In this document: in pieces, positions 1 through 64,000 of the stretch
Position numbering within the stretch: position 1 is the stretch's first letter
Layout of the letters: each line of letters opens with the position of its first letter
DNA from: Candidatus Saccharimonadota bacterium
GTDB taxonomy: Bacteria > Patescibacteriota > Saccharimonadia > Saccharimonadales > SZUA-47
DNA: 64,000 bases
Assembly: GCA_016700315.1 (NCBI GenBank)
Contig: CP065013.1
Location: 513,449-577,448, forward strand
Reading direction: 5' to 3'
Notes under the pieces: generated by a model
Told to the model about the DNA's origin: nothing
The model's database searches: none
What the model saw: only the letters and a program-made list of their open reading frames with translations
Position numbers and translations under genes: made by a program

Positions 1-222
<222 letters not shown>

Positions 223-246
223 ATTGCCCTCCGGGCTGTTTCTTTT

Positions 247-1293
247 TTATGCAACTGCCCGCAGCTCCTCCTTAGTCACGGTTACCCCAAGGATAAACGG
301 GCGTAAGCCGCCACTTGCTTGGCTCTTCTCAATTAGTTTCTGCCTAACGCTGTTTAAAATGGAGATTTTTCGGTCGTCTCTTGGGTCGCCATCCAGCAGT
401 TCTTGCTGGGCACGCTTGGCCTCGTTACTATCAAACTGACGGTTTTCGATGTCCCAGATTTTTGGGCCTACAAGCTTAGCTTTAAGGTTTTTGATGGTGG
501 CTACATCGAAGAGTCCCGAAACAGCGATTGTCTTAGCAAGAGCAGAGAATTTGGGGATACCCTTCTCGCCAGGCATCGAAAAATCGAAGAACACATCTCT
601 TATTGCTATGACTGTTTCATCCGGGAAATGGTCGAGCATGGCTTTGGCCATACTGCTGTAGGCTTGATGGTGGTTGGCTTCGTCGCCAGCTATTTTTCTA
701 AGAGATACCCCGCCGATCTTGTCCAGAAGCAGAGCCTCTGAGTTGTGTGCCTGAAAGGTTGCATCTTCTTGGAGAGCGGTGTAGGCAAAGCCTTTGGCCA
801 GGCTGTCGATCGCAACGTTGGTACCTTTGGCAAGTTGAGAGTTGCGGCTAGATTGGTATGAGTCGTGGTCAATGACGGCGTCACTACCCCCAATCAAACC
901 ACTGAGCAGCCCATAGTCGCGCAGTAAGGTTCCGTGAGAGTATTCTTCTGCCGTCCAGCGGCCTAGCCAAGCCGATAACTCCGGGGATTTTTCGGCGATT
1001 TTATCGATGCGTACCTTGTACTCCGGCAGGTTATCTTCGGTAAGTAGATTGACCAAGTAGCTGGCCGCCAGTACGGGTTTGTAATCTAGCTGTAGGCTGT
1101 CTAATTCTTCAAAATGTCCACTCAGGCCAGATCTCAGAGGGCCAATCAAAGCGCCGTAATCTTGGGTAGTGCCAGCTGCACTTGCAAGTACCTCAAGAGG
1201 GTTCAACGGGCTCCGGCTATGTGATTCATGCCTCTGCATAATTTCGGCTATCGATGGGTTGATCGCCTGGAGCTGCCGTTCTACCGCTGACAT
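247..1293 (-). CDS. Soluble diiron (ferritin-like) acyl-ACP desaturase family protein
   Basis: 348 aa. WTAEEYSHG and GDEANHHQAY resemble the two E-x-x-H iron-ligand motifs of acyl-ACP desaturases. Confidence 0.6.
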   Translation of the reverse strand: MSAVERQLQAINPSIAEIMQRHESHSRSPLNPLEVLASAAGTTQDYGALIGPLRSGLSGHFEELDSLQLDYKPVLAASYLVNLLTEDNLPEYKVRIDKIAEKSPELSAWLGRWTAEEYSHGTLLRDYGLLSGLIGGSDAVIDHDSYQSSRNSQLAKGTNVAIDSLAKGFAYTALQEDATFQAHNSEALLLDKIGGVSLRKIAGDEANHHQAYSSMAKAMLDHFPDETVIAIRDVFFDFSMPGEKGIPKFSALAKTIAVSGLFDVATIKNLKAKLVGPKIWDIENRQFDSNEAKRAQQELLDGDPRDDRKISILNSVRQKLIEKSQASGGLRPFILGVTVTKEELRAVA

Positions 1294-1342
1294 AAGCTGG
1301 GTCTCCTTTATTATGCTGACAAATTTGAAAAATTAATAAGGC

Positions 1343-1957
1343 TTACTTCTCGCAAGCTATGCCGTCATTGTCGCGGTCAAGCTTGTTTTGGTAGGCCGAA
1401 TCTGATCGTTTGATGTCGAACACACCAGCCTCAAAGGCTGCGGTACAGTTTTCAAATTTCTTTCCATTGGTAGGGTTGCTCTTTGTTTGGTTAGCTACCT
1501 TTTTCTTGGCTTCTTCTGTGACTGCTGACTCAGGCTTAGCATTGATTTGGTCTAGAGTGGCTTTCTCACCGTCTGGCGCGGTTTGGATAGGTGAGTATTT
1601 ACCGTTTTGGTCGATTTGAGCAGGATTAGTAGCTACCATGCCAAAATACCCAGCCCAAACTACTACAAGAGCCATTAAAGCTTTGGCCCAAGGACTCTTC
1701 TTGAAGCCTTCTGGGTCGTGTAAATACCAAATAATAGCAGCAACAATTGGGATAATTGGCAGTAGTACAATCCACAATATCCAACCAACCAAAATCCGGC
1801 GTCCTGGCGTCCAGTTTTGGTAGCGGTTACGGGTCAGCGGGAAGCGTGCCAGTAGCCAGGTTGCAGAACGCAAGAAAAAGCCTGGATGGGCATTTTGCTC
1901 ACGACCTTTAGCAATTTTGGCAGCTTCATCATTAGGTGTTACGGGCGTGGTTGCCAT
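1343..1957 (-). CDS. Membrane protein with C-terminal Excalibur calcium-binding domain
   Basis: Hydrophobic helices ILVGWILWIVLLPIIPIVAAIIWYL and ALMALVVVWAGYFGMV. The C-terminal DRDNDGIACE matches the Excalibur DxDxDGxxCE motif. Confidence 0.6.
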   Translation of the reverse strand: MATTPVTPNDEAAKIAKGREQNAHPGFFLRSATWLLARFPLTRNRYQNWTPGRRILVGWILWIVLLPIIPIVAAIIWYLHDPEGFKKSPWAKALMALVVVWAGYFGMVATNPAQIDQNGKYSPIQTAPDGEKATLDQINAKPESAVTEEAKKKVANQTKSNPTNGKKFENCTAAFEAGVFDIKRSDSAYQNKLDRDNDGIACEK

Positions 1958-2096
1958 ATTTCTATCTCCTTATTTCTCTTTAGAATTACTATATCACTAT
2001 CTGGCACGAAACAAAAACTACCCAAATATTTAAGACATTAAATCACTAGCTTAGACGTTACTTTTCGTGTCTAGTGTCTCATGACTCTTGTTTCTA

Positions 2097-2130
2097 ATTA
2101 ATAAACTCCCCAGTTGGGGGAGTTTATTAA
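2097..2130 (-). terminator. Stem-loop terminator 3' of the RRM gene
   Basis: TTAATAAACTCCCC-AGTT-GGGGAGTTTATTAA, a perfect 14-bp stem in A/T-rich flanks, about 20 nt past the stop at 2149. Confidence 0.5.
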
Positions 2131-2148
2131 TTAACCGTAAGGTTTAGA

Positions 2149-2409
2149 TTAGCGACGGTCTTCTTTTTCGCGTGCTTCTGCAACACGTAGTTCACGTCCG
2201 CCAACTTGCTGACCGTTAAGGCCATCCATAGCAGCTTTTGCGTCGTCGGCATTAGCGAACTCAGCAAAGCCAAAACCGCGTGAGCGGTTGGTTTCGCGGT
2301 CCGTAATGATACGTACGCTTGTTACTTCACCGTACTGTGCCAACGCTTCGCGTAGCTCGTCCTCAGTGAGAGTGTAACTTAGGTTGCTAATGTATAGTTT
2401 TGCGTTCAT
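2149..2409 (-). CDS. RRM-type RNA-binding protein
   Basis: 86 aa with RNP-2 LYISNL and RNP-1 RGFGFAEF. Confidence 0.9.
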   Translation of the reverse strand: MNAKLYISNLSYTLTEDELREALAQYGEVTSVRIITDRETNRSRGFGFAEFANADDAKAAMDGLNGQQVGGRELRVAEAREKEDRR

Positions 2410-2590
2410 CTCGCTTAACTCGGGTCCTTTAACCCCTAATTCTGGTGTTTTTAGATTTCCGTTTCCGCGAGATCGTTCGTGATTGCTATATATTGCACTA
2501 TTATCTTCTCGGAGCGTACCAAAATTAGACTAATCATAACATAAGAAACCAGAATATGGAATATGGATTTCCTGAATATAGAATAATTGC

Positions 2591-3572
2591 ATGCGCTACA
2601 TCGATATCTATAGAGCCTGGCAAAGCTTCGTAAAGGCTAAAAAATACAGTACTTCGATTGACGAATTTGCCTATTATGTCGAGCAGAATCTTCAGCAACT
2701 TACTCGTGACACTGAAACGAGGACTTACAAACACGGCTCGTACAAAAGAGTTGTAATAAGCGAAAAGAAACGTCGTGATTTAGCGGTGGCTTCGGTCTGT
2801 GATCGTGTTGTTCACCGCTATGTCTACGACGAGTTAGTAGGGATTTTTGATAATTCTTTTGAGCCCGATGTCTTTTCTTGCCGCGAGGGCAAAGGCTTGC
2901 ACAAGGCTCTAGTAAGAACGCAAAAATTGCTGCAAAAATACTATGAATGCTATGTTTGGAGGGCTGATATTACCAAGTTTTTTGACTACGTAGACCAAGA
3001 CAAGCTATTGAGCATTATTGTTAGAAAAATAGATCCAAACAGTGAACTATTTTGGTTGTGCGAGCAGATAATCCAAAGTTATAATTCGAAGCCATCAGCC
3101 ATCAGCCATCAGCCATCAGCCATCAGCTGGCATCCCTATTGGCAATTTGACGTCTCAAATTTTTGCCAACATCTACCTAAATGAGTTCGACCGCTATGTG
3201 CGCCACCGGCTAAAACCTTTGGCATATTTACGCTACGGCGACGATTTCATCCTAATTTGTAAAACAAGAAAACAAGCATATGAGCAGAGGCTGCGGGCAA
3301 AAGAATTTTTGCAAACAGAGCTTGGGCTGAGCCTACACCAAACTAATGATGTTGCAGTAGCTGTTAAGCAGGGCCTACATTTCTTAGGACATGTGATCAC
3401 TTCCAAATTTTTAATAGTTGATAAACAAACCAGCAAAATTGCAGTGGCCAAAGTAAGCATTAAAAATGTAGCCAGCTACCGATCATTATTGCTTCTTGAA
3501 GTACTGCATAAGGAAATTAACTGGGAATTATTACAAATTATTGACAAAATATGTAGTAATGATGTATACTAG
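2591..3572 (+). CDS. DGR-type reverse transcriptase, split into ORFs 2591-3184 and 3147-3572 by a frameshift inside a heptanucleotide repeat
   Basis: RT motifs RRDLAVASVCDRVVH and SCREGKGLHKA are present. GIPIGNLTSQIFANIYLNEFD is encoded at 3129-3191 in the downstream frame and carries the DGR-typical IGxxxSQ motif. YLRYGDDFIL supplies the YxDD box. Removing one 7-nt unit fuses both halves into one ORF of about 324 aa. Confidence 0.85.
3091..3127 (+). repeat. (GCCATCA)x5 perfect heptanucleotide tandem repeat inside the RT gene
   Basis: Read directly from the sequence. It encodes KPSAISHQPSAIS in the upstream frame, and 35 nt is not a multiple of 3. Confidence 0.95.
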
Positions 3573-3597
3573 CGTCTAATTAATAGGAGTTTATCAA

Positions 3598-4437
3598 ATG
3601 TCACAAAGTCATACAGTCCAAGGTCTCTGGATACCCGAGAAGCCAAAGCCAGTTTTTGATGTCAATAGATTTGCCAAAGGAACTATCGATGTTTCGACAG
3701 AAGTCGATAGAGGTATCGAGCTTATTCGTATGGCTGGCGGCTTTAATGGCGGCGGCGATGAGGCTAAGTTACGCAACGACTTTACGACTGACCTTGTGGC
3801 GCTCGAACAAACTGGTTTGGCTATGCGCATCGTGCCTGATGTGCCAGGAACTAATCTACCCTTTAACAGCTTAATAGCCCTAATGGATGGAGTTAGACCT
3901 GAAGGCGTAGAAGAGGCATCTATTTACGATAAATTATGGGTACCAGGTGTAGAGGCTGACAGCCTAACTCCAGAACTACTTGCTGGCCCTGCTAAAAGGG
4001 TAGCCCTAAGAGGCCTGCTACTGAGCGTAAGCTCAGGTGACTATGACCCAGTCTTGCATCACCGAGGCCTACCAGCTGATGACCACGCCAAAGAAATGTA
4101 TGATCCTAGTGCCAAGACTACTCAAACTTCAGCGTTGACTCAAGATATCTCAGCTTTTGAAGCAACCTTCCCCGAACTCGATCTTAGAGGAGCTAGTTAC
4201 CGTGATTACGCGTTTTTGGTTACTGCATTCAGACGGAACTTGCGACCAGAGCCAGGTGCATTACCGCTATCTAGAGACTATATGCGCGATCTAGGCGTGG
4301 GACGCCACAATGTGGGCGGCGGCTCGGTCGTCGCGGGCGTCGACTCGGATGGTGGTTGGGCTCGCTTCGACGGGGGCAGTGGCCACGCGAATGACCTCGC
4401 TGGCGTCGGCCTTTCGGCGGGGCGAAAAGACTCTTAG
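3598..4437 (+). CDS. DGR target (variable) protein with the VR at its extreme C-terminus
   Basis: 279 aa with an RBS-like AGGAG 8 nt upstream. The last 39 codons or so are the VR. The C-terminus GGGSVVAGVDSDGGWARFDGGSGHANDLAGVGLSAGR is Gly/Asp-rich. No signal peptide or TM helix is seen. Confidence 0.8.
   Translation: MSQSHTVQGLWIPEKPKPVFDVNRFAKGTIDVSTEVDRGIELIRMAGGFNGGGDEAKLRNDFTTDLVALEQTGLAMRIVPDVPGTNLPFNSLIALMDGVRPEGVEEASIYDKLWVPGVEADSLTPELLAGPAKRVALRGLLLSVSSGDYDPVLHHRGLPADDHAKEMYDPSAKTTQTSALTQDISAFEATFPELDLRGASYRDYAFLVTAFRRNLRPEPGALPLSRDYMRDLGVGRHNVGGGSVVAGVDSDGGWARFDGGSGHANDLAGVGLSAGRKDS
4311..4427 (+). other. DGR variable region (VR)
   Basis: Ungapped 117-nt match to 4662-4778 at a constant offset of 351. 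There are 15 differences, all at TR adenines. Confidence 0.9.
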
Positions 4438-4661
4438 ACTTTGAGCTTTAATCTTTATTTTCTTCTTTTTTTGTTGCTAAACTGAAATTAGCTTTGTATT
4501 GCCAAGATGATCGCTAGTTTGGGTATATAACTCTGAAATTACGCTGATCGGGAATCAAAGAACAAAGTGTATTTTGCCCCGCGTGCGGCTGCCTACAAAA
4601 ATGAATTAAAACACCTTATGTTCTCGAACATTAGGTTGCTCGAAGTAGGTAGCGAACAAAC

Positions 4662-4778
4662 TGTGGGCGGCGGCTCGATCGTCGCGAGCGTCAACTCGGA
4701 TGATGGTTGGGCTAACTTCGACAGGGACAATGGCAACGCGAATGACAACGCTGGCGTCGGCCTTTCGGCAAGGCAAAA
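4662..4778 (+). other. DGR template region (TR)
   Basis: Non-coding copy of the VR that carries A wherever the VR differs. Its adenines sit in AAC/AAT/GAC-type triplets. The ORF-track ORF 4567-4884 merely mirrors it. Confidence 0.9.
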
Positions 4779-4785
4779 CACTACT

Positions 4786-4820
4786 AAAACCCAGGCCCAT
4801 AAGATAGCCTGGGTTTTTTA
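4786..4820. terminator. Bidirectional stem-loop between TR and avd
   Basis: AAAACCCAGGC-N10-GCCTGGGTTTTTT. It overlaps the avd stop at 4818-4820. Confidence 0.6.
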
Positions 4821-5156
4821 CTTCTCAGATTTCAGCCAACCACCGAGCATCCGGCCTATCTCGAGTGTTTTGGCGTTTATCTGATGTAGCGTGGTTTCGT
4901 TGGCTAGCTTTTGCTCAAGCAGACTACGCAGCAAAAACTGAGCGATCTCAAGCTTGGCTGAAGCCTTAATCAGATAAACTGCCTTATGAGCCTTCGGTGC
5001 GTGTTTGGCCATGATTAGTAGCTCTAGCAGGTCCAGAAGTGAAGTTTCTGTGTGTCTGCCTATGGTTTGCTTTTTGCTAGGATCTAGCTTATCGCAAATC
5101 TTGCAGGTTGCGTTATACAGCTCTTGAACTTTAAGTATTATGCCTAGTTCAAACAT
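4818..5156 (-). CDS. avd: Avd-like four-helix-bundle protein (DGR accessory variability determinant family)
   Basis: 112 aa, predicted all-helical and basic. The C-terminal ...LEIGRMLGGWLKS resembles the four-helix-bundle / 23S rRNA intervening-sequence protein family used by DGRs. It lies adjacent to the TR. Confidence 0.7.
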   Translation of the reverse strand: MFELGIILKVQELYNATCKICDKLDPSKKQTIGRHTETSLLDLLELLIMAKHAPKAHKAVYLIKASAKLEIAQFLLRSLLEQKLANETTLHQINAKTLEIGRMLGGWLKSEK

Positions 5157-5238
5157 GCATTAATTATATGCTAACGTTCTCGAGCGTGGTAAGATAAGAG
5201 TAATATAAGCATAAACAATAACGGGAGTACTTTGCCAG

Positions 5239-7515
5239 ATGGCAGCGCCCAAAAAGTCTAAGAAGATAAAAATTTCTGACGAGTCACAATCGGCTAAAGT
5301 CATAAAAGACCATGCTCTGACACCGTTACCAGTAAGCGAAGAAGATGTTTCTGGTGCACCTGAAGTCTCTATCACTGTCAGAAAAGAAGGCAAAAAGATT
5401 AGTCCTATCAAAGATGGGGTTAGTGCTGTGCCAGTCCATGAAAATGAGCCAGTCATGACCAAAAAGCCAGAGTTGAACGAGGTGAAGACAGCCCCAGAAG
5501 CACCAGATAATCAGCCCAAAGAAGAATTAACAGGCCTAAGTAATGAACAAACGATTGGAGATGATTTAGTCTCGGAGCTCGAAAGCAACGAAACCGAGTT
5601 AGACAAGGTAAATCCAGCCGAGGCCCCAGCCACAACAAAAAAGCAGAAGGATGCCAAGTTGCAAAATGAAGATCGGCAAATCCCAGAAGAAGAGATTAAC
5701 GAAACAACAACTTCTGAGGTGCCGGAAAATGGAATCGACATTTTCGGGGAGGGTTCAAAAATTGAAGACCTTGATCTAGAGGCGGCTGCAAATACTCCAG
5801 TTGGACAGCTCGATTTGGCTAGCACAATAGATCCAGAAACTGAGTTTGCTGATGCCGAAATTGACGCGGCAGTTGATGAAATTGTGGCCGAAGAGTCCGA
5901 TGCTCTTCTGGAAGCTGAAGATGCCGCACGCAATTCTTTGGCAGTCGTTGAAGCCAAGCCTGCCAAGCCGAATCGCCTAAAAGAAATATTTAGTTTACCT
6001 GCAGTCAAGTGGGGCGTGGCTTTTGGCTTGGTATTACTATTTTCAATAATTTGTTTACTGCCTGCTTCCCGTTATGCAGCCTTAAATTTGTTAGGCATAA
6101 GATCAAGTAGTACAGTCACTGTTCAGGATAGTTCGACACGCCTTCCGATTAAGAATGTCAGTGTTAGTCTACAGGGCCAGACAGCCACAACCGATCAAGA
6201 AGGTAAAGCAGTTTTTGAAAAGCTCAAACTCGGTAAAGCACCACTCGAAATCAAAAAACGCGGCTTTGGTAGCATCGCTAGAGATGTTGTTTTGGGCTGG
6301 GGCAGTAACCCAATGCCGCCAGAGGGATTAACTGCGACTGGTACGGTGTATGTTTTAAATCTCAAAGATTACCCCAGTGAAAATCCTATCACCAAGGCCG
6401 AAGCAACTAGCGGAGAATTTAGTGCGAAGACAAACGACAAGGGTGAAATAAGACTAGTCACTGAGCCTTCCGACAAGGATGCAGAGATTACAATAAAAGC
6501 CGACGGCTACCGAGAAGAAAAACTATTGTTTACGGTTACAGACAAATTGAGCCGTGATGTGTTTATGGTGCCATCACGACCGCTGATCTATGTTAGTAAA
6601 CGTACGGGTAGCTATAATCTTTACCAGATAGATGCCGACGGCAAAAATGAAAAATTATTACTTGAGTCAACCGGCAAAGAGCGAGAAGACTATAGCATAC
6701 TTGCTCATCAGACCGACAATGTCACCGCGGTAGTCAGTACAAGAGAGGGTCACCGCAACAACGATGGATTTTTACTCAATGGACTGTTTATCGTAGATAG
6801 TAGCGCTCAGAACAATCGAATTAGCGAATCTGAACGTATTCAACTGATAGACTGGATTGGAGATAATTTGATTTATGCGGAAGTCAAAGAAGGAGGTAGT
6901 GCCGCCCTTCCTAACCGCAGCAAGCTAAAAAGCTATAACTACAAGACTTACGAAAACAAAGAACTTGCCAGCGCTAATTATTTTAATGAAATCTCAATAT
7001 TTAATGGGTCTGTTTTGTATGCGCCCTCAGCCTACGCAGTAAATATAGATAGTGTCAAATTTAGTAAAATAAAACCTGACGGTAAAGATCAGCAAACTGT
7101 TTTAGACAAGGAAGTCTGGAGTATTGTACGCACAGGCTACGACAGTGTAGCCTTCAACTCACAGAACACTTGGTATGAGCTAAAAAATACTGGGAGTGCA
7201 GTGAAACTAAGCGGAGCGCCAGCAAACCTCCGGAGCATGGACTATCATGATGGCCCAAACAATGTATCGCTTAGAACAGAGACGAGGGATGGAAAAGGAG
7301 TGCTACTGCTTAGAGATGCTCAGGGTTCAGAGAAGGTTATAGCTACAGTTGCTGGATTACGTCAGCCTACTCGGTGGCTAAGTGATTCGACTATAACTTA
7401 TCGAGTTGTTACGGCCAACGAGTCTGCTGAGTACGTCCTAAGTTTGCTCGGCGGCGAAGCCAGAAAAGTTACGGATGTCACAAACACTGGTGGGGCCGAG
7501 AGCTACCAAAACTAG
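5239..7515 (+). CDS. Large membrane-anchored protein with an acidic disordered N-terminus, one TM helix and a beta-rich outer part with TolB/PD40-like repeats
   Basis: 758 aa. The TM helix is WGVAFGLVLLFSIICLLPA. Segments such as YVSKRTGSYNLYQIDADGKNEKLL resemble PD40 repeats. The functional call is weak. Confidence 0.55.
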   Translation: MAAPKKSKKIKISDESQSAKVIKDHALTPLPVSEEDVSGAPEVSITVRKEGKKISPIKDGVSAVPVHENEPVMTKKPELNEVKTAPEAPDNQPKEELTGLSNEQTIGDDLVSELESNETELDKVNPAEAPATTKKQKDAKLQNEDRQIPEEEINETTTSEVPENGIDIFGEGSKIEDLDLEAAANTPVGQLDLASTIDPETEFADAEIDAAVDEIVAEESDALLEAEDAARNSLAVVEAKPAKPNRLKEIFSLPAVKWGVAFGLVLLFSIICLLPASRYAALNLLGIRSSSTVTVQDSSTRLPIKNVSVSLQGQTATTDQEGKAVFEKLKLGKAPLEIKKRGFGSIARDVVLGWGSNPMPPEGLTATGTVYVLNLKDYPSENPITKAEATSGEFSAKTNDKGEIRLVTEPSDKDAEITIKADGYREEKLLFTVTDKLSRDVFMVPSRPLIYVSKRTGSYNLYQIDADGKNEKLLLESTGKEREDYSILAHQTDNVTAVVSTREGHRNNDGFLLNGLFIVDSSAQNNRISESERIQLIDWIGDNLIYAEVKEGGSAALPNRSKLKSYNYKTYENKELASANYFNEISIFNGSVLYAPSAYAVNIDSVKFSKIKPDGKDQQTVLDKEVWSIVRTGYDSVAFNSQNTWYELKNTGSAVKLSGAPANLRSMDYHDGPNNVSLRTETRDGKGVLLLRDAQGSEKVIATVAGLRQPTRWLSDSTITYRVVTANESAEYVLSLLGGEARKVTDVTNTGGAESYQN

Positions 7516-7675
7516 AGTCCGTCAGAAGACCAAGGATAGATTTGATTTTTCTTCAACCTAGTTGCGGCTAGGGGTAGTTAAGCAGTAATGGATCCATTAT
7601 ACCGATACCAATCATAGTTCATCGAAAAATTCCATAATTAACCCGCCGCCCTTAAACACCGATATTCACACCCAA

Positions 7676-7710
7676 CCCCTCTGTATAAGGTCCGTCCTTA
7701 TACAGAGGGG
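7676..7710. repeat. Perfect 15-bp-stem hairpin
   Basis: CCCCTCTGTATAAGG-TCCGT-CCTTATACAGAGGGG. It is flanked by ATTCACA...TGTGAAT, which extends the dyad. No T-run follows. Confidence 0.6.
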
Positions 7711-7861
7711 CGAAATGTGAATTTGATGATTTATAGGTGTTAAACATTGTGAGTAGACGTGTGAATTTTTTATAGGCTATTGGATCAAGGCTTATGAATA
7801 TGTGGGCCGCATAATAAATGACAATATTGATCGGTATTTTTAATAAATCGAGCTTATGATT

Positions 7862-7984
7862 CAGGAATTACGCGTTTAGTGCATTTTCGGATGAAAATCG
7901 AGTACCGAAAGCCGAGCCGTACTTAACGTACGGTGAGCGCGGAACGGAGATTTTCGCCAAAAAGGTGCAAACGCGTAATTCCTG
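7862..7984. mobile_element. MITE-like 123-bp element with 16-bp perfect terminal inverted repeats
   Basis: CAGGAATTACGCGTTT at 7862-7877 is the exact reverse complement of 7969-7984. TGATT abuts both ends (7857-7861 and 7985-7989). There is no ORF. Confidence 0.5.
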
Positions 7985-8092
7985 TGATTTATGAATTACT
8001 ATTCGCCTAATCTGCAATTATTGAATCCGCTGAGTGACTTACGATAAATGAATTCATGCTACAATAAATTTGAACTAAAAAGGATAAGCATA

Positions 8093-8743
8093 ATGAAAAA
8101 AGTATCGTACAAAGTATCTTTGCTTGCTCTGCTGGCGTCTTTGGTCATACCGTCGACAGTAATGGCAATGTCAGGATCTGATAAAGTAGCGACTATCGCC
8201 GAGAATCGTCAACGAACTGGCACGACTCTCGAAGATCGCCTAAAAGCAGATAAAGCAAAACTAAAAGTCCAACTTAGTGAAGCCGACAAAGCCAAGATAA
8301 AGAATAAATGCAAGGCTGCTCAGAATTTAGTCAAAGCTCAAGCTACAAAAGCGGCTAATTTTGAAGCAAGTCGTAAAAAAGTTTACGATGGAGTACTTGA
8401 CCGATTAGAGAAGTTAGCCGTTAAGTTAGAGGCTGCAGGCAACAGTGACCAGGCAGCAAAAGTTAGAGCAGAAAAGATTGCCCTGTCAGCTAAAGCTGAT
8501 GCTGTTTATGCTGCACTTCAGGACTACAAGCAGGTTCTAGATGACCTTGTAGGCAACGACTGTACCACTGATCCAACTGCATTTAAAGCAGCACTCGAAG
8601 CTTCTCGTGCAGCTCGTGACGCTGTAAAATCTAAGACCAAAGACTTCCGTGACTACTATACTCAAACTACCGTCAAAATACTTGCTGAAGTCAAAAAAGC
8701 ACTGGGTGCTAGCACAGAAACTAAAACAGAAGGAGCAAACTAA
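8093..8743 (+). CDS. Secreted coiled-coil protein
   Basis: The ATG at 8093 is preferred over 8048 because AAGGA lies upstream and it gives the signal peptide MKKVSYKVSLLALLASLVIPSTVMA. The rest is Lys/Ala-rich and helical. Confidence 0.7.
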   Translation: MKKVSYKVSLLALLASLVIPSTVMAMSGSDKVATIAENRQRTGTTLEDRLKADKAKLKVQLSEADKAKIKNKCKAAQNLVKAQATKAANFEASRKKVYDGVLDRLEKLAVKLEAAGNSDQAAKVRAEKIALSAKADAVYAALQDYKQVLDDLVGNDCTTDPTAFKAALEASRAARDAVKSKTKDFRDYYTQTTVKILAEVKKALGASTETKTEGAN

Positions 8744-9357
8744 TGAACCCTGAAGAAAATCAAGCCACTACTCCAGCAACACAAGTAGGTAATGAGGTGG
8801 TAGCCGCGCCAGTATCGGCTGAACCTGTCTCCACCCAAACGCCTGTAGTTGCAAATGCCGATGTAACACCTTCAAGTGCTTCTGCGGTTACACCTCCTTC
8901 ACCGACATCAGACAACTTTACGACACCAACTAGTTTTGCTGAACCGCCTGCGGAGAGTAAGGCTGCAGAAGAACCTATTGTTGCGGGTGAGCAGTCATCT
9001 GCTCAGGCTGCAGTGGCTGCACCCTCAAATTCTGCGACAAGTAGCCCAGTAGCGCCAGTCAGCGCTGCGCCAAGCACCAATCACAAGCACTCGCGCAAAC
9101 TACTTGTGCTAGTCGCCACTATGATTGGCTTGATTCTTGCTGCAGCTGTCGTTTTTGTGTATTTAAAGTCGAATAAAGCCGCAGCACCTGCAACTTCATC
9201 AGCTAAACCAGCGACTACTACTTCTACTACTACTGCGACTAAGGCAACCAGTGTTGATGTAGAAACAGTTGTAAATGACTCACAAAAAGATATTGATGGG
9301 ATTAGTGAAGCAGACTTCGCGGATACAGTTTTGAGTGATACTTCTCTAGGCCTTTAG
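8743..9357 (+). CDS. Pro/Ala/Ser/Thr-rich single-pass membrane protein
   Basis: 204 aa. Its start overlaps the upstream stop (TAATG). The TM helix is LLVLVATMIGLILAAAVVFVYL. Confidence 0.65.
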   Translation: MNPEENQATTPATQVGNEVVAAPVSAEPVSTQTPVVANADVTPSSASAVTPPSPTSDNFTTPTSFAEPPAESKAAEEPIVAGEQSSAQAAVAAPSNSATSSPVAPVSAAPSTNHKHSRKLLVLVATMIGLILAAAVVFVYLKSNKAAAPATSSAKPATTTSTTTATKATSVDVETVVNDSQKDIDGISEADFADTVLSDTSLGL

Positions 9358-9370
9358 GCTTTTGAGCAGA

Positions 9371-10276
9371 TTATTTTCTTTTTGTCTTCGTTCTTGAATT
9401 ACTAGAGTTAGTAGATGTATTAGGAATGTAGGCGAGTGTTATTTGGTTTTCTCGTAGTGCCTTTTTGAGCTCACTTAGGAAACTACTCTTTACTTCTAGT
9501 TGTCGACCACCAAGAGTCTTACCCATAATTTTTACGGATACTCCATAGCCATTGATATCACCAACACGCACATAATGAGGCGCTTCAATCACATCGTGCT
9601 CAAGCTCAGGCAGTGCCGCGATCTTTTTGCCAGTATGATCGATAATTGATTGCAAGCGGTCTAGGTCTGTATCGTCAGCCACTGTGATGTCTAAGTTTAT
9701 CTGACCGTAACCCATGCTCATGTTAGTAGCAACGTTTATTGAGCCATTAGGTACATGATGGACTGCGCCAGATAGATCGCGCAGCACAGTTGTTCTGATT
9801 GTGATATCCTCGACAGTGCCGCTAACACCTTCTAGCTCGACGTAGTCGCCGATACGGTACTGATTTTCGCTGATGATAAAAACGCCGCTTACAAGGTCGT
9901 TGATTAGCTTTTGTGCACCAAAACCAAGTGCTAGGCCAAGTACACCAGCGCTAGCCAAAAATGGCGCGGTATTGATCCCAAGAATGTTGATTACCACTAT
10001 AAACCCCGTTACCCAAACAAAGAACCTCACAAGCCCTGCACCAAGTCCGGCTAGTGTTTTTAGTCTTTTATCACGGTCTTTGGCAGTTTGGTAAAGATCT
10101 TCGCGGATAGTCAGTTTAAGCAGCTTAGTCAAAAACTTTTTGGCGATACTACTAACAAATGCACAGAAAATTATTATCAGTAGGACTTTAATTATGTCGT
10201 CGTAATTTCGGCCAACCCAGTTGGTAAGCTCAGTCCTGAACGTATCAAAATTCTCAAAAATCCACCCGAATCTCAT
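9371..10276 (-). CDS. Small-conductance mechanosensitive channel (MscS family)
   Basis: MscS-like TM3 and beta-domain (GAQKLINDLVSGVFIISENQYRIGDYVE). The start is placed at MRFGW (10276) because the longer ORF overlaps the divergent gene at 10324. Confidence 0.8.
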   Translation of the reverse strand: MRFGWIFENFDTFRTELTNWVGRNYDDIIKVLLIIIFCAFVSSIAKKFLTKLLKLTIREDLYQTAKDRDKRLKTLAGLGAGLVRFFVWVTGFIVVINILGINTAPFLASAGVLGLALGFGAQKLINDLVSGVFIISENQYRIGDYVELEGVSGTVEDITIRTTVLRDLSGAVHHVPNGSINVATNMSMGYGQINLDITVADDTDLDRLQSIIDHTGKKIAALPELEHDVIEAPHYVRVGDINGYGVSVKIMGKTLGGRQLEVKSSFLSELKKALRENQITLAYIPNTSTNSSNSRTKTKRK

Positions 10277-10323
10277 AGTATTAAGTATAAAGTATCGGGT
10301 ATTATGTATAAAGAGGAGAGTTA

Positions 10324-10656
10324 ATGACTTTTGATGAATACCAAGCTTTGGCGCTTCGAACAAATCTAAGAAAAGAAGATCAGTTCAAGGAGTTGATGCA
10401 ACAAGTTTTAGGCCTGGCCGATGAGGCTGGCGAGGTACAAGCTATCTTCAAAAAGTGGATTCGTGATCAGGATGCTGATTTTGCACTTCTGGACAGCGAA
10501 AAAGTCAAAAAAGAGATGGGTGATGTACTCTGGTACATCGCAGTTATTGCTCACGATCTTGGAATTTCTCTAGATGATCTTGCGAAGGCCAACATCGATA
10601 AGTTGGCCAGTCGGTTGGAGCGCGGTAAGCTACAGGGAAGTGGAGATGATCGATGA
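10324..10656 (+). CDS. MazG-like nucleotide pyrophosphohydrolase
   Basis: 110 aa. LGLADEAGEV...EMGDVLWYIAVIAHDLGISL is typical of the all-alpha NTP-PPase fold. Confidence 0.7.
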   Translation: MTFDEYQALALRTNLRKEDQFKELMQQVLGLADEAGEVQAIFKKWIRDQDADFALLDSEKVKKEMGDVLWYIAVIAHDLGISLDDLAKANIDKLASRLERGKLQGSGDDR

Positions 10657-11136
10657 AATTTGAGGATATATACCCGGAGGTAGCCCGGCCATACGTAGCC
10701 GCTTTTGTAATTTTAAGGCGAGGCAGCAAAGTAGCTATGGTCCTCCGCAAAAACACTGGTTGGATGGATGGGCACTATGGTTTACCGGCCGGCAAAGGAG
10801 AATGGTTTGAGCCCTTTACTGACGCTGCTATCCGCGAAGCTAATGAAGAAGTAGGTGTCAAAATCCAAAATCGATCGCAGCCGCATAAGAGTTGTTCATG
10901 TTGTACACCGCCACGGCGAAGATATTGCCTCACAGAAGTTCATGGACTGGATAGATGTATATTTCGAGGCAGACGAATGGGAAGGGGAACCGCATAACGC
11001 CGAGGAGCACAAATCTGAACGTTTAGATTGGTTAGATCTTAACAGTCTACCTGGGAATATAGTCCCGCCCCAACGCGATGCGCTTGAGCACATTGCCAAA
11101 GGTGAGTTTTATAGCGAATATGGCTGGGGAAATTAA
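10653..11136 (+). pseudogene. Nudix hydrolase disrupted by a 7-bp tandem duplication
   Basis: The Nudix box GKGEWFEPFTDAAIREANEEVGV lies in ORF 10653-10997 and the remaining fold in ORF 10855-11136. CAAAATC is repeated twice at 10859-10872. Deleting one copy gives a continuous ORF of about 158 aa (...EEVGVKIDRSRIRVVHVV...). Confidence 0.8.
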
Positions 11137-11867
11137 ATGTCGAATTCTAGAATAAGAGCTTTGTGGTCAGAAACTACTCTGTCGTCCATCTTGAAAGAAG
11201 AAGCGTTAACCAAACTGTTTACAAAAATATAGTCGCATACATCTGTCTGATTGCTCAAAGAAGGTTGGTAGGTACAGTTCAGCTTGCCCTCAGTTGAGAG
11301 GTTACGTAAGAAGTCAAATTCTCGCATTGATGGACTAGTCGGTTTTAGGTTTAAGTCGGCACAAAGCACCGTTGGCCCACTAAGTTTCTTCAAGTACGAT
11401 GCTATTAACTGGTTTTGTAATAGAGTTTTATTGTTTCCATTCTTAGTGCCTTCAACGTACAAACCGTGGGTATTTAGTATATTAACTTTGCCCTCTTTAC
11501 TTTTTAGTACAGCGTGTTGGAGGACTCTTGGTTCAAGTAAATCATCAGTTTTGTCATTTGCGTCCGACACATAAGCCCCATTAGTAAAAACCTCGTGGGT
11601 TTTACTGATAGGCAAGTTTGTAATTATTGCATTACCAAAGCTTAGTTTTCCGTGCATAAAACGGTAGTCGAGTGTGGGCGACATGAACGAATTTTTCATC
11701 CCAGTTAGCTTTTTAATCTCCTCTAGTGTGAAAAGTAAGCTGTAGGTATCAACATCTGAAGAAATAACTTCTTGCATACAGACTATATCTGGCTTCTCCT
11801 CTCGGATAAAATCAACTAAAGGCCACATCAATTTTCCGTACCATATGTTTATCTGAATTATTTTCAC
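11133..11867 (-). CDS. Endonuclease/exonuclease/phosphatase (EEP) family protein
   Basis: 244 aa with VCMQEV near the N-terminus and a C-terminal SDH, as in EEP enzymes. GTG start. Confidence 0.6.
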   Translation of the reverse strand: MKIIQINIWYGKLMWPLVDFIREEKPDIVCMQEVISSDVDTYSLLFTLEEIKKLTGMKNSFMSPTLDYRFMHGKLSFGNAIITNLPISKTHEVFTNGAYVSDANDKTDDLLEPRVLQHAVLKSKEGKVNILNTHGLYVEGTKNGNNKTLLQNQLIASYLKKLSGPTVLCADLNLKPTSPSMREFDFLRNLSTEGKLNCTYQPSLSNQTDVCDYIFVNSLVNASSFKMDDRVVSDHKALILEFDI

Positions 11868-12292
<425 letters not shown>

Positions 12293-13576
12293 CTAGAAAT
12301 TCTTTCTTAGCCACTCATCTAAACTGCCACCACCACCTGCTGATAGGCACAAAACTAAATCGCCGGCTGCTACATGTTCAGCAATTTCAGACTTTAGTTC
12401 ATCGTTCAATTCGGCAGGTTGTTTATCCGTCGGCTGCTTTACTAACTCGCATAGTTTTGTAGGTGTTAGGTCTTCTAGGCTTTCATCTTCACGTGCGCGG
12501 TAACTTGGGACGATGTAAAATTTCTTAGCACCACTAAATAACTCTTTAAGTTCAGCTTTTATAAAATGCTGGCGGGTGTTGTGTAGGCCCTCGTAGACAA
12601 CTACAAAATTTTCTCCGGCCATTTCTTTAGCCATCTGCAGGGCTCCAGCGATTTTTTCTGGTGTGTGGGCGTAGTCAGAGTAGATATTTTCACTAATTTT
12701 CTCAAAACGGCGTGAAACTCCAGGGAAGCAGTTCATGATATCGGCCAACTTTACAAGATCCTCCTCTGGGAAAAGTTCAGCGGCCGCCTGCATAACCAAC
12801 CTTGCGTTGCGTCGATTAACCTCACCAGCCATAGTAAGAGAGGCCAAACCAAGCGGCTGTTCATTCATGCGTATGATGTCGGAATTAAACGGAAGCTGTG
12901 CCTTTGCGGCGTCAATCTCCCAGCAGATTGTAGTAGCTGATTGCGCAACAAATTGACGGAACGCCTCGAAGTATTTTTGCTCTGTTGGGTAGATGTCTGG
13001 GTGGTCGTAGGCGATGCCGGATATCAGTGACAAATGAGGCTGAAAACTCAAAAAGTTTCGGTCGTACTCGTCACATTCGTAGACGAAGTACTGGCTCTGC
13101 GGGTTGTATTCTCCCATCTCGCCGAATGATAGCTTTGCGCCAACCGAGTAGCTGATAGGCTGTCCAAGTTGTTTGAAAAGCCAGACCATCATTGCAGTGG
13201 TTGTAGTTTTGCCGTGCGTACCAGCAATGGCAATGAGCTTGAGAGATTTTTCACTTATAAGCCAGCTCAAAAACTCATCTCTTTTGGTGACTTTAATGCC
13301 GTTTTGCCGTGCCCAAGCAAGTATTGGATGATCTGCTTGTTCTTTTTCGGCGGCGCTGGTAGTAACCACCCAGTCGACTTTGGCTGTGGCGTGGATTTTA
13401 GCCAGATGACTTTCGTCCTTAGCAATCGCCGCGTCTAATAAACCTTGTTCTTGTACATAGTCGAAGTACTTACTCGCTTGTTTGTCAGAACCCGAGACCC
13501 TGTACCCCGACTGGTTAGCGATAATCGCCAGCGGGCCTATACCTGTGCCACCAATCCCAACGAAGTAGATATGCAT
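12293..13576 (-). CDS. Mur ligase family protein (MurC/Mpl-like)
   Basis: N-terminal IYFVGIGGTGIGPLA and the central P-loop GTHGKTTTT. Confidence 0.7.
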   Translation of the reverse strand: MHIYFVGIGGTGIGPLAIIANQSGYRVSGSDKQASKYFDYVQEQGLLDAAIAKDESHLAKIHATAKVDWVVTTSAAEKEQADHPILAWARQNGIKVTKRDEFLSWLISEKSLKLIAIAGTHGKTTTTAMMVWLFKQLGQPISYSVGAKLSFGEMGEYNPQSQYFVYECDEYDRNFLSFQPHLSLISGIAYDHPDIYPTEQKYFEAFRQFVAQSATTICWEIDAAKAQLPFNSDIIRMNEQPLGLASLTMAGEVNRRNARLVMQAAAELFPEEDLVKLADIMNCFPGVSRRFEKISENIYSDYAHTPEKIAGALQMAKEMAGENFVVVYEGLHNTRQHFIKAELKELFSGAKKFYIVPSYRAREDESLEDLTPTKLCELVKQPTDKQPAELNDELKSEIAEHVAAGDLVLCLSAGGGGSLDEWLRKNF

Positions 13577-13636
13577 AGACTAATCATACTCGAAAAAGGG
13601 TGCTAAAATAAGAGTCGAGTTAGGTAAAAACAAAAA

Positions 13637-14863
13637 ATGTTAAGAAAGTTTTTAAAGCGTTTTGTACCACAAACCCATTACTGGCGTAATCTTGGCTTTG
13701 ACGAGCTGGCAGAAATATACGCCAGTCAACTCCTTCGCTCGCTCGCACTCAGCCTGGTAAACGTATTTGTGCCGGTGTATTTGTACTCAATCGGCTATAA
13801 CTTATCGCAGATTTTTCTGTTCTTTTTTAGCTGGTTTGTCGCGCGGCTGTTTTTTACGCCGATGGCTGCTTTTGTGATAGCTAGAATTGGGCCCAAGCAT
13901 AGTATTTTGCTGTCCCAAATTATTCAAATCTTGTATCTTAGCATGCTAATGAGTCTGAAGACTCTAAATTGGTCGCTTTACGGCGTTGCAATGGTAGGTT
14001 CGGCAGCCCTCTCACTGTTTTGGGTGGCTTTTCACACTGATTTGTCGAAGGTGCGACACCCTGACCATGCCGGCAAAGAACTATCTTACGTTAATGTTTT
14101 TGAGAGGGTAGGTGCTATAATCGGACCGCTAGTTGGTGGGCTAATCGCAAACTTTTTTGACCCACGCTACACTATTTTCTTAGCACTTGTTACCATGGTC
14201 TTGTCGTCATTACCGCTTCTCGCCACCAAAGAGCCAGTTAGGCTCAAACAAAAAATTACCTTTCGTGGATTCCCTTACAAAACGAATTTCAGTACTAGTC
14301 TAGCCTCGACGGCTTATGATCTAGACACCCAGTCTTGCCAGATAGTCTGGCCACTTTTTGTGTCTATTGCAGTTTTTGGTGATAATGTTTTTGGTAAATT
14401 AGGCCTGATGACAGCGCTAAGCGTCGCGCTAGGGCTAATTTTTACCCATACTATCGGACGACTGATTGACGACAAAAAGGGCGGGGAACTATTTCGTTTT
14501 AGCGCTCTGTCGAACGCTGCCGTCTATCTTTTCAGGCCTTTTGTTGGCAGTCTCAGCTCGGTTTTTGCAATCAACTTCATCAACGATCCCGTTACAACAG
14601 GTATGCGTATGCCTTATCTAAAAGGCTATCATGATGAGGCCGAGAATCACGAAGGTTATCGAATTGTCTTCTTTGCTGTAAATGAGTTGGTATCGTCGTT
14701 GTTTCGTGCAGTATTTTGGGCAATTTTGTTTCTGCTCAGTCAAAATTTGCCAGCGATAGTTGTTATGAGATGGCATTTTTTGGGCATGAGCGTGTTGGTG
14801 CTACTGATTTTCGCTCAGAAATTCCCCTCATTGAAAAAGGCTAGCAGGGACGAAAATCCTTAG
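13637..14863 (+). CDS. MFS-type transporter
   Basis: 408 aa with about 12 hydrophobic segments. Confidence 0.55.
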   Translation: MLRKFLKRFVPQTHYWRNLGFDELAEIYASQLLRSLALSLVNVFVPVYLYSIGYNLSQIFLFFFSWFVARLFFTPMAAFVIARIGPKHSILLSQIIQILYLSMLMSLKTLNWSLYGVAMVGSAALSLFWVAFHTDLSKVRHPDHAGKELSYVNVFERVGAIIGPLVGGLIANFFDPRYTIFLALVTMVLSSLPLLATKEPVRLKQKITFRGFPYKTNFSTSLASTAYDLDTQSCQIVWPLFVSIAVFGDNVFGKLGLMTALSVALGLIFTHTIGRLIDDKKGGELFRFSALSNAAVYLFRPFVGSLSSVFAINFINDPVTTGMRMPYLKGYHDEAENHEGYRIVFFAVNELVSSLFRAVFWAILFLLSQNLPAIVVMRWHFLGMSVLVLLIFAQKFPSLKKASRDENP

Positions 14864-14869
14864 CAAAAT

Positions 14870-15003
14870 GGTAGTTGGTAGTTGGTAGTTGGCGTAAGTC
14901 TAAACTCGTCCCTAGCTCTTAGCTCCTAGTCCATAGACCCTAGTCCCTAGCTTTTGGCTCAGTACTCACTGAACATGACTCATGTGTCTTGGCTTTCGTT
15001 TCT
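14870..15003. repeat. Heptamer-chain intergenic element (H1)
   Basis: (GGTAGTT)x3 is followed by CCCTAGC TCTTAGC TCCTAGT CCATAGA CCCTAGT CCCTAGC TTTTGGC TCAGTAC TCACTGA ACATGAC TCATGTG TCTTGGC, all in a single 7-nt register. Confidence 0.8.
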
Positions 15004-15097
15004 TCCATAAACCCTTACCCATAGTGTTTCTGCAAAAGCTAAGCCCCCTAACAAGCTAAGTTATTACTTGAATAGGGGGCAATCGACAAGCTTAAAA

Positions 15098-15295
15098 CTA
15101 TTTGCCGCGCTTAACAGTTAGGAAACCGTTACGTGGGTTTTCGTTAACGCTATAGCCTGCTGGTAGGTCGCAAGCTTCTGGGCGTGAATCCTTAGAAAAA
15201 TAATAGATTCTTTGGTTTTTGCCGCCACGTAGCGTAACGTCCTTACAGTTTAGGTGATAAGTAACACCCTTAGAGTTTGTGTGCTTATAAGCCAT
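15098..15295 (-). CDS. Small basic hypothetical protein
   Basis: Start preferred at MAYKHTN (15295); the 15337 ATG sits only 1 nt from its GGAGG. 65 aa. Confidence 0.5.
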   Translation of the reverse strand: MAYKHTNSKGVTYHLNCKDVTLRGGKNQRIYYFSKDSRPEACDLPAGYSVNENPRNGFLTVKRGK

Positions 15296-15510
15296 CTCTC
15301 TTAGTTCCCCTCTTAAATTAGTTTGTAACACCAACATACCTCCTTCTTAAAACACTTGTCAACACTTTTTGTGCTTAAGGTTATAGCACACCTCTGTTGT
15401 AAGGTGTTAAATAGTACTTAATCTTACAACAACTATTGCCCTTGAAGCCGCTTATGCATTACACTAATCTCTGTATAGTAAACAAATAATGTAAGGGGTG
15501 GTTAACACTT

Positions 15511-16170
15511 ATGGATTTTACGCCACGTGGCAATAGGCCTGTGAACCAGGATCAGCCAGTTCAGCAACAAACAATGTCTCAGCCTAACTCATTTAGAGAA
15601 GAAAAAAATATGAAAAAAGGCTTTTCTTTAGATTTTGGGAAACTTGCTAGTGTATTTATGCTGGTTTGTTCCGCATTAGTCGCGGCGGGAGTGATTGGAC
15701 TTCTGGTTTTCGGAAGCGGCAATCGAACAAGTACTGAGGGCAGTAATGTCAATACAGATAAGTACCAAGCAGTTTTCTTAACTGGCGGTCAAGTATACTT
15801 CGGTAAGATTGTTCGGTTTAACAGCTCTTTTGTAGCTCTCAGCGACATATATTACTTGAGGGTTAACCAACAAGTCCAGCCAGGCCAACAACAAACTGCA
15901 AACGACATAAGTTTGACTAAACTAGGAAACGAACTACACGGGCCTGAAGATCTGATGTTCATTAATCGTGACCAGGTTCAGTTTTGGGAAAATCTCAAAG
16001 ACGACGGGCAGGTCGTAAAAGCAATCAAAGCATATATAGCAAACCCAGATGCAGCTACAAGCCAACAGACGAATACTAACAGCACTACACCAACAACGAC
16101 CAACACTACGACTACGACCACACCAACGACAAACAAAACTACTACTACAACACCAACAACAAACAGATAG
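15511..16170 (+). CDS. Membrane-anchored hypothetical protein with a Thr-rich C-terminal tail
   Basis: The TM helix is LASVFMLVCSALVAAGVIGLLVF. The tail is TTPTTTNTTTTTTPTTNKTTTTTPTTN. Confidence 0.6.
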   Translation: MDFTPRGNRPVNQDQPVQQQTMSQPNSFREEKNMKKGFSLDFGKLASVFMLVCSALVAAGVIGLLVFGSGNRTSTEGSNVNTDKYQAVFLTGGQVYFGKIVRFNSSFVALSDIYYLRVNQQVQPGQQQTANDISLTKLGNELHGPEDLMFINRDQVQFWENLKDDGQVVKAIKAYIANPDAATSQQTNTNSTTPTTTNTTTTTTPTTNKTTTTTPTTNR

Positions 16171-16241
16171 ATTTAATTCTTAAGAAATCCCCGCCATGAA
16201 TTTATGGCGGGGATTTAGCTTATCGGCCCAACATTTTATCG

Positions 16242-16841
16242 CTACAGTGATCGGCGAATCTTGCTTCGGTACCACCAGAGAATAATTCCATTGATGAATA
16301 AGGACATGAGCGCTATGCAAAGTGCCAGTAAGCTCCAGCCGGCCACATCTGGTGACCAACGAGGACTTACAAAATCAAACTTATAGAGTCCGTCTGGTAT
16401 ATCTTTGAGAATAACGCCGTGGCTCGAGACATACTCTGTTATACATGGTATCCTGGGGCCACCGAAAAAAGCTCCGGGAAAACGACGCTCACATTCAGCT
16501 TGGGCGTCGCTATAAATTGTTGCACTACTAGCTTGTAGTTTAGCCTGCTCCGCTGCTACCAAACGATCATAGGTACCTTTCAGCTGGATCGGCGGATAAA
16601 CCCCTGTAGGACTGCCGATTGTGGTATTCATATGAGCATAAATAAATTCGCGTAGTCTTGTAAGTGCGGTTTCGACATCTCCGCCAGATTGATCAATCGC
16701 TATCAGTTCATCATAACGCTTCTTAGCCTCCTTGCTATTATTTACCAGAGAACTGATCGTCAACAGTCCGAATAAGGTTGCAAGCAGGCCGCTAACAGCG
16801 AAGGCAATAACTCTCTTCTGTACAATGTCGCGTTTAGCCAT
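16242..16841 (-). CDS. Hypothetical membrane protein with N- and C-terminal TM helices
   Basis: 199 aa. No family recognised. Confidence 0.55.
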   Translation of the reverse strand: MAKRDIVQKRVIAFAVSGLLATLFGLLTISSLVNNSKEAKKRYDELIAIDQSGGDVETALTRLREFIYAHMNTTIGSPTGVYPPIQLKGTYDRLVAAEQAKLQASSATIYSDAQAECERRFPGAFFGGPRIPCITEYVSSHGVILKDIPDGLYKFDFVSPRWSPDVAGWSLLALCIALMSLFINGIILWWYRSKIRRSL

Positions 16842-16895
16842 AAGCTATATTGTACAGAAAAAAAGCCGCTAACCGCTAGAGTTTGTGTAGGTGAG

Positions 16896-17168
16896 AGTCA
16901 ATAGTTAATAGTTTATGGTTTATAGATAAATACTGATGAGTCTTTGCTGTGTACCTCGCACTCCGTACCGCGTACTGTTCAAATAGAGCCAAGAGTCAAG
17001 AGTCATGAGCCAAGAACTAGGGACTAGGGACCAGCAAGTATTACCCCGTACCTCCTACGGACCAGGGTCTAGGATCTAGGGTCTAATTCATACTTGATAC
17101 TATCTTCGTTTATAATTTAGAGCTTAGGGTTTAGAGTTTTCCCCTCGTTCCTCGTTCCTCCAACCTCG
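16896..17168 (+). repeat. Heptamer-chain intergenic element (H2), left arm of an inverted pair
   Basis: About 39 consecutive 7-nt units in one register, for example AGCCAAG AGTCAAG AGTCATG AGCCAAG AACTAGG GACTAGG GACCAGC. Positions 16903-17151 are the reverse complement of 21704-21966. Confidence 0.85.
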
Positions 17169-17187
17169 GCGTGTTAGAATAAAAGTT

Positions 17188-17940
17188 ATGAACATAATCG
17201 AGGTAAAAAATCTTACAAAAGTTTACAGTGGCAAAAAAGCCGTAGACGGCATAAGTTTTAGCGTTAAAAAAGGCGAAGTTTTTGGCATTTTAGGTCCTAA
17301 TGGGGCCGGCAAGACTACAACTCTGGAAATGCTTGAAGCTCTACGAGAAATCGATGGCGGCGAGGCCTTCATCGACGGCATAAACGTTGCGGAAAAACCT
17401 TACGAAATTCGCCGGATTATCGGTGTACAGCCACAAAGTCCGAGCTTCCAAGACAAAACTAAGCTCACAGAACTGCTAGAAATGTTTTCGGCTGCTTACG
17501 GCGAAAAGGTAAACACCAAGAAATTTCTAGATAGCGTTCAGTTGCTGGATAAAAAAGATTCATTCATAGAGAATCTCAGTGGCGGCCAAAAACAACGTTT
17601 CTCAATTGCGGCAGCTCTGGTTCATCGCCCTAAAGTCTTCTTCCTTGATGAGCCAACCACAGGCCTTGATCCTCAGGCGCGGCGCAATCTGTGGGACCTG
17701 ATCCGCGACATCCAAAAGCGCGGCACTACGGTTATACTTACGACGCACTACATGGACGAAGCCGAACTACTTTGCGACCGTATTGCAATCATGGACAACG
17801 GCCGCATTATCAAGCTCGATACACCTAAGAATCTTATCAAACAATTGCTTGGCAAGGGGTTCAAGAAAGAGCAGCACGTAGAACAAGCAAACTTAGAAGA
17901 TGTTTTTATCGATTTAACCGGTAAGGAGCTACGAGTATGA
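17188..17940 (+). CDS. ABC transporter ATP-binding protein (ABC-2 exporter type)
   Basis: Walker A GPNGAGKTT, signature LSGGQKQR, Walker B VFFLDEPTTGLD. Confidence 0.9.
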   Translation: MNIIEVKNLTKVYSGKKAVDGISFSVKKGEVFGILGPNGAGKTTTLEMLEALREIDGGEAFIDGINVAEKPYEIRRIIGVQPQSPSFQDKTKLTELLEMFSAAYGEKVNTKKFLDSVQLLDKKDSFIENLSGGQKQRFSIAAALVHRPKVFFLDEPTTGLDPQARRNLWDLIRDIQKRGTTVILTTHYMDEAELLCDRIAIMDNGRIIKLDTPKNLIKQLLGKGFKKEQHVEQANLEDVFIDLTGKELRV

Positions 17941-19052
17941 GTGTCAAGCGTAAACTATACACCGTCTATGCTTTTACTAAAATCAATACTAAACGGTTTT
18001 TTCGCGATCGATTAGCCATCTTCTTTACGGTCATTTTTCCTCTCATCTTTCTGTTTATATTCGGTGGACTTTTTGGCAAAGACACAAGTGTAAGTTTCAA
18101 CATCGCGTTACTCAATAACTCTGGCAGCCAATTTTCTAAGGATTTTGACAAAAACATCCGCGAAGCAAAAGTTTTCAAGGTAAGTGACAAGGCAAATAAT
18201 CTTGATGAGGCCAAGGAAAGAATGAAGCGGGGCGAGCTTGATGGCATAATTATTCTCCCTGAGTCTTTTGGTCAAATCACTGCCGGGCAGACCACACCAA
18301 GCGGTCAAGCAGAAGTACTGTACGCCCAAAACAACGACCAGGCTGGAACGGCTCTGACCTCTGTACTGCAGAGCGTCATGAAGGACATCAACAAGGGCTT
18401 TGGGACGGTCAGTGAGCCGTTCACTGTAAAGGCCGAGGCTAGTAACGACAAGGGACTGTCTAGGCTGGACTATACTTTTGCTGGTCTGCTAGGCTTTTCT
18501 ATCCTAGGAGTTGGTATATTTGGACCTATGAATGTCTTTCCAGAGCTAAAAAAACAAGGAATCTTGCGCCGACTGCATACTACAACATTGCGAGTGTGGC
18601 AGTATTTCTTATCAACCGCAGCATCACAAGTGGCGGTAGGGATACTCTCTTTTGCCATTCAGTTCGCCGTTGCCATTGTGCTGTTTGATCTAAAAGTAGT
18701 TGGAAATTATCTCGAGTTGATCGTTTTCTTGATGCTTAGTACTGTCATGATGCTTGGTATCGGTTTGGCACTTGGTGGCTGGGCTAAGAATGAGCGACAG
18801 GTAGCTCCGCTCGGAAATCTTATCACTTTTCCGATGATTTTTCTTTCAGGCGCCTTCTTTCCAAGATTCATCATGCCAGAGTGGCTACAAAAAGTTAGCG
18901 ATTATATCCCTCTAACTCCGATTATCGACGGAGTTAGACTTATCGCAACAGAAGGTAAGCACCTGACCGAAATTGGATCGCAGGTCGGGCTAGTAGCGGC
19001 CTGGTTAGTGGTAGTCTATCTCATTGCCTTCCGCGTCTTCCGCTGGGAGTAG
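17937..19052 (+). CDS. ABC-2 family transporter permease
   Basis: 4-nt overlap with the ATPase gene. An N-terminal TM helix, a large loop, then five TM helices. Confidence 0.8.
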   Translation: MSVKRKLYTVYAFTKINTKRFFRDRLAIFFTVIFPLIFLFIFGGLFGKDTSVSFNIALLNNSGSQFSKDFDKNIREAKVFKVSDKANNLDEAKERMKRGELDGIIILPESFGQITAGQTTPSGQAEVLYAQNNDQAGTALTSVLQSVMKDINKGFGTVSEPFTVKAEASNDKGLSRLDYTFAGLLGFSILGVGIFGPMNVFPELKKQGILRRLHTTTLRVWQYFLSTAASQVAVGILSFAIQFAVAIVLFDLKVVGNYLELIVFLMLSTVMMLGIGLALGGWAKNERQVAPLGNLITFPMIFLSGAFFPRFIMPEWLQKVSDYIPLTPIIDGVRLIATEGKHLTEIGSQVGLVAAWLVVVYLIAFRVFRWE

Positions 19053-19097
19053 CAGGACTACCTTGCAAACAGAGCTTAAGCGTGATATAGTATATTT

Positions 19098-19394
19098 ATG
19101 CCTAAAGTTAATCCCAATCAACCAAGACTTTTTGCAGATGATGATATGGGCAAATTGTTAACTACTGCCGTTCGTGCAGGCGAACTAATAGTGGAAGCTA
19201 CTATGGATGCAAGTATACCCGGCGCAACCATGCCGACTGATTTAAGACGAAAAATTGATACTAGTCTAGGAATTAGCCCAGACCTACCTGAAGAAGATAA
19301 GCAAAAAGCTCGAGAAGCGGCTAGGTTAGCAAGTGCTAGTAGAACTAGGTTGAGGGAAGAAGCGGCTGCTCGGCACCAGCCTAACAGGTATTAA
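19098..19394 (+). CDS. Hypothetical protein
   Basis: 98 aa, charged. No family recognised. Confidence 0.45.
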   Translation: MPKVNPNQPRLFADDDMGKLLTTAVRAGELIVEATMDASIPGATMPTDLRRKIDTSLGISPDLPEEDKQKAREAARLASASRTRLREEAAARHQPNRY

Positions 19395-19416
19395 TTTATT
19401 CTTAGGCTAACATAAG

Positions 19417-20745
19417 ATGGCAAAAACTCGACCAAACCCAATGCAAGATCCTCTCTTCCCAACAGCTGGTGGAGAGTTTTTTCTCCCTCAAGCAGAGGCT
19501 AGCAATGAAGTTCAACCGTTAGTAAGGAACTTGCAGCTAGTTAACGTTTTAGACTATTTTACAGAGATAGCTAGACTAGAAACGTTTATAAAGTATGGAA
19601 GTACCAAAGACGGTAAAAAAACTCTAGCAAAGCAGTACGGCGGACAAGCTGGGGCTGAGGATGTGTTGCTTAGGTCGCAGTTACGACGCGTAGAACTAGA
19701 CAAAGCAGCAAAACTTGAATACATGCGCGCCGAGGGGTTGTTTGTAGAGTTAGATGCTGGCAAGATAACCCAAAGGGATGCGTGGGAGAAGGCAAGGTCT
19801 GGCTACAGGTCTTTTGCTGAGGAATATGGCTTCACACACCAAAATTCACAGCGTGCAAAAATACGAGAGGAATTGCTAGCTTCTGTCAGACAAAGACAGG
19901 ACTTGGTTACATCAGTACGTAAAAAGTCGGATCTATCTAAAGACGATAATGATAAGCCCAAGCCTATTGATGATCAACTCGACACATGGACTAAGCTACA
20001 AGTAATAAAAAATGATCCTCGGGCCGGTTTTATACCCGCTACAAATCACGAAAAAACAATTGTTCTGGCTTGGTTGGATTACCTGGACAACCCCGTATAT
20101 CCATTTGGTATCAGAAACCAAACCATAGAAATCTATCTTTCCCAGATAGCAAAACATGGCGCTCAAGGCAGAGACTTTGGGGTTCAGGCAGCCGTCAGTC
20201 GTGCATACGAGTTGCAGGACATTCTAACGGATGCTGAGATCTCACTACAACTCTTAAAAGCCTTCCAGTTAGAAGTCGCAGATACGCCTAACCCAGACGT
20301 TTACCTTGAGCAAGAATTTGGCGAGAGCCATCCAGCTTACGCAGTATTGATACGATTTAGAGATCTAAGAGAGCTTGCCCTCACCGGTACAGTAGAAGGT
20401 TTGCGAGGTTCAGCTCTTCGTAGCACACGAAATGAAGAAGCTGTCCCTGATGAGCTAATAGGTCAAAAAAATAAAGTCATTGAAGGCCCCTATACATCAT
20501 TGAAGCTCACCAAGGCTATCGCAAGACGAATTAAGACACAGCCCAAAAAACTGAAAGTTGGTGATGTGCGTAATGACTTTGAAGAAGCGATTGCTGATCA
20601 GGAAATGCGTCGTGATTTTGCCAGAGCCCGCCTAGAAGATATGGCTACAGGAGCTGATGAAAAAGACGAATTGTTGCTAGCCTCTTCAACTGTTGCTCGC
20701 TCCATTCTAGGCTTAAGCAATGAGCTAGATTTGGTAACTGTGTAA
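19417..20745 (+). CDS. Hypothetical protein (442 aa)
   Basis: Long clean ORF with no recognisable motifs. Its stop overlaps the dus start. Confidence 0.6.
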   Translation: MAKTRPNPMQDPLFPTAGGEFFLPQAEASNEVQPLVRNLQLVNVLDYFTEIARLETFIKYGSTKDGKKTLAKQYGGQAGAEDVLLRSQLRRVELDKAAKLEYMRAEGLFVELDAGKITQRDAWEKARSGYRSFAEEYGFTHQNSQRAKIREELLASVRQRQDLVTSVRKKSDLSKDDNDKPKPIDDQLDTWTKLQVIKNDPRAGFIPATNHEKTIVLAWLDYLDNPVYPFGIRNQTIEIYLSQIAKHGAQGRDFGVQAAVSRAYELQDILTDAEISLQLLKAFQLEVADTPNPDVYLEQEFGESHPAYAVLIRFRDLRELALTGTVEGLRGSALRSTRNEEAVPDELIGQKNKVIEGPYTSLKLTKAIARRIKTQPKKLKVGDVRNDFEEAIADQEMRRDFARARLEDMATGADEKDELLLASSTVARSILGLSNELDLVTV

Positions 20746-21731
20746 TGCAGAAATTACTTAAGCCCTTTTTTGTCCTAGCGCCGATGGACGATGTTACGGA
20801 CTGCGTTTTTCGGCAAATCGTGGCTGATTGTGCTAGCCCTGACCTTTTTATGACGGAGTTTATCAACTGCGAGAGTTTGCAAAGTGCTGGCCGTAAAGCC
20901 ACCTATACTCGCACGCTTTATAACGACAAATCAAACCAGGTAATAGCTCAGATATGGGGCAAAATGCCAGAGCATTTTGAGAAATCTGCTCACGAGCTTA
21001 TGCAAATGGGCTTTCACGGTATAGACATAAACTTTGGCTGCCCAGAGAAAACCGTCGTCAAGAACGATTGCTGTAGCGCTATGATCCGTCCTGAAGGCCG
21101 AGAAGCGGCCCTAGAGCTGATTAGGGCTGCCAGGCGGGGAATTGGCTGTGACGGGTTTTTGAGTGTCAAAACAAGGCTCGGATTTAACGAGATAGACTAT
21201 TCTTGGCACGAGCTTCTACTCAAAGAGGGCTTGCAGATGCTAACTGTCCACGTGAGGACACGCAAAGAAATGAGCAATGTGCCGGCCAACTATGAGGCAA
21301 TTAGGCCAATCGTTAAGCTGCGTGATAAGTTAGCACCTAGCACCAAGATTGTCCTAAATGGTGATATCGAAAACCGCTGTCATGGCGAGGAGCTGGCTGC
21401 AAAATACGGTGTTGATGGCCTGATGATTGGGCGTGGAATCTTCCACGATCCGTTTGCTTTTGCTGGCAACAGTCAGTGGAATGCGATGGACGCAGACCAA
21501 AAGATCGGGCTTTTTGTAAAACACCTCCAGCTTTTTAAGGCCACTTGGCCGAATGGTGAACGTAGCTATCAAACCATGAAAAAGTTTGCCAAAATTTATA
21601 TCAACGGCTTCGACGGCGCCAAAGCTATTCGTGAACAAATCATGCAAACTAACAGCGTCGACGAAGCTCTAGAGCTGATAGCTAGTCCGACAAAGGCGGA
21701 CTTGGAACGAGGGGAAAACTCTAAACCCTAA
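20745..21731 (+). CDS. dus: tRNA-dihydrouridine synthase
   Basis: LAPMDDVTD...DINFGCP...VHVRTR is typical of the Dus FMN TIM barrel. The last 9 codons or so lie inside repeat H3. Confidence 0.85.
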   Translation: MQKLLKPFFVLAPMDDVTDCVFRQIVADCASPDLFMTEFINCESLQSAGRKATYTRTLYNDKSNQVIAQIWGKMPEHFEKSAHELMQMGFHGIDINFGCPEKTVVKNDCCSAMIRPEGREAALELIRAARRGIGCDGFLSVKTRLGFNEIDYSWHELLLKEGLQMLTVHVRTRKEMSNVPANYEAIRPIVKLRDKLAPSTKIVLNGDIENRCHGEELAAKYGVDGLMIGRGIFHDPFAFAGNSQWNAMDADQKIGLFVKHLQLFKATWPNGERSYQTMKKFAKIYINGFDGAKAIREQIMQTNSVDEALELIASPTKADLERGENSKP

Positions 21732-22006
21732 GCTCTAAATTATAAACAAAGATAGTATCAAGTATGAATTAGACCCTAGACCCTAGACCCTAGACCCTGG
21801 TCCGTAGGAGGTACGGGGTAATACTTGCTGGTCCCTAGTCCCTAGTCCCTAGTTCTTGGCTCATGACTCTTGACTCTTGGCTCTATTTGAACAGTACGCA
21901 GTACGGAGTACGAGGTACGCAGCAAAGAGTCATCAGTATTTATCTATAAACCATAAACTATTAACTCAACCCTGGTCCCTAATCCCTAAACACTCTAACC
22001 TCTAAC
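21704..22006 (-). repeat. Heptamer-chain intergenic element (H3), right arm of the inverted pair plus an extra module
   Basis: Contains (TAGACCC)x4, (TCCCTAG)x3 and GTACGCA GTACGGA GTACGAG GTACGCA. It differs from H2 by SNPs and by two exact 7-nt indels. Confidence 0.85.
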
Positions 22007-22339
22007 CTAGTTTCTTGAGCCCCAGCTCGACATCATGTCTAAGATGTCACAGAGGCCTTGACCCTTATGTGTCAGAGAGTAGCGATATCGCGGAGGGTGC
22101 TTACAATAAAGTGTTTTCTCAACGATCTTTTCTCTTTGAAGTTTGTCTAAGCGGGCACTTAGCGTGCGTGGGCTTATTCCGACTAAGCTAGACTCCAACT
22201 TGCTAAAGGGCAAGCCTTGTTCGGAAATTTGAGCAAGTATTAGAGCTGTCCATTTGTCACCCAAAATCTGAAGAGTGGCATCAATAGAGTTCAGTTTGTT
22301 TTTGGGCTTAGCTTTGGTTAGTCGGGTAATAATTGCCAT
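22007..22339 (-). CDS. HxlR-family winged-helix transcriptional regulator
   Basis: LQILGDKWTALIL...GISPRTLSARLDKLQREKIVEK...YSLTHKG. Confidence 0.8.
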   Translation of the reverse strand: MAIITRLTKAKPKNKLNSIDATLQILGDKWTALILAQISEQGLPFSKLESSLVGISPRTLSARLDKLQREKIVEKTLYCKHPPRYRYSLTHKGQGLCDILDMMSSWGSRN

Positions 22340-22663
22340 TTCCCTTCTATATTAATCTTATATACTATACATTGTAAAGTCGTATTTAAACAGTTTTATT
22401 AAATTTTGTGTCTAGGTTTAATTAGCTATACAAAATGAAGTTGCTGGGTAATAGGAGTTTGTTTTATTTACTTTCTTTAAAAATTCACGCTAAGAGAGTA
22501 AAAACAAGTTTTTTGTCGGTTTTTTCCTATCAAAAGTGATAACATGCCGGCCACGCTATTAAACAACAGAGCATAATATGAAATCAGTTACAGTTAGATT
22601 TGGGTAGTGACCCCTGAATCATTTTTTGTTATACTCTATCTGTTAGTTAAAGTTTCTAGCCTT

Positions 22664-22739
22664 GGGGGTGTAGCTCAGGGGTTAGAGCAGCGGGCTCATA
22701 ACCTGTTGGTCGTTGGTTCAATTCCAACCACCCCCACCA
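22664..22739 (+). tRNA. tRNA with CAT anticodon (Met or Ile2)
   Basis: Manual cloverleaf: GGGGGTG / GCTC-AGGGGTTA-GAGC / loop CTCATAA / GTTGG-TTCAATT-CCAAC / CACCCCC-ACCA. Confidence 0.85.
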
Positions 22740-22789
22740 AAAGTATTCAATTTCCTTACTGTTGCCAAAAAGCCGTATAATACTGTTAC

Positions 22790-23251
22790 ATGCGGCAAAA
22801 ATTCGAAAAAGTCTATGAGCTGATCAAAAAATATGAGCTGAACGATGTACGCAACATTGGTTTAATGGTTTTTGTTGTCATGGTTTTGGCGGTGACGTGG
22901 AGTGGCTCTAAAGCGGTGCAGCAGAACTATGAGCTCTCAAAACGTGCTAGTAAAATCGAACAAGAAAATGCGGTTTTGGAGCTAGAGAACCAAACTCAGA
23001 AGCTCAAAAACGAATACTTTAAAACAGATGAATACAAAGAGCTAGAAGCCAGAAGGGTATTGGGGCGGGCAGCACCCGGAGAGACGGTTTACATTATCCC
23101 CAAGTCATTGGCGCTTTCTAAGGTAAAAATACCCGAGTCCTCAGCAAAAGTCGAAGAAGCTGCACCGCAAACTGAGGTAAAAAAATCTCGAACCCAAGCT
23201 AATTTTGAATCATGGATGGATTTTTTCTTCGGTAGACAAAATAGCTTGTAG
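22790..23251 (+). CDS. Septum formation initiator (FtsB/DivIC family)
   Basis: One TM helix followed by the coiled coil NYELSKRASKIEQENAVLELENQTQKLKNE...EARRVLG. Confidence 0.7.
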   Translation: MRQKFEKVYELIKKYELNDVRNIGLMVFVVMVLAVTWSGSKAVQQNYELSKRASKIEQENAVLELENQTQKLKNEYFKTDEYKELEARRVLGRAAPGETVYIIPKSLALSKVKIPESSAKVEEAAPQTEVKKSRTQANFESWMDFFFGRQNSL

Positions 23252-23254
23252 ATC

Positions 23255-23490
23255 ATGCGTAGGGCGGCTGGGGTTGAGTTAATAGTTTATGGTTTATAGA
23301 AAACTGCTGAATACCGTTTACTGAAGACTGTTTACTGTGTATCGAATGAAACTAATACGTACCGTGTACTGTGCTAGGTTAGAGGTTAGAGTGATTAGGA
23401 AGGCTACGGACCAGGGACTAGGGTCTAGGGACTATTTTATAATTTAGAGCTTAGGATTTAGAGTTTTCCCCTCACGTTCACTGTTATAAT
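23255..23490 (+). repeat. Heptamer-chain intergenic element (H4)
   Basis: GTTAATA GTTTATG GTTTATA ... AGGTTAG AGGTTAG ... CTAGGGT CTAGGGA ... GAGCTTA GGATTTA GAGTTTT CCCCTC. It shares its end modules with H2 and H3. Confidence 0.8.
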
Positions 23491-23516
23491 GTAAGAAGTA
23501 AAACTAGGGGAGTACT

Positions 23517-24044
23517 ATGAATCTAGATTTTTTGAATCGAGCCACAGAAACAGCTAGAGCAATTGCCAAAGTTGCAGGCCCTGGGATAGAAGGTCAAGTT
23601 AGTTTTACAGAATACGAGGAAAAAGGCTGGAAGTACGTAGTAGTAGCCGCAGATGTTAGTGGTGATCCTGAGGTTTTGAAGCAAGGTAAGCACGCTATGC
23701 ATATTCACGAAAAAGGTGATTGCGAATGTGAAGGATTTAAGTGCGCCGGCGGGCATTTTGATCCAGGGGTATCGGGCAATTCTGACCCCGATGCCAACCA
23801 CGGCTATCACGCTGGCGATCTGCCAAATCTCGAAGTCGACACATCTGGGCACGGCACAATGAGGACGATTACAACTCGTGTTACTTTAAGCGACGGCCCT
23901 GTCTCCATATTATCGGCTGAATCAGCACCAGAAGGCACGTCCGTCATGATACATGCAAATGAGGACCCTTATACACCTGGAGAGTCTGGTTCTGGCCACA
24001 GTGGCGGCCCTCGTCTAGCTTGCGGCAAAATAGAACGTCAATAA
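23517..24044 (+). CDS. sodC: Cu/Zn superoxide dismutase
   Basis: MHIHEKGDC, GGHFDP, HAGDLPNL, HANEDPY and GGPRLACG. No obvious signal peptide. Confidence 0.85.
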   Translation: MNLDFLNRATETARAIAKVAGPGIEGQVSFTEYEEKGWKYVVVAADVSGDPEVLKQGKHAMHIHEKGDCECEGFKCAGGHFDPGVSGNSDPDANHGYHAGDLPNLEVDTSGHGTMRTITTRVTLSDGPVSILSAESAPEGTSVMIHANEDPYTPGESGSGHSGGPRLACGKIERQ

Positions 24045-24104
24045 TCCTTAGCCTGTATTGTTAACCCGCAGGGATTACCATCAAGATCTGTTTTAGTATA
24101 TTCT

Positions 24105-24198
24105 AACCCTTTCCAAGTTTCCAAGGACTATCCTTGGAAAGGGTTTAACAGATCATGCGTATTGAATGAACGTCACTCCAAGGATAGTCCTTGGAGTG
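24105..24198. repeat. Pair of palindromic hairpin units in opposite orientation
   Basis: CCAAGGACTATCCTTGG at 24121-24137 and its exact reverse complement CCAAGGATAGTCCTTGG at 24178-24194. The first carries an 8-nt tandem duplication, TTTCCAAG x2. Confidence 0.6.
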
Positions 24199-24341
24199 TC
24201 TTGGAGCGTAGGGGGGATGGTATATTATGAGTTTTCCACAGTATTTATGCAAACTTTAAGTGTCTACTAAGCAGCTTTTTAGATATGGCTGGCATAGTAA
24301 GGCGTAGGTCCCAAAAAGTGGGGCTATAGAGAAAGGATAAA

Positions 24342-24842
24342 ATGAAGAAAAGTAAAATGTTTGTGGTGGGTGCAGTAACGGCTGCAAGTATGTTTGGAGT
24401 AGCGGGAGCTAGCTTGGTCTCGGCGGCTAGTTCTACTACTGGTGCTGACAGCTTGGTTGATAAAATCGCTACCAAGTTTAACCTCAATAAAGTTGATGTT
24501 AAAGCAGTCTTTGATGAGGAGCATGCAGCTCGCGAGGCTGAGCAAACTGCCGAAGTTAAGACTAAGCTAGAGCAGCTAGTCACTGACGGCAAACTGACAG
24601 CCGAGCAGAAGGACAAGTTACTAGCCAAGCGCGATGAGCTGCAAAAACAGCGAGACGCTGATCGTGAAGCTATGCAGAACAAAACCGAAGCTGAGCGAAA
24701 GACAGCCATGGAAGCAAAGCGAGCTGAGCTGGATAAGTGGGCTAGCGACAATGGTATCGACAAGCAGTATCTAAGATTCCTCATGGGAGGTGCTCGAGGT
24801 CATGGCCACGGCGGGCACGGTCTTAGGGGCGGTGATCAGTAG
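24342..24842 (+). CDS. Secreted coiled-coil protein with a His/Gly-rich tail
   Basis: Signal peptide MKKSKMFVVGAVTAASMFGVAGASLVSAAS, an AAAGGA RBS, and the tail GHGHGGHGLRGG. Confidence 0.7.
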   Translation: MKKSKMFVVGAVTAASMFGVAGASLVSAASSTTGADSLVDKIATKFNLNKVDVKAVFDEEHAAREAEQTAEVKTKLEQLVTDGKLTAEQKDKLLAKRDELQKQRDADREAMQNKTEAERKTAMEAKRAELDKWASDNGIDKQYLRFLMGGARGHGHGGHGLRGGDQ

Positions 24843-24887
24843 GCAAGAGCAGCCTTAGCCTAGGTATAGAGGAACGCCGTTACGGAT

Positions 24888-24928
24888 AACTATGGTCTGC
24901 GGAGTGCATCCGCAGACCATAGTTTTTC
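24888..24928 (+). terminator. Rho-independent terminator
   Basis: AACTATGGTCTGCGGA-GTGCA-TCCGCAGACCATAGTT followed by TTT. Confidence 0.8.
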
Positions 24929-24979
24929 CAGAATTCTCAGATGCTAAAACTCCAGATTTTGTTGTTCTATTTTTATCTG

Positions 24980-25609
24980 CTATTGTTTCTGGGAATAAGA
25001 ATACAACCAGTCAAGATCTCTGTTGTCATTACCAAACCTACTAAGGTCATTGACGTAGTGCCAGCTAACCTCTTTGAGGCCAGCAGCTTTTAATAGCTCG
25101 AGAAAGGTTTCATGGGTTTTGAAATTAAAGAACCTAGTAAAGTTACTTGTAAACTTCTCTAAAATTTCTTTTGTACCTTCACCTTTTTTGAATGAGACAG
25201 CGAGGATGGCCCCCGGTTTCATGATTCTATTAAATTCCTTAAGTGCGAGCAGTACGTCACTATCATCGAGATGTAGTAAAGTTGCGTTACACCATATACC
25301 ATCAAACGTATTTTCATTAAAACCTGTTGCTCGGACGTCAGTAACCTTGAAGTCTACGTCGCTGCAGAGCTTTTTTGCTCGTTCTATTAAAGCAGCCGAA
25401 AGGTCTACGCCCTTTAACCGGTAGCCTCTGCTTTGCATGTAGGTTGTGTCTCTGCCGAACGCACAGCCGGCGTCAAGTATTAGCGAACCGGTCTCAAGCA
25501 TATCCAAAAATTGATCTATTTCACCTTTGGGTAACATAAGTCTGGTGCTGTTTTCATAAGTTGTTGTGTCGTCGTAAGCTTTTATGGTTTTTGAAATGTA
25601 ATCGTCCAT
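24980..25609 (-). CDS. Class I SAM-dependent methyltransferase
   Basis: Motif I ILDAGCAFGRD, with downstream DGIWCNATLLH. Confidence 0.75.
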   Translation of the reverse strand: MDDYISKTIKAYDDTTTYENSTRLMLPKGEIDQFLDMLETGSLILDAGCAFGRDTTYMQSRGYRLKGVDLSAALIERAKKLCSDVDFKVTDVRATGFNENTFDGIWCNATLLHLDDSDVLLALKEFNRIMKPGAILAVSFKKGEGTKEILEKFTSNFTRFFNFKTHETFLELLKAAGLKEVSWHYVNDLSRFGNDNRDLDWLYSYSQKQ

Positions 25610-25696
25610 ACAAACAGCATATCAAAACCCGCGTATCAAAAGATGGACTTTGAATTATGTAGTCCCTGAATCTAGGCATGATTTATTTTACAGTCT

Positions 25697-25738
25697 AAGA
25701 AAAAAGCCCCAGATAAACTGGGACTCTTTTCTTGGTAG
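25697..25738 (-). repeat. 42-bp perfect copy of the sequence immediately 3' of tRNA-fMet (CCA tail plus terminator)
   Basis: Identical to 26581-26622. Confidence 0.85.
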
Positions 25739-26388
25739 GCATGGATAGGATCGCTTGGAATCAAATTAAGGAAGAATTAACCATTTCTTTTAAGATGTAA
25801 TCGGACCTTTTGAAGTCGCTAGCCCTCTACACGAAGTCGATTAGGGCACTTTCTGTACTTAAATCTATTTTAACCTGCTGGTCAAAAAAAGATGCCAAAG
25901 GATTATTAAAGATCCACTCCTTCCAGTTTTCAATTCTCTGCAATTCTGCTGGGCGCTCAAGTTGAAGCAGAGGTATATGTAGTTCATTTGCAATTATATC
26001 TAGGTGTGATGTCCCTACCGGCTGTGAGGCAGCTTTATTAGCTGGATGCACTCCAAAAGTCAAGACTCCAGCGAATCTATCTTCGGCCCGCATTTCTTCG
26101 ATTGTAGATATTTCAAAAAGAGCGTCTAATTCATCGATAAACAGTGCTATGACTTTTGAGGATGACAAGGGTCTAATTCGTTCCCAACTATCGTTTAGTT
26201 GTACTTCATACTCTGAATAACGAATACCATTGTCGTAGGCAATTACGCCCTCGATTACATCGGGACAATAGGCATTACGTTTTGCAATAGAATATTCAGC
26301 CATGCTACATATATTATATACTAAAAAGTAAACTATACAAGCCCGCGCAGAACAAAAAGAACGGTTCTAAACCGTCCTAATCCGGATG
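25739..26388. mobile_element. Candidate 650-bp insertion flanked by a 9-bp direct repeat
   Basis: TCTTGGTAG occurs at 25730-25738 and 26389-26397. The ends are imperfectly inverted (GCATGGATAGGA vs the reverse complement CATCCGGATTAGGA). The only cargo is the 158-aa ORF. Confidence 0.35.
25827..26303 (-). CDS. Hypothetical acidic protein (158 aa)
   Basis: Clean ORF. No family recognised. Confidence 0.5.
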   Translation of the reverse strand: MAEYSIAKRNAYCPDVIEGVIAYDNGIRYSEYEVQLNDSWERIRPLSSSKVIALFIDELDALFEISTIEEMRAEDRFAGVLTFGVHPANKAASQPVGTSHLDIIANELHIPLLQLERPAELQRIENWKEWIFNNPLASFFDQQVKIDLSTESALIDFV

Positions 26389-26391
26389 TCT

Positions 26392-26413
26392 TGGTAGCGG
26401 GGGGCAGGACTTG
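26392..26413 (-). other. Partial duplicate of the tRNA-fMet 3' end (att-like)
   Basis: The minus-strand CAAGTCCTGCCCCCCGCTACCA matches the T-loop-to-CCA portion of the tRNA at 26617-26691 apart from one extra C. Confidence 0.8.
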
Positions 26414-26580
26414 GTCACGATCTCGGTAATCCGCCTGCTGGCGGATTCAGCCGAGTCCCGACCCGCTCTCGCCAGACTGTCAACAAGTTGCCAATCTGGA
26501 CTTCGGGTTTCCGAAGCGCCACTGGCGCTTCTCACCTGCGGCCTCAATGAGTTCGCTGGCTAAGTACTACACCTACAACC
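26414..26580 (-). other. GC-rich hairpin-dense spacer (X1) between the tRNA 3'-end repeats
   Basis: Visibly more GC-rich than its surroundings. Hairpins include GAAGCGCC-AGT-GGCGCTTC, CTTCGG-AAAC-CCGAAG and AATCCGCC-AGCAG-GGCGGATT. No ORF. Confidence 0.4.
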
Positions 26581-26583
26581 AAG

Positions 26584-26610
26584 AAAAAAGCCCCAGATAA
26601 ACTGGGACTC
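26584..26610 (-). terminator. Terminator after tRNA-fMet
   Basis: The minus strand reads GAGTCCCAG-TTTAT-CTGGGGC followed by TTTTTT. Confidence 0.55.
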
Positions 26611-26616
26611 TTTTCT

Positions 26617-26691
26617 TGGTAGCGGGGGCAGGACTTGAACCTGCGACCTCATGGTTATGAGCCATGCGAGCTGCCACTGCTCCACCCCGCG
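26617..26691 (-). tRNA. tRNA-Met (CAT), initiator-like
   Basis: CGCGGGGTGGAGCAGTGGCAGCTCGCATGGCTCATAACCATGAGGTCGCAGGTTCAAGTCCTGCCCCCGCTACCA. It closely resembles E. coli tRNA-fMet and has an unpaired C1 x T72 position. Confidence 0.9.
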
Positions 26692-26906
26692 ATAACTTGT
26701 GAAGCTTATTTGTTTGCTAGAGTATTATGATAACAAATCGGATAAGTATTGTCAATCAAGAGGTTTTATGCTAATATTATAGTAATTGTTTTAAATGATC
26801 CCATTGTTTAGGTAAGTCTTTTATCCAAAATAGTTACTTGCGGCTCATTCTGGCAATCTGATTCTTATAGATTGAGTCAGCATAGTAACCAAAATTAAGG
26901 ATATAA

Positions 26907-28115
26907 ATGTCATATGCATACCGCTCCAAAAGAGCAGGGGCCTCGCGTAGTCGTAGGCCAAACTTTCCACGCAACAACCAACGTAAATCCGGCCCACGTT
27001 TTGGTCAATACATCGACCCAAGCCGTTTCGTAGCCACTGCAGTAGTCAAAGAAGAAGAAAAGTACGTACCAACCAACACTTTTACAGACTTTGCGCTTGA
27101 TGCCGTCCTGCAGCGTAATCTAAGCGCCAAAGGCTACCAGTTGCCATCGCCGATCCAGGATCAGGCCATACCTATTAGTCTTGCTGGCAAAGACGTCATT
27201 GGTTTAGCTGGAACGGGTACGGGCAAAACAGCTGCATTCGCGCTTCCGGTCTTACAGGCGCTTATTACTAGCCAACATGCCAAGGCAATCATAATCGCAC
27301 CAACTCGTGAACTGGCCCAACAAATTGACGAAGAAATGCGCGATCTAGGTCGAGGGGTACCCATGAATTCTGTTCTGATCATTGGTGGCACCGGCATTGG
27401 CCAACAGCTTGGTAAATTGCGCAGTAATCCGCGAGTGGTTATTGGCACCCCGGGTCGTATCAAAGACCATATGCGACGAGGCAGCCTCAGACTGGCCAAC
27501 TTTAACCTCGTTGTCCTAGACGAAGTCGATCGTATGCTCGACATGGGCTTTATTAACGATGTTCAGAGTATCCTAGAAGAAACCGCCGCCCAAAAACAGT
27601 CGTTCTTTTTCTCAGCGACGATGGATGCTAAGGTCCAAAGCTTAATTGAGAAATTTGGCAACGAGCCAGTTTCTGTTTCGATCAAAGCCAGCTCAGCTAG
27701 CGAAAACGTCCATCAGGATGTTGTCCATTATTCGGGTACGAGTGAAAAAATGGAAAGCTTGCACGATCTGCTTATCAGCGGCAAAGTAAGTAAAGCCATT
27801 GTTTTTGACGAAACTCAGCGCAACGTCGAAAAGTTGCACAAAGAACTGTTGGCAAGAGGCTTCAAAACAGAGTCTATCCACGGCGGCAAAACCCAAGGCC
27901 AACGCAAAAGGGCGCTTGCTAGCTTCAAGGAAAACAAAGTAAATATACTTATTGCTACCGATGTAGCAGCTCGCGGCATCGACGTGGCTGACATTAGCCA
28001 TGTGATTAATTATTCAGTACCAAAAGTTTATGAAGACTACATCCACCGAATAGGTCGAGCTGGTCGAGCCGGCAAAGTAGGGCATGCGCTTACTTTCGTA
28101 AAAAAGGAGGGCTAA
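26907..28115 (+). CDS. DEAD-box ATP-dependent RNA helicase
   Basis: AGTGTGKTAAF, PTRELA, DEVD (motif II variant), SAT and HRIGRAGRAG. Confidence 0.9.
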   Translation: MSYAYRSKRAGASRSRRPNFPRNNQRKSGPRFGQYIDPSRFVATAVVKEEEKYVPTNTFTDFALDAVLQRNLSAKGYQLPSPIQDQAIPISLAGKDVIGLAGTGTGKTAAFALPVLQALITSQHAKAIIIAPTRELAQQIDEEMRDLGRGVPMNSVLIIGGTGIGQQLGKLRSNPRVVIGTPGRIKDHMRRGSLRLANFNLVVLDEVDRMLDMGFINDVQSILEETAAQKQSFFFSATMDAKVQSLIEKFGNEPVSVSIKASSASENVHQDVVHYSGTSEKMESLHDLLISGKVSKAIVFDETQRNVEKLHKELLARGFKTESIHGGKTQGQRKRALASFKENKVNILIATDVAARGIDVADISHVINYSVPKVYEDYIHRIGRAGRAGKVGHALTFVKKEG

Positions 28116-28364
28116 ATGTCTGGCCACAAAAAACGTATTAACTTTTATGAGAGTGAAGAGGGCATCGAAGCCAAAAAACTTCTTGAGGCGATGGCCGAAA
28201 ATGTCAGTTACAACACCGAGTCCAGTTTTAGCGCCAACACCAACCTTTACCCTGACCACGAGATGTCATTTGTTGCTAAGCACATGGCCTATCTACAGCT
28301 CCACCCTGGCACTGACCCGAAGCAGTACATCTCTAACTTGCGTCTTATGACCAAAAAGCGCTAA
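28116..28364 (+). CDS. Hypothetical protein (82 aa)
   Basis: Starts directly after the helicase stop (TAAATG). No family recognised. Confidence 0.5.
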   Translation: MSGHKKRINFYESEEGIEAKKLLEAMAENVSYNTESSFSANTNLYPDHEMSFVAKHMAYLQLHPGTDPKQYISNLRLMTKKR

Positions 28365-28365
28365 G

Positions 28366-29358
28366 TTATTCAGATTTTTTTTCGGGCTGGGGTATGTAAA
28401 AGCTAGCAGTGATACTCATTAGTAGCACGCTTAAGATAAAGGTTAAGCTAACGACAGTAGGGATGTGAATCCCCAGCCAGTTCATGCCAAAGACCTTGTC
28501 GGCGCTGATAAGCATTTTTATCCCTACACCCACCAGAATAATGCCTAAGCCCCGATTGAGTAACCAGAATTTTTCCTTCATGCCATGAAAAACGAAGTAT
28601 AGCGCCCGGAGGCCTAAGATTGCTGCCGCATTGCTGGCAAATACAATGAACGGATCACGGGCGACAGCCAATATAGCTGGGACGGAGTCAATCGCAAAGA
28701 GTATGTCTGTTATCTCAATTGCACAGAGTGCCAAGAAAAGTATAGTGGCGTGTCTTATGCCTTTTTCGCGTACAAAAAAGTGATGCCCGTCCATCGAGTG
28801 GCTGACAGGGAAAGCCTTTTTGACGAAATGGATCAGGCGGCTAGTCTTGGGGTTGAACTCGTCACTGCCACCACGGAAAATCTTGTAGCCAGTCCAGAGA
28901 AGTAAAAGACCCAATAGCACCAGCGCTATCTCAAACCTGTCTAGTATGGCAACACCAGCAAAAATAAAGATTGCTCTAAACGCAAGCGCCCCGAAGATAC
29001 CCCAGAACAGAACGCGGTGTTGATACTTTGCAGGTACACGGAAATAACTCAAAATAATAGACCAAACAAAAACGTTATCGATACTCAGAGATTTCTCAAT
29101 AGCAAAGCCGCTAAAATACTCGGCGCTGGCGGCAGCTCCGTAAGCCCACCACATTACAAAACCCAAACCTACGCCTAAACTAACCCAGATTATGGTTTGC
29201 ACCACTGATTCTCGCATTGACGGGGCGTGATCTTTGCGGTGAACTATTAGATCAATCAGCAGCAAAAAGGCAAACCAACTGATCAAAAGCGCCCAGTGCC
29301 AACCAGGAATCTGTAGCCTTACGGCTTCTTGGGTGGCTGAGCTAACTGCTACAAACAT
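28366..29358 (-). CDS. TerC family integral membrane protein
   Basis: 330 aa, multi-TM. LSIDNVFVW and EITDILFAIDSVPAILAV are TerC hallmarks. Confidence 0.8.
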   Translation of the reverse strand: MFVAVSSATQEAVRLQIPGWHWALLISWFAFLLLIDLIVHRKDHAPSMRESVVQTIIWVSLGVGLGFVMWWAYGAAASAEYFSGFAIEKSLSIDNVFVWSIILSYFRVPAKYQHRVLFWGIFGALAFRAIFIFAGVAILDRFEIALVLLGLLLLWTGYKIFRGGSDEFNPKTSRLIHFVKKAFPVSHSMDGHHFFVREKGIRHATILFLALCAIEITDILFAIDSVPAILAVARDPFIVFASNAAAILGLRALYFVFHGMKEKFWLLNRGLGIILVGVGIKMLISADKVFGMNWLGIHIPTVVSLTFILSVLLMSITASFYIPQPEKKSE

Positions 29359-29412
29359 AACTTAATTGTATCTGTAATAACGCAAGTCTACAAAAGAAAT
29401 TTGAAAATACAG

Positions 29413-29440
29413 TTGACAAAAAAGCATAAGCGTGTATAAT
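29413..29440 (+). promoter_or_regulatory. Near-consensus sigma70-type promoter
   Basis: TTGACA (29413-29418), a 16-nt spacer, then TATAAT (29435-29440). It points away from terC into an A-rich region without a long ORF. Confidence 0.6.
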
Positions 29441-29693
29441 ACATAGTGTTGCAGATAAAACAAAACGTGCAGCAAAACAAAATCAACAAATTAGTAAAAA
29501 TCTTAAAACAGATTACTAACTGTTGCATTTGTTGCAACAAAATTTATTTGCGTAAGCGCTTTGCAAAGCCTTAAAATGTAAGTACAAACTTACAAAAACA
29601 AAAATTTAAAAACAATCTGATATTTGTTCGTGCAAGTACAGATGCTTCAGATAAGACCTTAAAAATCTTGTCTAAAAAGAAAGGAAAACAAAA

Positions 29694-29759
29694 GTGAGCT
29701 ACGAAAAATCTAACTCAACCAGTTTTATGGTCAAAGTTTTTGACAAACTGTTTAAGTAG
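29694..29759 (+). CDS. Possible 21-aa micro-ORF (MSYEKSNSTSFMVKVFDKLFK)
   Basis: GTG start with AAAGGAAAA upstream. It lies between the strong promoter and the terminator. Very speculative. Confidence 0.2.
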   Translation: MSYEKSNSTSFMVKVFDKLFK

Positions 29760-29781
29760 ATAACTACTGAAGAACAGTAGG

Positions 29782-29803
29782 CCGCGGGATTAACCCTCCG
29801 CGG
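29782..29803. terminator. Bidirectional GC stem-loop
   Basis: CCGCGG-N10-CCGCGG, located between the plus-strand orphan unit and the stop of the minus-strand ORF at 29807. Confidence 0.5.
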
Positions 29804-29806
29804 TCT

Positions 29807-30454
29807 TTAACTTTCAAGTTGGCTTAGGACCAGTTCGTCATGGCATTCGACAAACATTGCAATCACTGTCTCAAGGCCATGATTTACGCCATCGGCGTAT
29901 ATGTCGCAATGTTCTTCAGAGTTACCATCTAGTCTTGCAGTCTGTATTTCTTTTTCTAGCAATCCGTATAGATAAATTGCATCATCTAAGTAGGTTTGTG
30001 CATAGCGTCTCGGAAGGTCAGCGCTGGTTTCGATTTCTTTAGTTGAAAGGTCAACTATGGCATTGCCATGAATAACTTTGCCAAAACGCTGGCGCTCACG
30101 TTTCGTTTTGTGTGGTAGTCGTGGTGCGATGTTGTCAACGAACGCTTCCGGTTCGATGAAGTCAGAATCGCAAAACTTTAGAGTTAAGATACCGCCTAAA
30201 GCCAAGCATGCTCCACCCAAAAACCCTCGAGCAAACACTAAGGCAAGTTCCTCAGAGGCAAAATCGTAGGTATTAACGCAGTAATTTGCTCTTCGACGAA
30301 AGAACATATCTATGTCTGGTCGAGCCCTTAAAGCAAGTTCGCACATAACAACTGGGTCGGACGAAATGTCGCCCGCATCCAGTTCGAGTAAAAGTCTCTT
30401 CTGAAAAGTATCATCTAAAAAGGGTAAAGATGGAAATTCGAAGTGACGAGCCAT
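29807..30454 (-). CDS. Hypothetical protein (215 aa)
   Basis: Clean ORF. No family recognised. Confidence 0.55.
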   Translation of the reverse strand: MARHFEFPSLPFLDDTFQKRLLLELDAGDISSDPVVMCELALRARPDIDMFFRRRANYCVNTYDFASEELALVFARGFLGGACLALGGILTLKFCDSDFIEPEAFVDNIAPRLPHKTKRERQRFGKVIHGNAIVDLSTKEIETSADLPRRYAQTYLDDAIYLYGLLEKEIQTARLDGNSEEHCDIYADGVNHGLETVIAMFVECHDELVLSQLES

Positions 30455-30615
30455 AGAGCATTTATAGCATTATCTTGATTTTATACCATGAGAATTTTGA
30501 GTTAGGGGACTATGAATTTAAATTGTTTTCTGCTATATTTACATCTGTTATATTGGCTAAACAAACTGTACTTTTGGCGAAAGTCATTTGTATAGAATTG
30601 TCACCATATTATAGC

Positions 30616-30692
30616 GGCAGGGTAGCTCAGTTGGTTAGAGCACAGGACTCATAAGCCTGGGGTCACGAGTTCAAATCTCGTCCCTGCTACCA
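30616..30692 (+). tRNA. tRNA with CAT anticodon (Met or Ile2)
   Basis: GGCAGGG-TA-GCTCAGTTGGTTAGAGC-A-CAGGA-CTCATAA-GCCTG-GGGTC-ACGAG-TTCAAAT-CTCGT-CCCTGCT-ACCA, followed by a terminator hairpin (CTCACCA-ACAG-TGGTGAG plus T-run). Confidence 0.85.
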
Positions 30693-30763
30693 AATAAAGA
30701 CCTCACCAACAGTGGTGAGATTTTTATTTGGTACGATATAAGTATAAAGCCCAAAAGCTTTAT

Positions 30764-31741
30764 TTAGCGGTGACTGTCGGATTCGTCTTCTATCTCGTGC
30801 CCCAATATTTCTTCTATGAGATCTTCGATAGTAACAATGCCGATAAACTTGTCGTCTTTCTCGACGGCCATAAGGTGAGTTTTGGCAGCAATAAACTTAC
30901 GAAACAGTGTATCAAGTGCTGTTTGACTGCCAACGACAGGTAACTTTATCAGTGGCAATTCGGCAACACTGTAGGCTCGTTCGTCGAAATCAATGTCTAC
31001 CAAACTTTTCATTAGTAACAGACCATGGCTTTCAGTCTTGGCCTTGTTAAAAACAGGGATACGGCTATAGTTATTGTCTTTGATTTCTTCGATTTTTGTG
31101 CGATCTATCAAAGTCTCAGGGGTAAGAAAGAATGTATCTTTAATCGGTGTACAGATTCGGATGACTTTCTTCTCGCTTAACTCTAATGCGCCTTTGATTA
31201 TTTCTACTTCGTCATCATCGAGCTCTGAGTGCTTGCTTTCCTCATGCTCGCCGATTATTAGACCTAGCTCCTCTCGGGTGTGAAGGTGCGCTCGATGTCG
31301 TCCAAACATTTTATCTAGTAGGAGTTGCAATGGCTTGGAAATAGGGTAGGTTAACAAGATTAAGATTTTGGTAAATGGCGCAAAAAAAGCTGTGATTGTC
31401 AGAGAATGTTTGATGAACAATGCTTGTGGCAGAATTTCTCCAAACGTAACCAGCAAAAGCGTACTGACGATACCGGCTACCCAGCCACCTAGCTTATCGC
31501 CTAGTACTAAAGAAGTCGCTGCGGCCATACCAACATTACCAAGTAAGATAGCAGCTAGGCTCAAGTGACTGTTACGTCTTAGTGGTAGAACTGCCTTAGC
31601 TTGCAAATTTCCAGAACGAGCCTTGCGTTTTAGGTCGCTCAAGTCCAAAGACATCAACGAAAGATTTAGCCCTGAACAAATGGCAGAAGTTAAAATCAGT
31701 GCAGCGGCCAAAAGACTAGTCTGTAAAATCTCCAAAATCAA
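30764..31741 (-). CDS. CNNM/CorC-type transporter (DUF21 TM domain plus CBS pair)
   Basis: Four N-terminal TM helices followed by CBS-like segments (...GIVTIEDLIEEILGHEIEDE). Confidence 0.75.
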   Translation of the reverse strand: MILEILQTSLLAAALILTSAICSGLNLSLMSLDLSDLKRKARSGNLQAKAVLPLRRNSHLSLAAILLGNVGMAAATSLVLGDKLGGWVAGIVSTLLLVTFGEILPQALFIKHSLTITAFFAPFTKILILLTYPISKPLQLLLDKMFGRHRAHLHTREELGLIIGEHEESKHSELDDDEVEIIKGALELSEKKVIRICTPIKDTFFLTPETLIDRTKIEEIKDNNYSRIPVFNKAKTESHGLLLMKSLVDIDFDERAYSVAELPLIKLPVVGSQTALDTLFRKFIAAKTHLMAVEKDDKFIGIVTIEDLIEEILGHEIEDESDSHR

Positions 31742-32349
31742 GCCCTGCCTTCGTTAAAGTATGAATCATTACTATCGATAACTTTTCTGAAGACTTTCCA
31801 GAGTTTTTCAATTTCGGGGCTAGCGCCAACCTTGCTATCTTTGGCGTGTAGTACTTCTGATTTTGTGAAGTTACGCTTCTTCCAGGTTTTGCCATTACTT
31901 AAAAGATTTAGGATCATTGGCATTATCTTGTCTAGGGCATAAACAAAACGACTCTCAGGATCTTGGCGCTTTTCGTAAATTTCGATTAGTCCGGTCATGT
32001 CGGCAAAATCAGCCCAGTCGTCTTTTAGTTTTTGTAAGGCTTCCTCTTCACGCGCTTGTTTGGCGGCCTGTTCAGCCTCACTGCGGCCAATGGCTTGGAC
32101 GTCGCCAGCATGGATTTCTACAAGGTCATGAACCAGCGCGTATTTAACAAGCAAGTTCGTATCTAGCTCTGGGTATTTTGAGCCCAAGAACCAGGCCGCC
32201 ATAGCCAAACTAAATGAGTGTTCAGCATTGTTCTCGAGTCTATCTTGGCGCTTTGAATCGGGGAAGTATATCAGCCTGTCCATCTGAGTAAAATCAAACA
32301 GAAACTTTTGAAAATCCATTAGCCTCTTAGCAGATTCCTCGTATTTCAC
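31738..32349 (-). CDS. HD-domain phosphohydrolase (YfbR-like)
   Basis: ENNAEHSF...LVHDLVEIHAGD. Confidence 0.7.
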   Translation of the reverse strand: MKYEESAKRLMDFQKFLFDFTQMDRLIYFPDSKRQDRLENNAEHSFSLAMAAWFLGSKYPELDTNLLVKYALVHDLVEIHAGDVQAIGRSEAEQAAKQAREEEALQKLKDDWADFADMTGLIEIYEKRQDPESRFVYALDKIMPMILNLLSNGKTWKKRNFTKSEVLHAKDSKVGASPEIEKLWKVFRKVIDSNDSYFNEGRA

Positions 32350-32363
32350 GTTACTATTATGAC

Positions 32364-33254
32364 ATGAACCTGCAGGTTGTTCTGAATAAATGCGCTTACA
32401 TAGTTGCTGTCAGCGGAGGAGTAGACTCGGTTAGTCTGTTGCATCTACTGAATTCTAGCAACCATTCGAAAGGAGCAAAGCTAATTGTGGCGCATGTCGA
32501 CCACAATATCCGCCAAAGTTCAGAAAGCGATGCCAAATTTGTCAAGAGACTAGCCGAACACTATGGATTGATATTTGAGAAGACCAAACTGTCTGGCAAG
32601 TATCATGATGAGGCAAGCCTAAGGAGGCTGCGCTATGAGTTTTTAGAGAGGCTTGCTCTAAAATATGATGCCGAAATAGTTACTGCCCATCACCAGGATG
32701 ATGTGCTAGAGACGGCAATTCTCAATCTGTTACGCGGGACAGGAGTAGCTGGACTAGCTTCGCTTCGCAGTGACCAGCGAGTAATTCGGCCGCTACTTGG
32801 GTATAGCAAAAAGCAGATTATAGATTATGCACTACAAAATAATCTAAAGTGGCGAGAAGACCCAACTAACCTAGATACTGAATACCTGCGTAATTACGTC
32901 CGGCTCAAATTGATGCCGAAACTGACCGAAAAGCGCCGAGAACTATTGAGTCTGATTGCCAACTCAGCAGTTTTGTCAGATCAGATCGATGAAATAATGA
33001 CAGAGTGCTGTGGCTTCATCTTTGATGATACAGGGGCAATAATCCGCAGCCGAACAGCTTGGTTTACTTATGCTCAACTGAATTATATAATGCGTCACAT
33101 TCTGCTGAGGTGCGGTGTTGCCGAACCTGATCGAAAGATGATCGAGCGCAGCGTAATTGCCATAAAAACACTACCAGCGGGCAAGAAAATTAATTTGGAT
33201 GGAAGCCACTGGTTGGTCAGTAAGACAGCAAGCCTACAAATTATCTCTAGCTAA
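32364..33254 (+). CDS. tilS: tRNA(Ile)-lysidine synthase
   Basis: PP-loop VAVSGGVDS and HVDHNIR. Confidence 0.85.
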   Translation: MNLQVVLNKCAYIVAVSGGVDSVSLLHLLNSSNHSKGAKLIVAHVDHNIRQSSESDAKFVKRLAEHYGLIFEKTKLSGKYHDEASLRRLRYEFLERLALKYDAEIVTAHHQDDVLETAILNLLRGTGVAGLASLRSDQRVIRPLLGYSKKQIIDYALQNNLKWREDPTNLDTEYLRNYVRLKLMPKLTEKRRELLSLIANSAVLSDQIDEIMTECCGFIFDDTGAIIRSRTAWFTYAQLNYIMRHILLRCGVAEPDRKMIERSVIAIKTLPAGKKINLDGSHWLVSKTASLQIISS

Positions 33255-33287
33255 GTGCGAGGGTTAATCTGTATAATCAAAACTTAT

Positions 33288-35156
33288 ATGGATAAAAAGA
33301 AGAAACTTCCCGCCGGCAAACAGCCAAATCGACGGGTCAAAACTACTATTTTCGTTTTACTTATGGTGCTTCTTGGCTGGGCATATTTAGGCAGTAGCGA
33401 TCTGCAGGACAAAAAGCTTCAAACTGTCGGTATATCCGAAGTTATCGAACGAGCTAATAAGGGCGAAATTGGCAAAATCGAAGTAGATGGCAGCAAGCTA
33501 TTTATCTACAACAAATCGGACGATAAGACCCCAGCACAGCAATCTACTATGTTCGAGGGTTCTAGTTTGTATGAGCAGGGACTAAAACAGGACAGCAAAA
33601 CTGTAGTCACTGTTAAGCCGCAAAATAATGCTAGTAGTACATGGATAAATATCGCCAGTGCAGTCTTGCCAGCGGTATTTTTGATGCTGTTTCTGGTCTG
33701 GATGATGCGTAATGCACAAGGCCAAGGCAATCAGGCCATGAGTTTCGGCCGCAGTAGTGCCAGACTTTACGGCAGTGAAAAAGAAAAAGTTACTTTTAAG
33801 GATATTGCAGGCAGCGACGAGGCCAAACAAGACCTCGAAGAAGTCGTTGAGTTTTTGAAAACTCCTAAGAAGTTTGAAGGCCTAGGAGCACGTATTCCCA
33901 AGGGCGTTCTGTTGGTTGGGCCTCCCGGAACCGGTAAAACCATGCTTGCTCGAGCCGTTGCTGGCGAGGCCGGCGCACCTTTCTTTAGTATTTCTGGATC
34001 TGAATTTGTCGAGATGTTTGTAGGTGTTGGTGCTAGCCGAGTTCGAGATCTTTTCGCCAAAGCCAAGAAAAACTCACCTTGCATCATTTTTATTGATGAA
34101 ATAGATGCAGTAGGTCGGCGTCGGGGATCCGGTATGGGTGGTGGTCATGATGAGCGCGAACAAACGCTAAACCAGATTCTGGTTGAGATGGATGGCTTCG
34201 AACAGGGACAAAACGTCATAGTTTTGGCTGCAACTAACCGGGCCGATGTGCTAGACCCAGCTTTGTTACGACCAGGACGTTTCGATCGCCGGGTCAACAT
34301 CGGTCTGCCTGATCGCAAAGACCGTGAGGCGATTTTGAAAGTACATTTTGCCAAAAAACCACTCGAGAAAAATGTTGACCTTGACGCTCTGGCCGCAAAG
34401 TCAGCTGGCAGCTCAGGTGCGGATCTAGCCAATATTGCCAATGAAGCAGCTATCTTTGCTGCTCGGCACGACCGCAAGACAATCACCCAAGATGATGTTA
34501 CTGCGGCCTTTGAAAAAGTTGCCATCGGGCCAGAGCGCAAGAGCAAAATCATGAGCGAAAAAGAGAAAGTCATGACCGCTTACCACGAGGCGGGCCATGC
34601 CGTGGTTGGCCATGTCTTGCCCGACAGTGACATGGTTCATAAAGTTACTATCATTTCGCGCGGCAATACCGGTGGAGTAACTTGGTTTATTCCGCCTGAA
34701 GACAAGAGCTACCATTCGATCGTTGAATACAAAGACATTTTGGCTCGTATGCTCGGTGGTCGTATCGCCGAAGAGCTAATTTACGGCGGCGATCACGTCA
34801 CAACTGGTGCCGGCAGCGACCTGCAAAAGGCAGCTGAACTAGCGCGCGAAATGGTCGTCTCTCAAGGAATGGGCAAGAAGCTGCGTAATCAAGTTTTTCA
34901 TGTTGATGATGCAATGGTATTCGACAAGATGATGCATGAGCGGCAATACTCTGACGAAACTGCTAAACTGATTGATGACGAAGTCGAGGCTCTCATAACA
35001 GAGGCGGCAGACCGTGCCATGCAGGTACTCAAAGCAAACCGCAAGAGTCTAGAAGCACTAAAAAATGAACTCTTGTCTAAAGAAACAATTGAAGCTGAAG
35101 AAGTTGAGAAAATCTTAAAAACTACGTCACTACCAGCTAGCGCCAAACTTTACTAA
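33288..35156 (+). CDS. ftsH: ATP-dependent zinc metalloprotease FtsH
   Basis: [16 protein letters not shown], the SRH region, and the HEAGHA zinc site. The ATG at 33288 is preferred over the alternative start at 33255. Confidence 0.95.
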
Positions 35157-35222
35157 TTTTTGTAAAAAACTAATCGACAAATTGATTGTTGATTAGACTC
35201 ATCTCCTTTAAACTAGAGTAAG

Positions 35223-36806
35223 ATGCGAAAAATCATTAATCGTGCTAACAAAAAAGTTTCTTTCGGCGGCGCAGCTGGATTATTGATAATGGCGGCGCTA
35301 CTGAGCCAGGCCCTCGGATTTTTGCGTAACCGTCTTATAAGCGCCAACTTTACATCAGTTGATCCCGGCAGTAGTGATGCGTTTTTTGCAGCTTTTCAGA
35401 TCCCAGATTTCTTTTTCTACACGATTGCTGCTGGAGCACTGGGTGTGGCTTTTATCCCGTTTTTGTCTGATAAGTTAGAAGCTGGCGACAGGCGAGGAGC
35501 CTGGGAGCTGACTAGCAGCCTGCTCAATGCGTTGATAATTGTAATGGGCGCTATTTCCATTTTTATGTTCATTTTTGCCAAGCCGCTAGTACATGCTATA
35601 GCTCCCGATCTGCCGCAAAACCATCTTAGCGACGCTGTTAGAATCATGCAGTTTATCTCAATCAATCCGCTTTTGTTTTCACTTTCAGGAGTCATAACCA
35701 GTGTGCAGCAAGCGATTGGAAGGTTTTTCTTTTTTGCTTTTGCGCCGATAGTTTATAACCTCAGCATCATTGCTAGTATTTTTATTTTTCGGGACTCGAT
35801 TGGGATAGTTGGTCTGGGCATTGGCGCGCTCGTGGGGGCTTCGCTTCAGCTTTTGATAGCGGTTTTGGGGCTGCTAGGCCTAAACTTTGAGTATCATCGC
35901 AAAATCCATTGGCGCAGCGCATCTTTTAAAAGTGTGCTACAAAAGTTACCTGCCCGTTCGCTTGATCAAGGTGTCGACCAGATTAACTCGATTGTCGAAA
36001 CTAACCGTGCTCAAACGCTTGGCGTAGGTCCTGTTAGCTACTACAACTATGCGCTGACACTGATGAACGTACCGGTTATGCTTATTGGTAACTCAATTTC
36101 TACTGCTGCATTTCCAAGGTTAGTTGAGCGGCTCGCTAGTGGCCGGACAGATCTGTTTCGAAAGGACTTTACCAGTATTTTAAGATTAATCATTTGGGTG
36201 ACCATGCCAGTTTTGGTAATTTGTTTTTTCTGCCGCGCTTATCTAGCACGTTTAATATACGGTAATGTCGCCCGTGACGTGGCGCTGATCTTTGGCTACC
36301 TGACTGGAGCTATCTTTTTCCGTATTATTTATTCGATGCTTTCACGCTGGTTTTATGCCCAAAAAGACACTAAAACTCCACTTTATGTTTCGTTATTTGC
36401 GATTGGCCTTAACATCTACTTGGCGTTCTCGTTGGCTCGTCCCAGCGCTTACGGAGTCGCAGGGTTGGCGCTAGCCCAATCGATAGTTGCCGCTAGTGAA
36501 GTGCTTGTTCTGCTAATTATCATGATTAAGCGAGATCATCGTATCTTCGGACGCTATTTTCAGGAAGGTATTGTTAAGATCGCCTCTGTTACCGGCTTCA
36601 CCATGACGGCAACATTTATCATGATGAGCTTGCTGCCTTTGGATAAAGCAGACCGTGGTATCGTCACGCTTGGTTCTAAGTTAGGACTAATTACACTGGT
36701 CAGTATTTTGGTGCATCTGGTATTTTCGTATCTATTAAGAATTGAAGAGGCCAGGGCTTTTATCAATGATGTTGCCAGAGCCATCTTCAAACCGATCAAA
36801 TTGTGA
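35223..36806 (+). CDS. murJ: Lipid II flippase MurJ
   Basis: 527 aa with about 14 TM helices. The N-terminus SRxLGFLRNRLI... is MviN/MurJ-like. Confidence 0.8.
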   Translation: MRKIINRANKKVSFGGAAGLLIMAALLSQALGFLRNRLISANFTSVDPGSSDAFFAAFQIPDFFFYTIAAGALGVAFIPFLSDKLEAGDRRGAWELTSSLLNALIIVMGAISIFMFIFAKPLVHAIAPDLPQNHLSDAVRIMQFISINPLLFSLSGVITSVQQAIGRFFFFAFAPIVYNLSIIASIFIFRDSIGIVGLGIGALVGASLQLLIAVLGLLGLNFEYHRKIHWRSASFKSVLQKLPARSLDQGVDQINSIVETNRAQTLGVGPVSYYNYALTLMNVPVMLIGNSISTAAFPRLVERLASGRTDLFRKDFTSILRLIIWVTMPVLVICFFCRAYLARLIYGNVARDVALIFGYLTGAIFFRIIYSMLSRWFYAQKDTKTPLYVSLFAIGLNIYLAFSLARPSAYGVAGLALAQSIVAASEVLVLLIIMIKRDHRIFGRYFQEGIVKIASVTGFTMTATFIMMSLLPLDKADRGIVTLGSKLGLITLVSILVHLVFSYLLRIEEARAFINDVARAIFKPIKL

Positions 36807-36853
36807 TTAGCTAACAGAGGTGAAATCTGTTATAATTTTGTATAAATAACATT

Positions 36854-38650
36854 ATGAACCAATCACACATTCGTAACTTTTGTATTATCGCGCATATTGA
36901 TCATGGCAAGTCGACTTTGGCTGATCGACTACTAGAGTTGACTGGAACAGTTCAGAAGCGAGATATGAAGGCGCAGTTGCTCGACAAAATGGATCTAGAA
37001 CGTGAGAAGGGTATCACTATTAAGCTTGCTCCTGTGCGTATGGATTATGAACTTGACGGAGCAAAAAAGTATCAGCTGAATCTTATCGATACCCCAGGTC
37101 ATGTAGATTTTAGCTACGAAGTAAGCCGTAGTCTGCAGGCTTGTGAGGGCGCGATTTTGGTTGTGGATGCCGCGCAGGGTATACAAGCACAGACGCTCGC
37201 TAATGTTTATTTAGCTATTGAGGCAGATCTCAAAATCATTCCCGTGCTTAACAAAATCGATCTGCCGGCCGCCGATGTTGAAAGAGTTAGCACGGAGGTG
37301 GTAAGTCTACTTGGCTGCTCCAAGGAAGAGATTATTCTTATTAGCGCTAAAACTGGGCTGGGCGTCGAGGAAGTACTTCGCGCTGTCGTTGAGCGGATTC
37401 CAGCTCCATCAGACGATGGTGATCCAGAAACAAAGGCTCTTATTTTTGACAGCTACTACGATGATTATCGCGGAGTTGTACTTTATGTTCGAGTGGTCGA
37501 CGGTGCAATTGGCAAGAGTTCTGAAGTTCATATGATCGGTAGCAGTGCCGATGGTGTGGCCTTAGAAGTTGGGCACTTGAGCCCAGAAATGAAGCCAGAC
37601 CAGCAGCTAGCTAAAGGCGAGATTGGCTACATTGTGACTAACCTGCGTTCAACTCGTGAGGCTAAGGTTGGCGATACGGTAACACTTGTCAAGGCGCCTG
37701 CCTCGTCCCCATTGCCGGGCTACAAAGAAGTGACGCCGTTTGTTTACGCTGGGTTTTTCCCAGAGAGCAACGAAGATTACCAGAACCTAAAAGATGCCAT
37801 CGAGAAGTTGTCTCTCAGTGATTCGGCACTACAATACAGTCTTGAAAATTCGCCTGTGCTCGGTTTTGGAGTAAGAATCGGCTTTTTGGGACTGCTGCAT
37901 ATGGACATTGTGCGGGAGCGTTTGGCCCGCGAATATGACCTAAGCTTGGTTGTCACAAACCCCTCAACAGATTATTACGTAGGTATGAAAAACGGCGATC
38001 GGCTACATATAAAGTCGGCTAGTGAGCTGCCGGATCAAACCATGTTCGACTCGATCGAAGAGCCTTGGATAAAGGGCGAAGTTGTTTGCCCTAAAGAGTT
38101 CGTCGGATCTGTTATTCAGCTCATATCTTCTAAGCGGGGGGTTCAAAAAAATCTGTCCTATGTTGACGCCCAATTGGCGCTAATAAGTTTTGATGCGCCA
38201 CTCGCTAACCTGCTGACCGACTTCTATGATCAACTCAAAAGCATAACTAGCGGCTACGGCTCGTTTAACTACGAACTCAGCGGTTACCGCGCCGAAGATT
38301 TAGTAAAGGTAGACTTCTATGTTGCTGGGGATAGAGTAGATGCTCTCAGTGTCATGACGCACCGCTCGGAATCTCAAGCACTGGGGCGTGACACTGTTAA
38401 AAAGCTGAAAGAGATTATCCCTCGTCAGAACTTCCAGATTGCACTCCAAGCCGGTATCGGCGGTAAGTTTATCGCACGTGAAGACATCTCAGGCTACCGC
38501 AAAGATGTAACGGCCAAACTCTACGGTGGCGATGCTAGCCGCCGCAAAAAACTACTCGAAAAGCAAAAGAAGGGCAAAGAACGCATGAAGCGCTTCGGTA
38601 AAGTCGATATCCCTAGCGAGGCTTTCACAGTCTTACTAAAGCGCGATTAA
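36854..38650 (+). CDS. lepA: Elongation factor 4
   Basis: IRNFCIIAHIDHGKSTLADRLL, DTPGHVDF, NKIDL, and the LepA C-terminal domain. Confidence 0.95.
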   Translation: MNQSHIRNFCIIAHIDHGKSTLADRLLELTGTVQKRDMKAQLLDKMDLEREKGITIKLAPVRMDYELDGAKKYQLNLIDTPGHVDFSYEVSRSLQACEGAILVVDAAQGIQAQTLANVYLAIEADLKIIPVLNKIDLPAADVERVSTEVVSLLGCSKEEIILISAKTGLGVEEVLRAVVERIPAPSDDGDPETKALIFDSYYDDYRGVVLYVRVVDGAIGKSSEVHMIGSSADGVALEVGHLSPEMKPDQQLAKGEIGYIVTNLRSTREAKVGDTVTLVKAPASSPLPGYKEVTPFVYAGFFPESNEDYQNLKDAIEKLSLSDSALQYSLENSPVLGFGVRIGFLGLLHMDIVRERLAREYDLSLVVTNPSTDYYVGMKNGDRLHIKSASELPDQTMFDSIEEPWIKGEVVCPKEFVGSVIQLISSKRGVQKNLSYVDAQLALISFDAPLANLLTDFYDQLKSITSGYGSFNYELSGYRAEDLVKVDFYVAGDRVDALSVMTHRSESQALGRDTVKKLKEIIPRQNFQIALQAGIGGKFIAREDISGYRKDVTAKLYGGDASRRKKLLEKQKKGKERMKRFGKVDIPSEAFTVLLKRD

Positions 38651-38764
38651 TAGCTATGCTCTTCATGCGTTCTTTTGATTGCCGGGGTCCCCAAAAAACA
38701 TGTTTTTTGGGGTGTGGCCGCATGAAGCGCTTCGGTAAAGTCGATATCCCTAGCGAGGCTTTCA
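38582..38764 (+). repeat. 46-bp perfect direct repeat of the lepA 3' end flanking a 91-bp insert with a 24-nt palindrome
   Basis: 38582-38627 equals 38719-38764. The palindrome CCCCAAAAAACATGTTTTTTGGGG is at 38689-38712. Confidence 0.85.
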
Positions 38765-38786
38765 GTACCCATAATAAGAAACAAAT

Positions 38787-39107
38787 TTAATTTCCAGAAT
38801 CAGAATTATAAAGTTCAGGTGGCGAAGTTTCTATAATGCGAACACCGCTCACTAAAGCACTTATACCTAATCCTGCAAAAACCTCTTGAGCAGTTTTTCG
38901 GGCATCATTACTAGTACCATTGTTAATGAATACCTCCACCCTTGGTGGACTTGCAAATGGATTAATAGTAACTTCAGACCAAGTTTTTGTCGTTTGTTGG
39001 CGCATGTAATCACTCAATATCTGCCAAGCTAATTCAAGTTCTTCTGGTGAATCCATAGTATAAATATAAAACATGCTAGCTATTAAATCAACATGATTTA
39101 AGCACAA
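38787..39107 (-). CDS. Hypothetical protein (106 aa)
   Basis: ORF only. Confidence 0.4.
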   Translation of the reverse strand: MCLNHVDLIASMFYIYTMDSPEELELAWQILSDYMRQQTTKTWSEVTINPFASPPRVEVFINNGTSNDARKTAQEVFAGLGISALVSGVRIIETSPPELYNSDSGN

Positions 39108-39150
39108 GTGTTTTCCCGGTAAACATGATCTTATGCGATAATGGTTATGG

Positions 39151-39834
39151 ATGCAAAAGACCGAATTTATTCAATGGGCAACTCAGCTGGCGATAAACTA
39201 CAAGCCGGCTGCTGACGTTTTAGAAAAATTGAAACACGTTCGAGTGATTTCTTTTGTCGGACCAACTGGGGTTGGCAAGACAACCCTGATTCATGCTAGC
39301 GGTCTACCCTACGTTTTGAGCGATGTTACACGTGACAAGCGAGAAGGTGAAAAAGACGACCATGACTATCATTTCAAAAACAATTACGAAGAGATTTTAA
39401 CAGATATAAAGCAGGGTCAATATGTCCAGTTTGTCATCAACACTAACCACGAGTTTTATGGTACGCGTGCCAACCAGTACCCTGATGGTGGCGTTTGTGC
39501 TATGGCAATAATTGCCAAGGCCATACCGCAGTTTCGGACACTTGGTTTTGCCGATATTTTGCCGATTTATATTTTGCCGCCGAGCTACGTCGAGTGGATG
39601 CACCGCATCGGTTCAGCCCGCAGTAGTGACCTAGAAGCTCGTTTTACAGAAGCGCGCGAAAGCTTGCCAATAGCTCTTGCCGACCCTACCTATCACTTCG
39701 TGCTGAACGACAATATTGAAGATGCAGTAGATGACATCAAGCTGATAGCAGAGGGTAAGCCAATTGCTGAGCACCGAGATTTTCTGGCACGCCAAACAGC
39801 TGAACTGCTTATTGGAAGACTTGGCGAGGTATAG
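39151..39834 (+). CDS. Guanylate-kinase-like P-loop protein (paralog 1)
   Basis: GPTGVGKTT and SDVTRDKREGEKDDHDYHF. Confidence 0.55.
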   Translation: MQKTEFIQWATQLAINYKPAADVLEKLKHVRVISFVGPTGVGKTTLIHASGLPYVLSDVTRDKREGEKDDHDYHFKNNYEEILTDIKQGQYVQFVINTNHEFYGTRANQYPDGGVCAMAIIAKAIPQFRTLGFADILPIYILPPSYVEWMHRIGSARSSDLEARFTEARESLPIALADPTYHFVLNDNIEDAVDDIKLIAEGKPIAEHRDFLARQTAELLIGRLGEV

Positions 39835-39854
39835 AGAATATGTTAGTGTAAGTT

Positions 39855-40592
39855 ATGACTGACGTTACTCTAACAAAAATTGCAGATTTTCAAAACGTAC
39901 TTGCAAACTACTCTCCTAGCAAAGCGACTCTTAATACTTTGGCTTCAATGCCACTTGGCATAATGGTAGGGATTACAGGTGCTGGGAAAAATACTATCAT
40001 GAACCAGCTGATGAATATCGGTGGTTACTACATCATAGTTTCTGATACCACTCGGCCTCCGAAAGTTCGTGATGGGCGTATGGAAGTTGACGGGCTACAG
40101 TATAACTTTGTAAGTGAGGATGCGTTCTTAGATGGGCTAAGAAGTGGCGACTATATCGAAGCAGAGATTATTCATAGGCAACAAGTTTCTGGTGCGAACA
40201 GCCATGAGCTAGAGAAAGCAGCCAAAAGCGGAAAAATACCGATCAACGAAATCGAGATTAAGGGTGCTAAGCGGATTGCTGAGTATAAGCCAGACACCAA
40301 ATTCTTTTTTATTGTTCCGCCAAGTTACAAAGAATGGATGTCGCGACTGCTTGGACGTGAGGTAATGACTGAAGAAGAAAAAGCCAAAAGAATCTCTACA
40401 GCAATCGACGAACTCGAAGTAGGACTGGGGCACGATGAATTCATTTTTGTGATAAATGACTCAAGTGAAAAGTCGGCGAGCATGATCAATGAAATCATGC
40501 ACGGACGTCGTTTTGACGATCATCATGATGAAGCAGTTGCTGCCGCCAAAGAAATCTTAGCAGACATAAAACAGCATCACTCGAATCGTTAG
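39855..40592 (+). CDS. Guanylate-kinase-like P-loop protein (paralog 2)
   Basis: GITGAGKNT and SDTTRPPKVRDGRMEVDGLQYNFV. Confidence 0.55.
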   Translation: MTDVTLTKIADFQNVLANYSPSKATLNTLASMPLGIMVGITGAGKNTIMNQLMNIGGYYIIVSDTTRPPKVRDGRMEVDGLQYNFVSEDAFLDGLRSGDYIEAEIIHRQQVSGANSHELEKAAKSGKIPINEIEIKGAKRIAEYKPDTKFFFIVPPSYKEWMSRLLGREVMTEEEKAKRISTAIDELEVGLGHDEFIFVINDSSEKSASMINEIMHGRRFDDHHDEAVAAAKEILADIKQHHSNR

Positions 40593-40593
40593 A

Positions 40594-40620
40594 CTGGCGC
40601 TCGGTTGCCTAGAGTGCCAA
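40594..40620 (+). promoter_or_regulatory. CIRCE-like operator upstream of hrcA
   Basis: CTGGCGCTC-N9-GAGTGCCAA matches TTAGCACTC-N9-GAGTGCTAA at 14/18 positions. A TATAAT follows at about 40628. Confidence 0.55.
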
Positions 40621-40639
40621 AATAAAGTATAATCAGCTT

Positions 40640-41344
40640 ATGATATCTGAGCGTCAAAAGAAAATTCTAGCGAGTATAATCGAGCAGTACGCCGAAGTTG
40701 CTAGCCCAGTTGGCAGCCAACTTTTAGCCAAAGTTTTTGGAGTCTCCAGCGCTACGATCCGCGCCGAAATGGCTGAGCTCGAAGAGCTAGGGTTTATCGC
40801 GCAACCCCATACAAGCGCTGGCCGGGTGCCGACCGATAAAGGCTATCGCTACTATGTCAACAGCATTACCGAAGGCGGCGAGCAGCCAGTGCTTGATTCA
40901 CGCTCAAATCGCGCTTTGTCGGCTAGAGTTGGTGGTGGCGGAAGTAATGAGCGAATAATCAGAAACGCAGTCGACACTTTAGTGGAGCTGACTCACAATT
41001 TAAGTCTTGCGACAATCGGTAATCAGCTATACATGAGCGGGCTTTCAAATTTGTTTGGTCAGCCAGAGTTCGTTAGTCCGCGCCAAGTTCAAGAAGTCGC
41101 CCGCCTACTCGACAATATCGAGCCTTGGCTACGCGAAGCAGCACCAAATGAGCCACTGAATGTATTTATCGGCCACGAGAACCCAATTGGCCGCTCTGCT
41201 GGCGCTTCGCTTATCATTAGTCGTTTCAGAAGCCCGTATAGCGACCGTAGTTTCATCGGTGTAGTCGGCCCAACTCGTCAAAACTACCGCGAGGTGATGA
41301 GCTTGGTTTCACAAGCTGGTCAAATGCTAGAAGGAGCTCTGTAA
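40640..41344 (+). CDS. hrcA: Heat-inducible transcription repressor HrcA (short form)
   Basis: N-terminal winged helix: RQKKILASIIEQYAEVASPVGSQLLA...SSATIRAEMAELEELGF...HTSAGRVPTDKGYRYYV. Confidence 0.8.
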   Translation: MISERQKKILASIIEQYAEVASPVGSQLLAKVFGVSSATIRAEMAELEELGFIAQPHTSAGRVPTDKGYRYYVNSITEGGEQPVLDSRSNRALSARVGGGGSNERIIRNAVDTLVELTHNLSLATIGNQLYMSGLSNLFGQPEFVSPRQVQEVARLLDNIEPWLREAAPNEPLNVFIGHENPIGRSAGASLIISRFRSPYSDRSFIGVVGPTRQNYREVMSLVSQAGQMLEGAL

Positions 41345-41346
41345 CT

Positions 41347-41607
41347 ATGGGGCGAGATAAGTTAGCTAGGAATCGTGTATACGGCGAGTGCTTTGATACA
41401 TTAAGGCTCGCAGAGATGCTAGACTCAGCTAGCGCAAGAAGGCCATCAAACTACCTAAAAGCAGCGGCAGATGAACTATTTGGGGGAGATCTAAGTGGTC
41501 AATTCACCGATACTATGAACCTAGCACAAAAAGATGCTGTTAAGGCTGCCGGGCGCGATTTTCGAGCGCTCGAAACAGCTGTTAATAAAGCCCTTAGGGG
41601 TTCATAA
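41347..41607 (+). CDS. Hypothetical protein (86 aa)
   Basis: ORF tightly packed between hrcA and grpE. Confidence 0.45.
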   Translation: MGRDKLARNRVYGECFDTLRLAEMLDSASARRPSNYLKAAADELFGGDLSGQFTDTMNLAQKDAVKAAGRDFRALETAVNKALRGS

Positions 41608-42074
41608 TGGCTAAAAAGCAGCCTAATCTCGAAGAAATTGCCGAGCAACTAGCCCAAGAAGTAGCTCAGCTCACCGAAGCCCTACAGCGTGAACGAGCCG
41701 ACGCTAGCAACGTACGTCGCCGTGCCGACGAGGATCGTGCCAAAATGGCCAGCTTCTACAAGTCGGCTGTTATCAAAGAACTGTTGCCAGTAATAGATAA
41801 TTTTGAGAGGGCGCTACAGCACACGCCAGCAGAGCTTGCGGCCAATGATTTCGTTAAAGGTATTGAAGGAATCATTAAGCAGTTTGGCACCACCCTAGAA
41901 AAACTAGGTGTACAGCGCATAAAAACGGTCGGCGAGAGCTTCGACCCGGCTTTTCACGAGGCCGTTAGTGCCGAAGGCGAAGGTGAGCACGAAGTCGTCA
42001 GTGAAGAGCTGCAAAGCGGCTGGCTAATTGGAGACGAAGTCATCCGCCACGCCATGGTAAGAGTCAAGAGTTGA
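41607..42074 (+). CDS. grpE: Nucleotide exchange factor GrpE
   Basis: LLPVIDNFERAL...FDPAFHEAV...GDEVIRHAMVRV. Confidence 0.9.
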   Translation: MAKKQPNLEEIAEQLAQEVAQLTEALQRERADASNVRRRADEDRAKMASFYKSAVIKELLPVIDNFERALQHTPAELAANDFVKGIEGIIKQFGTTLEKLGVQRIKTVGESFDPAFHEAVSAEGEGEHEVVSEELQSGWLIGDEVIRHAMVRVKS

Positions 42075-42104
42075 CAAAATAAACATTAATGCTATAATGT
42101 CAGC

Positions 42105-42320
42105 ATGGATAAGTACCCAATTTCACCAGAAGAAAGAAAAAAGATTGAGGCCGCCGATGAAGCTTCTAGAGCTGAGGCTGCGCAAATCCTAGGTCCTCAG
42201 GTTGCCGAACAGTTTTTCGCTTACACCGATGCTAAAAGACAAGAACTAAAACCATCCAGCATCACTCGTGAAGAGGCCTACATGTACAGGCAAAATACCG
42301 GTAGCGAAGAAGGCTTTTAA
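42105..42320 (+). CDS. Hypothetical protein (71 aa)
   Basis: ORF only. Its stop codon lies within the putative target-site duplication of the transposon. Confidence 0.4.
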   Translation: MDKYPISPEERKKIEAADEASRAEAAQILGPQVAEQFFAYTDAKRQELKPSSITREEAYMYRQNTGSEEGF

Positions 42321-42324
42321 AAAA

Positions 42325-43363
42325 CCAGCTTCACATAACTCCTAATCTGTAGTCTCATCCAATTAGCAGAGGTTGCGTCAGCAGCCTCTGTTGTGGTTTT
42401 GTGTAGTGTATTGAGGGTTTCTTTGGTTGTAGCTGGTAGCATATTAATCCGCTGAGTAGGTTGACTACGAAGTTGTTAGGGCTTCGGTGTCTAGTGTGTT
42501 CGATCTGTTGGGTATTTTTGAGCTGATCGTTGATGGTCTCGATGATGGATCGCTTTCTCAGCATCAGTTTATCCCAGAGGCTCATCAGATGATTCTTCAT
42601 GTTGCGTCTAATGCCTGTGATGAGATGAACACCCTTTTGGAGTGGTGAAAGAAATAGCTCGTGTCCAATGTAACCTTTGTCAGCATAGAGTTTGCCCGTT
42701 AGCTTTTCTGTCAGTTTGAGCATCAGTGCTTGATTGTTGTCTGGGGCGTGACCTGGTGAGAGCAGGAATGAGATGATCTCACCTCGTTCATTGAAGGTCA
42801 GATGCAGTTTCAAACCAAAGAACCAGCCCATGGAGCTCTTGCCTCTGGTTGCAATGCCTTTGAAGACTCGATGCTTCCAGATCCGCTTGTTGTTACAAAC
42901 ATCCAGTGTCGTACTGTCCACGAAGTTGACGAGTGTGGCTGGTGCGAGAAGACTGATCATGAGAGCAAGGAGTGGCAACATACTCTCACGCATCAGTCTG
43001 AGGAATCGTGTATAGCTAACCCTGTTTGGGAAGGCATCAACCAGATGCATGCAGATATGTTCAAGGTAGTATTTCTTGAACTGACGATAGCCGCTGGCAT
43101 GAAACCAGATACAGATAGTCAGTCATTACTTCAGAGAGTGTCATGGCACCCTGTTTGTTACGAACCCGTTCTCCAGATTCAATCTGTTTTGATCTCCACT
43201 CAGGCTCAAATTTCTTGCAGAACTCGTCAACGATGTAGAATAGTGTTACTAGCTCCATATACGTGTCTCCTTTTTGTTTTATGTTTTGTTACAGAAACAG
43301 AATAACAGGGCTGACGCCCTGTTATCTACAAAACAAAATGGGGACTCTTATGTGAAGCTGGGG
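42325..43363 (-). mobile_element. IS982-family insertion sequence, copy A
   Basis: About 1.04 kb with terminal inverted repeats (CC)CCAGCTTCACATAA. It is identical over the aligned parts to copy B at 45383-47535. Confidence 0.85.
42355..43258 (-). pseudogene. IS982-family DDE transposase, frameshifted (65-aa plus 231-aa ORFs)
   Basis: FHASGYRQFKKYY can be read only after a frame change. A TGAC TGAC tandem duplication at about 43118-43125 accounts for this. DDE-region motifs are ...DSTTLDVC...ADKGYIG... Confidence 0.8.
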
Positions 43364-43530
43364 TTACCTACTATGCTGGAAAGATCGAGCGTGGCCTATC
43401 AACGCTTGAGCCAAAGCCACTTAATAGCACCTTTAATGAGTCCGCCAATATGAGTGATGCTGACTTACGAAAATTATCGACGTTAGCAATTAAGCTGCCA
43501 GGACTTGACCGAAATCTTACCAAAATCAAA

Positions 43531-44151
43531 CTACTGAGCTAGCTCGATCGTATTAAGCAGTGCTGTATCGCCCTGATTGACTAGCTGGAACGCTGTACCT
43601 TCTGGTTGACAGTTGCTTTCAGCATCACCGTATGTACCAACACAAGCTGCCCCTGTAGCAAGACTACTGAAAGCCCAGCCAGTGTAATAATAGTAGGGGC
43701 CAACTTTCTTACCTTCTTTGATCATATCGCCAGCAAAAGGCTTTGTGCTATTAGTAGATCTGTATAGGTTACCTATTGCGTATTCTGAAAGACCGTCAGC
43801 GTACTTGTCATAATCAGTCCTATACTGAACATCTGTCCCGGTAGGCTTGGCAAAGAAAGCCAATGTATCACCGTGAATTGTGTACTTGATGTCAGTCAAG
43901 CCGCTAGGGGCCTTGAAGCGCAGTCCCCACTCTTTCACTACAAAGTAACCCCCGTTAGGGTCAGTTTTATTCGTGGGCTCAGCAGTAGCCTCTTCCTTCT
44001 GCTCAATAGTGTTGGTTTGGGAGGTTGGGTATTCAGTTGTTTTAGTTTTTTGGCGGTTATAGACGAGCCAGCCAACAGTACCAAGCAAACCAATCACTAC
44101 AATAACAACCAGTATTTCTACAACCCCAAAACCCTTTTGATTATTTTTCAT
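43531..44151 (-). CDS. Type IV pilin-like protein (prepilin N-terminal domain)
   Basis: The start at MKNNQKGFGVVEILVVIVVIGLLG fits the G|FxxxE class III signal. Located inside the composite transposon. Confidence 0.6.
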   Translation of the reverse strand: MKNNQKGFGVVEILVVIVVIGLLGTVGWLVYNRQKTKTTEYPTSQTNTIEQKEEATAEPTNKTDPNGGYFVVKEWGLRFKAPSGLTDIKYTIHGDTLAFFAKPTGTDVQYRTDYDKYADGLSEYAIGNLYRSTNSTKPFAGDMIKEGKKVGPYYYYTGWAFSSLATGAACVGTYGDAESNCQPEGTAFQLVNQGDTALLNTIELAQ

Positions 44152-44251
44152 CTCAGCAGCCCACACCTTTCTTAAAGTTTGAAATCGTTTGCCCCCAGTA
44201 TAATCCTACAGCTTAATGTTTGTATATAGGACTAGGTTTCATTACTTAGTT

Positions 44252-44500
44252 CTAAAGACATTTATACATATCAGGCGCAAAAGACCTGAAAATGACGATT
44301 ATAAGTGCTAAAACTAAAATCATTCTTACATTTTTTTGATGTAAGGATTTTTTCATTTCAGGATTTGAAATTGATTTATTAGCTTTAGTCTCTTTAGCAA
44401 TTATTATTATAGCTACAAATATTAAAAGTAGTGTGATCACATCTTTAAAGTCGAGTACTCTAGAACAACTGTACATTGTCATTTTTGCGATAATATCCAT
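44252..44500 (-). CDS. Small hypothetical membrane protein
   Basis: 82 aa with two hydrophobic helices, in a very AT-rich segment. Confidence 0.35.
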   Translation of the reverse strand: MDIIAKMTMYSCSRVLDFKDVITLLLIFVAIIIIAKETKANKSISNPEMKKSLHQKNVRMILVLALIIVIFRSFAPDMYKCL

Positions 44501-44634
44501 TACTAATTTATCCTTTACTTTATTTAGTAATACTTAAACTGGCTAAGTATATAATTAGTATAATAGTTAATATTACAAGTATTTTTTTAATCATTATAGT
44601 ATTAACATTAACACAATTCGTGTATTATTAGCTA

Positions 44635-45048
44635 GTGAAACAGCAAGAAGAATTATACTTATCAAAATTAGCAGTGTTTGGAGTAGGGTTTTTGTGTGCT
44701 ATGATAGCTTTTCAAAAAGATTTGTTTATTTTTACTGCGATCCCTCTGTTGCCATTTGTAGTATTACTGTTGTTAGCCGCAAGGTCGAGCGCCGTAAAGA
44801 TAATTAATAACCAAATGTCTACTACTAAAACAGCTAAAGAAATTTACATTCTGCTTTTGATCTTAGTGCCATTCAATTACTTAAGTATGCCACATGTCGC
44901 ATCAAATGGCCCCAGTAAAGCTTTCGTCTTCATCGAAAACGCTTCCGATCAGTTGCTGGCTACTTCTTTTAAAGCATTTTTAATAAGCGGACTGCTGATT
45001 TTGATCTTGACCGTAGTAATCGTTTTCTTAGAACCAAGAAAAAATTAA
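44635..45048 (+). CDS. Hypothetical membrane protein
   Basis: 137 aa with four hydrophobic segments, AT-rich. Followed by the terminator GACTTTCT-N8-AGAAAGTC plus a T-run at about 45127-45157. Confidence 0.4.
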   Translation: MKQQEELYLSKLAVFGVGFLCAMIAFQKDLFIFTAIPLLPFVVLLLLAARSSAVKIINNQMSTTKTAKEIYILLLILVPFNYLSMPHVASNGPSKAFVFIENASDQLLATSFKAFLISGLLILILTVVIVFLEPRKN

Positions 45049-45159
45049 AAAACTACGATTGTTCGAGCATACGGATACTAACAATATCTAAGCCTTAGTT
45101 TGGTGATAAAGATCGAAGTATACTTCGACTTTCTGCACCATAGAGAAAGTCTTTTTTTA

Positions 45160-45382
45160 AGACGGAAGTTACGGAGGGTCGTGAGAGGTTCGACCGACTT
45201 TCAGCCGGCCCGCAATAACATCTTTGAAAACAAGTTTTCAAGACTTGATTGCCTTGCAGTAAGTCCTTGGCTCGTTTCACCCCGACCCCTCGGCCGAGGG
45301 TGTTGCGTGTCCGAGGCCAACTCCGCTAGAACCTATTTTGAGGAAAAATGTTGAATGAGACAAGCCCCGCCGCCTAGTATAA
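45160..45382 (+). ncRNA. Candidate structured RNA fragment (tmRNA-5'-like?), cut off by IS982 copy B
   Basis: GC-rich island next to AT-rich DNA. GGGTCGTGAGAGGTTCGAC at 45176 resembles the tmRNA 5' consensus GGGG...GGxTTCGAC. The 14-nt palindrome CCCTCGGCCGAGGG is at 45287-45300. No 3' tRNA-like half is present. Confidence 0.2.
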
Positions 45383-46235
45383 CCCCAGCTTCACATAAGA
45401 GTCCCCATTTTGTTTTGTAGATAACAGGGCGTCAGCCCTGTTATTCTGTTTCTGTAACAAAACATAAAACAAAAAGGAGACACGTATATGGAGCTAGTAA
45501 CACTATTCTACATCGTTGACGAGTTCTGCAAGAAATTTGAGCCTGAGTGGAGATCAAAACAGATTGAATCTGGAGAACGGGTTCGTAACAAACAGGGTGC
45601 CATGACACTCTCTGAAGTAATGACTGACTATCTGTATCTGGTTTCATGCCAGCGGCTATCGTCAGTTCAAGAAATACTACCTTGAACATATCTGCATGCA
45701 TCTGGTTGATGCCTTCCCAAACAGGGTTAGCTATACACGATTCCTCAGACTGATGCGTGAGAGTATGTTGCCACTCCTTGCTCTCATGATCAGTCTTCTC
45801 GCACCAGCCACACTCGTCAACTTCGTGGACAGTACGACACTGGATGTTTGTAACAACAAGCGGATCTGGAAGCATCGAGTCTTCAAAGGCATTGCAACCA
45901 GAGGCAAGAGCTCCATGGGCTGGTTCTTTGGTTTGAAACTGCATCTGACCTTCAATGAACGAGGTGAGATCATCTCATTCCTGCTCTCACCAGGTCACGC
46001 CCCAGACAACAATCAAGCACTGATGCTCAAACTGACAGAAAAGCTAACGGGCAAACTCTATGCTGACAAAGGTTACATTGGACACGAGCTATTTCTTTCA
46101 CCACTCCAAAAGGGTGTTCATCTCATCACAGGCATTAGACGCAACATGAAGAATCATCTGATGAGCCTCTGGGATAAACTGATGCTGAGAAAGCGATCCA
46201 TCATCGAGACCATCAACGATCAGCTCAAAAATACC

Positions 46236-47339
46236 GAGCTATAGGCAAAAACGTGTTGGTTTTTAATCAGTTTTACCTCTGTTAATTAGCAATAAGTAAT
46301 GTCGTCAGACATTACTTATTGTATGAAACAACGAGGTTTTAGGTATTGCAGCACCTGCAAACATAAGCTGCAAAAGTGGGGTAGGACGAATGCTGGCACA
46401 TCTCGCTGGCGATGCTCAAGTTGCACTAGTACTTGTATCCGTGCCAGACCAGATCTATCTAAGTCCTTGCTGCTGGAGCGGTTCGTTAATTGGCTCCTTG
46501 GTAAACAATCTCAGGAAGAGCTTGGTGTAGCGGCTCGCACCTGGCGAGCACAGACTGCATGGTGTTGGCAGGTTGCCCCCAAGCCAATACTAAGTGGTGA
46601 AGTCTATCCAATCCTGCTACTAGACGGTATTCGAGTTGGTAATCTTGTTTGTCTGATTGCTCGTACGCCGCAGTACGTTGTTAGCTGGTGTTGGGCGCTA
46701 TACGAAGCTGGTACGACTTGGGACAAGCTCCTTAGCACACTACCCACACCAACGGTAGTTGTTTGTGATGGTCAAAAAGGTATTCTGGTTTCCATTGCAA
46801 GAAACTGGCCGACAGCACAGATACAGCGCTGTCACTTCCATGTTTGGCAGAATGTCCGAAACAAGCTGACTCTATTCCCTCAAACCGAAGCTGGTAAGTA
46901 CTTACTGCTGCTAACCAAAATTCTGCTCAAAGGACTACACGCTCAAGAGGATGTTATTCGCTGGCAATCTAAGCTAGAAGTCTGGGAAGAACTCCATGGT
47001 GACTTTATACGGGAGCGCACGGTCAACCCAAATCCAAGGCCAGGTCAACGCAAATGGCGCTATAGTCATGAACGCTTGAGAAGTGCCCACCGACAACTTA
47101 GTAAGCTTGTGAGAGATCAACAGCTATTCACATACCTTGACAGCGGTCTGCTAACCCAAACAAACCAACAGCCGATCCCCAGAACAACCAATTACCTTGA
47201 AGGGGGTATTAACTCCCAGCTCCGAACCAAACTTAAATTGCACCGAGGCATGAAAGAGGAGCATCAAAGACGCTTAGTAGAATGGTACCTTTATACGAGA
47301 ACCGAGAGCCCAAAACCAACACGAAATTGCCGGTAGGCT
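46236..47339 (+). mobile_element. Nested 1.1-kb IS (IS256/MULE-like with an N-terminal zinc ribbon)
   Basis: 8-bp target duplication AAAATACC at 46228-46235 and 47340-47347. Imperfect terminal inverted repeats of about 25 bp (...GGCAAAAACGTGTTGGTTTT / its reverse complement ...GGCAATTTCGTGTTGGTTTT). Confidence 0.8.
46299..47336 (+). CDS. Transposase (MULE/IS256-like)
   Basis: A CxxC...CxxC zinc ribbon (CSTCKHK...CSSCTS), then LLLDGIRV, CDGQKGILVSIARNWPTAQIQRCHFHVWQNVRNKL. Confidence 0.7.
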   Translation: MSSDITYCMKQRGFRYCSTCKHKLQKWGRTNAGTSRWRCSSCTSTCIRARPDLSKSLLLERFVNWLLGKQSQEELGVAARTWRAQTAWCWQVAPKPILSGEVYPILLLDGIRVGNLVCLIARTPQYVVSWCWALYEAGTTWDKLLSTLPTPTVVVCDGQKGILVSIARNWPTAQIQRCHFHVWQNVRNKLTLFPQTEAGKYLLLLTKILLKGLHAQEDVIRWQSKLEVWEELHGDFIRERTVNPNPRPGQRKWRYSHERLRSAHRQLSKLVRDQQLFTYLDSGLLTQTNQQPIPRTTNYLEGGINSQLRTKLKLHRGMKEEHQRRLVEWYLYTRTESPKPTRNCR

Positions 47340-47556
47340 AAAATACCCAACAGATCGAACACACTAGACACCGAAGCCCTAACAACTTCGTAGTCAACCT
47401 ACTCAGCGGATTAATATGCTACCAGCTACAACCAAAGAAACCCTCAATACACTACACAAAACCACAACAGAGGCTGCTGACGCAACCTCTGCTAATTGGA
47501 TGAGACTACAGATTAGGAGTTATGTGAAGCTGGGGTTAAAAAAAGTAAAATGATAG

Positions 47557-47583
47557 CTAGCACTCAAAGGTCTTGACTGCTAG
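47557..47583 (+). promoter_or_regulatory. CIRCE-like operator 1 upstream of dnaK
   Basis: CTAGCACTC-N9-GACTGCTAG (14/18). It overlaps the -35 TTGACT at 47573-47578. Confidence 0.6.
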
Positions 47584-47603
47584 TTTTTGTTTTTGCTACA
47601 ATA

Positions 47604-47630
47604 TTAGCAGTCTACACAGTAGAGTGCTAA
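47604..47630 (+). promoter_or_regulatory. CIRCE operator 2 upstream of dnaK
   Basis: TTAGCAGTC-N9-GAGTGCTAA (17/18), just downstream of the -10 TACAAT at 47597-47602. Confidence 0.8.
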
Positions 47631-47753
47631 TTTAAAATATTTGAAAGGAGAGTCCTAAAGGGAAAAGTGTAGTCCGAGTCGAATTTATTTCGACCCGGCA
47701 CGGTCAGAAGAAAAACCGTAGGTTTGTCTTCTGAAGCCTTTAGGCGAAGCGAA

Positions 47754-49664
47754 ATGAGTAAAATAATAGGTATCGATCTCGGAACAACTAACAGCGCCAT
47801 GGCAGTTATGCAGTCAGGTAAGTCTGAAATCATTGCTAACAGCGAAGGCGCTCGTACGACGCCCAGTGTAGTAGCTGTTAACAAAAAAGGCGAAAGACTA
47901 GTCGGTCAGGTTGCCCGCCGACAACAGGTAACAAACCCTAAGAACACAATTTATGAGGTTAAACGACTCATTGGTCGAAAGTTTAGCGACAAAGAAGTTC
48001 AAAAAGACCTCAAACTCATGGGTTACGAAATTATCAAAAGCGGCAACAGCACAAAAGTTAAAATGGGCGATAAAGAATATAGCGCAGAAGAAATCAGCGC
48101 CATGATATTGGCTAAGCTCAAAGCAGACGCCGAGGCATTCACGGGCGGCCCAGTCACCGAAGCAGTGATCACCGTGCCCGCTTACTTTGATGACAGTCAG
48201 CGCCAAGCTACCAAAGATGCTGGTAAAATTGCTGGTCTCGAAGTTAAGCGCATTATTAACGAGCCAACAGCAGCAGCACTTGCTTACGGCCTGGACAAAG
48301 AGGCCAAAGGCGACGAAAAGATTGTGGTGTTCGACCTCGGTGGTGGTACGTTCGATGTGTCTGTTCTCGAACTTGGTGATGGCGTCTTCGAAGTTAAAAG
48401 TACCAACGGCGATACTCATCTTGGTGGTGCCGACTTTGACCGCGTCATTGTCAATCACTTAAGCGATGAGTTCAAGAAGGAATCTGGCATTGATGTAACC
48501 GATGACACGGCTGCCATGCAGCGCTTACGAGACGAAGCTGAGAAGGCTAAGATTGAGCTTTCGACCGCACAAGAAGTTGACATCAACTTGCCATTCCTGA
48601 CAGCCGATGCCGACGGGCCTAAGCACTTCGAGTACAAGCTGTCACGATCTAAGCTAGAAAGTCTCGTCAAAGACTTAATCGACAAAACTGCCGAACCATG
48701 CAAAAAGGCTCTTAAAGATGCCAAACTTACCGCCAAAGACATAGACTCTGTAGTACTTGTCGGTGGTATGACCCGCATGCCTGCCGTGCAAGCTAAGGTA
48801 AAAGAGATTTTTGGTAAAGAACCAATGAAGGGCGTTAACCCAGATGAAGTTGTAGCCGTCGGTGCTGCAATTCAGGGCGGTGTACTAGCCGGCGACGTCA
48901 AAGATGTGCTGCTGCTAGATGTAACCCCACTATCGCTGGGTATCGAAACTTTAGGTGGCGTGACAACCAAGTTGATTGAGCGCAATACTACTATTCCTAC
49001 CAGCAAGAGTGAAACATTTAGTACTGCTGCTGACAACCAGAATCAGGTAGAAATCCATGTCCTGCAAGGTGAGCGCGAAATGAGTTCCGACAACAAAAGC
49101 CTGGGCCGCTTCATCCTAGACGGGATTGCTCCAGCGCCGCGCGGTGTGCCACAAATTGAGGTAACATTTAACCTCGACGCCAACGGTATTCTGAATGTTA
49201 CCGCCAAAGACAAAGGCACTGGCAAAGAGCAGAGCATTACCATTCAAAACAGCGGCAATCTTAGTAAAGACGATGTTGAGAAAATGGCCAAAGAAGCCGA
49301 AGCTAACGCCGAAGAAGACAAGAAAAAACGCGAAGCAGTAGAAGCCCGCAACATGCTCGAGAACTCTGCCTACCAAGCTGAAAAGCTAAAGAACGACAAC
49401 GGCGACAAGCTTAGCGATGACGACAAAAAGACGCTCGAAGAGGCTGTAGAAGCCGCCCGCAAGGTGAGCGCCGACGAAAAGTCCGACAAAGATGCACTCG
49501 AAGCTGCCCTAAAAGAACTCAACGACAAGATAATGCCGATTGGCGCCAAAATGTATCAGAGCCAAGAGACAGGAGACAAGAGCCAAGAGGAGGAATCTTC
49601 TGACGACAAAGACAAAGACGAACCCGTCGAAGGCGAAGTCGTCGACGACAAAGACGAAAAGTAG
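47754..49664 (+). CDS. dnaK: Molecular chaperone DnaK
   Basis: [14 protein letters not shown]..., DLGGGTFD, and an acidic C-terminus. The ATG at 47754 is preferred over the TTG at 47724. Confidence 0.97.
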
Positions 49665-49702
49665 TCTCCTGGAGTCCAAGAGCCGCGAAAAGGATTGTTA
49701 CA

Positions 49703-49883
<181 letters not shown>

Positions 49884-49960
49884 TCTGCCGTTTTGGGTAG
49901 TTACAAAGCCCTACATGTTGCAGATAAAAAAAGTTGTGCAATTTTTAGTAAAATATAACC

Positions 49961-50230
49961 ATGAGAAGAATACTTAGTTCGATTGGTTGTTTGTTGGGTA
50001 TAGTGATGCTGATGTACGGTCGTGGTATTGCCAGCCCAGGTAATAATCGAAGTTTAGTAATTTCGGCGGTCGTGATGGGTGCCGGGTTAATTATCGGTCT
50101 GGTTTCTGCGCTCTTTTATTATTGGGATCGGGCATACAAAAAGCCAGAAGTGGACGAGCTGGAGATCCTGGCAGAGGCTCACAAACAAGCAGATATTTTG
50201 CTGGCCAACGGTGTAGAAAAACGGGGTTGA
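49961..50230 (+). CDS. Small membrane protein (89 aa, 2 TM)
   Basis: ORF with two hydrophobic helices. Confidence 0.5.
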   Translation: MRRILSSIGCLLGIVMLMYGRGIASPGNNRSLVISAVVMGAGLIIGLVSALFYYWDRAYKKPEVDELEILAEAHKQADILLANGVEKRG

Positions 50231-50247
50231 AAAGCCCAGGTTTTAAT

Positions 50248-50274
50248 TTGGCACTCGAAGGTCTAAAGTGCTAA
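50248..50274 (+). promoter_or_regulatory. CIRCE-like operator upstream of the NYN-dnaJ pair
   Basis: TTGGCACTC-N9-AAGTGCTAA (16/18). Confidence 0.65.
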
Positions 50275-50404
50275 AATATGTGTATGTCACCGAAGATCTA
50301 TAGCCCCAAGAATATTGACTTTAATGGGTCAATTTGCTATCATAATGTCACAGCACCCCGTGTTGACTTCGGTCTCAGCGGGGCTTTTTATTGGAGGATG
50401 TTTT

Positions 50405-51001
50405 ATGAAAGTGTTAGTTGATGGGGAGAACTTTCGGCATCAGATTGCTGCTGTATTGCTAAAGTCATCATTAATTTCCGAGAAGAATGCGTACTTCAAA
50501 TTTGATTTGAGAGCTTTTATAGAAGACGTTCTGCAGCAAAAAGACATAGAAATAGCCTATTACACAACTAAGATCAAGAAACCCAATTATAAATTACCAA
50601 TTAAGCTTAAGAATAATATTGACCTTATCAACCTGTCGAACCGAAAATGGCTAGCAGATCTTACAAACAACAATGTAAAGATTATAAAAGCGGGCTATCT
50701 ACGCGTTAGAGAGTCGAACAAGTGCATTCATTGTGGTAAAAAAACATTAGTACTCCAAGAAAAGGGTGTGGATGTTAGGGTCGCGACTGATTTGGTTCTA
50801 TCACAGCAGAAGGAAGCAATTGTACTGGCATCATCCGATAGTGACTTGATACCGGCCTTAAACGCAAAATTACAAACAGGTATTACGGTTAGCTATCTAT
50901 GTTATTCGGGCAGTCTAAATAGATCAGTTGCCGCACAGGTGAGTAAGACGATTACATTTGACGACTCAACAATAATTAAACACTTTACGGGGAATCAATA
51001 A
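50405..51001 (+). CDS. NYN/LabA-like domain protein with a zinc-ribbon insert
   Basis: The start at MKVLVDGENF has a GGAGGA RBS. Also GVDVRVATDLV, SSDSDLIPAL and CIHCGKKT. The upstream part of ORF 50315 contains a hairpin and is rejected as coding. Confidence 0.6.
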   Translation: MKVLVDGENFRHQIAAVLLKSSLISEKNAYFKFDLRAFIEDVLQQKDIEIAYYTTKIKKPNYKLPIKLKNNIDLINLSNRKWLADLTNNNVKIIKAGYLRVRESNKCIHCGKKTLVLQEKGVDVRVATDLVLSQQKEAIVLASSDSDLIPALNAKLQTGITVSYLCYSGSLNRSVAAQVSKTITFDDSTIIKHFTGNQ

Positions 51002-52111
51002 ATGGCAGAAAAACGAGACTATTATGAAGTGCTTGGTGTTGCAAAAAACGCCTCTGATGACGAGATCAAAAAGGCTTTTCGTCGCAAGGCGATTGAGCTT
51101 CATCCAGACAAAGAGGGCGGTGATGAGGCCAAATTCAAAGAAGTAAATGAAGCATATGAGGTGTTAAAAGACTCCTCCAAACGACAGCGGTACGATCAGT
51201 TTGGTCATGCTGGTGTCGGCGGGGCTAGTGGTAATCCTTTTGGCGGCGGTTTCGGTGGAGCCGGCGGACAGGAAATGCATTTTGACTTTGGTGATCTAGG
51301 GCTGGGCGATATTTTTGGTAGTTTTTTTGGTGGAGGAATGGGCGGTTCAAGTCGAGGCCAAAGGCAGGCGCGTGGTCGCGATGTAGAAACGGGGCTAAAT
51401 CTTAGTTTCGAGGAAGCGGTTTTTGGCACTGAGGCCGAGCTGAAGCTGAGCCTCGACGATACTTGCGAACACTGCAAAGGAACAACCGCCGAGCCAGGCC
51501 ACGAACTAAAAACTTGCGAAACGTGTAAAGGAAACGGCCAGGTTATGACGGCGACCAGAACAATTTTTGGCAATATTCAGCAGGCTAGCATTTGTCCTGA
51601 CTGCAAAGGCCGCGGCAAAACACCCGAAAAGGTTTGTTCTGTCTGTAAGGGTGCTGGTGTCAAACGTCGTGAGCAAAAGATTAAGATGAATGTACCCGCA
51701 GGCATCGACGACGGCGCTACCATTCGTTTACGTGAGCACGGCGAAGCTATAGCTAACGGCCCCAAAGGCGATCTGTACGTAAATATCAGAGTTAAGCCGC
51801 ACAAAAAGTTCACGCGCGAAGGTGATTTAATCTTAAGTCGAGAACACGTGACAATGATAGATGCTGCTCTTGGAACCGAGATTGAGGTTGACACTGTCGA
51901 CGGACTTGTACGCATGAAAGTCCCTGCTGGTACGCAGAGCGGTACAGACTTCAAACTGAGTGGTCATGGAGTCCCACACATGCGTGGTGACGGGCGTGGT
52001 GCTCACATAGTTACGGTAGTGGTTGATACCCCAACCGATCTTAGCCGGGAACAGCGTGAACTCTTGGTGCAGTTCAAAACCAAATCCAAAAAATCCGGCT
52101 GGTTCGCCTAA
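51002..52111 (+). CDS. dnaJ: Co-chaperone DnaJ
   Basis: J-domain with HPD, a G/F-rich linker, and four CxxCxGxG zinc motifs. Confidence 0.95.
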
Positions 52112-52294
52112 AACATCACGAATTATAGCGGACTTAGGGTTCAAAATTGATCATTATAATGCTAAAGTTTATATATGAACAAAGCAAAAATTAGAGACGG
52201 TTTTTTCACGATGATTGCGTTGATTTTGATCGTATTGATAGCCGTAATTTACCTCGCATACCAGAGAGTAAAGAACGCTAGTTGAGTACTAATA

Positions 52295-53440
52295 ATGGTC
52301 CAAGAAACGACACTAGATATTAGTAGTGAATATAAAAAAGCCTCCGAAAGACTAATAGAAGCAGCCGAGAAACTCAAGCTCGCTAAAACTAGATCTGAGG
52401 TAACACGAAAATCTAATGCATATACACAAAGTTCCATAAGGCTTTTTGGCTTACCTGACGTGAGTTTAGCTACTCGACTCTTTGGTTTGCAACGAGCAAG
52501 ATTCGAAAGTACGAACTTAGATGATGCCCTGTATGCAAACCTAAATATGTATTTTAGAAAATATAATGCCACTTCGGTAAATAACGAAATCGTATCCGAT
52601 AATCTCATAAAAGTTGCAGGTTTAGTAAAGGAGTATCTCGATTATAAATATGGTTTTGTCCTTAAAAAGGCAGAAGGCATTGCGCCCCTGTGGCTTAAAC
52701 CGCAAGATGTTTTCAGAGGATATGAGATGCTGCTCGAAGATATACAAAGTAATTTCGCGGGTGAGTGGAATAGATGGAAGGTAAAAATTGAAAAAACAAG
52801 CTCCGCGATTTCTGTAAATGCTCAGGATAGATTAATCAAAGTTGGACTTGGTAGAGCAGCTATGCACAAAAAGGAGTTCACTGGCAATGTCGCCCATGAA
52901 TTACTAGGCCACGTTGTTAGGAGTGTTAATGGTGCTAGTATATCTGAAGAATGCAGAGTCGGCCTACCAAATTATTTGGTTTTCGAGGAAGGACTTTCGA
53001 TGCTAAAAGAGTTTTCTGTGTGCGGGTATCTGCCCGATCGCATCGTTGATAGATATGTAGACGTAGCGCTGGCCCTCGGAATAATTGATGGTGTCCAGAA
53101 GCCTAGAGCCGAGATACTTGAGTTTGTATACTCTAGAGAATTGGTAAGAAATTCTTTGTTGCCTGCAAGTGAAAAGATGACAACAGAAGATCTGGCTAAG
53201 AAAGTCATAGCTCACACAAACCGAGTTTTTAGAGGAGTAAACGGTCAAAAGCACGTAGGAATCTACACTAAAGACATTGTTTATCTATCTGGTTTTATCA
53301 AGGCTAGCAGCTATATAGAGAAGAAACTTGCAAAAGGTCTGAGCATTGAACAGATAATGGATTTTGTCGATTGTGCAAAGTTTGACCCTACTTTGCCCAG
53401 CCATCTAAAAAAAGTTGAAGCGTTAACCCGCTATTCTTAA
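52295..53440 (+). CDS. DUF1704/MATCAP-like metallocarboxypeptidase
   Basis: The HExxH-like site AHELLGH plus FEEGLSML, which resembles the QEGLA motif of the DUF1704 family. Confidence 0.5.
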   Translation: MVQETTLDISSEYKKASERLIEAAEKLKLAKTRSEVTRKSNAYTQSSIRLFGLPDVSLATRLFGLQRARFESTNLDDALYANLNMYFRKYNATSVNNEIVSDNLIKVAGLVKEYLDYKYGFVLKKAEGIAPLWLKPQDVFRGYEMLLEDIQSNFAGEWNRWKVKIEKTSSAISVNAQDRLIKVGLGRAAMHKKEFTGNVAHELLGHVVRSVNGASISEECRVGLPNYLVFEEGLSMLKEFSVCGYLPDRIVDRYVDVALALGIIDGVQKPRAEILEFVYSRELVRNSLLPASEKMTTEDLAKKVIAHTNRVFRGVNGQKHVGIYTKDIVYLSGFIKASSYIEKKLAKGLSIEQIMDFVDCAKFDPTLPSHLKKVEALTRYS

Positions 53441-54219
53441 ATACCGGCTAAGTCGATTATTCCAGCGTCTTCACCTAGCCTATGTTTCTCTAGTTGGCCG
53501 TTGTTGTCGACTGATATTAAGCTTACTCCACAGTTCGGCGAAGATGTCGCTGGAGTGATTTTTCCATCATTAATGACTAATGCTGCATCATTGTCTATCC
53601 CGAAGCCAAACCGTGTACCAAAGTTCTCGCCGAGTTCTTTGAACATTCGATGAAAATCATCCTCTCTCGAGGTAATCTTACCCTCAGGGGTTGTATTATA
53701 GTGAGGCGTTATGCCTGCATTAATTATTCCTAAGCTGGCAACTGGTATGAATGACCAGTGTTTGTTCTTTGGCTCAGGGTAGCTGTTTGAGTCGCTGTGT
53801 CCCCATCTAAATGGTGCTATTGCTCCTGCAGATATACCAGTAATAACTTTACCTGCCATGATATAGTGTCTCAGATTATCAGTGAAGCCGAAGTATTCCC
53901 ATACTCTCATCATTGTGGCTGTATCACCGCCAGATACGTATAAGATATCGGCTTCATCTAGCATCTCTTGTTGGCGAGTGTCATCTGGGAATGACCAGAA
54001 GTCGTGCATTAAAGCGGTCTCGATACCCCTATCTTGGTAGAAACCGCCAAATTTTTTGTACGTATTAGTTACACCTTCAGGATTGGGTCTTGCAGTCGGT
54101 ACAACAAGTGCCTTCTTTTTTGATTCTTTACCAACCAAATCTATGCTAAGTTTAAGTAACTCACCAGTGTTCGCTCCGCCACCTATGGAAACAATTTTCA
54201 AAGAATCGAGGCTGGACAT
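53437..54219 (-). CDS. Peptidase S51 (dipeptidase E / cyanophycinase-like)
   Basis: LYVSGGDT...ITGISAGA... is typical of the S51 nucleophile-elbow region. Confidence 0.6.
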   Translation of the reverse strand: MSSLDSLKIVSIGGGANTGELLKLSIDLVGKESKKKALVVPTARPNPEGVTNTYKKFGGFYQDRGIETALMHDFWSFPDDTRQQEMLDEADILYVSGGDTATMMRVWEYFGFTDNLRHYIMAGKVITGISAGAIAPFRWGHSDSNSYPEPKNKHWSFIPVASLGIINAGITPHYNTTPEGKITSREDDFHRMFKELGENFGTRFGFGIDNDAALVINDGKITPATSSPNCGVSLISVDNNGQLEKHRLGEDAGIIDLAGI

Positions 54220-54250
54220 AAATATAGAATAGCATGAATAAGAAAAATAG

Positions 54251-55471
54251 TCAAACTAATTTGGTAGTTACGCAGACTTGATCATTCACAAATTGCAAAT
54301 CATTCTGGAAGACGCTACTATCGTTGGAGTGCAGTACAATTACTGCCGAGGCTTTGTAGCCCTGGGATGATTTACCAACAAAATCTCCGATCTTGGGCTT
54401 AATGGACAAATAGTTAAACGACTGCAAGCCTTTCAGTAAATCCTCATTCTGAATTCCAGAAAAGATCCCTGGTGTTTTTGGGAATAGCTCTAGTACTGCA
54501 CACGGTTCGTTTTTTTTCGGAGTAATATCCAAGGGTTGATCCAAAATAGTTGATAGTTGATTGCCCAGAATGTCTATTCCGTTGGCTAGTTCATGCATTC
54601 GCTCCCGATATCCGCCGTTACGAGCACCAATCTCAACAACTCTAGGGCCCTCTATGGTAACAATTATCTCTATATGAGCCGCTGAACTTTTCATACCCAA
54701 TGCCTCTACAGCTTTTACTGCTACATCTCTGAACTCTTTTTGTATCGAATGACTTAGCTTGCTAGGAATCACACGACTATAATGGAAGTTGTCGTCAAAG
54801 CCAATATCATAACCAGTCTGATAGTCAACGATATCGTCCAAAAGGCTTACCTTACCGTTCTTATCAATGTAAGCATCGATAGAATGAATTGAACCTTCCA
54901 TAAACTCTTCTACTATCATTTCTAAGGAAGCCCTAGGGGCATACTTCGCGTAAATCTTTGGAGCTATTTCTTTGGCCGCATTATAGGCGCCGATTAGTTC
55001 TTCCAAATCATCACACCTTGTAACTAGTAGGCTTTTGGCTAGATTTGTGGGTTTAATAATTAAAGGAAAGCTACTATTTTTTGCAAACTCTATCAGATCG
55101 TTTTCCGAACTAATTTTCTTAAACGCTGGACTGATTTTTTTGGGGGCTTTGGCAAATAGTTCCCGCATTTTTGACTTGTCGGTACAAGCAGCGGCTGCTT
55201 CGATTGGTAAACCTGGTAATTTTAGTGCACGTGCTATTACAGCGCAAGGTTCGACGTATTGTTCGTACACGGCCATGCAGGCATCGATTTTTGGCAGTTG
55301 TTCTATCTTGCGAATTTCGTTTTCTAGGTCGTTAAAATCTATGTAGACTGTGTTTTTTCTGTGCTTTCCGTCTTGTTTGATCTTGTCTCTTAATACCGTG
55401 TACGTGTACCCTCTGGATTTTAGGTAGTTTCTTAGTCCTTTGTAGTTTTTGCCAACAATAGCTATATGCAT
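54251..55471 (-). CDS. ATP-grasp domain ligase
   Basis: 406 aa. FPLIIKP..., EEFMEG and ...VEIGARNGG fit an ATP-grasp fold. Confidence 0.65.
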   Translation of the reverse strand: MHIAIVGKNYKGLRNYLKSRGYTYTVLRDKIKQDGKHRKNTVYIDFNDLENEIRKIEQLPKIDACMAVYEQYVEPCAVIARALKLPGLPIEAAAACTDKSKMRELFAKAPKKISPAFKKISSENDLIEFAKNSSFPLIIKPTNLAKSLLVTRCDDLEELIGAYNAAKEIAPKIYAKYAPRASLEMIVEEFMEGSIHSIDAYIDKNGKVSLLDDIVDYQTGYDIGFDDNFHYSRVIPSKLSHSIQKEFRDVAVKAVEALGMKSSAAHIEIIVTIEGPRVVEIGARNGGYRERMHELANGIDILGNQLSTILDQPLDITPKKNEPCAVLELFPKTPGIFSGIQNEDLLKGLQSFNYLSIKPKIGDFVGKSSQGYKASAVIVLHSNDSSVFQNDLQFVNDQVCVTTKLV

Positions 55472-55521
55472 GGATACATATTATCATTTTCAAAACGCCA
55501 ATAGTGCGTATAATATGAGGC

Positions 55522-56019
55522 ATGCTACTGACAAAAAGAAAAACCGTCGGCCGCTCAGAGGTGATGAAACTACCCGACCTCGGTATGTTCAACATACCAG
55601 CCAAAACCGATACAGGCGCATACCGGTCTGCAATACACGCTGAGAATATTAAGATTATTAATGAAGCGGGTAGGGTGTATCTAGTGGCAGATATCATGTC
55701 CCACCATCCATCGGTAAAACAAAATCATTCATACAAGACTGAAAATTTCAAAGAAGTAACGATAGAAAACTCGTTTGGGCATCGTGAAAAAAGATACGAG
55801 ATACGTTTAAAAACAGTTGTAGCGGGTAGAAAATTTACAACTTCGTTTACGCTGGCCGATAGAAGTAAGAAGCCATACCCGGTACTTATGGGAAGAAAAC
55901 TACTTAATAAGAGATTTCTTGTCGATACATCTATAAGCATTATTAATCGTGTAGATCTTAAGAAAAATCATATTGCACTTCCACTTGACGAAGAATTGTT
56001 GTATAATAAAGAAATATGA
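55522..56019 (+). CDS. RimK-associated retropepsin-like protease (DUF785, annotated as ATP-dependent zinc protease)
   Basis: IPAKTDTGAYRSAIHA... lies immediately upstream of rimK, overlapping it by 4 nt. Confidence 0.6.
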   Translation: MLLTKRKTVGRSEVMKLPDLGMFNIPAKTDTGAYRSAIHAENIKIINEAGRVYLVADIMSHHPSVKQNHSYKTENFKEVTIENSFGHREKRYEIRLKTVVAGRKFTTSFTLADRSKKPYPVLMGRKLLNKRFLVDTSISIINRVDLKKNHIALPLDEELLYNKEI

Positions 56020-56927
56020 AATTTGCTATCCTCTCAAACGGTCCAGGTAACTACAGCACTAAGAGGCTGAAAGAAGAAGCACGCCTCCGTGGGCATGAAG
56101 TAGTAGTGGTTAAATATAGTGAATGCTATGCTTCGATTGCCCAAAATAAGCCAGTAGTGATGTACCGAGGTGAGGCCTTGACCGAATTCGATGCGGTTAT
56201 CCCGCGTATTGCTAGCAGCATGACGCGCTATGGTACGGCAATCGTTCGACAGTTTGAAATGCAGGGAGTTTACACAACAGCTAGTTCGATGGCTATTGTA
56301 CGCTCTCGAGACAAGCTTCGTACCCTGCAGCTTCTGGCTAGGGCGGGGGTAGGCGTTCCTAAGACGGTATTTATGCGTGATGCCAGTGATGTAGACGATG
56401 TTATCGAAGAAGTTGGCGGTGCGCCGCTAATTATCAAATTGGCACGTGGTACTCATGGCAACGGCGTGGTTCTCGCCGAAACCAAGAAGGCCGCCAAAAG
56501 TGTACTACAGGCATTCTACGTCATGGATGACGATGGGACTAACATTTTGCTGCAAGAATTTATCAAGGAATCGGCCGGAACCGATATTCGTGCCTTCGTA
56601 GTCGGCGGCAAGATCGTAGCCAGCATGAAGCGCCAAAGTCTTGATGATGATTTTCGTTCTAATCTTCACCAGGGCGGTGAGGGAGTTACGGTTAAATTGA
56701 CGGATGAAGAGCGCAAAGTTGTTTTGAAAGCAGCTAGAGCTATGGGCTTGTCAATCTGTGGCGTTGACTTAATGCGCTCTAGTAGGGGACCACTGATTTT
56801 GGAAGTGAACTCTAGCCCTGGTTTTGGTATCGAAACTGTAACTGGGCGCAATGTGGCAGAAAAGATTATTGATTATGTTGAGCAAAACGCCCGTGGCCGA
56901 CGCAAAAAAGATCGTGTCGGCGCGTAG
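56016..56927 (+). CDS. rimK: Ribosomal protein S6 glutamate ligase RimK (ATP-grasp)
   Basis: LIIKLARGTHGNGVVL, LLQEFI, and GVDLMRSSRGPLILEVNSSPG. Confidence 0.85.
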   Translation: MKFAILSNGPGNYSTKRLKEEARLRGHEVVVVKYSECYASIAQNKPVVMYRGEALTEFDAVIPRIASSMTRYGTAIVRQFEMQGVYTTASSMAIVRSRDKLRTLQLLARAGVGVPKTVFMRDASDVDDVIEEVGGAPLIIKLARGTHGNGVVLAETKKAAKSVLQAFYVMDDDGTNILLQEFIKESAGTDIRAFVVGGKIVASMKRQSLDDDFRSNLHQGGEGVTVKLTDEERKVVLKAARAMGLSICGVDLMRSSRGPLILEVNSSPGFGIETVTGRNVAEKIIDYVEQNARGRRKKDRVGA

Positions 56928-57366
56928 ATTTAGCTTGATCGAATCTGTTGAGTTAATTCTAGCGCTGTTGGCTGCTGCCATACTCACTTATTATGTATTT
57001 TTGGACAACGGACGAGTTCTTATATTACCGAACGGCAAAAGGCTGAATCTGGAGGTGCGTGACGACGAAATCGGGCGGGTACAGGGACTTTCTGGGCGGT
57101 CGAGCTTGTCTGAAAGCAGCGCAATGCTGTTCGTTTTTGATATCGAGTCAGATAGGTACTGTTTTTGGATGAAGGGCATGAAGTTTGATATTGATATATT
57201 GTGGTTGGATTCAAAGAAGCGTATTGTCGATGCAAAATATGCGGCTAGCCCAAGTTCGTACCCCGAAGAGTTTTGCCCAAAATCAGCAGCGCGCTACGTA
57301 CTTGAGCTGCCAGCCGGCCAAGCTCTCAAAAACGGTCTAATCATTGGGGTTCAAACCAAATTCTAG
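56914..57366 (+). CDS. DUF192 domain protein
   Basis: MLFVF...CFWMKGMKFDIDILWLD... The start is uncertain: the track gives 56851, and a GTG at 56914 limits the overlap with rimK. Confidence 0.5.
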   Translation: MSARRFSLIESVELILALLAAAILTYYVFLDNGRVLILPNGKRLNLEVRDDEIGRVQGLSGRSSLSESSAMLFVFDIESDRYCFWMKGMKFDIDILWLDSKKRIVDAKYAASPSSYPEEFCPKSAARYVLELPAGQALKNGLIIGVQTKF

Positions 57367-57432
57367 TGCGATTCTTACAAGGACAGTCCTTGTAACGGGG
57401 TAAATATAACGCTTGTGCTATAGTTGAAGTAT

Positions 57433-57912
57433 ATGACTTCTTATATTCTGCTGGCTGTTTTTGTGGGTATCCCGCTTGTTTTGGTGGCGTTTTTGCGCAC
57501 AAATGGCGCCATGCTTTTTTTCAGCGTAGCAGTGAGTGTTCTGCTTCAGCAGTTCTTGGATGCTGATGCGGCGCAAGTAGTAAACGGGTTGCTGCCAAAA
57601 ACCGGTATCGACTACATGTCGTTGATCGTTTTTTTGCTGCCACTAGTTTTTGTGGCGGTTCTTTATTCTGGAAGCGTCAAAAAATCTTTAATTGTACTGC
57701 ATCTTCTGCTGGCAGTTTTGGCTGGGCTTTCTGCACTTTTGGTCGCTGATAGGTTTTTGCCGAGCGCTTGGGTAGTCAGCTATAACGGTTCTAATGTTGC
57801 GAAAATAATACGTGATTATCAAACTATTATTATTGCTACTGGACTTTTGCTTGGCATTTTTATCATGCATCCTGGCCGCAACCGTGACCACCACAAAAAA
57901 CACGAGCATTAA
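57433..57912 (+). CDS. Hypothetical membrane protein (5 TM)
   Basis: ORF with hydrophobic helices. The ATG at 57433 is preferred over the TTG at 57424. Confidence 0.5.
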   Translation: MTSYILLAVFVGIPLVLVAFLRTNGAMLFFSVAVSVLLQQFLDADAAQVVNGLLPKTGIDYMSLIVFLLPLVFVAVLYSGSVKKSLIVLHLLLAVLAGLSALLVADRFLPSAWVVSYNGSNVAKIIRDYQTIIIATGLLLGIFIMHPGRNRDHHKKHEH

Positions 57913-58014
57913 TTAGCCTTTACTTTTAAAGATATTTTTGAGATAATTACCCCTGTTATATTTATCTATGTCATAGTTGAATATATAAAGTGTAGATCAA
58001 GCGTCGATTAGTAG

Positions 58015-58091
58015 GGGACCATAGCTCAGCTGGTTAGAGCACCTGCCTTTTAAGCAGGGTGTCCTGGGTTCAAGTCCCAGTGGTCCCTCCA
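58015..58091 (+). tRNA. tRNA-Lys (TTT)
   Basis: GGGACCA-TA-GCTCAGCTGGTTAGAGC-A-CCTGC-CTTTTAA-GCAGG-GTGTC-CTGGG-TTCAAGT-CCCAG-TGGTCCC-TCCA. The terminator CCCAG-ACATG-CTGGG plus a T-run follows. Confidence 0.9.
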
Positions 58092-58256
58092 AATAAAAAA
58101 CCCAGACATGCTGGGGTTTTTATTTGGAGATAGCAAAGCAAGCCAACTGCTTGGCTTGCGTGGGACTTGAACGGGCGGAGCGTTGTTGGACGCTACTCGT
58201 CCAACCGCGAGCCGGGTTCGCGAGCAAAATGCAACGCATTTTGACTTGTGAATCAA

Positions 58257-58276
58257 AAGTCCCAGTGGCCCCTCCA
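58257..58276 (+). other. Partial duplicate of the tRNA-Lys 3' end (att-like)
   Basis: AAGTCCCAGTGGCCCCTCCA matches the tRNA sequence AAGTCCCAGTGGTCCCTCCA (58072-58091) at 19/20 positions. Confidence 0.75.
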
Positions 58277-58328
58277 GTCTATGCTCAAAACAGAGATAAT
58301 TAGCTCCGTTTTTTGCTATACTAACAAA

Positions 58329-59096
58329 ATGTATAGAAATATCTCCGCAGAACAATATCGTGAGCACCTAGGATTCCCATATAATTACAAAGTTGATGCT
58401 ATGCTTTGCTATGGAACACTTTATGAGCAAGGGGTGCTGTCGCAACTTAAAGAAGCATTAGAAGACCTTGGGCTTGAAGCAGAATTAAATGAAATGCCGC
58501 ATGAATTTCTTAGATTTGCGAAAGAACTAAAAGTTGGCAACAAAAACATCTGGTTTGCAATTGGATACGGAGGTGCTTGGCTGAGCGAGTATTTACACTG
58601 GGCCTGTTTATTTGGATCGAAGAAAAATATTCTACTTGGTTCTTGTGGTGGGCTAAAACTTGGGATGAAACAAGGTGATTTTGTAGTTCCTGGCAGTAGT
58701 TATGGCGAAGAAAGCTCCGCTAAAATATACAATAGGGAAAGTAATATACATACCTCAGACAAAAACCTAAGTGAAAAAATTTCAAAAACTTTGGCTGAAG
58801 ACGGAACAAAAGTTTGGAATGGCCCGATTGTAACCTGCCAGGCGATGATAGGTGAAACATTAGATGACGTAAAAAAGTGGTCTGCAGACGGTTATTTTGG
58901 TGTTGAAATGGAGGCGTCGACAGTTTTCGCCGTTTCAAAACATTTTGATGTACCTTCGGCAGCTTCACTTTATGTCGGGGATAACCTAATCGAAGAACAT
59001 AATAATATGAGCAAAGAGTATGCCGCTGAAGCAGACTCCAGAAAGCAGAAACAAGTCAAACAAATAAAAATGGCTTTGTCTGAGCTTCTTTCCTGA
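58329..59096 (+). CDS. Nucleoside phosphorylase (PNP/UDP family)
   Basis: The start at MYRNIS is preferred because the longer ORF begins inside the tRNA-like repeat. LLGSCGGL and GVEMEAS. Confidence 0.6.
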   Translation: MYRNISAEQYREHLGFPYNYKVDAMLCYGTLYEQGVLSQLKEALEDLGLEAELNEMPHEFLRFAKELKVGNKNIWFAIGYGGAWLSEYLHWACLFGSKKNILLGSCGGLKLGMKQGDFVVPGSSYGEESSAKIYNRESNIHTSDKNLSEKISKTLAEDGTKVWNGPIVTCQAMIGETLDDVKKWSADGYFGVEMEASTVFAVSKHFDVPSAASLYVGDNLIEEHNNMSKEYAAEADSRKQKQVKQIKMALSELLS

Positions 59097-59191
59097 AAAA
59101 TAGTTGCTTTAGTTTGTACGATGTCCCTCCAAAATAATGCCTTATCGGAAGATGGGTATTGTTTATGATTGATAGCTAATAAATTTAGTCT

Positions 59192-60052
59192 TTAGATAGT
59201 GCTGCATTTGCTGGGTTGGCCAGTTTCGTAGCCCTGGTTAAACCAGTAAACTCTCTCTTCACTTGAGCCGTGCGTCCAGCTTTCTGGGTCCGTGTAACCT
59301 TGGGCTTTTTCTTGAATTCGATCATCGCCTACGGCTGCTGCAGCATCGATCGCCTCATTGATTTCGCCATTTTCAAACACTCCTACGTCTTTGAGAGAAT
59401 TAGCCCAGACTCCAGCGAAGCAGTCGGCCTGGAGCTCAACCTGAACCGAAACTTTGTTGGCTTGGTGAGAACCACGAGCTTGAGTAGACTCTAGCTCGTC
59501 CATAATACCAAGTTGGTTCTGGACATGATGGCCGACTTCGTGCGCGATAACATAAGCCTGGGCTACATCACCTCCTTTTGCGCCAAAACGCTTAGTAAGC
59601 TCATCAAAAAATGTTTCATCTAGATAAATTGTCTGATCGACGGGGCAATAGTGCGGGCCGACTTGACTGGTGGCAAAGCCACAGCCAGACTGAGTAGCGT
59701 CTCTAAACAACACAAGTTTACTAGGCTGGTAAACTTTGTTCTTCTGCTTGAAAACGCTCGTCCAAACATCGTTGGTGCTACCTAGAACAGTCGATGCAAA
59801 CTTCTCATAACTGTCGACTCCTTGAAACTGTGTAGCATCTTGTTTGGGCTGTTGCTGGACACTAACCTGTTGCAACTGATTTAGGATTTCGTCAACCGGG
59901 ATATTAGTTTGGCCTCCACTAAAAATGTTAAAAAGCGTCACAATTGCCAGAACCGCCAGTCCCATACCGCCACCGCCCAGAGCAAACTGCGTTGCTGCAC
60001 CACGCCTGTCTTCTACGTTGCCGCTGCTACCTATTTTGTCCCAGTTTGCCAT
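59192..60052 (-). CDS. YpfJ-like neutral zinc metallopeptidase
   Basis: MANWDKIGSSGNVEDRRG, a TM helix, and HEVGHHVQ. Confidence 0.75.
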   Translation of the reverse strand: MANWDKIGSSGNVEDRRGAATQFALGGGGMGLAVLAIVTLFNIFSGGQTNIPVDEILNQLQQVSVQQQPKQDATQFQGVDSYEKFASTVLGSTNDVWTSVFKQKNKVYQPSKLVLFRDATQSGCGFATSQVGPHYCPVDQTIYLDETFFDELTKRFGAKGGDVAQAYVIAHEVGHHVQNQLGIMDELESTQARGSHQANKVSVQVELQADCFAGVWANSLKDVGVFENGEINEAIDAAAAVGDDRIQEKAQGYTDPESWTHGSSEERVYWFNQGYETGQPSKCSTI

Positions 60053-60173
60053 ATGAATCTCTCTTTCTCTAACCATTTTATACCACGAATAACGTCAATT
60101 TTGTTAAGAAAATTACAAAACTTTGCATAAGCAATTTTATTCTTTGTCATAAACTGCAACAATCATACTGACT

Positions 60174-61613
60174 ATGAGAAGGATAAAGCGTACTACTCTT
60201 ATTTCGGTGGGCGCTTGTGCTTTGATTGTTGGTGTCGCAGCAGCCAAGCTTAGCCTTACTCAGCTAAGTGGTTCCTGGCTTTATGTGGCACTGGTTTTCT
60301 TACCCCTTGTATTTGTTTCTCGAAATCGACCGATTAAAATCCTGAGTATCGTGTTGGCTTGCTTCGTTTTTGGCTGGTGGAGTGCATCGAAAACGCTTAT
60401 ACGTCTTGGCGATTATGAAGATCTATACGGTCAAAAAGTGGTACTTGAAGTAACCGCCGATACGGATGGTTCGTACGACGATAAAACTCAAATTGCTTTC
60501 GATGCATCACATATACAAGTGTTAGATCAGGACGGTTATTGGCTTGTAGGAAGGGCGAAAATTGCCGGCTTTGGTACAAGCGATGTTCGGCGGGGTGATC
60601 GGGTAGAGGTAGAGGGTAAGCTTTTTCCGACAATCGGCGGAAAACAGGCTCGAATGAGTTATGCACAAATGAAGGTCGTAGAGCGCAGTAGCTCAGTTAT
60701 CGAGAAGACTAGGAGGAAGTTTTTGGCTTCACTACACACGGTTCTGCCAGAACCTTCGGCGTCGTTCGGTATTGGACTGCTGATCGGTCAGACGAGTGAT
60801 CTCGGCAAAGAATATGTAGACGTTTTGAGGATCGTAGGGCTATCACATATTGTGGCAGTCTCGGGGTACAACCTGACAATTATGGCCGAAGTTTTTAACA
60901 AAAAGTTTAAGCGTGGCTCTAAGTTTTTTAGACTTATTTTGTCGTTGCTGCTAATAAACATTTTTGTGCTGCTTGCTGGCACTAGCGCTTCAATTGCCAG
61001 AGCTGCGGTAGTATCAATGCTGGTGGCTGTCGCTAGTTATTATGGAAGAAACTTTAAGCCCCTAGTTTTAATTTTACTTGTAGCTGCTGGCTCTGCTTTA
61101 TGGAACCCACTGAATCTTTGGGGTGACATCGGTTGGTACTTGTCGTTTCTGGCTTTTTTTGGAGTTTTGGTGTTAGCGCCAGCGATTCAAAAAAGATTTT
61201 GGAAGAAAAAAGAGCCTAAGATAATGGCTCAAATTGTGCTCAGCAGTTTTTGTGCGCAGGCCATGACCTTGCCGTATATTATGTTTGTTTTTCACCAAGT
61301 TTCTCTGGTCTCGCTAATTACTAACATGCTTGTTCTACCTTTAATACCTCTAGCAATGGGCCTAACGGCACTGGCGGGCGTGGTCGGAATGATCCCGTTC
61401 TTGAAGGAGCTTGGTTTTGTTTTGGCTTGGCCGGCCAACATTCTTCTGAGAGGTATATTGGATGGTAGTGTGCTGTTCTCACGTGTGCCACATGCCTCAG
61501 TACAGATTGTGGCGACGCTCACTACAATGATACTAATGTATGGCTTAGTTATCTTAGTAGCGATTAAGTTTAGCCGTAGTCAAACTAGCCAAAAAACAGA
61601 TGTGAAGCTATAA
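60174..61613 (+). CDS. comEC: ComEC/Rec2 DNA internalisation channel (no beta-lactamase domain)
   Basis: 479 aa, polytopic. The competence-domain pattern ...GLSHIVAVSGYNLTI... is present. Confidence 0.75.
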   Translation: MRRIKRTTLISVGACALIVGVAAAKLSLTQLSGSWLYVALVFLPLVFVSRNRPIKILSIVLACFVFGWWSASKTLIRLGDYEDLYGQKVVLEVTADTDGSYDDKTQIAFDASHIQVLDQDGYWLVGRAKIAGFGTSDVRRGDRVEVEGKLFPTIGGKQARMSYAQMKVVERSSSVIEKTRRKFLASLHTVLPEPSASFGIGLLIGQTSDLGKEYVDVLRIVGLSHIVAVSGYNLTIMAEVFNKKFKRGSKFFRLILSLLLINIFVLLAGTSASIARAAVVSMLVAVASYYGRNFKPLVLILLVAAGSALWNPLNLWGDIGWYLSFLAFFGVLVLAPAIQKRFWKKKEPKIMAQIVLSSFCAQAMTLPYIMFVFHQVSLVSLITNMLVLPLIPLAMGLTALAGVVGMIPFLKELGFVLAWPANILLRGILDGSVLFSRVPHASVQIVATLTTMILMYGLVILVAIKFSRSQTSQKTDVKL

Positions 61614-61648
61614 TTAGGGTTAGCAAAGATAGGAAAGAGAGTAGGCAC

Positions 61649-62353
61649 ATGTCAGGGCATAGCAAATGGGCAACCATCAAACGAGCAAAAGGCGCCAACG
61701 ATGCCAAGCGCGGCGCAGTTTTTACAAAATTAGGCAATATGATCGCCATCGCGGCTCGTAGCGGGACTGACCCGCTACTCAATCCTGCGCTTTACACAGC
61801 TATCGAAAAAGCTCGTGCTGCCAACATGCCTATGAGCAACATCGACCGTGCTATAGCTCGTGTGGCCGACAAAAACGCTGCTCAGCTCATGGAGGTTATG
61901 TACGAGGGCTATGGCCCAGGCGGAACAGCTATTTTAGTCGAATGTGCCACGGATAACATCAATCGTACGTTGCCAGAAGTTCGTACGGCTTTCACTAAGC
62001 ATGGTGGTAATATGGCCGAGAAGGGTGCGGTTGCCTTTCAGTTTGCGCGCAAAGGAAATATTCGCGTTCGGGGAACTGGCGAGGATCTGCTACTAGCTGT
62101 GCTTGATGCAGGTGCGGAAGACGCAAGCGAAGAGGACGGCGAAATGCATATTGTGACTGATCCGAAAGAGCTTGGTAAGGTTCGAGATAACCTCAGGTCG
62201 GCCGGAGTCGAAATTCTCGACGCTGAGCTTACTTATCAGCCACTTAATACCGTAGAGATCAGCGACGAGTCTACCGAAGCCAAGCTTATGCGACTGATGG
62301 AAGCACTCGAAGATCTAGACGACGTGGTAAATACCCATACGAATTTGGCATGA
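61649..62353 (+). CDS. yebC: YebC/PmpR family DNA-binding regulator
   Basis: MSGHSKWATIKRAKGANDAKRG... Confidence 0.9.
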   Translation: MSGHSKWATIKRAKGANDAKRGAVFTKLGNMIAIAARSGTDPLLNPALYTAIEKARAANMPMSNIDRAIARVADKNAAQLMEVMYEGYGPGGTAILVECATDNINRTLPEVRTAFTKHGGNMAEKGAVAFQFARKGNIRVRGTGEDLLLAVLDAGAEDASEEDGEMHIVTDPKELGKVRDNLRSAGVEILDAELTYQPLNTVEISDESTEAKLMRLMEALEDLDDVVNTHTNLA

Positions 62354-62988
62354 GACTTTTCTTGTCATCCTATAAAATTGGCGACCATGGTGACAAACTG
62401 CACCAATTAGTAGGCGAAAATAAAAAGGTTGCAATGATTATTAATGCTCAAGACTACAAAATTCCAGTCGAAAGAAAAGAAAAATCTAATGAAGAAAAAG
62501 CCGATTTAGTTCGTGTAGGATTCGAGCCGTTCGAGGTTGATCTGAGAGATTTTTTTGACAGCCCAATTCAAGTAGAAGATTTGAAAGGCGCTGGCTTAGT
62601 ATGGGTGCGTGGTGGAAATGTGTTTGTTCTGAGGATGGCAATGTTACTGAGTGGTTTTGATTCATTATTGGTGGATAGCCTGCAAAAAGAACTCTTCGCC
62701 TATGGCGGTTACAGTGCGGCTGGCTGTGTCCTGTCGCCATCATTAATCGGCTACGACATAGTCGACGATCCAACCATGACCAAACGGGCTTATAATCTAG
62801 AGCCAAACTACAATGGGCTTAGCGTGATAAATTATACGTTTGAGCCGCACTACAAATCTGAACATCCAGAGAGTGCTGATATTGATAAAGAAATTGAAAA
62901 ACTTGATAAGCTTGGTCTACCCTATAAGACTCTACGTGACGGCCAGGCTATCATTGTCGACGGTGAGAAAGAAGAGCTGGTCGGATGA
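62350..62988 (+). CDS. Peptidase S51-like (type 1 glutamine amidotransferase-like) protein
   Basis: MRLFLSS...VAMIINA...VRGGNVF... resembles the peptidase E family. Confidence 0.5.
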   Translation: MRLFLSSYKIGDHGDKLHQLVGENKKVAMIINAQDYKIPVERKEKSNEEKADLVRVGFEPFEVDLRDFFDSPIQVEDLKGAGLVWVRGGNVFVLRMAMLLSGFDSLLVDSLQKELFAYGGYSAAGCVLSPSLIGYDIVDDPTMTKRAYNLEPNYNGLSVINYTFEPHYKSEHPESADIDKEIEKLDKLGLPYKTLRDGQAIIVDGEKEELVG

Positions 62989-63461
62989 AAATTTTAGGGA
63001 TTGATCCTGGGAGTGGCACGATCGGCTTTGGGCTGATTGAGCTAGCGAAAGGAAAACCTAAACTATTTGATGCAGGTGTGATCCAGACCAAAATTGGCGA
63101 TGAAGTACCGACTCGTTTGAATGAACTATACGAAAACCTTTGTGAGCTGCTTGATGAGCTCAAGCCGGACGAAGCTAGCGTTGAAAAGTTATTTTTTGCA
63201 CAAAATGTCACGACAGCCATGAATGTGAGCCAGGCCAGGGGAGTTATATTATTAGCTTTAGAGCGGGCAGGGGTAAAAATTTATGAGTACACGCCGCTCC
63301 AAATTAAAATGGCTATGACTGGTTACGGACGCGCTACTAAAGCACAGATCCAGGAGATGGTGCGCGTGCAACTTAGTCTCAAGACTAAGCCTAAACCCGA
63401 CGACTGCGCCGACGCGCTAGCTGCCGCTCTAACCCACTCCTCCTCACTCATAATCACATAA
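62985..63461 (+). CDS. ruvC: Holliday junction resolvase RuvC
   Basis: ILGIDPGSGTIGFG...VEKLFFAQN...DCADALAAAL. Confidence 0.9.
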   Translation: MKILGIDPGSGTIGFGLIELAKGKPKLFDAGVIQTKIGDEVPTRLNELYENLCELLDELKPDEASVEKLFFAQNVTTAMNVSQARGVILLALERAGVKIYEYTPLQIKMAMTGYGRATKAQIQEMVRVQLSLKTKPKPDDCADALAAALTHSSSLIIT

Positions 63462-63473
63462 AATTACTAGCAT

Positions 63474-63548
63474 TATTGCTACGGCATTATTTTTACAAGA
63501 ATTATTTTTTACAAGTACTATTGTTACAAGTGTTATCGCTACAAGCAT
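63474..63548 (+). repeat. Five tandem degenerate repeats of about 15 bp (iteron-like)
   Basis: TATTGCTACGGCAT / TATTTTTACAAGAAT / TATTTTTTACAAGTAC / TATTGTTACAAGTGT / TATCGCTACAAGCAT. Confidence 0.7.
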
Positions 63549-63620
63549 CACTGTAGTCGACATAGTTCTTGAACTTCACATTTCGTGTTCCTATGATCTG
63601 CTATAGCGTATAATAGGAAC

Positions 63621-64000
63621 ATGAAAAGAACAGAAGGGTCTAGAGCTGTAGATGCGCTTTTGGAGTTTATTGCTATCAGTAGCGTAACTGCTCTTTCGTT
63701 AGTTGCCCCAAACGCGTGGGTAGCTTTTGACAAGCCGCTTAGTAAATTCTTGAAGAAGATGGATGAGCGCGAAAGAAGGCGCGAAATTCAACGATTACTA
63801 AGGTATGTAAAAAACAAAAACTTAGTTTCATGGGATTATGAGCATGGGCTGAAACTTACTAATAAAGCAAAAGAGCGCCTTAAAAATCTAGACTATATTA
63901 ATCTCGAAATTAAGCCTTTGGAAAAGTGGGATGGTAAGTGGCGAATAGTCTTTTTTGACGTTCCAGAACAGAAGAAACATTCGCGTGACGGATTTTCGGC
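63621..64000 (+). CDS. 5' part of a PaaX-like regulator that runs off the window
   Basis: The ATG at 63621 has a TATAAT at about 63608 and the frame stays open to nt 64000. WDGKWRIVFFDVPEQKKHSRDGF matches the PaaX C-terminal pattern W.G.W..v.fdiPe..r..Rd. Confidence 0.5.
   Translation, partial: MKRTEGSRAVDALLEFIAISSVTALSLVAPNAWVAFDKPLSKFLKKMDERERRREIQRLLRYVKNKNLVSWDYEHGLKLTNKAKERLKNLDYINLEIKPLEKWDGKWRIVFFDVPEQKKHSRDGFS

Follow-up and report, generated by a model that had tools for sequence, protein, structure and literature searches.

A local family of heptanucleotide mosaics, with inverted copies flanking an inversion, in a Saccharibacteria genome

Between a 199-aa gene (16242-16841, − strand) and a divergent ABC ATPase gene (17188-17940, + strand), the 64,000-nt stretch of Candidatus Saccharimonadota DNA analysed here (the window) carries an intergenic element, at 16896-17168, that reads as a succession of 7-nt units, raising the question of what this element is, how it arose and whether it serves the cell. 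Parsed from 16896, its 273 nt give 39 heptamers, and we found that the identity of bases 7 nt apart is 0.579, compared to 0.253 ± 0.027 in 2000 dinucleotide-preserving shuffles (z = 12, shuffle maximum 0.36). The lag-7 autocorrelation that the first-pass annotation of this DNA had proposed to measure against shuffled sequence is thus significant; lags 14 (z = 8) and 21 (z = 5) also stand out and the remaining lags are at background. Tandem Repeats Finder (TRF) called six period-7 arrays within 16896-17168, and when periods of 4 to 12 were compared over the whole 64-kb window, with at least four copies at 85% identity or more counted as an array, only period 7 yielded any (seven arrays, 258 nt). 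On the strength of the lag z-scores, the TRF arrays and the period scan, the 7-nt periodicity is therefore genuine and specific to 7, and the element shares with heptanucleotide simple sequence repeats (SSRs) the head-to-tail 7-nt units in excess of chance.

A stronger claim had been made for the same positions, namely that they are built entirely of heptamers in one unbroken register. All 28 heptamers listed in its support are present in that register, but continuity does not survive closer parsing: nine junctions are at chance, related blocks lie out of phase and about 20 nt are non-repetitive. Specifically, 9 of the 38 neighbouring heptamer pairs match at no more than two of seven bases, which is the chance level, so that phase is not assessable at these nine junctions, and the neighbour statistics are alike in all seven registers. 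Excess identity at multiples of 7 is confined to lags 7-34; between lags 35 and 139 it has vanished (0.26-0.27 at multiples of 7 versus 0.20-0.27 elsewhere). Blocks that resemble each other over longer distances do not keep step either: the best lag between the xCTAGGG blocks at 17016 (ACTAGGG) and 17061 (ACCAGGG/TCTAGGG) is 45 (3 modulo 7), that between the GTACCNC blocks is 90 (6 modulo 7), that between blocks 1 and 8 is 211 (1 modulo 7) and that between blocks 6 and 8 is 55 (6 modulo 7). Rather than a single array that drifted in place, 16896-17168 comprises some nine short heptamer arrays strung one after another, each with 2-5 units, together with a non-repetitive stretch of about 20 nt.

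The element had been taken on its own, but it is in fact one of four copies in the window (Table 1). Using blastn and an nhmmer profile made from nine copies, we found four sites in the 64-kb window, all at 14.9-23.5 kb and thus within about 9 kb, in the alternating orientation −, +, −, +. No match to the profile was found in other DNA of the same species (L109-L118) or in related genomes, so that the profile scan suggested in the first-pass annotation returned four local sites and none in the relatives scanned. The DNA sampled for copies amounts to about 110 kb of a genome of about 1 Mb, and the local confinement of the family is therefore provisional. A match at 49558-49588 was set aside as chance similarity; it is coding and lies near the 3' end of ORF 47724-49664, in our reading dnaK-like from its place after grpE. 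A composite of about 250-290 nt has thus been copied into four neighbouring intergenic regions, and the element does not stand alone but belongs to a local family of repeats in which inverted copies border an inversion.

Table 1. Coordinates of the element copies and associated features in the window.
Feature	Position	Strand	Description
Copy a	14896-14986	−	Partial inverted copy of middle blocks; downstream of MFS gene
Copy b	16896-17168	+	Reported element; core common to other copies 16903-17151
Copy c	21704-21966	−	Inverted; 97.5% identical to copy b
Copy d	23277-23473	+	Direct; conserved ends, diverged middle
Segment between copies b and c	17152-21703		4.6 kb; ABC ATPase, ABC-2 permease, two variable ORFs, Dus
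Sigma-70-like match TTCATA-18-TATAAT	17087-17116	+	10/12 consensus match; inside copy b, facing ABC gene
Extended −10-like motif TGTTAGAAT	17172-17180	+	7 nt 5' of ABC ATG, beyond shared core
Diversity-generating retroelement (DGR)	2591-5156		Heptamer tract 3090-3124

Copy b consists of four AGTTAAT-type units, a TACNNNG-type block, four AGCCAAG/AGTCAAG units, two ACTAGGG units, an ACCNCNT block, three AGGGTCT units, the non-repeat stretch ATTCATACTTGATACTATCT, four TTTAGAG/CTTAGGG units and three CCTCGTT units. Copy c, located between the 3' ends of the Dus (20745-21731, +) and HxlR (22007-22339, −) genes, carries one ACTAGGG and one AGGGTCT unit more than copy b. Copy a is preceded by (TGGTAGT)3 at 14869-14892 and is longer in assemblies L001, L097, L101 and L102. 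A Cu/Zn superoxide dismutase gene (23517-24044, +) lies downstream of copy d, whose right-hand 38 nt are 97% identical to those of copy b. The right-hand 38-44 nt are far better conserved than the middle and are the best-kept part in copies b, c and d. The copies exchange modules among themselves: the middle of site d in assembly L003 resembles that of copy b, and CTAGGTTAGAGGTTAGAGTG, a mark of module shuffling, lies outside copy c yet in the middle of copy d. Copies b and d share one orientation and both lie 35-45 nt 5' of a start codon, a placement suggestive of a role at promoters.

Comparison of independent assemblies revealed that the alleles of the element differ by indels of 7, 7, 7, 14, 21 and 35 nt, such that six out of six indels in the size range of 2-100 nt have lengths divisible by 7. 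Also seen were a 118-nt deletion and, in a T run among other places, a few changes of 1 nt. Across strains the ACTAGGG block ranges from 2 to 5 units and the AGGGTCT block from 2 to 4. Haplotype H3 is identical in four assemblies, which argues that the indels are not assembly noise. Blocks thus expand and contract between strains by entire 7-nt units, a length polymorphism that is also a hallmark of heptanucleotide SSRs. The suggestion that the element is the product of repeated 7-nt duplication followed by mutation is supported by these indels and by an (AGCCATC)n tract elsewhere in the window that varies between 4 and 5 units (see below). Between strains the flanking genes are 98-100% identical and one non-repeat intergenic region is 100% identical, compared to 95-97% for the element (a figure that leaves the indels out), and the element is therefore the fastest-evolving DNA of its neighbourhood. 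The polymorphic AGCCATC tract and a small AACTATC array upstream of ruvB, just outside the window, point to heptamer slippage at other sites of this genome as well.

The variable tract lies within the DGR, where (AGCCATC)5 cuts the reverse transcriptase gene into two ORFs (2591-3184 and 3147-3572) that both match RVT_1. In assembly L109 the tract has four AGCCATC units and the gene is intact, encoding 324 aa; L111 also has four, its contig ending within the tract, and the 5-unit frameshift allele recurs in four further assemblies. On the basis of these alleles, (AGCCATC)4/5 appears to be a switch through which heptamer slippage turns the retroelement on and off. The variable-repeat/template-repeat pair of the DGR is located at 4306-4427 and 4657-4778, the latter copy carrying A at 16 of the 17 mismatches, an adenine-specific signature; the variable copy is located at the 3' end of a 279-aa ORF (3598-4437), and a bAvd gene follows at 4818-5156 (− strand).

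The flanking ABC ATPase is 78% identical to Candidatus Saccharibacteria proteins in a species-representative genome collection, and the window genome also has type IV pilus genes, a ComEC gene and the DGR, features consistent with Saccharibacteria. In syntenic sister species (ABC protein 88% and 84% identical) the gene order is kept, and neither the element nor heptamer arrays are present; in the closer one (88%) Dus and HxlR abut. The element is likewise missing from the more distant relatives examined and is therefore recent and species-specific. An exact 20-mer of the conserved right module had no match in 185,579 species genomes and six in JGI metagenome contigs, one of which is the same locus. 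Of the other five, three fall in degenerate TTTAGGG-type arrays, eukaryotic telomere-like in appearance, and two in short TTTAGRR arrays 5' of genes, on one Bacteroidetes-like contig and one resembling the candidate phyla radiation (CPR); we treated these non-locus matches as convergent motif classes rather than as homologues. The long degenerate TTTAGGG arrays of metagenome contigs L087, L091 and L092 (plant/algal telomere type) match the 20-mer by chance, which places the TTTAGRR block in a class of heptamer motifs that is very common. Three matches of a left-module 18-mer in viral contigs were dismissed as chance matches within unrelated sequence, and blastn searches of phage and plasmid collections with the element gave no match.

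Comparison of the joints at the element in nine assemblies revealed that the 4.6-kb segment between copies b and c is inverted in three. The 199-aa gene is joined via the element to the ABC gene in six assemblies (the window and five others) and to the 3' end of Dus in three (L002/L098, L004 and L097); in L002 HxlR is moreover joined via the element to the ABC gene, both junctions being spanned. Assemblies L005 and L006 consist of the 4.6-kb segment alone with the element at each end. The element is also where most assemblies are interrupted, the contigs being <5 kb in 63 of the 67 index blocks. In L002, markers specific to copy b (A17074 and C17107) reach to within 44 nt of the Dus flank. The shared stretch of 44 nt is shorter than common assembler k-mers, and a chimeric path would thus require k-mers absent from the reads, which makes misassembly of L002 an unlikely explanation. 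The L002 crossover is located in these last 44 nt, that is, in the conserved right-hand module, whereas the other two crossovers are narrowed down to no better than about 110-150 nt. The ABC-transporter-to-Dus segment has thus been flipped by recombination between the inverted copies b and c, and both orientations circulate, in a ratio of six to three among the assemblies, as is typical of invertible switches in natural populations. Each of the body haplotypes H1, H2 and H3 is found in both orientations, and the element-mediated inversion looks recurrent. Between the ABC-2 permease and Dus genes lie two ORFs (19098-20745), of 98 and 442 aa here and without Pfam match, that are swapped for unrelated pairs in other strains (107 and 313 aa, or 91 and 246 aa) and represent a strain-variable cassette in the invertible segment.

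Several other features of the window were recorded alongside. Two homopolymer-rich stretches with long T, G and C runs, at 11890-12290 and 49700-49890, look like sequencing or assembly artefacts; the former replaces a 180-aa AAA/KTI12-like gene found at the equivalent place in L001 (4457-4999). At 42315-47543, a DDE (IS5-like) transposase element is present twice in inverted orientation; the two copies, with 856-nt arms that are 100% complementary, flank about 2 kb including a pilin-like gene (N_methyl), and a Mutator-family (IS256-like) transposase gene (46299-47336) splits one of them, an arrangement like that of a composite transposon or an invertible segment. Perfect direct repeats of 46 nt occur at 38582-38627 and 38719-38764, and others of 42 nt, containing the hairpin-like AAAAAGCCCCAGATAAACTGGGAC, at 25697-25738 and 26581-26622, the second copy of which ends 2 nt into a tRNA gene (26620-26691).

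Taken together, we think it probable that the element is a lineage-specific, hypervariable heptanucleotide mosaic, non-coding and locally duplicated, that acts mainly as a substrate for recombination. Replication slippage, biased towards 7-nt units in this lineage, would give rise to its blocks; local duplication would have multiplied the composite of about 270 nt, whose copies would be homogenised and shuffled by recombination, and the segment would invert by general homologous recombination between copies b and c. The element would have no dedicated product, and any effects would be positional, given its place just 5' of the ABC and superoxide dismutase genes: gain or loss of units could move upstream DNA relative to the promoter-like sites, and in this way the element may affect promoters. 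What speaks against such a mosaic is that the four copies sit in one 9-kb stretch in strict alternation, which is unlike the spreading of simple junk; the strong conservation of the right-hand end, into which the L002 crossover falls, and the spacing of copies b and d from start codons likewise count against it. An unlikely, though not far-fetched, alternative is that the element is a contingency regulator of the phase or rheostat type, whose heptamer number would tune transcription of the ABC and superoxide dismutase genes or toggle a G-quadruplex once four GGG tracts are attained. The placement of copies b and d directly 5' of genes in the same orientation would suit this idea, as would the extended −10-like motif just downstream (with TGTTATAAT as its counterpart at copy d), the putative role of TGTTAGAAT as a −10 element being read from its letters and position. 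The TTCATA-18-TATAAT match follows right after the AGGGTCT block, which like the ACTAGGG block varies in unit number between strains, and the slippage that appears to switch the reverse transcriptase gene takes place in this same genome. Copy c has GGGTCTA x4, the only G3N4 x4 motif in the family, and the pattern of four G3 tracts with loops of 1-7 nt is seen in copy c and in the five-ACTAGGG alleles and not in copy b; G-rich heptamers elsewhere form G-quadruplexes and prefer four units (PMC4692102). However, the variable blocks are located 5' of the promoter-like −35 and neither separate promoter elements nor belong to an established 5' UTR, gene 3' ends are what copies a and c face (the TTCATA-18-TATAAT match recurs in copy c, at 21768-21739 on the − strand, where it faces the 3' end of Dus), and the region has no excess of promoter-like matches over shuffled sequence (14 versus 14.4).

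The inversion itself could be programmed, with the right-hand module TTTATAATTTAGAGCTTAGGGTTTAGAGTTTTCCCCTCGTTCC as the site of a site-specific invertase; in one orientation the ABC operon would diverge from the 199-aa gene, and in the other it would follow the HxlR regulator and read in the same direction. This we consider improbable. The presence of three body haplotypes in both orientations implies recurrent exchange at the right end, the L002 crossover fell in the last 44 nt despite longer identical stretches elsewhere in the repeat, and the superior conservation of the right module in copies b, c and d and the breakage of most assemblies at the element point the same way. The well-kept right end and the crossover within it hint at a preferred recombination site. 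Yet no recombinase of the serine or tyrosine invertase type is encoded by the scanned ORFs near the locus, the transposases in the window being those of IS elements at 42-47 kb only, the right module has no dyad symmetry, a single crossover out of three is tightly placed, the two orientations are known from separate assemblies rather than from one sample, and one old inversion followed by recombination between strains would give an equal pattern. Several intergenic copies of 200-290 nt in both orientations, missing from sister species, might also bring to mind a MITE-like, small non-autonomous mobile element that inserts into intergenic DNA, but this is very unlikely. MITEs are marked by target-site duplications and by terminal inverted repeats, yet 16842-17187 contains no inverted repeat as long as 9 nt, and hence neither terminal inverted repeats nor hairpins, and the aligned copy borders show no target-site duplication. 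The copies are, in addition, restricted to one 9-kb neighbourhood and have ragged edges, with modules that are inside some copies and outside others, and viral, phage and plasmid collections yield chance matches at most. Its position 5' of genes is compatible with a structured non-coding RNA or riboswitch-like leader, a reading to which we attach hardly any weight, since RNA folding of either strand is no better than that of shuffles (z = +0.47 and +1.06), Rfam 15 (gathering threshold and E ≤ 1) gave no match in the element, only tRNAs, and strain indels of 7-35 nt and the 118-nt deletion are tolerated; a terminator scan also found none within the element. Finally, the heptamer period and intergenic location are shared with the STRR repeats of cyanobacteria, whose canonical units are CCCCAGT, TTGGTCA and CAACAGT and which are dispersed genome-wide in heterocystous species. 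In the window these three units occur as 4-7 singletons each per strand and never in tandem, so that the likeness to STRR drawn in the first-pass annotation is useful as an analogy and fails as an identification. A true STRR, or DNA of cyanobacterial origin, is exceedingly improbable also because the neighbouring genes, like the genomes that match best, are those of Saccharibacteria, no exact match to the right-module 20-mer occurs in the species genomes and the family is found only at 14.9-23.5 kb in the sampled DNA.

For now, fast-evolving repeat DNA is the most fitting description of the element. A more speculative thought, to which we give little credence, is that in an epibiont with a tiny genome and few classical regulators slippage and the mosaic could jointly make up a contingency system, in which the conserved right-hand module would be a preferred recombination site and repeatedly flip the ABC cassette, the number of G-rich units would tune the neighbouring promoters and slippage would toggle the DGR by way of its reverse transcriptase gene. 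If heptamer slippage is a general source of reversible variation in reduced genomes, it bears on the adaptation of epibionts, and the locus offers a natural experiment in this respect, combining strain alleles that differ in whole heptamers, an element-mediated inversion polymorphism and a tract that breaks or restores a reverse transcriptase gene.

How does this family compare with known heptamer systems? According to two papers, heptanucleotides are the most abundant longer simple-repeat class in most prokaryotic genomes, possibly because the polymerase grips a stretch of DNA 7 nt long (PMC4679880, PMC4692102). The view that such repeats are not expected in this kind of genome was therefore overstated, heptanucleotides being common in prokaryotes (PMC4679880, PMC4692102). 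We found no account of heptamer arrays in Saccharibacteria in the literature. With the prokaryotic heptanucleotide SSRs, surveyed in 2007 and summarised in PMC4679880 and PMC4692102, the element shares the period of 7, the intergenic bias, unit numbers that differ among close relatives and an origin ascribed to slippage of the polymerase with a preference for 7-nt units; it differs from plain SSRs in that about nine blocks are concatenated over about 270 nt and in that the composite exists in four copies and acts as an inverted repeat. STRR, three heptanucleotides of Calothrix PCC 7601 (cited in PMC4692102), likewise consist of tandem heptamers in non-coding DNA, but with other motifs, in another phylum and genome-wide, whereas the present family is local in the sampled DNA.

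Mixed heptamer arrays have been described in cyanobacteria, Beggiatoaceae, Bacteroidetes and Xanthomonas (PMC4679880, PMC4692102), and those of Microcystis, Gramella and Aequorivita are intergenic and missing in close relatives (PMC4679880). The TAACTGA-associated arrays of Beggiatoaceae, Microcystis and Bacteroidetes (PMC4679880) resemble the element in having several heptamers side by side, with shorter, repeat-free spacers in relatives, but the element has no TAACTGA tandem (in the window TAACTGA occurs not at all on the + strand and as three singletons on the − strand), and its arrays are not concentrated right before start codons. We also observed drifting-heptamer intergenic chains, including TTTAGGG/TAAAGGG-type units, in loci of Chitinophagaceae, Ignavibacteria, Agriterribacter and Niabella that bear homologues of the ABC ATPase (L017:2980-3089, 7203-7325 and 8542-8711; L022:5821-5955; L034:5309-5410; L043:8570-8642); the ABC ATPase is about 60% identical between Saccharibacteria and Chitinophagales. 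The G-rich heptamers GGGNATC of Xanthomonas and GGGGAYT of Nostoc form G-quadruplexes, with a preference for four units (Rehm et al., PMC4692102). ACTAGGG and AGGGTCT are likewise G3N4 heptamers, present in 2-5 units with four in copy c and five in some alleles, but their loop sequences differ, four G-tracts are attained in some alleles only and the G-rich blocks are a minority of the element.

Heptamer number 5' of a gene varies by slippage here as it does upstream of hmw1A and hmw2A of Haemophilus influenzae, where 7-bp repeats tune expression (PMC8262952, PMC12721329). The hmw repeats form a single long tract between promoter and start codon with a measured effect on expression, whereas the element consists of several short tracts 5' of putative promoter elements. 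Like invertible DNA switches, the 4.6-kb segment is bounded by inverted copies and occurs in both orientations in natural populations; unlike them, it is bounded by an imperfect heptamer mosaic of about 250 nt rather than by short defined sites, and whole operons are turned instead of a promoter. Heptamer mosaics are thus well documented in cyanobacteria, Xanthomonas, Beggiatoaceae and Bacteroidetes, and the present case extends their range to Saccharibacteria of the CPR: the element is a commonplace type of bacterial repeat found in an additional host phylum, and what sets it apart is the four-copy composite and the inversion, which looks recurrent.

Follow-up and report, generated by a model that had tools for sequence, protein, structure and literature searches.

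In a 64-kb stretch of DNA (the whole of what was analysed, hereafter the window), two chains of seven-nucleotide units lie in opposite orientation on either side of a five-gene block. This raises the question of whether such arms flip the segment between them, mark a cassette that was mobilised together with them, or owe their arrangement to the coincidental placement of a local repeat. The initial annotation of the locus had put forward both the inversion and the cassette.

The arms and the block that they enclose

The features of the locus are as follows (coordinates in the window).

14846-15006, minus strand: fourth, degenerate repeat copy, between an MFS gene and a 79-aa gene
16242-16841, minus strand: ORF, 199-aa membrane-protein gene, left flank marker for orientation scoring
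16903-17151, plus strand: left arm, 249 nt, ~35 heptamers in one register
17087-17116, plus strand: sigma-70-like site TTCATA-18-TATAAT in the left arm, pointing inward
17152-17187, plus strand: unique 36-nt leader, which moves together with the block
17188-17940, plus strand: ABC ATPase (Pfam ABC_tran, 3e-29)
17937-19052, plus strand: ABC-2 permease (Pfam ABC2_membrane_3, 7e-44)
19098-19394, plus strand: 98-aa ORF, no family
19417-20745, plus strand: 442-aa ORF, no family
20745-21731, plus strand: dus, tRNA-dihydrouridine synthase (Pfam Dus, 5e-45)
21704-22008, minus strand: right arm, 263 nt (21704-21966) homologous to the left arm plus six heptamers (21967-22008)
21768-21739, minus strand: mirror TTCATA-18-TATAAT site in the right arm
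22007-22339, minus strand: HxlR-family regulator gene (Pfam HxlR, 8e-21), right flank marker for orientation scoring
23275-23474, plus strand: third repeat copy, between a DivIC-like gene and sodC

A repeat search and MAFFT alignment showed that 16903-17151 (plus strand) is the reverse complement of 21704-21966. The two copies differ by 6 substitutions and two exact 7-nt gaps, which gives 92% identity when gap columns are counted as mismatches, for lengths of 249 vs 263 nt; gap-free segments of 132 nt and 110 nt are 96% and 90% complementary, respectively. ACTAGGG units number 2 in the left arm vs 3 in the right, and AGGGTCT-type units 3 vs 4, one of the left-arm units being AGGATCT. Chance can be excluded as the origin of the pair, since its blastn E value within the 64-kb window was 3e-105. 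MAFFT and blastn thus confirmed the inverted repeat of the initial annotation in its SNPs, its two 7-nt indels and its unit counts. The left arm starts at its outer end with AGTTAATAGTTTATGG and finishes at its inner end with TTTATAATTTAGAGCTTAGGGTTTAGAGTTTTCCCCTCGTTCC, and the right arm continues through its six additional in-register heptamers up to 22008, at the HxlR stop codon. Four or more G3-tract units, such as the 4 AGGGTCT of the right arm or the 5 ACTAGGG of some strains, would formally constitute a G3N4 quadruplex motif.

Between the arms lie the five ORFs that had been described (ABC_tran, ABC2_membrane_3, 98-aa, 442-aa and Dus). Judging from their families, the ATPase and permease (17188-19052) form a predicted ABC-2 type exporter pair. 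The 98- and 442-aa genes (19098-20745) make up a variable two-gene cassette, with 107+313-aa or 91+246-aa pairs as conspecific alternatives. Neither of these two orphan ORFs had a Pfam, PHROG or PADLOC match. Only 5 remote homologue clusters were found for the 442-aa protein, whose AlphaFold model is all-helical with a mean pLDDT of 65 and had no fold match in the PDB at E <= 0.001; homologues of the 246-aa allele occurred only inside its own cluster, the sole extra contig being 1.6 kb long. The 199-aa protein outside the block likewise had no Pfam family. As for dus, the gene ends at 21731 and the arm begins at 21704, so that the last 8 sense codons and the stop (ERGENSKP*) are indeed supplied by the arm, as had been claimed; alignment of C-termini with those of relatives showed a non-conserved 14-residue extension.

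Period-7 arrays of tandem head-to-tail units were found by TRF along the whole of both arms. The fraction of matches at lag 7 was 0.56 for the left arm (z = 11) and 0.61 for the right arm including its extension to 22008 (z = 14.5), vs 0.25 in shuffles. The third copy, retrieved by blastn and in repeat families D6 and D8 (pairs I6 and I7), has both termini of the arms and a shorter, different interior; the fourth was recognised as a heptamer-periodic tract with blastn similarity to the arm interior. Each heptamer chain holds ~35-44 heptamers in a single 7-nt register. Six heptamer-periodic tracts occur in the 64-kb window, and the four family members cluster within 9 kb. All four lie between ORFs, with the 28 nt shared by the right arm and the dus 3' end as the sole coding overlap. 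An exact-pattern scan for the conserved inner module matched no GTDB representative genome and a single JGI metagenome contig (L020), and the nearest GTDB representative (L041, Dus 67% identity) lacks the element. Our literature search retrieved no paper tying heptamer repeats to Patescibacteria, TM7 or Saccharibacteria. We read the arms as copies of an intergenic repeat that is restricted to this lineage and consists of heptanucleotide arrays joined in chains. A structured RNA or riboswitch was considered and rejected: Rfam returned four tRNAs and nothing else in the 64-kb window, and folding z scores were 0.15 and 1.15.

Orientation of the block in conspecific strains

Orientation was scored on assembled short-read metagenome contigs and MAGs, not on reads. 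Exact look-up of the 199-aa protein returned 23 contigs, and HxlR loci were gathered by exact-protein look-up as well. Short-read assemblies can misjoin across repeats, and at low coverage an assembler may trace a spurious linear route across an inverted repeat. Both junctions of the window form recurred, 199|ABC in five contigs (window, L011, L012, L015 and L027) and HxlR|dus in six (window, L009, L011, L015, L032 and L036). The alternative junctions were also present: 199|dus in three contigs (L004, L013 and L024) and HxlR|ABC in one only, L013. None of these contigs contained N gaps.

In contig L013 (JGI 3300045392, 12.3 kb), the entire block is inverted between unchanged flanks. Its arms measure 249 vs 284 nt, and lengths so clearly unlike indicate that they were not collapsed by the assembler. 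L004 and L012, from different samples, carry the block in opposite orientations with 100.000% identity over 3279 nt, while arm plus flank, 6004 nt oriented alike in the two, match at 99.83% (3 mismatches in the 6-kb flank). Conspecific contigs and MAGs thus hold the block both ways between the same flanks, which supports, at the level of assemblies, the inversion suggested by the initial annotation. Since the assemblies showing both orientations come from near-identical strains, the repeats appear to drive the inversion. Orientation also followed strain type, the 98+442 cassette being found only in window orientation and the 91+246 cassette (n = 2 contigs) only inverted.

Arm lengths ranged from 249 to 291 nt across conspecific contigs. 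Among orthologous arms with ~99% identical flanks, the number of ACTAGGG units was 2, 3 or 5 and that of AGGGTCT units 2, 3 or 4, and lengths differed by 7, 14, 35 or 42 nt, that is, by whole heptamers. The earlier proposal that heptamers are being gained and lost therefore held, with steps of 7 between strains. Arm interiors were mosaic between strains, and the arm type with five ACTAGGG units was found at 199|ABC, 199|dus and HxlR|ABC. The arms of L004 and L012 are equal apart from a single SNP, located 25 nt from the inner end, whose allele remains linked to dus. The HxlR-side arm of L013 equals the 199-side arm of L015 except at the outer end. A point against recombination between the arms is that the 199-side arm of L013 is 100% identical to the left arm of the window: the crossover would have to lie within the final 21 nt, or the parent arm is one not seen here. 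With parental arms inferred, the crossover positions indicated were the inner 25-110 nt for L004, the outer 6-60 nt for the HxlR arm of L013 and the last 21 nt for its 199 arm. These positions, which differ between cases, would fit homologous better than site-specific exchange.

A possibility was that the arms are a local repeat placed in inverted fashion by coincidence, that no inversion occurs in cells, and that the "inverted" contigs are misjoins. As a matter of fact, many contigs break in or at the arms (L001, L003, L008, L010, L014, L016-L019 and L033), and L004 and L012 are otherwise virtually identical, as would be expected if a single strain had been assembled twice, once with a misjoin. 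The complementary junction is moreover missing from the L004 sample, where the HxlR contig L033 ends 58 nt into the arm and L004 begins ~110 nt into the ABC gene; a false join would leave just such ends. Yet, the 199|dus junction was obtained in three independent assemblies from three samples, with different arm variants (291, 249 and 284 nt), and the single gap-free contig L013 holds both novel junctions, with arms that differ every <=50 nt and would not be confused by an assembler using k >=55. The SNP at the inner end of the L004 arm is the dus-linked allele, as expected of a true crossover, and both contigs with the 91+246 cassette are inverted. We thus consider it unlikely that misjoins account for the inverted form.

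Origin and consequences of the proposed inversion

The comparison of synteny foreseen in the initial annotation found the block in relatives as well, armless and in the window orientation, next to the conspecific contigs with both orientations. In L007, L005, L044 and L047, ABC-ABC2-(small+large gene)-dus adjoins HxlR at the same chromosomal place without arms. The armless order Mur ligase ... ABC-ABC2-(small+large)-dus-HxlR-...-DivIC is kept in relatives whose Dus is 70-72% identical, and also in lineages where identity of the 442-aa homologue falls to 33-34%. Since relatives keep the block in place without arms, the block is resident and the arms are later additions. This comparison gave no support to the suggested mobilised cassette, be it a unit of composite-transposon type or a five-gene island that was inserted. 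It would account for a gene block bracketed by inverted terminal repeats and for the swapping of the interior two-gene cassette between strains. However, composition is unshifted across the block, and the arms show neither a transposase nor target-site duplications nor terminal inverted repeats; together with the armless synteny, this makes mobilisation very improbable indeed. A MITE or composite transposon was rejected specifically, with arm ends not complementary, flanks unduplicated, a transposase-free block and syntenic armless relatives, and so was a foreign origin of the block, across which neither GC nor skew shifts.

The explanation that we favour, and regard as likely, is homologous recombination between the heptamer-chain arms, flipping the resident block without apparent consequence for expression. 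One arm copy would have come to lie between the divergently oriented 199-aa and ABC genes, and the other at the dus 3' end, overwriting the sequence around the stop codon. With up to ~85-130 nt of uninterrupted identity between them, the arms could serve general (RecA-type) recombination, which would invert the 4.55-kb segment. Steps of 7 nt in unit number would arise from slippage or unequal exchange of in-register heptamers. Among the genes listed ~10 kb either side of the block, Pfam revealed no recombinase family.

As regards expression, the two TTCATA-18-TATAAT arm sites are the best-scoring sigma-70-like sites (10/12) between 16 and 24 kb. The total of 13 such sites, vs 11.2 in shuffles, is not above expectation, and the arm sites therefore count for little as evidence of promoters; the third copy lacks the -35 part. 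A promoter switch carried by the arms was rejected, given this site count and the fact that the sites of both arms point inward, so that a flip alters nothing. Within the leader, TGTTAGAAT (17172-17180) resembles an extended -10 motif, stops 7 nt short of the ABC start codon and may act as a promoter. In L013, where the block is inverted, this 36-nt leader comes after the arm on the HxlR side. Because both arms offer the block the same inner end, dus would keep its arm-encoded tail after a flip. With the dus tail unchanged and the ABC operon having its own -10-like element in the leader, the inversion would appear to be neutral for expression.

This bears on programmed phase variation, in which a site-specific recombinase encoded elsewhere would act on a core site of the arms to flip the segment and alter expression, the ABC operon coming to lie, for instance, downstream of HxlR and co-directional with it. 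In favour of this, orientation varies among strains that are essentially identical, suggesting that flipping is frequent; inversion also puts HxlR, ABC...dus and the 199-aa gene on a single strand, and the 199-side arm of L013 is intact to 21 nt from its inner edge. We nevertheless find programmed switching quite improbable. No recombinase or invertase family is listed ~10 kb either side, the only transposases of the window are IS genes ~20 kb off, the arms (250-290 nt) are unlike the short repeats of known invertons, and the inferred crossovers fall at different positions. Moreover, no ON/OFF logic is visible, the block meeting the same inner sequence from either arm and the operon retaining its leader. 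A further-reaching reading, to which we give little credence, is that heptamer chains form a class of intergenic elements in Saccharibacteria-like bacteria that has not been described before, propagates itself and is highly prone to recombination, exchanging modules and causing fast, recombinase-independent flip-flop in clonal cells. If so, the 7-nt register would be held over ~300 nt, G3N4 arrays possibly helping, clonal cells (0 differences in 3.3 kb) would coexist in both orientations, and regulatory effects could follow, such as HxlR read-through into the exporter operon.

The genomes of Patescibacteria are small and streamlined, and long repeats or structural variants are considered rare in them. 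The present locus offers a concrete and testable case of a repeat family built only of chained heptamers and associated with strain-level structural polymorphism, namely inversion, 7-nt length changes and module swapping. Heptamer repeats have so far been treated mainly in cyanobacteria, Xanthomonas and Beggiatoaceae. A practical warning also follows, as contigs of this organism break at the arms or may be misoriented across them. If reads confirm clonal flipping, the locus would offer a simple natural system for measuring short-inverted-repeat recombination in an uncultured lineage.

Comparison with known repeats and inversion systems

G-rich heptamer repeats of the GGGNATC and GGGGA(C/T)T types are known from Xanthomonas and Nostoc (Rehm et al. 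2015, PMC4692102). Like them, the arms contain G3-tract heptamers (here AGGGTCT and ACTAGGG), are intergenic, vary in unit number and often lie <=50 nt from gene ends; unlike them, the G-rich arrays are here only two modules in a longer mixed chain. Intergenic TAACTGA repeats have been described in Beggiatoaceae, cyanobacteria and Bacteroidetes (MacGregor 2015, PMC4679880). As summarised there, heptanucleotides are the commonest long SSR class in bacteria (Mrazek et al. 2007), and it has been proposed that they change in 7-nt steps by polymerase slippage. The present arms contain related units (TTTACTGA and ATACTGA), but no heptamer dominates and the arrays are not concentrated directly upstream of start codons.

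Short tandemly repeated repetitive (STRR) heptanucleotide sequences were reportedly found in heterocystous cyanobacteria by Mazel et al. in 1990. The ACTG/ACTA core of TACTGCG, TACTGTT, TTTACTG and ACTAGGG also occurs in STRR1 (ACTGGGG, opposite strand) and STRR3 (ACTGTTG). The arms resemble STRR in being intergenic tandem arrays of several heptamers with strain-variable copy number. They differ in their host, which is Patescibacteria / Saccharibacteria-like and not cyanobacterial, and in chaining ~35-44 mixed heptamers in one register into a 200-300-nt unit that has two conserved ends and recurs at several loci. Heptanucleotide arrays of the STRR and long-SSR class are characteristically abundant, with tens to hundreds per genome; the 64 kb analysed of this genome hold six heptamer-periodic tracts. 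To our knowledge, no role in inversions has been assigned to STRR. The BIME/REP elements of enterobacteria are mosaic intergenic elements whose REP units are palindromic motifs of ~35-40 nt. Both they and the arms are intergenic mosaics of short modules that vary by locus and strain and are potential recombination substrates, but the modules are here non-palindromic heptamer arrays whose folding is insignificant (z = 0.15, 1.15).

Invertons such as Hin, Gin, Fim and the invertible promoters of Bacteroides rely on short inverted repeats of ~10-40 nt with a defined core site. The present locus shares with them an inverted-repeat-flanked segment and an orientation polymorphism at the strain or population level; in contrast, it has no adjacent invertase, its repeats are ten times longer, and the flip would switch neither promoter nor coding sequence. 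Inversion by homologous recombination is known between IS copies, between rrn operons and in the flip-flop of plastid inverted repeats. Compared with these, the arms are non-coding, built of heptamers and only ~250-290 nt long, and the segment is small (4.55 kb), but the likeness is in the behaviour: both orientations occur, no dedicated recombinase lies near, and crossover points would seem to vary.

Heptamer-chain arms around a resident gene block

Reading of both arms, a repeat search and a pairwise alignment confirmed that 16903-17151 (left arm, 249 nt) is the reverse complement of 21704-21966 (right arm, 263 nt), the pair reaching E = 3e-105 in blastn within the window. The handful of SNPs and two 7-nt indels reported by the initial annotation were found as six substitutions and two exact 7-nt gaps, with ACTAGGG units numbering 2 vs 3 and AGGGTCT-type units 3 vs 4; the feature described is real, and its description was careful. 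ORF calling and Pfam placed five ORFs between the arms, namely ABC_tran, ABC2_membrane_3, a 98-aa ORF, a 442-aa ORF and Dus, the 98-aa and 442-aa ORFs having no family match. The two arms are not a unique pair, as the window holds further copies.

Further members of the repeat family in the window
23275-23474, plus strand: third copy, between the DivIC-like gene and sodC
14846-15006, minus strand: degenerate fourth member, a blastn match with a heptamer-periodic tract

The third copy has the same outer end (AGTTAATAGTTTATGGTTTATAGA) and inner end (TTTATAATTTAGAGCTTAGGrTTTAGAGTTTTCCCCTC) as the arms, around a different and shorter interior. The right-arm chain extends six heptamers further, up to the stop codon of the HxlR gene at 22008, so that arm and extension make 44 consecutive heptamers in a single register (in order, AGGTTAG AGGTTAG ... 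TACCTCG TACTCCG TACTGCG ... AGCCAAG AGTCAAG ... GACTAGG x3 ... AGGGTCT x4 ...). The lag-7 match fraction was 0.51-0.61 vs 0.25 in shuffles (z = 7.7-14.5). Folding of the arms was no better than that of shuffled sequence (z = 0.15 and 1.15), an Rfam search returned tRNAs only, and the arms showed no terminal inverted repeats and no target duplications. Incidentally, we noticed another tract outside this 14.8-23.5 kb cluster, a perfect (AGCCATC) x5.4 heptamer array at 3090-3127, in the overlap of ORFs 2591-3184 and 3147-3572.

The proposal that heptamers are still being gained and lost was borne out by orthologous arms carrying 2, 3 or 5 ACTAGGG units between flanks ~99% identical. AGGGTCT units likewise numbered 2, 3 or 4 in orthologous arms of strains with ~99% identical flanks (three in contigs L002 and L009, four in the window's right arm). 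With comparable anchors, arm lengths differed by 7, 14, 35 or 42 nt, and the 42-nt insertion in L004 and L012 consisted of six GTAC-type heptamers. Such 7-nt steps fit slippage or unequal exchange, which a passage of PMC4679880 credits to Mrazek 2007 as a proposal for heptanucleotide simple-sequence repeats.

The right arm does supply the end of dus, as had been claimed: the stop codon lies at 21731, 28 nt into the arm, which encodes ERGENSKP and the stop. In a C-terminal alignment, the Dus proteins of relatives end ~14 residues earlier, at ...EALELIAS, so that the tail is non-conserved read-through into the element. An extra A in the arm of L011 and L024 changes it to ERGEKL*.

A further suggestion had been that the arms mark a mobilised cassette. 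As a matter of fact, relatives without arms have the block in the same order and place. L007 (Dus 70% identical) has ABC-ABC2-dus, with dus overlapping the convergent HxlR gene, and L005 (Dus 72%) has ABC-ABC2-...-132 aa-314 aa-dus. L044 and L047 read Mur ligase ... ABC-ABC2-small gene-433/445-aa gene-dus-HxlR(-)-...-DivIC, their 433/445-aa proteins being homologues of the 442-aa protein (33-34% identical). The nearest GTDB representative is a Candidatus Saccharibacteria MAG (Dus 67% identical); together with the source names attached to Dus homologues, this identifies the organism as a Patescibacteria / Saccharibacteria-like bacterium. Chromosomal place and gene order are thus common to the window and to distant relatives, and composition did not shift across the block, which refuted the mobilised-cassette reading: the block is resident. 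Because the arm-free relatives keep gene order and place, the window orientation is ancestral and the arms are later additions.

Both orientations of the block among conspecific contigs

Conspecific contigs were gathered by exact-protein look-ups with Dus, HxlR, the 199-aa membrane protein of the left flank (gene at 16242-16841), the ABC ATPase and DivIC. Junction classes were assigned by anchoring on flank and block-end sequences, and duplicate views of one contig were removed.

Junctions found in the window and in public contigs
199-aa gene to ABC: window, L011 (GCA_029781765.1), L012, L015 (GCA_041909835.1), L027
HxlR to dus: window, L009, L011, L015, L032, L036
199-aa gene to dus: L004, L013, L024
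HxlR to ABC: L013

All four junction types were found in contigs, which supports, at assembly level, the suggestion that the enclosed segment inverts. L013 (JGI 3300045392, 12.3 kb, no Ns) reads DivIC-HxlR-arm-ABC-ABC2-91 aa-246 aa-dus-arm-199 aa-... and has the entire block cleanly inverted; its arms, 284 and 249 nt, are clearly unlike each other. L038 has the same HxlR-linked arm type and stops short of ABC. L004 and L012, from separate samples, carry a block 100.000% identical over 3279 nt in opposite orientation, and arm plus flank 99.83% identical over 6004 nt in equal orientation. Orientation follows strain type, as seen in the two-gene cassette between permease and dus: 98+442 had the window form throughout (window, L011, L036), 91+246 was always inverted (L013, L024), and 107+313 was mainly in the window form (L012, L015, L032) and inverted once (L004).

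All these orientation calls come from contigs assembled out of short reads. In the Logan set, contigs break off after exactly 30 nt of each arm (k-1), and numerous others likewise terminate within arms. A low-coverage false join is possible for L004, since the complementary junction was absent from its sample, L033 ends 58 nt into the arm, and L004 itself opens with 33 foreign nucleotides and enters the ABC gene partway along. The case for a real inversion is based mainly on the two non-identical arms and both novel junctions of L013, on three independent junctions between the 199-aa gene and dus that pass through three different arm variants, and on the correlation of orientation with cassette type. 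On these grounds, we consider it likely that the block inversion is real.

Within the species, the cassette slot has alternative alleles (98+442, 107+313 or 91+246 aa; flanks at least 98% identical; window 19098-20745, L004 1869-3136, L013 3766-4785), and it is kept in distant relatives (such as L005, 4878-6222). The small proteins of the 98+442 and 107+313 alleles end in a common ...AARHQPxR[FY] motif, their large proteins are unrelated by blastp, and slot proteins gave no family, defence-system or fold match. Separately, L020 (OFRO01006738.1, 1781-2679) matches the window at ~99% identity through arm, leader and the opening ~135 nt of the ABC ATPase gene, then drops sharply to ~70% where the Walker A codons lie (window ~17322), the motif at which the foreign nucleotides of L004 also end. 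The cause of this break is either recombination between lineages or an assembly chimera formed at a conserved motif.

Probable exchange between arms and its consequences

The L004 arm between the 199-aa gene and dus equals the L012 arm between the 199-aa gene and ABC over 291 nt, bar a single SNP, which lies 25 nt in from the inner end. Its allele there is the dus-linked allele of L015, and the crossover would therefore lie within a ~85-nt stretch common to both parental arms. The HxlR-ABC arm of L013 matches the 199-ABC arm of L015 save its outermost bases, which are HxlR-type; the exchange behind it was apparently near the outer end. The other L013 arm (199-dus), 100% identical to the window's left arm, implies an exchange that would fall in the last 21 nt, or else a parent arm unseen among the contigs. 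The arm with five ACTAGGG units occurred in 199-ABC, 199-dus and HxlR-ABC contexts. In L011, the dus-side arm and the copy upstream of sodC have exchanged interior modules compared with the window (L011 3234-3668 and 4913-5146 vs window 21704-22008 and 23275-23474) with gene order unchanged, suggesting double exchange or gene conversion between two inverted copies. Taken together, crossover positions, arm types across contexts and the L011 swap would point to homologous exchange and gene conversion having recurred between copies, rather than to one site-specific event. No recombinase family was listed within ~10 kb either side, and transposases occur in the window only as IS genes at 42-47 kb. 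That arm-to-arm homologous recombination flips a resident block is, in our view, the probable full explanation of the locus.

Judged from sequence, flipping seems to have no effect on expression. The inner end that faces the block is the same in both arms, so that, whichever way the block lies, the dus tail is encoded by an arm. Ahead of the ABC start codon is a unique 36-nt leader with TGTTAGAAT (17172-17180); this leader moves together with the block and was found at the HxlR-ABC junction of L013. Each arm has an inward-directed TTCATA-18-TATAAT match, the pair being the best consensus matches in 16-24 kb; matches totalled 13 vs 11.2 in shuffles and the dus-side site would be antisense, and these are weak promoter candidates. 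Inversion places HxlR, operon and 199-aa gene on one strand, which makes read-through effects possible.

Neighbouring features and comparison with known systems

Long impure homopolymer tracts (T runs to ~90 nt, G runs 16-36+ nt) occupy 11890-12290 and 49700-49885, and look like artefacts of sequencing or assembly, or like masking, not biology. In place of the first stretch, L004 and L012 have a gene for a 180-aa AAA_33/KTI12-like kinase; in L011 and L013 nothing separates the genes on either side. Between grpE and dnaK, a nested inverted-repeat structure (42315-47543) comprises two inverted IS copies (DDE_Tnp_1_3 transposase; 856 nt, 100% identical) around 2 kb of DNA that carries a pilin-like (N_methyl) gene. 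Next to the second IS copy lies a gene for a Mutator-family transposase, and an inverted repeat of 204 nt (98% identical) forms the outer layer; the whole may represent an insertion resembling a composite transposon. Two identical 42-nt direct repeats (25697-25738 and 26581-26622, 884 nt apart) surround a 158-aa ORF (25827-26303, minus strand), the second adjoining the 3' end of tRNA-Met (26617-26691, minus strand), and may be a remnant of integration at the tRNA. Two more direct repeats lie at 38582-38627 and 38719-38764 (46 nt, 100% identity, 137 nt apart, where ORF 36854-38650 ends) and at 4306-4427 and 4657-4778 (122 nt, 86% identity, 351 nt apart).

In the properties tested, the elements are built as heptanucleotide tandem-repeat arrays and behave like them. 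We take the cyanobacterial STRR to be one such comparator. Others are the GGGNATC-type repeats (PMC4692102) and the TAACTGA repeats (PMC4679880). Unlike these three, the arm elements join their heptamers into a unit of 200-300 nt that recurs and has conserved ends, and they lie in a Patescibacteria genome; a literature search returned no paper linking heptamer repeats with Patescibacteria. The locus departs from site-specific invertons on two defining points, having no adjacent invertase and no short repeats. The block inversion works like other repeat-mediated homologous inversions, and the locus is mechanistically ordinary, yet a neat new instance.

Follow-up and report, generated by a model that had tools for sequence, protein, structure and literature searches.

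Four chains of heptanucleotide repeats, termed H1 to H4, lie within 9 kb of the window, by which is meant the whole 64,000-nucleotide stretch of DNA that was analysed (Table 1). All four sit between open reading frames, and the sole overlap with coding sequence is at H3, where the 3' module encodes the final seven codons of dus and its stop codon (21729-21731). The Dus protein of the window is approximately 13 residues longer than its homologues, and the terminal seven of its residues come from H3. The GC content of the window is about 44%. Homologues of Dus were 56-60% identical and those of SodC 70% identical, and the sources of these proteins were named Candidatus Saccharibacteria, Saccharimonadales and Patescibacteria.

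Table 1. Positions of the four repeats, their parts and the neighbouring genes and promoters (plus-strand coordinates of the window).
Feature	Position	Strand	Description
H1	14865-14970		Partial, diverged heptamer chain; (TGGTAGT)3.4 and CCCTAG-type units; between convergent MFS gene and 79-aa ORF
Tandem arrays in H1 (TRF)	14869-14892, 14911-14952		
H2	16896-17160	+	Full element; between divergent 199-aa gene (-) and ABC ATPase gene (+); left arm of inverted-repeat pair
H2 5' module	16903-16926	+	
H2 3' module	17109-17146	+	
H2 TATAAT	17111-17116	+	
Segment between H2 and H3	17147-21708		4.6 kb; ABC ATPase, ABC-2 permease, two strain-variable ORFs, dus
ABC ATPase proximal promoter	17172-17180	+	Extended -10 TGTTAGAAT, 7 nt before ATG 17188; no SD; outside shared modules
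H3	21704-22010	-	Reverse-orientation copy; between convergent dus (+) and HxlR (-)
H3 3' module	21709-21746	-	
H3 TATAAT	21739-21744	-	
H3 5' module	21943-21966	-	
H3 extra outer chain	21967-22010		Includes CTAGGTTAGAGGTTAGAGTG
DivIC-family gene	22790-23251		
H4	23271-23473	+	Between DivIC stop (23251) and sodC promoter
H4 5' module	23277-23300	+	
H4 middle	~23340-23403		
CTAGGTTAGAGGTTAGAGTG in H4	23374-23393		
H4 3' module	23436-23473	+	
H4 TATAAT	23438-23443	+	
sodC proximal promoter	23482-23490	+	Extended -10 TGTTATAAT, 26 nt before ATG 23517; SD AGGGGAG at 23506-23512
sodC	23517-24044		

The 24-nt 5' module (AGTTAATAGTTTATGGTTTATAGA) was found at exactly three sites in the 64 kb, one in each of H2, H3 and H4, and the 31-nt 3' module (TTTAGAGCTTAGGRTTTAGAGTTTTCCCCTC) was likewise found at exactly three (17116-17146 on the plus strand, 21709-21739 on the minus strand and 23443-23473 on the plus strand); no site is expected for either in shuffled sequence. 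With the prefix TTTATAA the 3' module extends to 38 nt in H2 and H4, at 97% identity (match D10). An earlier interpretation of this DNA, made from its letters alone and referred to here as the sequence-only reading, had described H4 as sharing both modules with H2 and H3, and the three-site pattern of each module confirms this. The 27-nt form of the 5' string given in that reading, starting TTGAG, is common to H3 and H4 but does not extend to H2, which has TCAATAGTTAATAG at that place.

H2 and H3 are inverted copies with 79-96% identity over approximately 250 nt (matches I3-I5). H1 resembles only the middle block of these two, at 83-87% identity (D5 and I10), and the intergenic gap in which it lies varies in length among strains, as judged from gene tables. 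The middle of H4 had been read as different from that of H2 and H3 and still heptadic; alignment indeed found it to be unrelated to the H2/H3 middle, and the seven-nucleotide periodicity of H4 is evident from the lag-7 identities given below. H4 was also said to carry CTAGGTTAGAGGTTAGAGTG, which in H3 would lie beyond the shared core. This too was borne out: the stretch that contains it (23374-23399) matches 21985-22010 in H3 at 96% over 26 nt (I11), and the H3 counterpart sits outside the H3 5' module. No further copies were found elsewhere in the 64-kb window.

Heptad composition, strain alleles and repeat-free relatives

Identity at a lag of seven nucleotides was 0.62, 0.58, 0.60 and 0.51 in H1, H2, H3 and H4, respectively, against a background of 0.253 +/- 0.036 with a maximum of 0.37 (607 windows), and period-7 tandem arrays were reported by TRF across all four. 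The repeats have the features by which STRR-type repeats are recognised: units of 7 nt arranged head to tail, polymorphism of unit number in sevens and a non-coding location. One of the arrays in H3, (GGGTCTA)4 at 21774-21797, is a G-quadruplex-type motif that satisfies G3N4 x4, as do the (ACTAGGG)5 arrays of some strain alleles. When the motif is defined as at least four G3 tracts with short loops, H3 and the (ACTAGGG)5 alleles contain it, and H2 and H4 of the window do not.

Contigs of the same species were gathered from many samples via exact-protein look-ups, and 15 distinct copies of the element were aligned. The end blocks of these copies are essentially invariant and the middles are variable. 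The array (ACTAGGG)n was found with n = 2, 3 or 5 and (GGGTCTA)n with n = 3 or 4; small indels between strain copies measure 7, 14, 21 or 35 nt, and larger ones, of 22 and 104 nt, are not divisible by 7. Some alleles carry insertions of heptadic GTACnnC blocks (21 and 35 nt), the 5' sub-block is of two types that are 14 nt apart in length, and larger internal deletions were also seen, with one further internal deletion in contig L058. Assemblies often break at the repeats (L004, L006, L008, L039-L044 and L059-L061). Heptamer units also vary elsewhere in the species, at the gene of a DGR reverse transcriptase ((AGCCATC)5 versus 13 units), where heptamer slippage is, by this comparison, active.

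Differences between strains also involve whole blocks. Two alleles were found at the sodC locus, one with the GTTAGAG-type middle of the window and one with an H2-type middle (L001-L003 and L005), and the distance between the module anchors is 185 nt in the former and 252 nt in the latter. One body allele, '281', adjoins the flank of the 199-aa gene in L035, L041 and L050 but the HxlR flank in L037, which argues that blocks have moved between the two inverted copies. As judged from the aligned alleles, the copies are rapidly changing recombination mosaics on slippage-prone arrays, which explains their modularity. The sequence-only reading had proposed a modular family, and the alleles of sister strains strengthen that proposal, with terminal modules that are conserved and a heptadic middle that is exchangeable. 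The invariance of the terminal blocks across alleles could reflect function, and not merely an absence of slippage.

The corresponding gaps were examined in three related species. L062, whose Dus is 72% identical, has no heptamer chain before its ABC gene; a terminator-like hairpin stands there, together with cTGTATAAT-N6-ATG. L067, whose SodC is 82% identical, has no repeat either, and CTGTTACAATG comes immediately after the stop codon of DivIC; in the window, by comparison, an insertion of approximately 230 nt that includes H4 separates this stop from CTGTTATAATG. A repeat is also missing from L064 (Dus identity 70%), where dus overlaps HxlR by 4 nt, an arrangement that marks H3, on comparative grounds, as a further lineage-specific addition. 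These comparisons show the copies, as far as the three relatives allow them to be compared, occupying sites at which related species have nothing or almost nothing, and abutting, not replacing, the native promoters and stop codons.

Searches beyond the species gave two kinds of result. Scans of viral and metagenome collections with patterns of the 3' module were empty in two instances, and a third, metagenome scan gave one match, a further H2 orthologue; a distant blastn search of plasmids and phages gave no copies. A scan of a genome collection with a 23-mer of the 3' module (TTTAGAGCTTAGGRTTTAGAGTT) found no locus with the flanks of the element, and the 23-mer itself was exact, within TTTAGAG-type chains, in 24 unrelated MAGs from Bacteroidota, Chloroflexota, Patescibacteria, Omnitrophota, Planctomycetota, Gammaproteobacteria and others. 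There it usually closes a T/G/A-rich chain of heptads on the downstream side, the units before it are similar, and the terminal heptad motif across phyla reads GArTTTr TTTAGrA TTTAGAG CTTAGGr TTTAGAG. In 10 of these MAGs a start codon on the same strand follows the 23-mer at a distance of 5-27 nt, and the site is between housekeeping genes; three of the 24 loci fold as strong hairpins, and no Rfam match was found among the 24 chains. This spread may reflect either a shared function or a shared mutational process, and it is the main reason why the terminal module is not dismissed altogether. There is thus a hint of some conserved role for which a satellite would offer no explanation.

Structured RNA was considered for the elements of the window and rejected, as Rfam scans at the gathering threshold and by E-value gave tRNAs only, and folds of H2 (both strands) and H4 were no better than those of shuffles (z = +0.47, +1.06 and +1.62). 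A scan for terminators found none in the elements.

The TATAAT of the 3' module and the native promoters

The ABC ATPase and sodC genes each have an extended -10 box between the repeat and the start codon (Table 1). The ABC ATPase box is kept in L062 and the sodC box in L067, both of which are free of the repeat; TGNTATAAT, of which the sodC box is one instance, occurs at only four sites in the 64 kb. Putative promoters independent of the repeat are located between repeat and ATG in both genes, and neither gene appears to depend on the repeat for its promoter. The close spacing at the ABC ATPase gene has many parallels in the window. Among 61 genes (from crude gene calls), 22 have a TAnnnT that ends 5-8 nt before the start, versus 7.6 expected (Poisson P ~1.6e-5), and 6 nt is the commonest distance. 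An SD is usually missing from these genes, a TG extension is frequent and the -35 position carries a weak TTG. Such positions, mostly without an SD, suggest that leaderless transcription is probably common in this genome, and the ABC ATPase mRNA is predicted to be leaderless. For a poorly known lineage, this describes a probable promoter style in which the -10 box is extended and often lies only 5-8 nt ahead of the start, which would probably give leaderless mRNAs.

H2, H3 and H4, like all 15 strain alleles, have an exact TATAAT in the 3' module. This hexamer had been reported to lie 72 nt from the start of the ABC ATPase gene in H2 and 74 nt from that of sodC in H4, and recomputation gave the same coordinates and distances (to ATG 17188 and ATG 23517, respectively). 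It had also been reported that the module in H3 points antisense into the 3' end of dus; this is correct, as the hexamer is on the minus strand, directed into dus, and the dus stop lies within the module. From this geometry the sequence-only reading derived a portable promoter and leader carried by the repeat. On such a view the TATAAT would be a functional -10 box that starts transcription approximately 65 nt upstream of the adjoining gene, and H3 would give an antisense RNA over the dus 3' end.

Several observations are consistent with this proposal. The hexamer is unchanged in every copy and allele seen, and in H2 and H3 it is part of a sigma-70-like TTCATA-18-TATAAT, which agrees at 10 of 12 positions and was the best match in a 10-kb scan. 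Promoters here seem to depend largely on the -10 box and to have just a weak TTG at -35, so that a lone TATAAT could fire, and the 23-mer often has a leader-like position before start codons in other phyla. However, the extended -10 boxes that belong to the ABC ATPase and sodC genes themselves are nearer to the ATG and are conserved where the repeat is not, and translation of the ABC gene from a 65-nt leader would probably be inefficient, as its start lacks an SD and has the leaderless spacing that is commonest in the window. The promoter scan found neither a -35 nor a TG extension at the TATAAT of H4. In the leader that would be transcribed from this TATAAT, UUUUCCCCUC is predicted to pair with the sodC SD and so to sequester it (-22.1 kcal/mol), whereas the transcript from the proximal box (-2.3) leaves the SD open. 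Moreover, TATAAT occurs 50 times in the 64-kb window, the promoter scan overall showed no enrichment (18 sites versus 15.2 expected), and there are only three copies of the module, in divergent, convergent and tandem contexts, one of which is aimed into a coding region. The similar spacing of 72 and 74 nt arises because 30 nt from the TATAAT to the end of the module are followed by 41-43 nt of native core-promoter region. The functional half of the sequence-only reading is thus not supported by the comparative evidence, and a portable promoter is considered unlikely. The TATAAT may have some residual or incidental promoter activity. A tempting promoter annotation of the repeat has accordingly been removed as unsupported.

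Orientation of the ABC ATPase-dus segment

H2 and H3 flank the segment that runs from the ABC ATPase gene to dus. In the window and in L035, L036, L041, L048 and L050, the order is 199aa(-) / H2 / ABC...dus / H3 / HxlR(-). In L037, a contig of 12.3 kb with both junctions, it is HxlR / repeat / ABC...dus / repeat / 199aa, i.e., the segment is flipped, and L046 has a dus / repeat / 199aa junction of the same arrangement. Sequence identity between L036 and L046 is 99.75% for the flank and 100% for the interior, and the two are opposite in orientation. The inverted contigs come from two to three other assemblies, and all are short-read contigs. The orientation of the window is shared by L062 and L064, and is therefore taken to be ancestral.

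At their inner ends the two copies have an identical tract of 44 nt, in the window and in L037 alike. In L037 a SNP specific to one copy (CTTCG) is connected across this tract with the dus flank, which is the opposite one. The final k-mer sizes of such assemblies would be expected to be greater than 44 nt; if the final k was at least 47, no read would hold that k-mer without an inversion.

It is conceivable, if doubtful, that the inversion is an artefact of assembly and that all genomes have the orientation of the window, in which case the satellite, slippage and block-exchange parts of the interpretation would stand. Every inverted contig is short-read, inverted repeats are a classic source of ambiguity and assemblies often break at these repeats; a scaffold with Ns (L009) joins two H4 alleles, and L038 diverges from the expected flank. 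The apparent crossovers are always in the identical inner tract, where a mis-join of the graph would be expected, and assembly noise would give the same pattern as that observed for three body alleles, each of which is found in both orientations. Against this, the identical tract is only 44 nt long, the SNP linkage in L037 is unexplained if the final k was at least 47, L037 covers both junctions consistently over 12.3 kb, and the inverted contigs are from two to three independent assemblies. On balance the contigs argue that the inversion is quite probably real. L038, which departs from the expected flank after 150 nt, was discounted as evidence for it.

No invertase, integrase, Xer-type, serine or tyrosine recombinase was found in Pfam scans of approximately 50 ORFs of the window. 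The only recombination-type matches were DDE and Mutator IS transposases at 42.3-47.3 kb, some 20 kb off, and the 199-aa, 98-aa and 442-aa proteins had no Pfam match. As no invertase- or integrase-type gene was found, general homologous recombination is the likeliest mechanism. Site-specific recombination was considered, as all apparent crossovers fall in the inner 44-85 nt, but the events were too few and no recombinase gene was found, and it was rejected. The proximal promoters of the ABC and 199-aa genes travel with their genes in both orientations, and the flip therefore need not alter expression. Compared with an inverton, the locus has inverted repeats and both orientations (in short-read contigs), but neither a dedicated recombinase nor a disconnection of promoter from gene was found.

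Interpretation and known heptamer repeats

The best explanation for these observations, proposed with moderate confidence, is that H2, H3 and H4, with H1 as a fragment, are copies of a lineage-specific intergenic heptanucleotide satellite of the STRR kind, and that they are mainly a source of structural variation rather than a designed regulatory cassette. Each copy would consist of short tandem arrays of various heptanucleotides strung together between two conserved, less repetitive terminal blocks. Units would be gained and lost by slipped-strand mispairing, and blocks would be exchanged between copies by ectopic recombination or gene conversion. As H2 and H3 are inverted, recombination between them would flip the 4.6-kb ABC-dus segment, as seen in the contigs and as is presumed for real genomes, probably through general homologous recombination of the RecA type. 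The TATAAT of the terminal block would simply be part of an AT-rich repeat, and its spacing of 72-74 nt a geometric by-product.

Alternatively, the repeats could be a programmed regulatory element, in which the arrays would serve as binding sites or G-quadruplex tracts, the number of units would tune activity, and H2 and H3 would form a reversible switch that rewires the ABC-dus operon, for instance by bringing it downstream of HxlR. Such a role would account for the conservation of the terminal modules, and it would fit the finding that three body alleles by the 199-aa flank each occur in both orientations, with near-identical strains that differ only by the flip; after it, HxlR, ABC...dus and the 199-aa gene all run in one direction. 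The arrays (GGGTCTA)4 and (ACTAGGG)5 also fit G3N4 x4, and G-rich heptamers of Xanthomonas and Nostoc form G-quadruplexes (PMC4692102). However, there is no invertase, integrase or Xer-type gene in or beside the segment, both promoters move with their genes so that the flip disconnects nothing, and the content of G-quadruplex motifs is inconsistent between copies and strains. Look-ups of dus and HxlR for coexistence of the two orientations in the same sample gave only contigs that end at the repeats. A programmed switch is accordingly judged improbable. The broader suggestion that the heptamer chains are a fast-switching functional system in Saccharibacteria, in which H2 and H3 act as a switch, slippage toggles genes (as the 5 versus 13 units at the DGR gene might) and the terminal motif is a recognised cis-element, perhaps a leader to which a conserved factor binds, instead of convergent satellite DNA, is given little credence.

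A MITE-like or REP/BIME-like mobile element that transposed into three intergenic sites would also be present at several intergenic sites unrelated to one another, with well-defined and conserved ends, and be missing from the matching sites of related species, and its modular make-up could resemble that of BIME mosaics. Nevertheless, no terminal inverted repeats link the ends AGTTAATAG... and ...TTTTCCCCTC of any copy, and no duplicated flank, as would mark a target-site duplication, was found when the filled sites of the window were compared with the empty sites of L062, L064 and L067. There is no stable hairpin (fold z >= 0), all copies are within 9 kb, and no associated transposase was found. 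Transposition of this kind is highly improbable.

If the satellite interpretation is correct, heptanucleotide satellites would be hot spots of strain variation in the small genome of an uncultured lineage, through slippage, block exchange and, likely, inversion on the scale of an operon. They also matter to metagenome assembly, as contigs break, and are perhaps mis-oriented, at these repeats. Such satellites bear on the old puzzle of the abundance of 7-nt repeats in certain bacteria.

Segments that flip by homologous recombination between inverted repeats are familiar from inversions mediated by IS elements or rRNA operons and from the flip-flop of plastid IRs. The present case is similar in that a 4.6-kb segment observed in both orientations is bounded by repeats of approximately 250 bp with 79-96% identity, there is no dedicated recombinase nearby and gene content does not change. 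It differs in that the repeats are heptamer satellites and the orientations come from metagenome contigs and not from isolates or long reads. The BIME/REP sequences of enterobacteria are interspersed mosaics of short motifs, and they resemble the present repeats in being intergenic and modular, with combinations that differ by copy. Unlike BIME/REP, the present repeats have no palindromic units and no stable hairpin (z >= 0), are very low in copy number and have a heptadic sub-structure.

Among heptamer repeats, G-quadruplex-forming repeats of the GGGNATC type have been described in Xanthomonas and Nostoc (Rehm et al. 2015, PMC4692102). These share with the present arrays G3N4 heptamers, a non-coding location and a variable number of units, and (GGGTCTA)4 fits the G-quadruplex motif; by contrast, only some of the sub-arrays are G-rich here, and the G-quadruplex is a prediction from the motif. 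Repeats of TAACTGA occur in Beggiatoaceae, Cyanobacteria and Bacteroidetes (MacGregor 2015, PMC4679880), a study that also described 'assemblages of heptamer repeats' and, in Elizabethkingia and Microcystis, intergenic regions that carry repeats and are nearly identical. Mixed assemblages, polymorphism in steps of 7 nt and repeat-free orthologous sites in relatives have already been described, and roles in slippage, translation and rearrangement have been proposed for heptamer repeats (PMC4679880; bioRxiv 10.1101/2022.06.06.494920).

The present repeats are thus like the cyanobacterial STRR, the long simple-sequence repeats of Mrazek et al. 2007 and the TAACTGA repeats in being intergenic 7-nt arrays with several heptamers side by side. 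Like these repeats, they also show strain indels in 7-nt steps, contig breaks and shorter, repeat-free regions in close relatives, and have a suggested role in rearrangement. They are unlike them in their units, which are CTAGGGA/T, CCAAGAG, GTACYSC and TTTAGAG rather than those of STRR1-3 or TAACTGA, and in their host, which is probably a member of the Saccharibacteria/Patescibacteria. Furthermore, arrays of only 2-5 units are joined here into a composite of 200-290 bp that has a conserved block at each end, three copies of this composite occur locally, and it does not lie right before start codons, as native promoters intervene. To this known class of repeats, the present comparison would add the host lineage, the composite, multi-copy organisation, and evidence that the copies recombine and that a segment has inverted.

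Promoter layout and strain variation

Roughly one third of the genes in the window lack an SD sequence and carry a -10 box that ends 5-8 nt upstream of the start codon (examples are listed in the table). The -10 boxes close to start codons are often TG-extended, and the -35 position of such genes holds a weak TTG. This short spacing, coupled with the missing SD sequence, implies that leaderless mRNAs would be widespread among the window genes.

The two ORFs at 19098-20745, between the ABC-2 permease gene and dus, were found to be strain-variable cassettes. The pair encodes 98 and 442 aa in the window and in L039, L040, L048, L060 and L061; 98 and 428 aa in L059; 107 and 313 aa in L001, L035, L036 and L046; and 91 and 246 aa in L037 and L038. 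In the related species represented by L064, neither ORF lies between permease and dus, and a Pfam search with the two ORFs returned no match.

The H4 copy of the heptamer-chain repeat, upstream of sodC, exists as a short and a long allele. Both occur in the scaffold L009 about 250-320 nt upstream of sodC, the short allele with its 5' half only, linked by a run of N to the long allele. The join suggests that both alleles coexist in sample ERZ15186117, and is an example of how heptamer repeats confuse assemblers.

A diversity-generating retroelement and other repeats

A complete diversity-generating retroelement (DGR) is present at 2591-5156. VR, at the 3' end of the target gene, differs from TR at 17 positions, 16 of which are adenines in TR. 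The reverse transcriptase (RT) gene is split by an AGCCATC heptamer array, and the removal of one unit yields a single RT ORF with the motifs IGNLTSQ...YGDDF. The same five units occur in L069, L073 and L074; in sister strain L072 the array counts 13 units and the RT, of 345 aa, is intact. With the RT split by the window array and intact in L072, the tract is a possible on/off frameshift.

Features of the window
Feature	Positions	Strand
-10 box close to start codon, example regions	17172-17187; 19083-19097; 40622-40639; 54220-54250	
DGR RT, two ORFs	2591-3184; 3147-3572	
(AGCCATC)5 array	3090-3124	
DGR target gene	3598-4437	
VR	4306-4427	
TR	4657-4778	
bAvd gene	4818-5156	minus
Poly-T and poly-G runs	11876-12310; 49684-49897	
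tRNA genes, anticodon CAT	22664-22739; 30616-30692	
tRNA-Met, anticodon CAT	26617-26691	minus
Exact 42-nt direct repeat	25697-25738; 26581-26622	
Inverted 856-nt copies	42511-43366; 45380-46235	
Transposase region with both inverted pairs	42315-47543	

The second copy of the 42-nt direct repeat adjoins the 3' end of tRNA-Met, and the 842 nt between the copies contain a 158-aa ORF with no assigned function. Gene content beside the pair in strain L004 is not the same as in the window, and the pair may be an att-like remnant. The three tRNA genes with a CAT anticodon, all within 8 kb, are presumably initiator, elongator Met and Ile2 precursor.

The inverted 856-nt copies are 100% identical, each encodes a DDE_Tnp_1_3 transposase, and together they flank a pilin-like (N_methyl) gene; they sit inside a second, 204-nt inverted pair, with a Mutator-family transposase beside them. 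The arrangement represents an IS pair or composite element unless it arose by duplication in the assembly. Two regions consist of long runs of T and of G together with degenerate sequence of low complexity, and both probably arose as artefacts of sequencing or assembly. At the position of the first one, L036, a sister strain, carries a gene of the KTI12/AAA type (180 aa) flanked by the Exo_endo_phos and Mur-ligase genes.

A 23-mer of the 3' module in other phyla

A scan of the genome collection with TTTAGAGCTTAGGRTTTAGAGTT, a 23-mer taken from the 3' module (one of the repeat's two conserved end blocks), gave exact matches in 24 MAGs from many phyla; none of these loci matched an Rfam family. 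At every match the 23-mer lies within an intergenic heptad chain, which usually ends right after it, and the units on its 5' side are alike across the chains (GArTTTr TTTAGrA). A strong hairpin with an inverted chain upstream was found at three of the 24 loci, and in 10 MAGs a same-strand ORF starts 5-27 nt 3' of the 23-mer. The gene pairs at these sites include secY/adk, grpE/dnaJ, mraY/murD and a four-helix-bundle gene/comM.

Follow-up and report, generated by a model that had tools for sequence, protein, structure and literature searches.

Composite transposons of the Tn5 (IS50) and Tn10 (IS10) type consist of two inverted copies of one insertion sequence (IS) around unrelated cargo; their outer ends serve as the transposon ends, a single short target duplication flanks the whole, and their IS copies tend to decay. 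The IS982 family (ISfinder; prototype IS982 of Lactococcus lactis) comprises elements of 962-1155 bp with terminal inverted repeats, a single DDE transposase gene and target duplications of 3-9 bp. To our knowledge, few composite transposons have been documented in Saccharibacteria or other CPR bacteria. In the 64-kb stretch of a Saccharibacteria genome analyzed here (the window), two inverted IS982-family copies enclose about 2 kb of foreign DNA upstream of dnaK. This arrangement is probably a Tn5/Tn10-type composite transposon in which an IS982-family element of Candidatus Saccharibacteria forms both arms. Its features are as follows.

42317..42324, no strand: left direct repeat TTAAAAAA, overlapping the stop codon of a 71-aa ORF
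42325..43366, minus strand: IS982 copy A, 1042 bp; IRL is the inner end, and the outer IRR tip is 5 nt short
42355..43050, minus strand: copy A transposase, C-terminal DDE part, 231 aa
43061..43258, minus strand: copy A transposase, N-terminal fragment, 65 aa, stopping at a 4-nt duplication (ATGACTGACTATC)
43367..45379, no strand: cargo, 2013 bp
43531..44151, minus strand: gene for a 206-aa prepilin-type (type IV pilin-like) protein; motif G↓FGVVE (PF07963)
44252..44500, minus strand: hydrophobic ORF, 82 aa, in DNA of 23-30% G+C
44635..45048, plus strand: ORF with several hydrophobic segments, 137 aa
45172..45291, minus strand: X element, the GC-rich RNA-like fragment of the cargo, with a degenerate helix P1
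45380..46235, plus strand: IS982 copy B, left part, with IRL, a 65-aa fragment and a transposase ORF ending early at ...KNTEL
46236..47339, plus strand: nested IS (IS1249 group, IS256 family), 1104 bp, splitting copy B
46299..47336, plus strand: transposase of the nested IS, 345 aa
47340..47538, plus strand: right part of IS982 copy B; its IRR terminus is intact (...GCTGGGGTTA)
47536..47543, no strand: right direct repeat TTAAAAAA, sharing its initial 3 nt with the IS terminus
47557..47630, plus strand: dnaK control region, with CIRCE 1, promoter and CIRCE 2 intact

Alignment of the two arms showed 100% complementarity over 856 nt (42511-43366 with 45380-46235) and 98% over 204 nt (42315-42518 with 47340-47543), where mismatches were confined to the extreme outer tip. 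The IRL ends of both copies point inward and both outer ends are IRR; with inverted, identical copies, neither one IS by itself nor a plain misjoin could produce both outer junctions. A search of the window for IS982 ends returned four matches (0.58 expected), which are the four ends described here, and no further copy. The cargo, likewise, is unique in the window. Two copies of one IS thus surround a cargo, as in a composite transposon, and copy A was also present in four independent contigs (L002, L013, L014, and L023). The first-pass annotation had proposed a composite of two IS982-like copies, identical and facing IRL to IRL apart from the nested IS and the outer tip; the arm alignment, the family profiles and the empty sites described below all agree with that description.

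The family assignment, which the first-pass annotation had left for classification, rests on curated profiles: the C-terminal part of the copy A transposase scored 205.8 bits against NF033520 (IS982; cut-off, 130) and 215.9 bits against PF13612 (E = 3.6e-64; cut-off, 27). Like other family members, the element is about 1 kb long (1047 bp in full, with copy A retaining 1042 bp), and copy B ends in a perfect 19-bp terminal inverted repeat, TAACCCCAGCTTCACATAA. Six relatives share the same termini (TAACCCCAG...CTGGGGTTA). Together with the perfect repeat of copy B, these place each IS end 3 nt beyond where it had initially been marked, although the arrangement of the ends stands. The outer tip of copy A reads AAAAACCAGC versus TAACCCCAGC; the shortening noted earlier is therefore real but amounts to 5 nt, or to the originally reported 2 nt of the C-run in the equivalent reading in which the IS ends at CCCC. 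The element differs from described family members in its host, a CPR bacterium, and in its TAACCCC... termini. It also differs in lacking an uninterrupted transposase gene: the same 4-nt duplication in both copies shifts the frame, leaving separate ORFs of 65 aa and 231 aa. At this site the relatives read ATGACCATC and their single transposase genes are intact at 299-300 aa (299 aa in four of the six and 300 aa in one, with L027 offering only a 261-aa ORF). Copies A and B are thus pseudogenes of an IS982 member rather than representatives of a different family. The truncated ORF of copy B is deposited at NCBI as QQS65412.1 under the title IS982 family transposase, and intact 299-aa transposases, about 98% identical, occur in public metagenomes (P0090 and P0221).

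The element nested in copy B resembles the IS1249 group of the IS256 family in its profile match (341 bits against NF033544; cut-off, 300), N-terminal zinc-binding motif, imperfect terminal repeats and target duplications, which in this group are 8-9 bp. Here the 8-bp duplication AAAATACC lies at 46228-35 and 47340-47. At 1104 bp and 345 aa, the element is shorter than the group model (382 positions), and the libraries consulted held no name for it. The same IS was found elsewhere flanked by the 8-bp duplications GTAATTTT and AGAAATCT; among the contigs listed it has inserted, with matching duplications, at three sites or more, further flank combinations also occur, and the collection's index lists its exact protein in 43 blocks. 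The nested IS is thus active elsewhere.

The composite unit lies between grpE and dnaK, as first annotated, though not directly after grpE, since a conserved 71-aa ORF (orf71) intervenes; it occupies an A-rich target between orf71 and the dnaK promoter, 18 nt upstream of the first dnaK CIRCE. The outer flanks match at 8 of 8 positions, with a chance probability of about 3e-5 given local base composition. The A-run is the only certain target DNA, and by itself would match by chance with a probability of about 0.002-0.006. Because the terminal TTA is part of the IS inverted repeat, the target duplication, which seems real, comprises 6-8 bp of A/T only; the repeat reported earlier around the whole unit is confirmed at both ends, but not its fixed length of 8 bp. 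The inner flanks, TTACCTAC and (reverse complement) TTATACTA, are unlike the outer ones. One low-complexity repeat therefore surrounds the pair and none surrounds each IS, as in a composite transposon. Around the six solo IS982 relatives, no clear duplication was seen.

Uninterrupted grpE-dnaK spacers, the comparison suggested by the first-pass annotation, favor insertion. In six conspecific contigs (L005-L008, L011, and L012) with flanks 98.9-99.3% identical to the window, grpE, orf71 and dnaK are contiguous, only about 220 bp separate orf71 from dnaK, and neither the pilin cargo nor the IS is present. The target is single copy in these contigs, reading CTAGAAAA in the empty haplotype. Either the pilin cargo at this position without IS copies or an 8-mer already duplicated in empty sites had been named beforehand as evidence against a composite; we found neither. 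Because strains with flanks about 99.3% identical lack the insert and carry a single-copy target, the 5.2-kb block is an insertion and not native DNA bracketed by two IS copies.

Filled and empty alleles coexist in the species, and filled alleles also occur in strains that are only 97.7% identical (L009 and L010). Divergence between filled and empty alleles peaks sharply at the junction, with 6 and 13 differences in two adjoining 50-nt bins versus 0-5 elsewhere. This coexistence and the peak point to an old polymorphism spread by recombination, in which homologous recombination would exchange filled and empty alleles.

These signs of an old allele are also compatible with a stepwise origin at a hotspot, an unlikely alternative. 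Under this alternative, a solo IS982, today's copy B with its IRR on the dnaK side, came first, either as an old resident or by targeted insertion. Copy A and the cargo joined it later, brought in by a further IS-mediated event or acquired through recombination with a different IS-bounded segment, and chance would account for part of the A-run "duplication". A distant Saccharibacteria metagenome-assembled genome (L028; DnaK 76% identical) carries a solo IS982 relative whose IRR lies 19 nt from the CIRCE, versus 18 nt here, with a degenerate second IRR remnant abutting its IRL. The abnormal outer tip of copy A and the restriction of unambiguous target DNA to the A-run fit the same history. However, no contig of the species has a solo copy at the dnaK site, copies A and B are 100% identical down to the frameshift, and the other five IS982 relatives sit at unrelated sites. 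Moreover, no simple mechanism is known by which an inverted IS and foreign cargo could enter precisely at the boundary between a resident IS end and the adjoining DNA and leave both flanks syntenic.

An assembly artefact, in which cargo from another IS-flanked locus was threaded between two IS copies, is improbable. The assembly is not flawless: homopolymer or poly-G junk occupies 49692-49933 and about 11880-12060 of the window, the former standing in for 1.66 kb of sequence that L005, L042 and L043 contain. The inner junction from cargo to the IRL of copy B was found in no independent contig; cargo contigs stop at 45347 or 45319, and look-ups across this junction returned nothing. Against an artefact, both outer junctions are IRR ends and each recurs in several independent assemblies, the left in L001, L002, L004, L009 and L010 and the right, from copy B to dnaK, in L042-L044. 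A single JGI contig (L002) joins orf71, copy A and cargo, L044 spans the nested IS, copy B and dnaK, and cargo-side contigs run into the IRL at 43337-43366, as expected. A 988-kb NCBI record also encodes exactly the truncated copy B ORF. Two independent IS insertions on either side of native grpE-dnaK spacer DNA, perhaps with a later inversion, have a negligible probability: inverted IS pairs often arise in this way and the inner flanks of A and B are weakly similar (TTA(CC)TACTA(T/G)GC), but the short, cargo-free empty sites refute native spacer DNA, neither IS has its own matching duplication, and the flanks lack the pattern that an inversion would leave, with the outer flank of one copy matching the inner flank of the other in reverse complement.

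On the composite-transposon reading, two copies of the 1047-bp IS would have come to flank about 2 kb of a tRNA-adjacent variable region, capturing the X element, the two small membrane ORFs and the pilin-like gene. A transposase would then have used the two outward-facing IRR ends, with their 19-bp repeats, to insert a unit of about 4.1 kb and duplicate 6-8 bp of target. Since both copies carry the same frameshift, the enzyme would have been supplied in trans; the intact metagenomic transposases P0090 and P0221 are a possible source. Later decay is recorded in the sequence: the IS1249-group element inserted into the copy B transposase gene, leaving its 8-bp duplication, and copy A lost its outermost 5 nt. 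Given the shared frameshift, the interruption of copy B and the shortened tip of copy A, the unit can no longer move on its own; mobility would take intact outer ends and an available transposase, and the unit lacks this combination. Among the contigs shown with the exact cargo gene or IS ORF, all had one arrangement and none a second insertion site. The search for other cargo copies proposed earlier did recover further contigs, of up to about 3 kb and in the same context, but no other site; of the 23 listed public contigs with the cargo gene, the 10 that were read are at most 3 kb and IS bounded. We infer transposition as a whole unit, from this one site. Compared with Tn5 and Tn10, the unit has no resistance gene, both of its IS copies are defective, one outer end is damaged, and there is a single site at which its movement is seen. 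As composite transposons go, it is genuine but ordinary, and it is now a crippled, decayed relic.

The cargo is as first described: a prepilin-like gene, two small membrane ORFs and a G+C-rich non-coding stretch. The prepilin-type product matched PF07963 at 23.5 bits (cut-off, 21.2), and its N-terminus, KG↓FGVVEILVVIVVIGLLG, has the cleavage/methylation motif with Glu at +5 followed by a hydrophobic helix. Many of its 89 homologues are named prepilin-type, one is labeled Candidatus Saccharibacteria, and most are unnamed. The 82-aa and 137-aa ORFs lie in DNA of 23-33% G+C. The former was called as a gene in L013-L018, with no family found beyond a weak AgrB match below cut-off, and the latter matched no Pfam family.

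The G+C-rich stretch, which we call the X element, is conserved and shows strong covariation, and its usual place is after tRNA genes. The cargo copy scored 95 bits (E = 7e-33) against covariance model R1, with the copy itself among the 26 sequences from which R1 was built; it is 79% identical to two copies in L055 and shares an exact 25-mer with 31 metagenome contigs. Rfam searches returned only tRNA matches and noise (E ≤5 for the cargo, ≤1 for L055) and no match to the X element. The nearest analogues are the tRNA-gene attachment sites used by integrative elements and by non-autonomous (CIME-like) derivatives of these. As at those sites, the 3' end of an intact tRNA recurs downstream as a direct repeat running from T-loop to CCA, and in L086 a 3.2-kb islet carrying toxin-antitoxin-like genes lies between two X units. 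In contrast to those sites, the interval is only about 200-250 nt and no integrase is consistently adjacent. The X core, about 100 nt of strongly covarying RNA-type structure with three helices in which G-U pairs are conserved, lies within the T-loop of a second, partial copy of the neighboring tRNA. Before the core comes the T-arm of that tRNA in reverse complement, and after it the tRNA 3' end is copied together with its CCA. We tentatively suggest that the cargo fragment is a member of an undescribed family of structured RNA elements that are linked to tRNAs in CPR bacteria. Such an element could be a new tRNA-targeting miniature mobile element or attachment module, or it could be a tRNA-mimicking small RNA.

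Downstream of the insertion, dnaK keeps its promoter (TTGACT-18-TACAAT, 47573-47602) and two CIRCE elements (47557-83 and 47604-30), in agreement with the first-pass annotation. The insert cuts dnaK off from any read-through from hrcA-grpE-orf71; because its own promoter and both CIRCE operators are kept, HrcA control of dnaK should persist. The hrcA-grpE-dnaK cluster of a reduced genome tolerates a 5-kb insertion if dnaK retains its promoter and CIRCE operators. Filled and empty alleles of a composite transposon occur within one species, with enough public contigs to follow them, and a related IS at the same CIRCE spacing in a second lineage hints at a hotspot or target preference. The X element is the most interesting by-product, with larger potential value than the transposon: if either of its proposed roles is true, the composite transposon would have captured it from a tRNA-adjacent islet.

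The block between grpE and dnaK is framed by two inverted copies of one IS982-family element, copy A (42325-43366, minus strand) and copy B (45380-47538, plus strand), whose left ends (IRL) face the cargo at 43367-45379 and whose right ends (IRR) face outward. The inner arms (42511-43366 and 45380-46235) show 100% complementarity over 856 nt, and the outer arms (42315-42518 and 47340-47543) are 98% complementary over 204 nt, with mismatches at the outermost tip only. A 14-mer from the IS end matched the 64-kb window four times (0.58 expected), exactly at the four ends. The 231-aa open reading frame (ORF) of copy A scored 205.8 bits against the NCBIfam IS982 model, above the curated cutoff of 130, and also matched Pfam PF13612 (E value, 3.6e-64); the truncated ORF of copy B is identical in sequence to QQS65412.1, listed at NCBI as an IS982 family transposase of a Candidatus Saccharibacteria bacterium (988-kb record). 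Six IS982 relatives were found in Saccharimonadales/Saccharibacteria metagenome-assembled genomes (MAGs), with transposase identities of 76 to 86%. All six terminate in TAACCCCAG...CTGGGGTTA or a close variant, and the terminal repeat of copy B, TAACCCCAGCTTCACATAA, is perfect over 19 bp. These termini indicate that the TTA belongs to the IS and not to the flank, to which the first-pass annotation had assigned it; its IS coordinates were otherwise correct to within 3 nt. The full element is 1047 bp long and copy A 1042 bp, with an outer tip of AAAAACCAGC where TAACCCCAGC is expected. An inward-facing terminator-like hairpin lies at each IS end.

A single transposase of 299 to 300 aa is encoded by five of the six relatives. 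Where relatives read ATGACCATC, both window copies read ATGACTGACTATC, a 4-nt tandem duplication that leaves two ORFs, of 65 and 231 aa, in place of one gene. Public metagenomes contain intact transposases of 299 aa with about 98% identity (proteins P0090 and P0221). In the protein cluster of P0090, the 231-aa frameshift-type ORF appears on P/R/S/I and on T/G/N/V variant backgrounds, together with intact 299-aa forms; given the two backgrounds, the 4-nt duplication would be either old and recombined or recurrent. Copy B is further interrupted at 46236-47339 by a 1104-bp element lying between two copies of AAAATACC and scoring 341 bits against the IS1249 model (IS256 family; cutoff, 300). Further public contigs carry this nested element elsewhere, flanked by 8-bp duplications (GTAATTTT and AGAAATCT), and it is an independent, active IS. 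In contigs L048, L049, L050, and L053, the left and right flanks of the IS1249-type element disagree; these may be chimeric assemblies through the multicopy IS, or recombinants.

Same-species contigs were retrieved by exact-protein look-up with GrpE and the 71-aa ORF (orf71). Uninterrupted grpE-dnaK spacers, with which the first-pass annotation had proposed to compare the locus, exist in six of these contigs (L005-L008, L011, and L012), which are 98.9 to 99.3% identical to the window flanks. In them the order is hrcA-orf86-grpE-orf71-dnaK, orf71 and dnaK lie about 220 bp apart, and neither IS nor cargo is present. The empty site reads GGATT CTAGAAAA ATTAAATAAGA and the filled site GGCTT TTAAAAAA (5.2 kb) TTAAAAAA AGTAAAATGA, the target being present once where the insert is absent. 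For the filled haplotype, the putative ancestral empty site would read GGCTTTTAAAAAA(A)GTAAAATGATAGC, and the sequence at the outer junctions of the unit is GATTAGGAGTTATGTGAAGCTGG. The left junction is reproduced in L001, L002, L004, L009, and L010, of which L002 reads on through copy A into the cargo; the right junction is reproduced in L042-L044, with the nested IS included in L044.

The composite IS982 transposon first proposed for the grpE-dnaK interval is borne out by the inverted copies, the profile matches, the empty sites, and the junctions in independent contigs, and the block probably inserted as a unit. One site and a low-complexity duplication weakly suggest that this unit was mobile. 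TTAAAAAA adjoins both outer ends, and the direct repeat that had been read as an 8-bp target duplication stands; its length depends on where the IS ends. An end at CCCC implies an 8-bp duplication and a loss of 2 nt from the C-run of copy A; an end at TAACCCC leaves the A-run (6 nt) as the only certain duplication, copy A then lacking the terminal TAACC. From local composition, the probability of a chance match is ∼3e-5 for 8/8 and ∼0.002 to 0.006 for A5-A6. Target duplications were not evident around the six solo relatives, and the literature gave no usable figure for IS982 target-duplication length. The listed contigs with the exact pilin-like cargo protein or the exact 231-aa ORF reveal no second insertion site; they are at most ∼3 kb long, and all fit this one arrangement.

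A stepwise or hotspot origin, which we regard as unlikely, is kept alive by a solo IS982 relative found at near-equal CIRCE spacing in a second lineage. On L028, a MAG contig from a distant member of the Saccharibacteria (identities of 76% for DnaK, 69% for HrcA, and 41% for GrpE), this relative lies between grpE and dnaK (5640-6870). A distance of 19 nt separates its IRR from the first CIRCE element downstream (18 nt for copy B), and a degenerate IRR remnant adjoins its IRL. The remaining five relatives lie in unrelated contexts. The L028 arrangement suggests either that the clade prefers the grpE-dnaK spot or that IS982 has long been resident there.

We give little credence to an assembly artifact, even though the window is not free of defects. 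Directly after dnaK, 242 nt of poly-G-rich sequence (49692-49933; 149 G) take the place of ∼1.66 kb carried by L005, L042, and L043 (flavin reductase, DUF5680, and two small genes) and are most likely an assembly or sequencing artifact; a further stretch at ∼11880-12060, rich in long homopolymers of C, T, and G, appears to be of low sequence quality. In addition, the junction between the cargo and the IRL of copy B was not seen in any independent contig, and look-ups of ORFs spanning it returned no match. The cargo contigs (L013-L022; window 43337-45347) terminate either within an A5 run (45347) or at 45319, and thus 33 to 61 nt short of copy B, versus 30 nt inside copy A on the other side. 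Our guess is that strain microheterogeneity within 31 nt of the repeat boundary stops these contigs early. The homopolymer junk lies outside the transposon, and most of the transposon's junctions are confirmed in other contigs. Three further explanations were rejected: native DNA bracketed by two IS hits, since the cargo is missing from empty sites; two independent IS insertions plus an inversion, since the expected flank pattern is missing and empty sites lack the cargo; and a single IS plus misassembly, which cannot account for outer junctions that are both IRR ends.

The transposon is decayed and polymorphic in the population. On its own, the unit is now immobile, with the same frameshift in both transposase genes, an interruption in copy B, and damage at one outer end. 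The shared frameshift has two possible origins: an already defective copy gave rise to the second with the help of a transposase acting in trans, or the copies were homogenized; the intact proteins P0090 and P0221 make supply in trans from an intact relative plausible. Filled alleles occur in backgrounds 97.7 to 100% identical to the window (L009 and L010) and empty alleles at 99.3%, so that presence of the insert does not track flank similarity. Filled and empty alleles differ at 6 positions in the left 50 nt and 13 in the right 50 nt, compared with 0 to 5 per 50 nt elsewhere. These 19 differences within ∼50 nt of the insertion point (window 42270-42324 plus 47536-47600 versus L005 8690-8790) include a 6-nt indel and an altered left half of CIRCE 1 (CTAGCACTC versus CTAGCAGTC). 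The pattern is consistent with an old insertion polymorphism whose wider flanks would have been homogenized by recombination.

As the first-pass annotation had it, dnaK keeps its own promoter (TTGACT-18-TACAAT, 47573-47602) and two CIRCE elements (47557-83 and 47604-30) just downstream of the insertion. Upstream, orf71 has a promoter of perfect consensus (TTGACA-16-TATAAT, 42071-98). Given the retained promoter and CIRCE elements and the hairpins at the IS ends, dnaK would be insulated from upstream transcription and still controlled by HrcA. Two small conserved ORFs, orf86 between hrcA and grpE (41347-41607) and orf71 between grpE and dnaK (42071-42320), had no match in Pfam or NCBIfam. A third CIRCE-like repeat, TTGGCACTC-N9-AAGTGCTAA, lies at 50248-50274, upstream of the NYN-domain ORF preceding dnaJ.

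The description of the cargo as a prepilin-like gene, two small membrane ORFs, and an RNA-like fragment also held. The 206-aa product has the prepilin motif G|FGVVE, a PF07963 match, and 89 homologues (many named prepilin-type, one Candidatus Saccharibacteria, and most nameless in the sources). In two other Saccharibacteria, homologues adjoin serine recombinase or reverse-transcriptase genes: serine recombinase genes lie beside the homologue on L055 (1-5880) and L056 (1-5125), the latter also encoding a 294-aa reverse transcriptase (RVT_1). These neighborhoods suggest that variable or mobile regions may be the habitual setting of the pilin-like gene. The two other ORFs, of 82 and 137 aa, are hydrophobic; their DNA is 23 to 33% G+C, and neither gave a family. 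A 58-aa frame at 43369-43542, considered as a truncated gene, had no homologue and is unsupported.

The RNA-like fragment has homologues elsewhere and is a copy of a conserved structured element, here called X. An Rfam search of the cargo gave no credible match, and neither strand of the G+C-rich stretch gave a significant fold from its sequence alone (z, ∼−1.6); the structure is visible only from homologues. On L055 (8730-9098, minus strand), a tandem pair of copies next to tRNA-Arg shares 79% identity with cargo X, and an exact 25-mer of cargo X, CTTGAAAACTTGTTTTCAAAGATGT, occurs in 31 metagenome contigs; X had zero matches in viral contigs. Aligning 26 distinct copies gave support for three helices, with 97.3% of cells paired versus 83% in shuffles, 108 cells changed on both sides versus 33, and a covariation score of 0.408 that fell to ≤0.072 with partners slid. 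Conserved G-U pairs point to an RNA on the tRNA-sense strand.

Across the window, L055, and L058-L088, the X core of ∼100 nt is embedded in the T-loop of an incomplete copy of the neighboring tRNA. After the intact tRNA, a terminator hairpin usually comes first, then the variable loop and T-arm of that tRNA as a reverse complement. The variable loop and 5′ T-stem follow once more in direct orientation, ahead of the X core, and the unit closes with a tRNA 3′ copy (3′ T-loop, T-stem, acceptor strand, and CCA). With the intact tRNA as anchor, 8 of the 9 loci that could be tested had a significant reverse-complement copy of the T-arm; general pairing of the upstream "S" region with the tRNA 3′ copy was not significant with crude coordinates.

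X and X-like units in the window
26439-26546, minus strand: native diverged X, found with the covariance model; it closely follows tRNA-Met, and a copy of the 3′ end of that tRNA closes it
45172-45291, minus strand: cargo X, with helix P1 degenerate
∼58130-58276, plus strand: X-like unit with a different core and the same architecture, following tRNA-Lys

No strain without the native copy is on record in our look-ups. Three tRNA genes with CAT anticodons lie within 8 kb (22664-22739, 26617-26691, and 30616-30692), presumably initiator, elongator Met, and lysidine-modified Ile.

Genes around X are diverse, and a constant protein partner was rejected, with serine recombinases making up just 2 of 66 neighbors. 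A group I intron was likewise rejected, as published Patescibacteria tRNA introns lie at 35/36 of the anticodon loop. On L086 (100-3510), two X units, both ending in tRNA-Lys 3′ sequence and 3.4 kb apart, enclose an apparent small islet with direct repeats at its borders; its 3.2 kb encode an AAA_33/zeta-toxin-like kinase and a RelB/NikA-like protein, with a weak subthreshold MazG-like match. The partner tRNA of cargo X would fall where copy B now sits, and the cargo resembles a fragment of an islet next to a tRNA gene. The composite transposon itself is of modest interest; the tRNA-linked X merits separate follow-up, with an attachment module, a miniature integrative element, and a tRNA-mimicking RNA as candidates for what it is.
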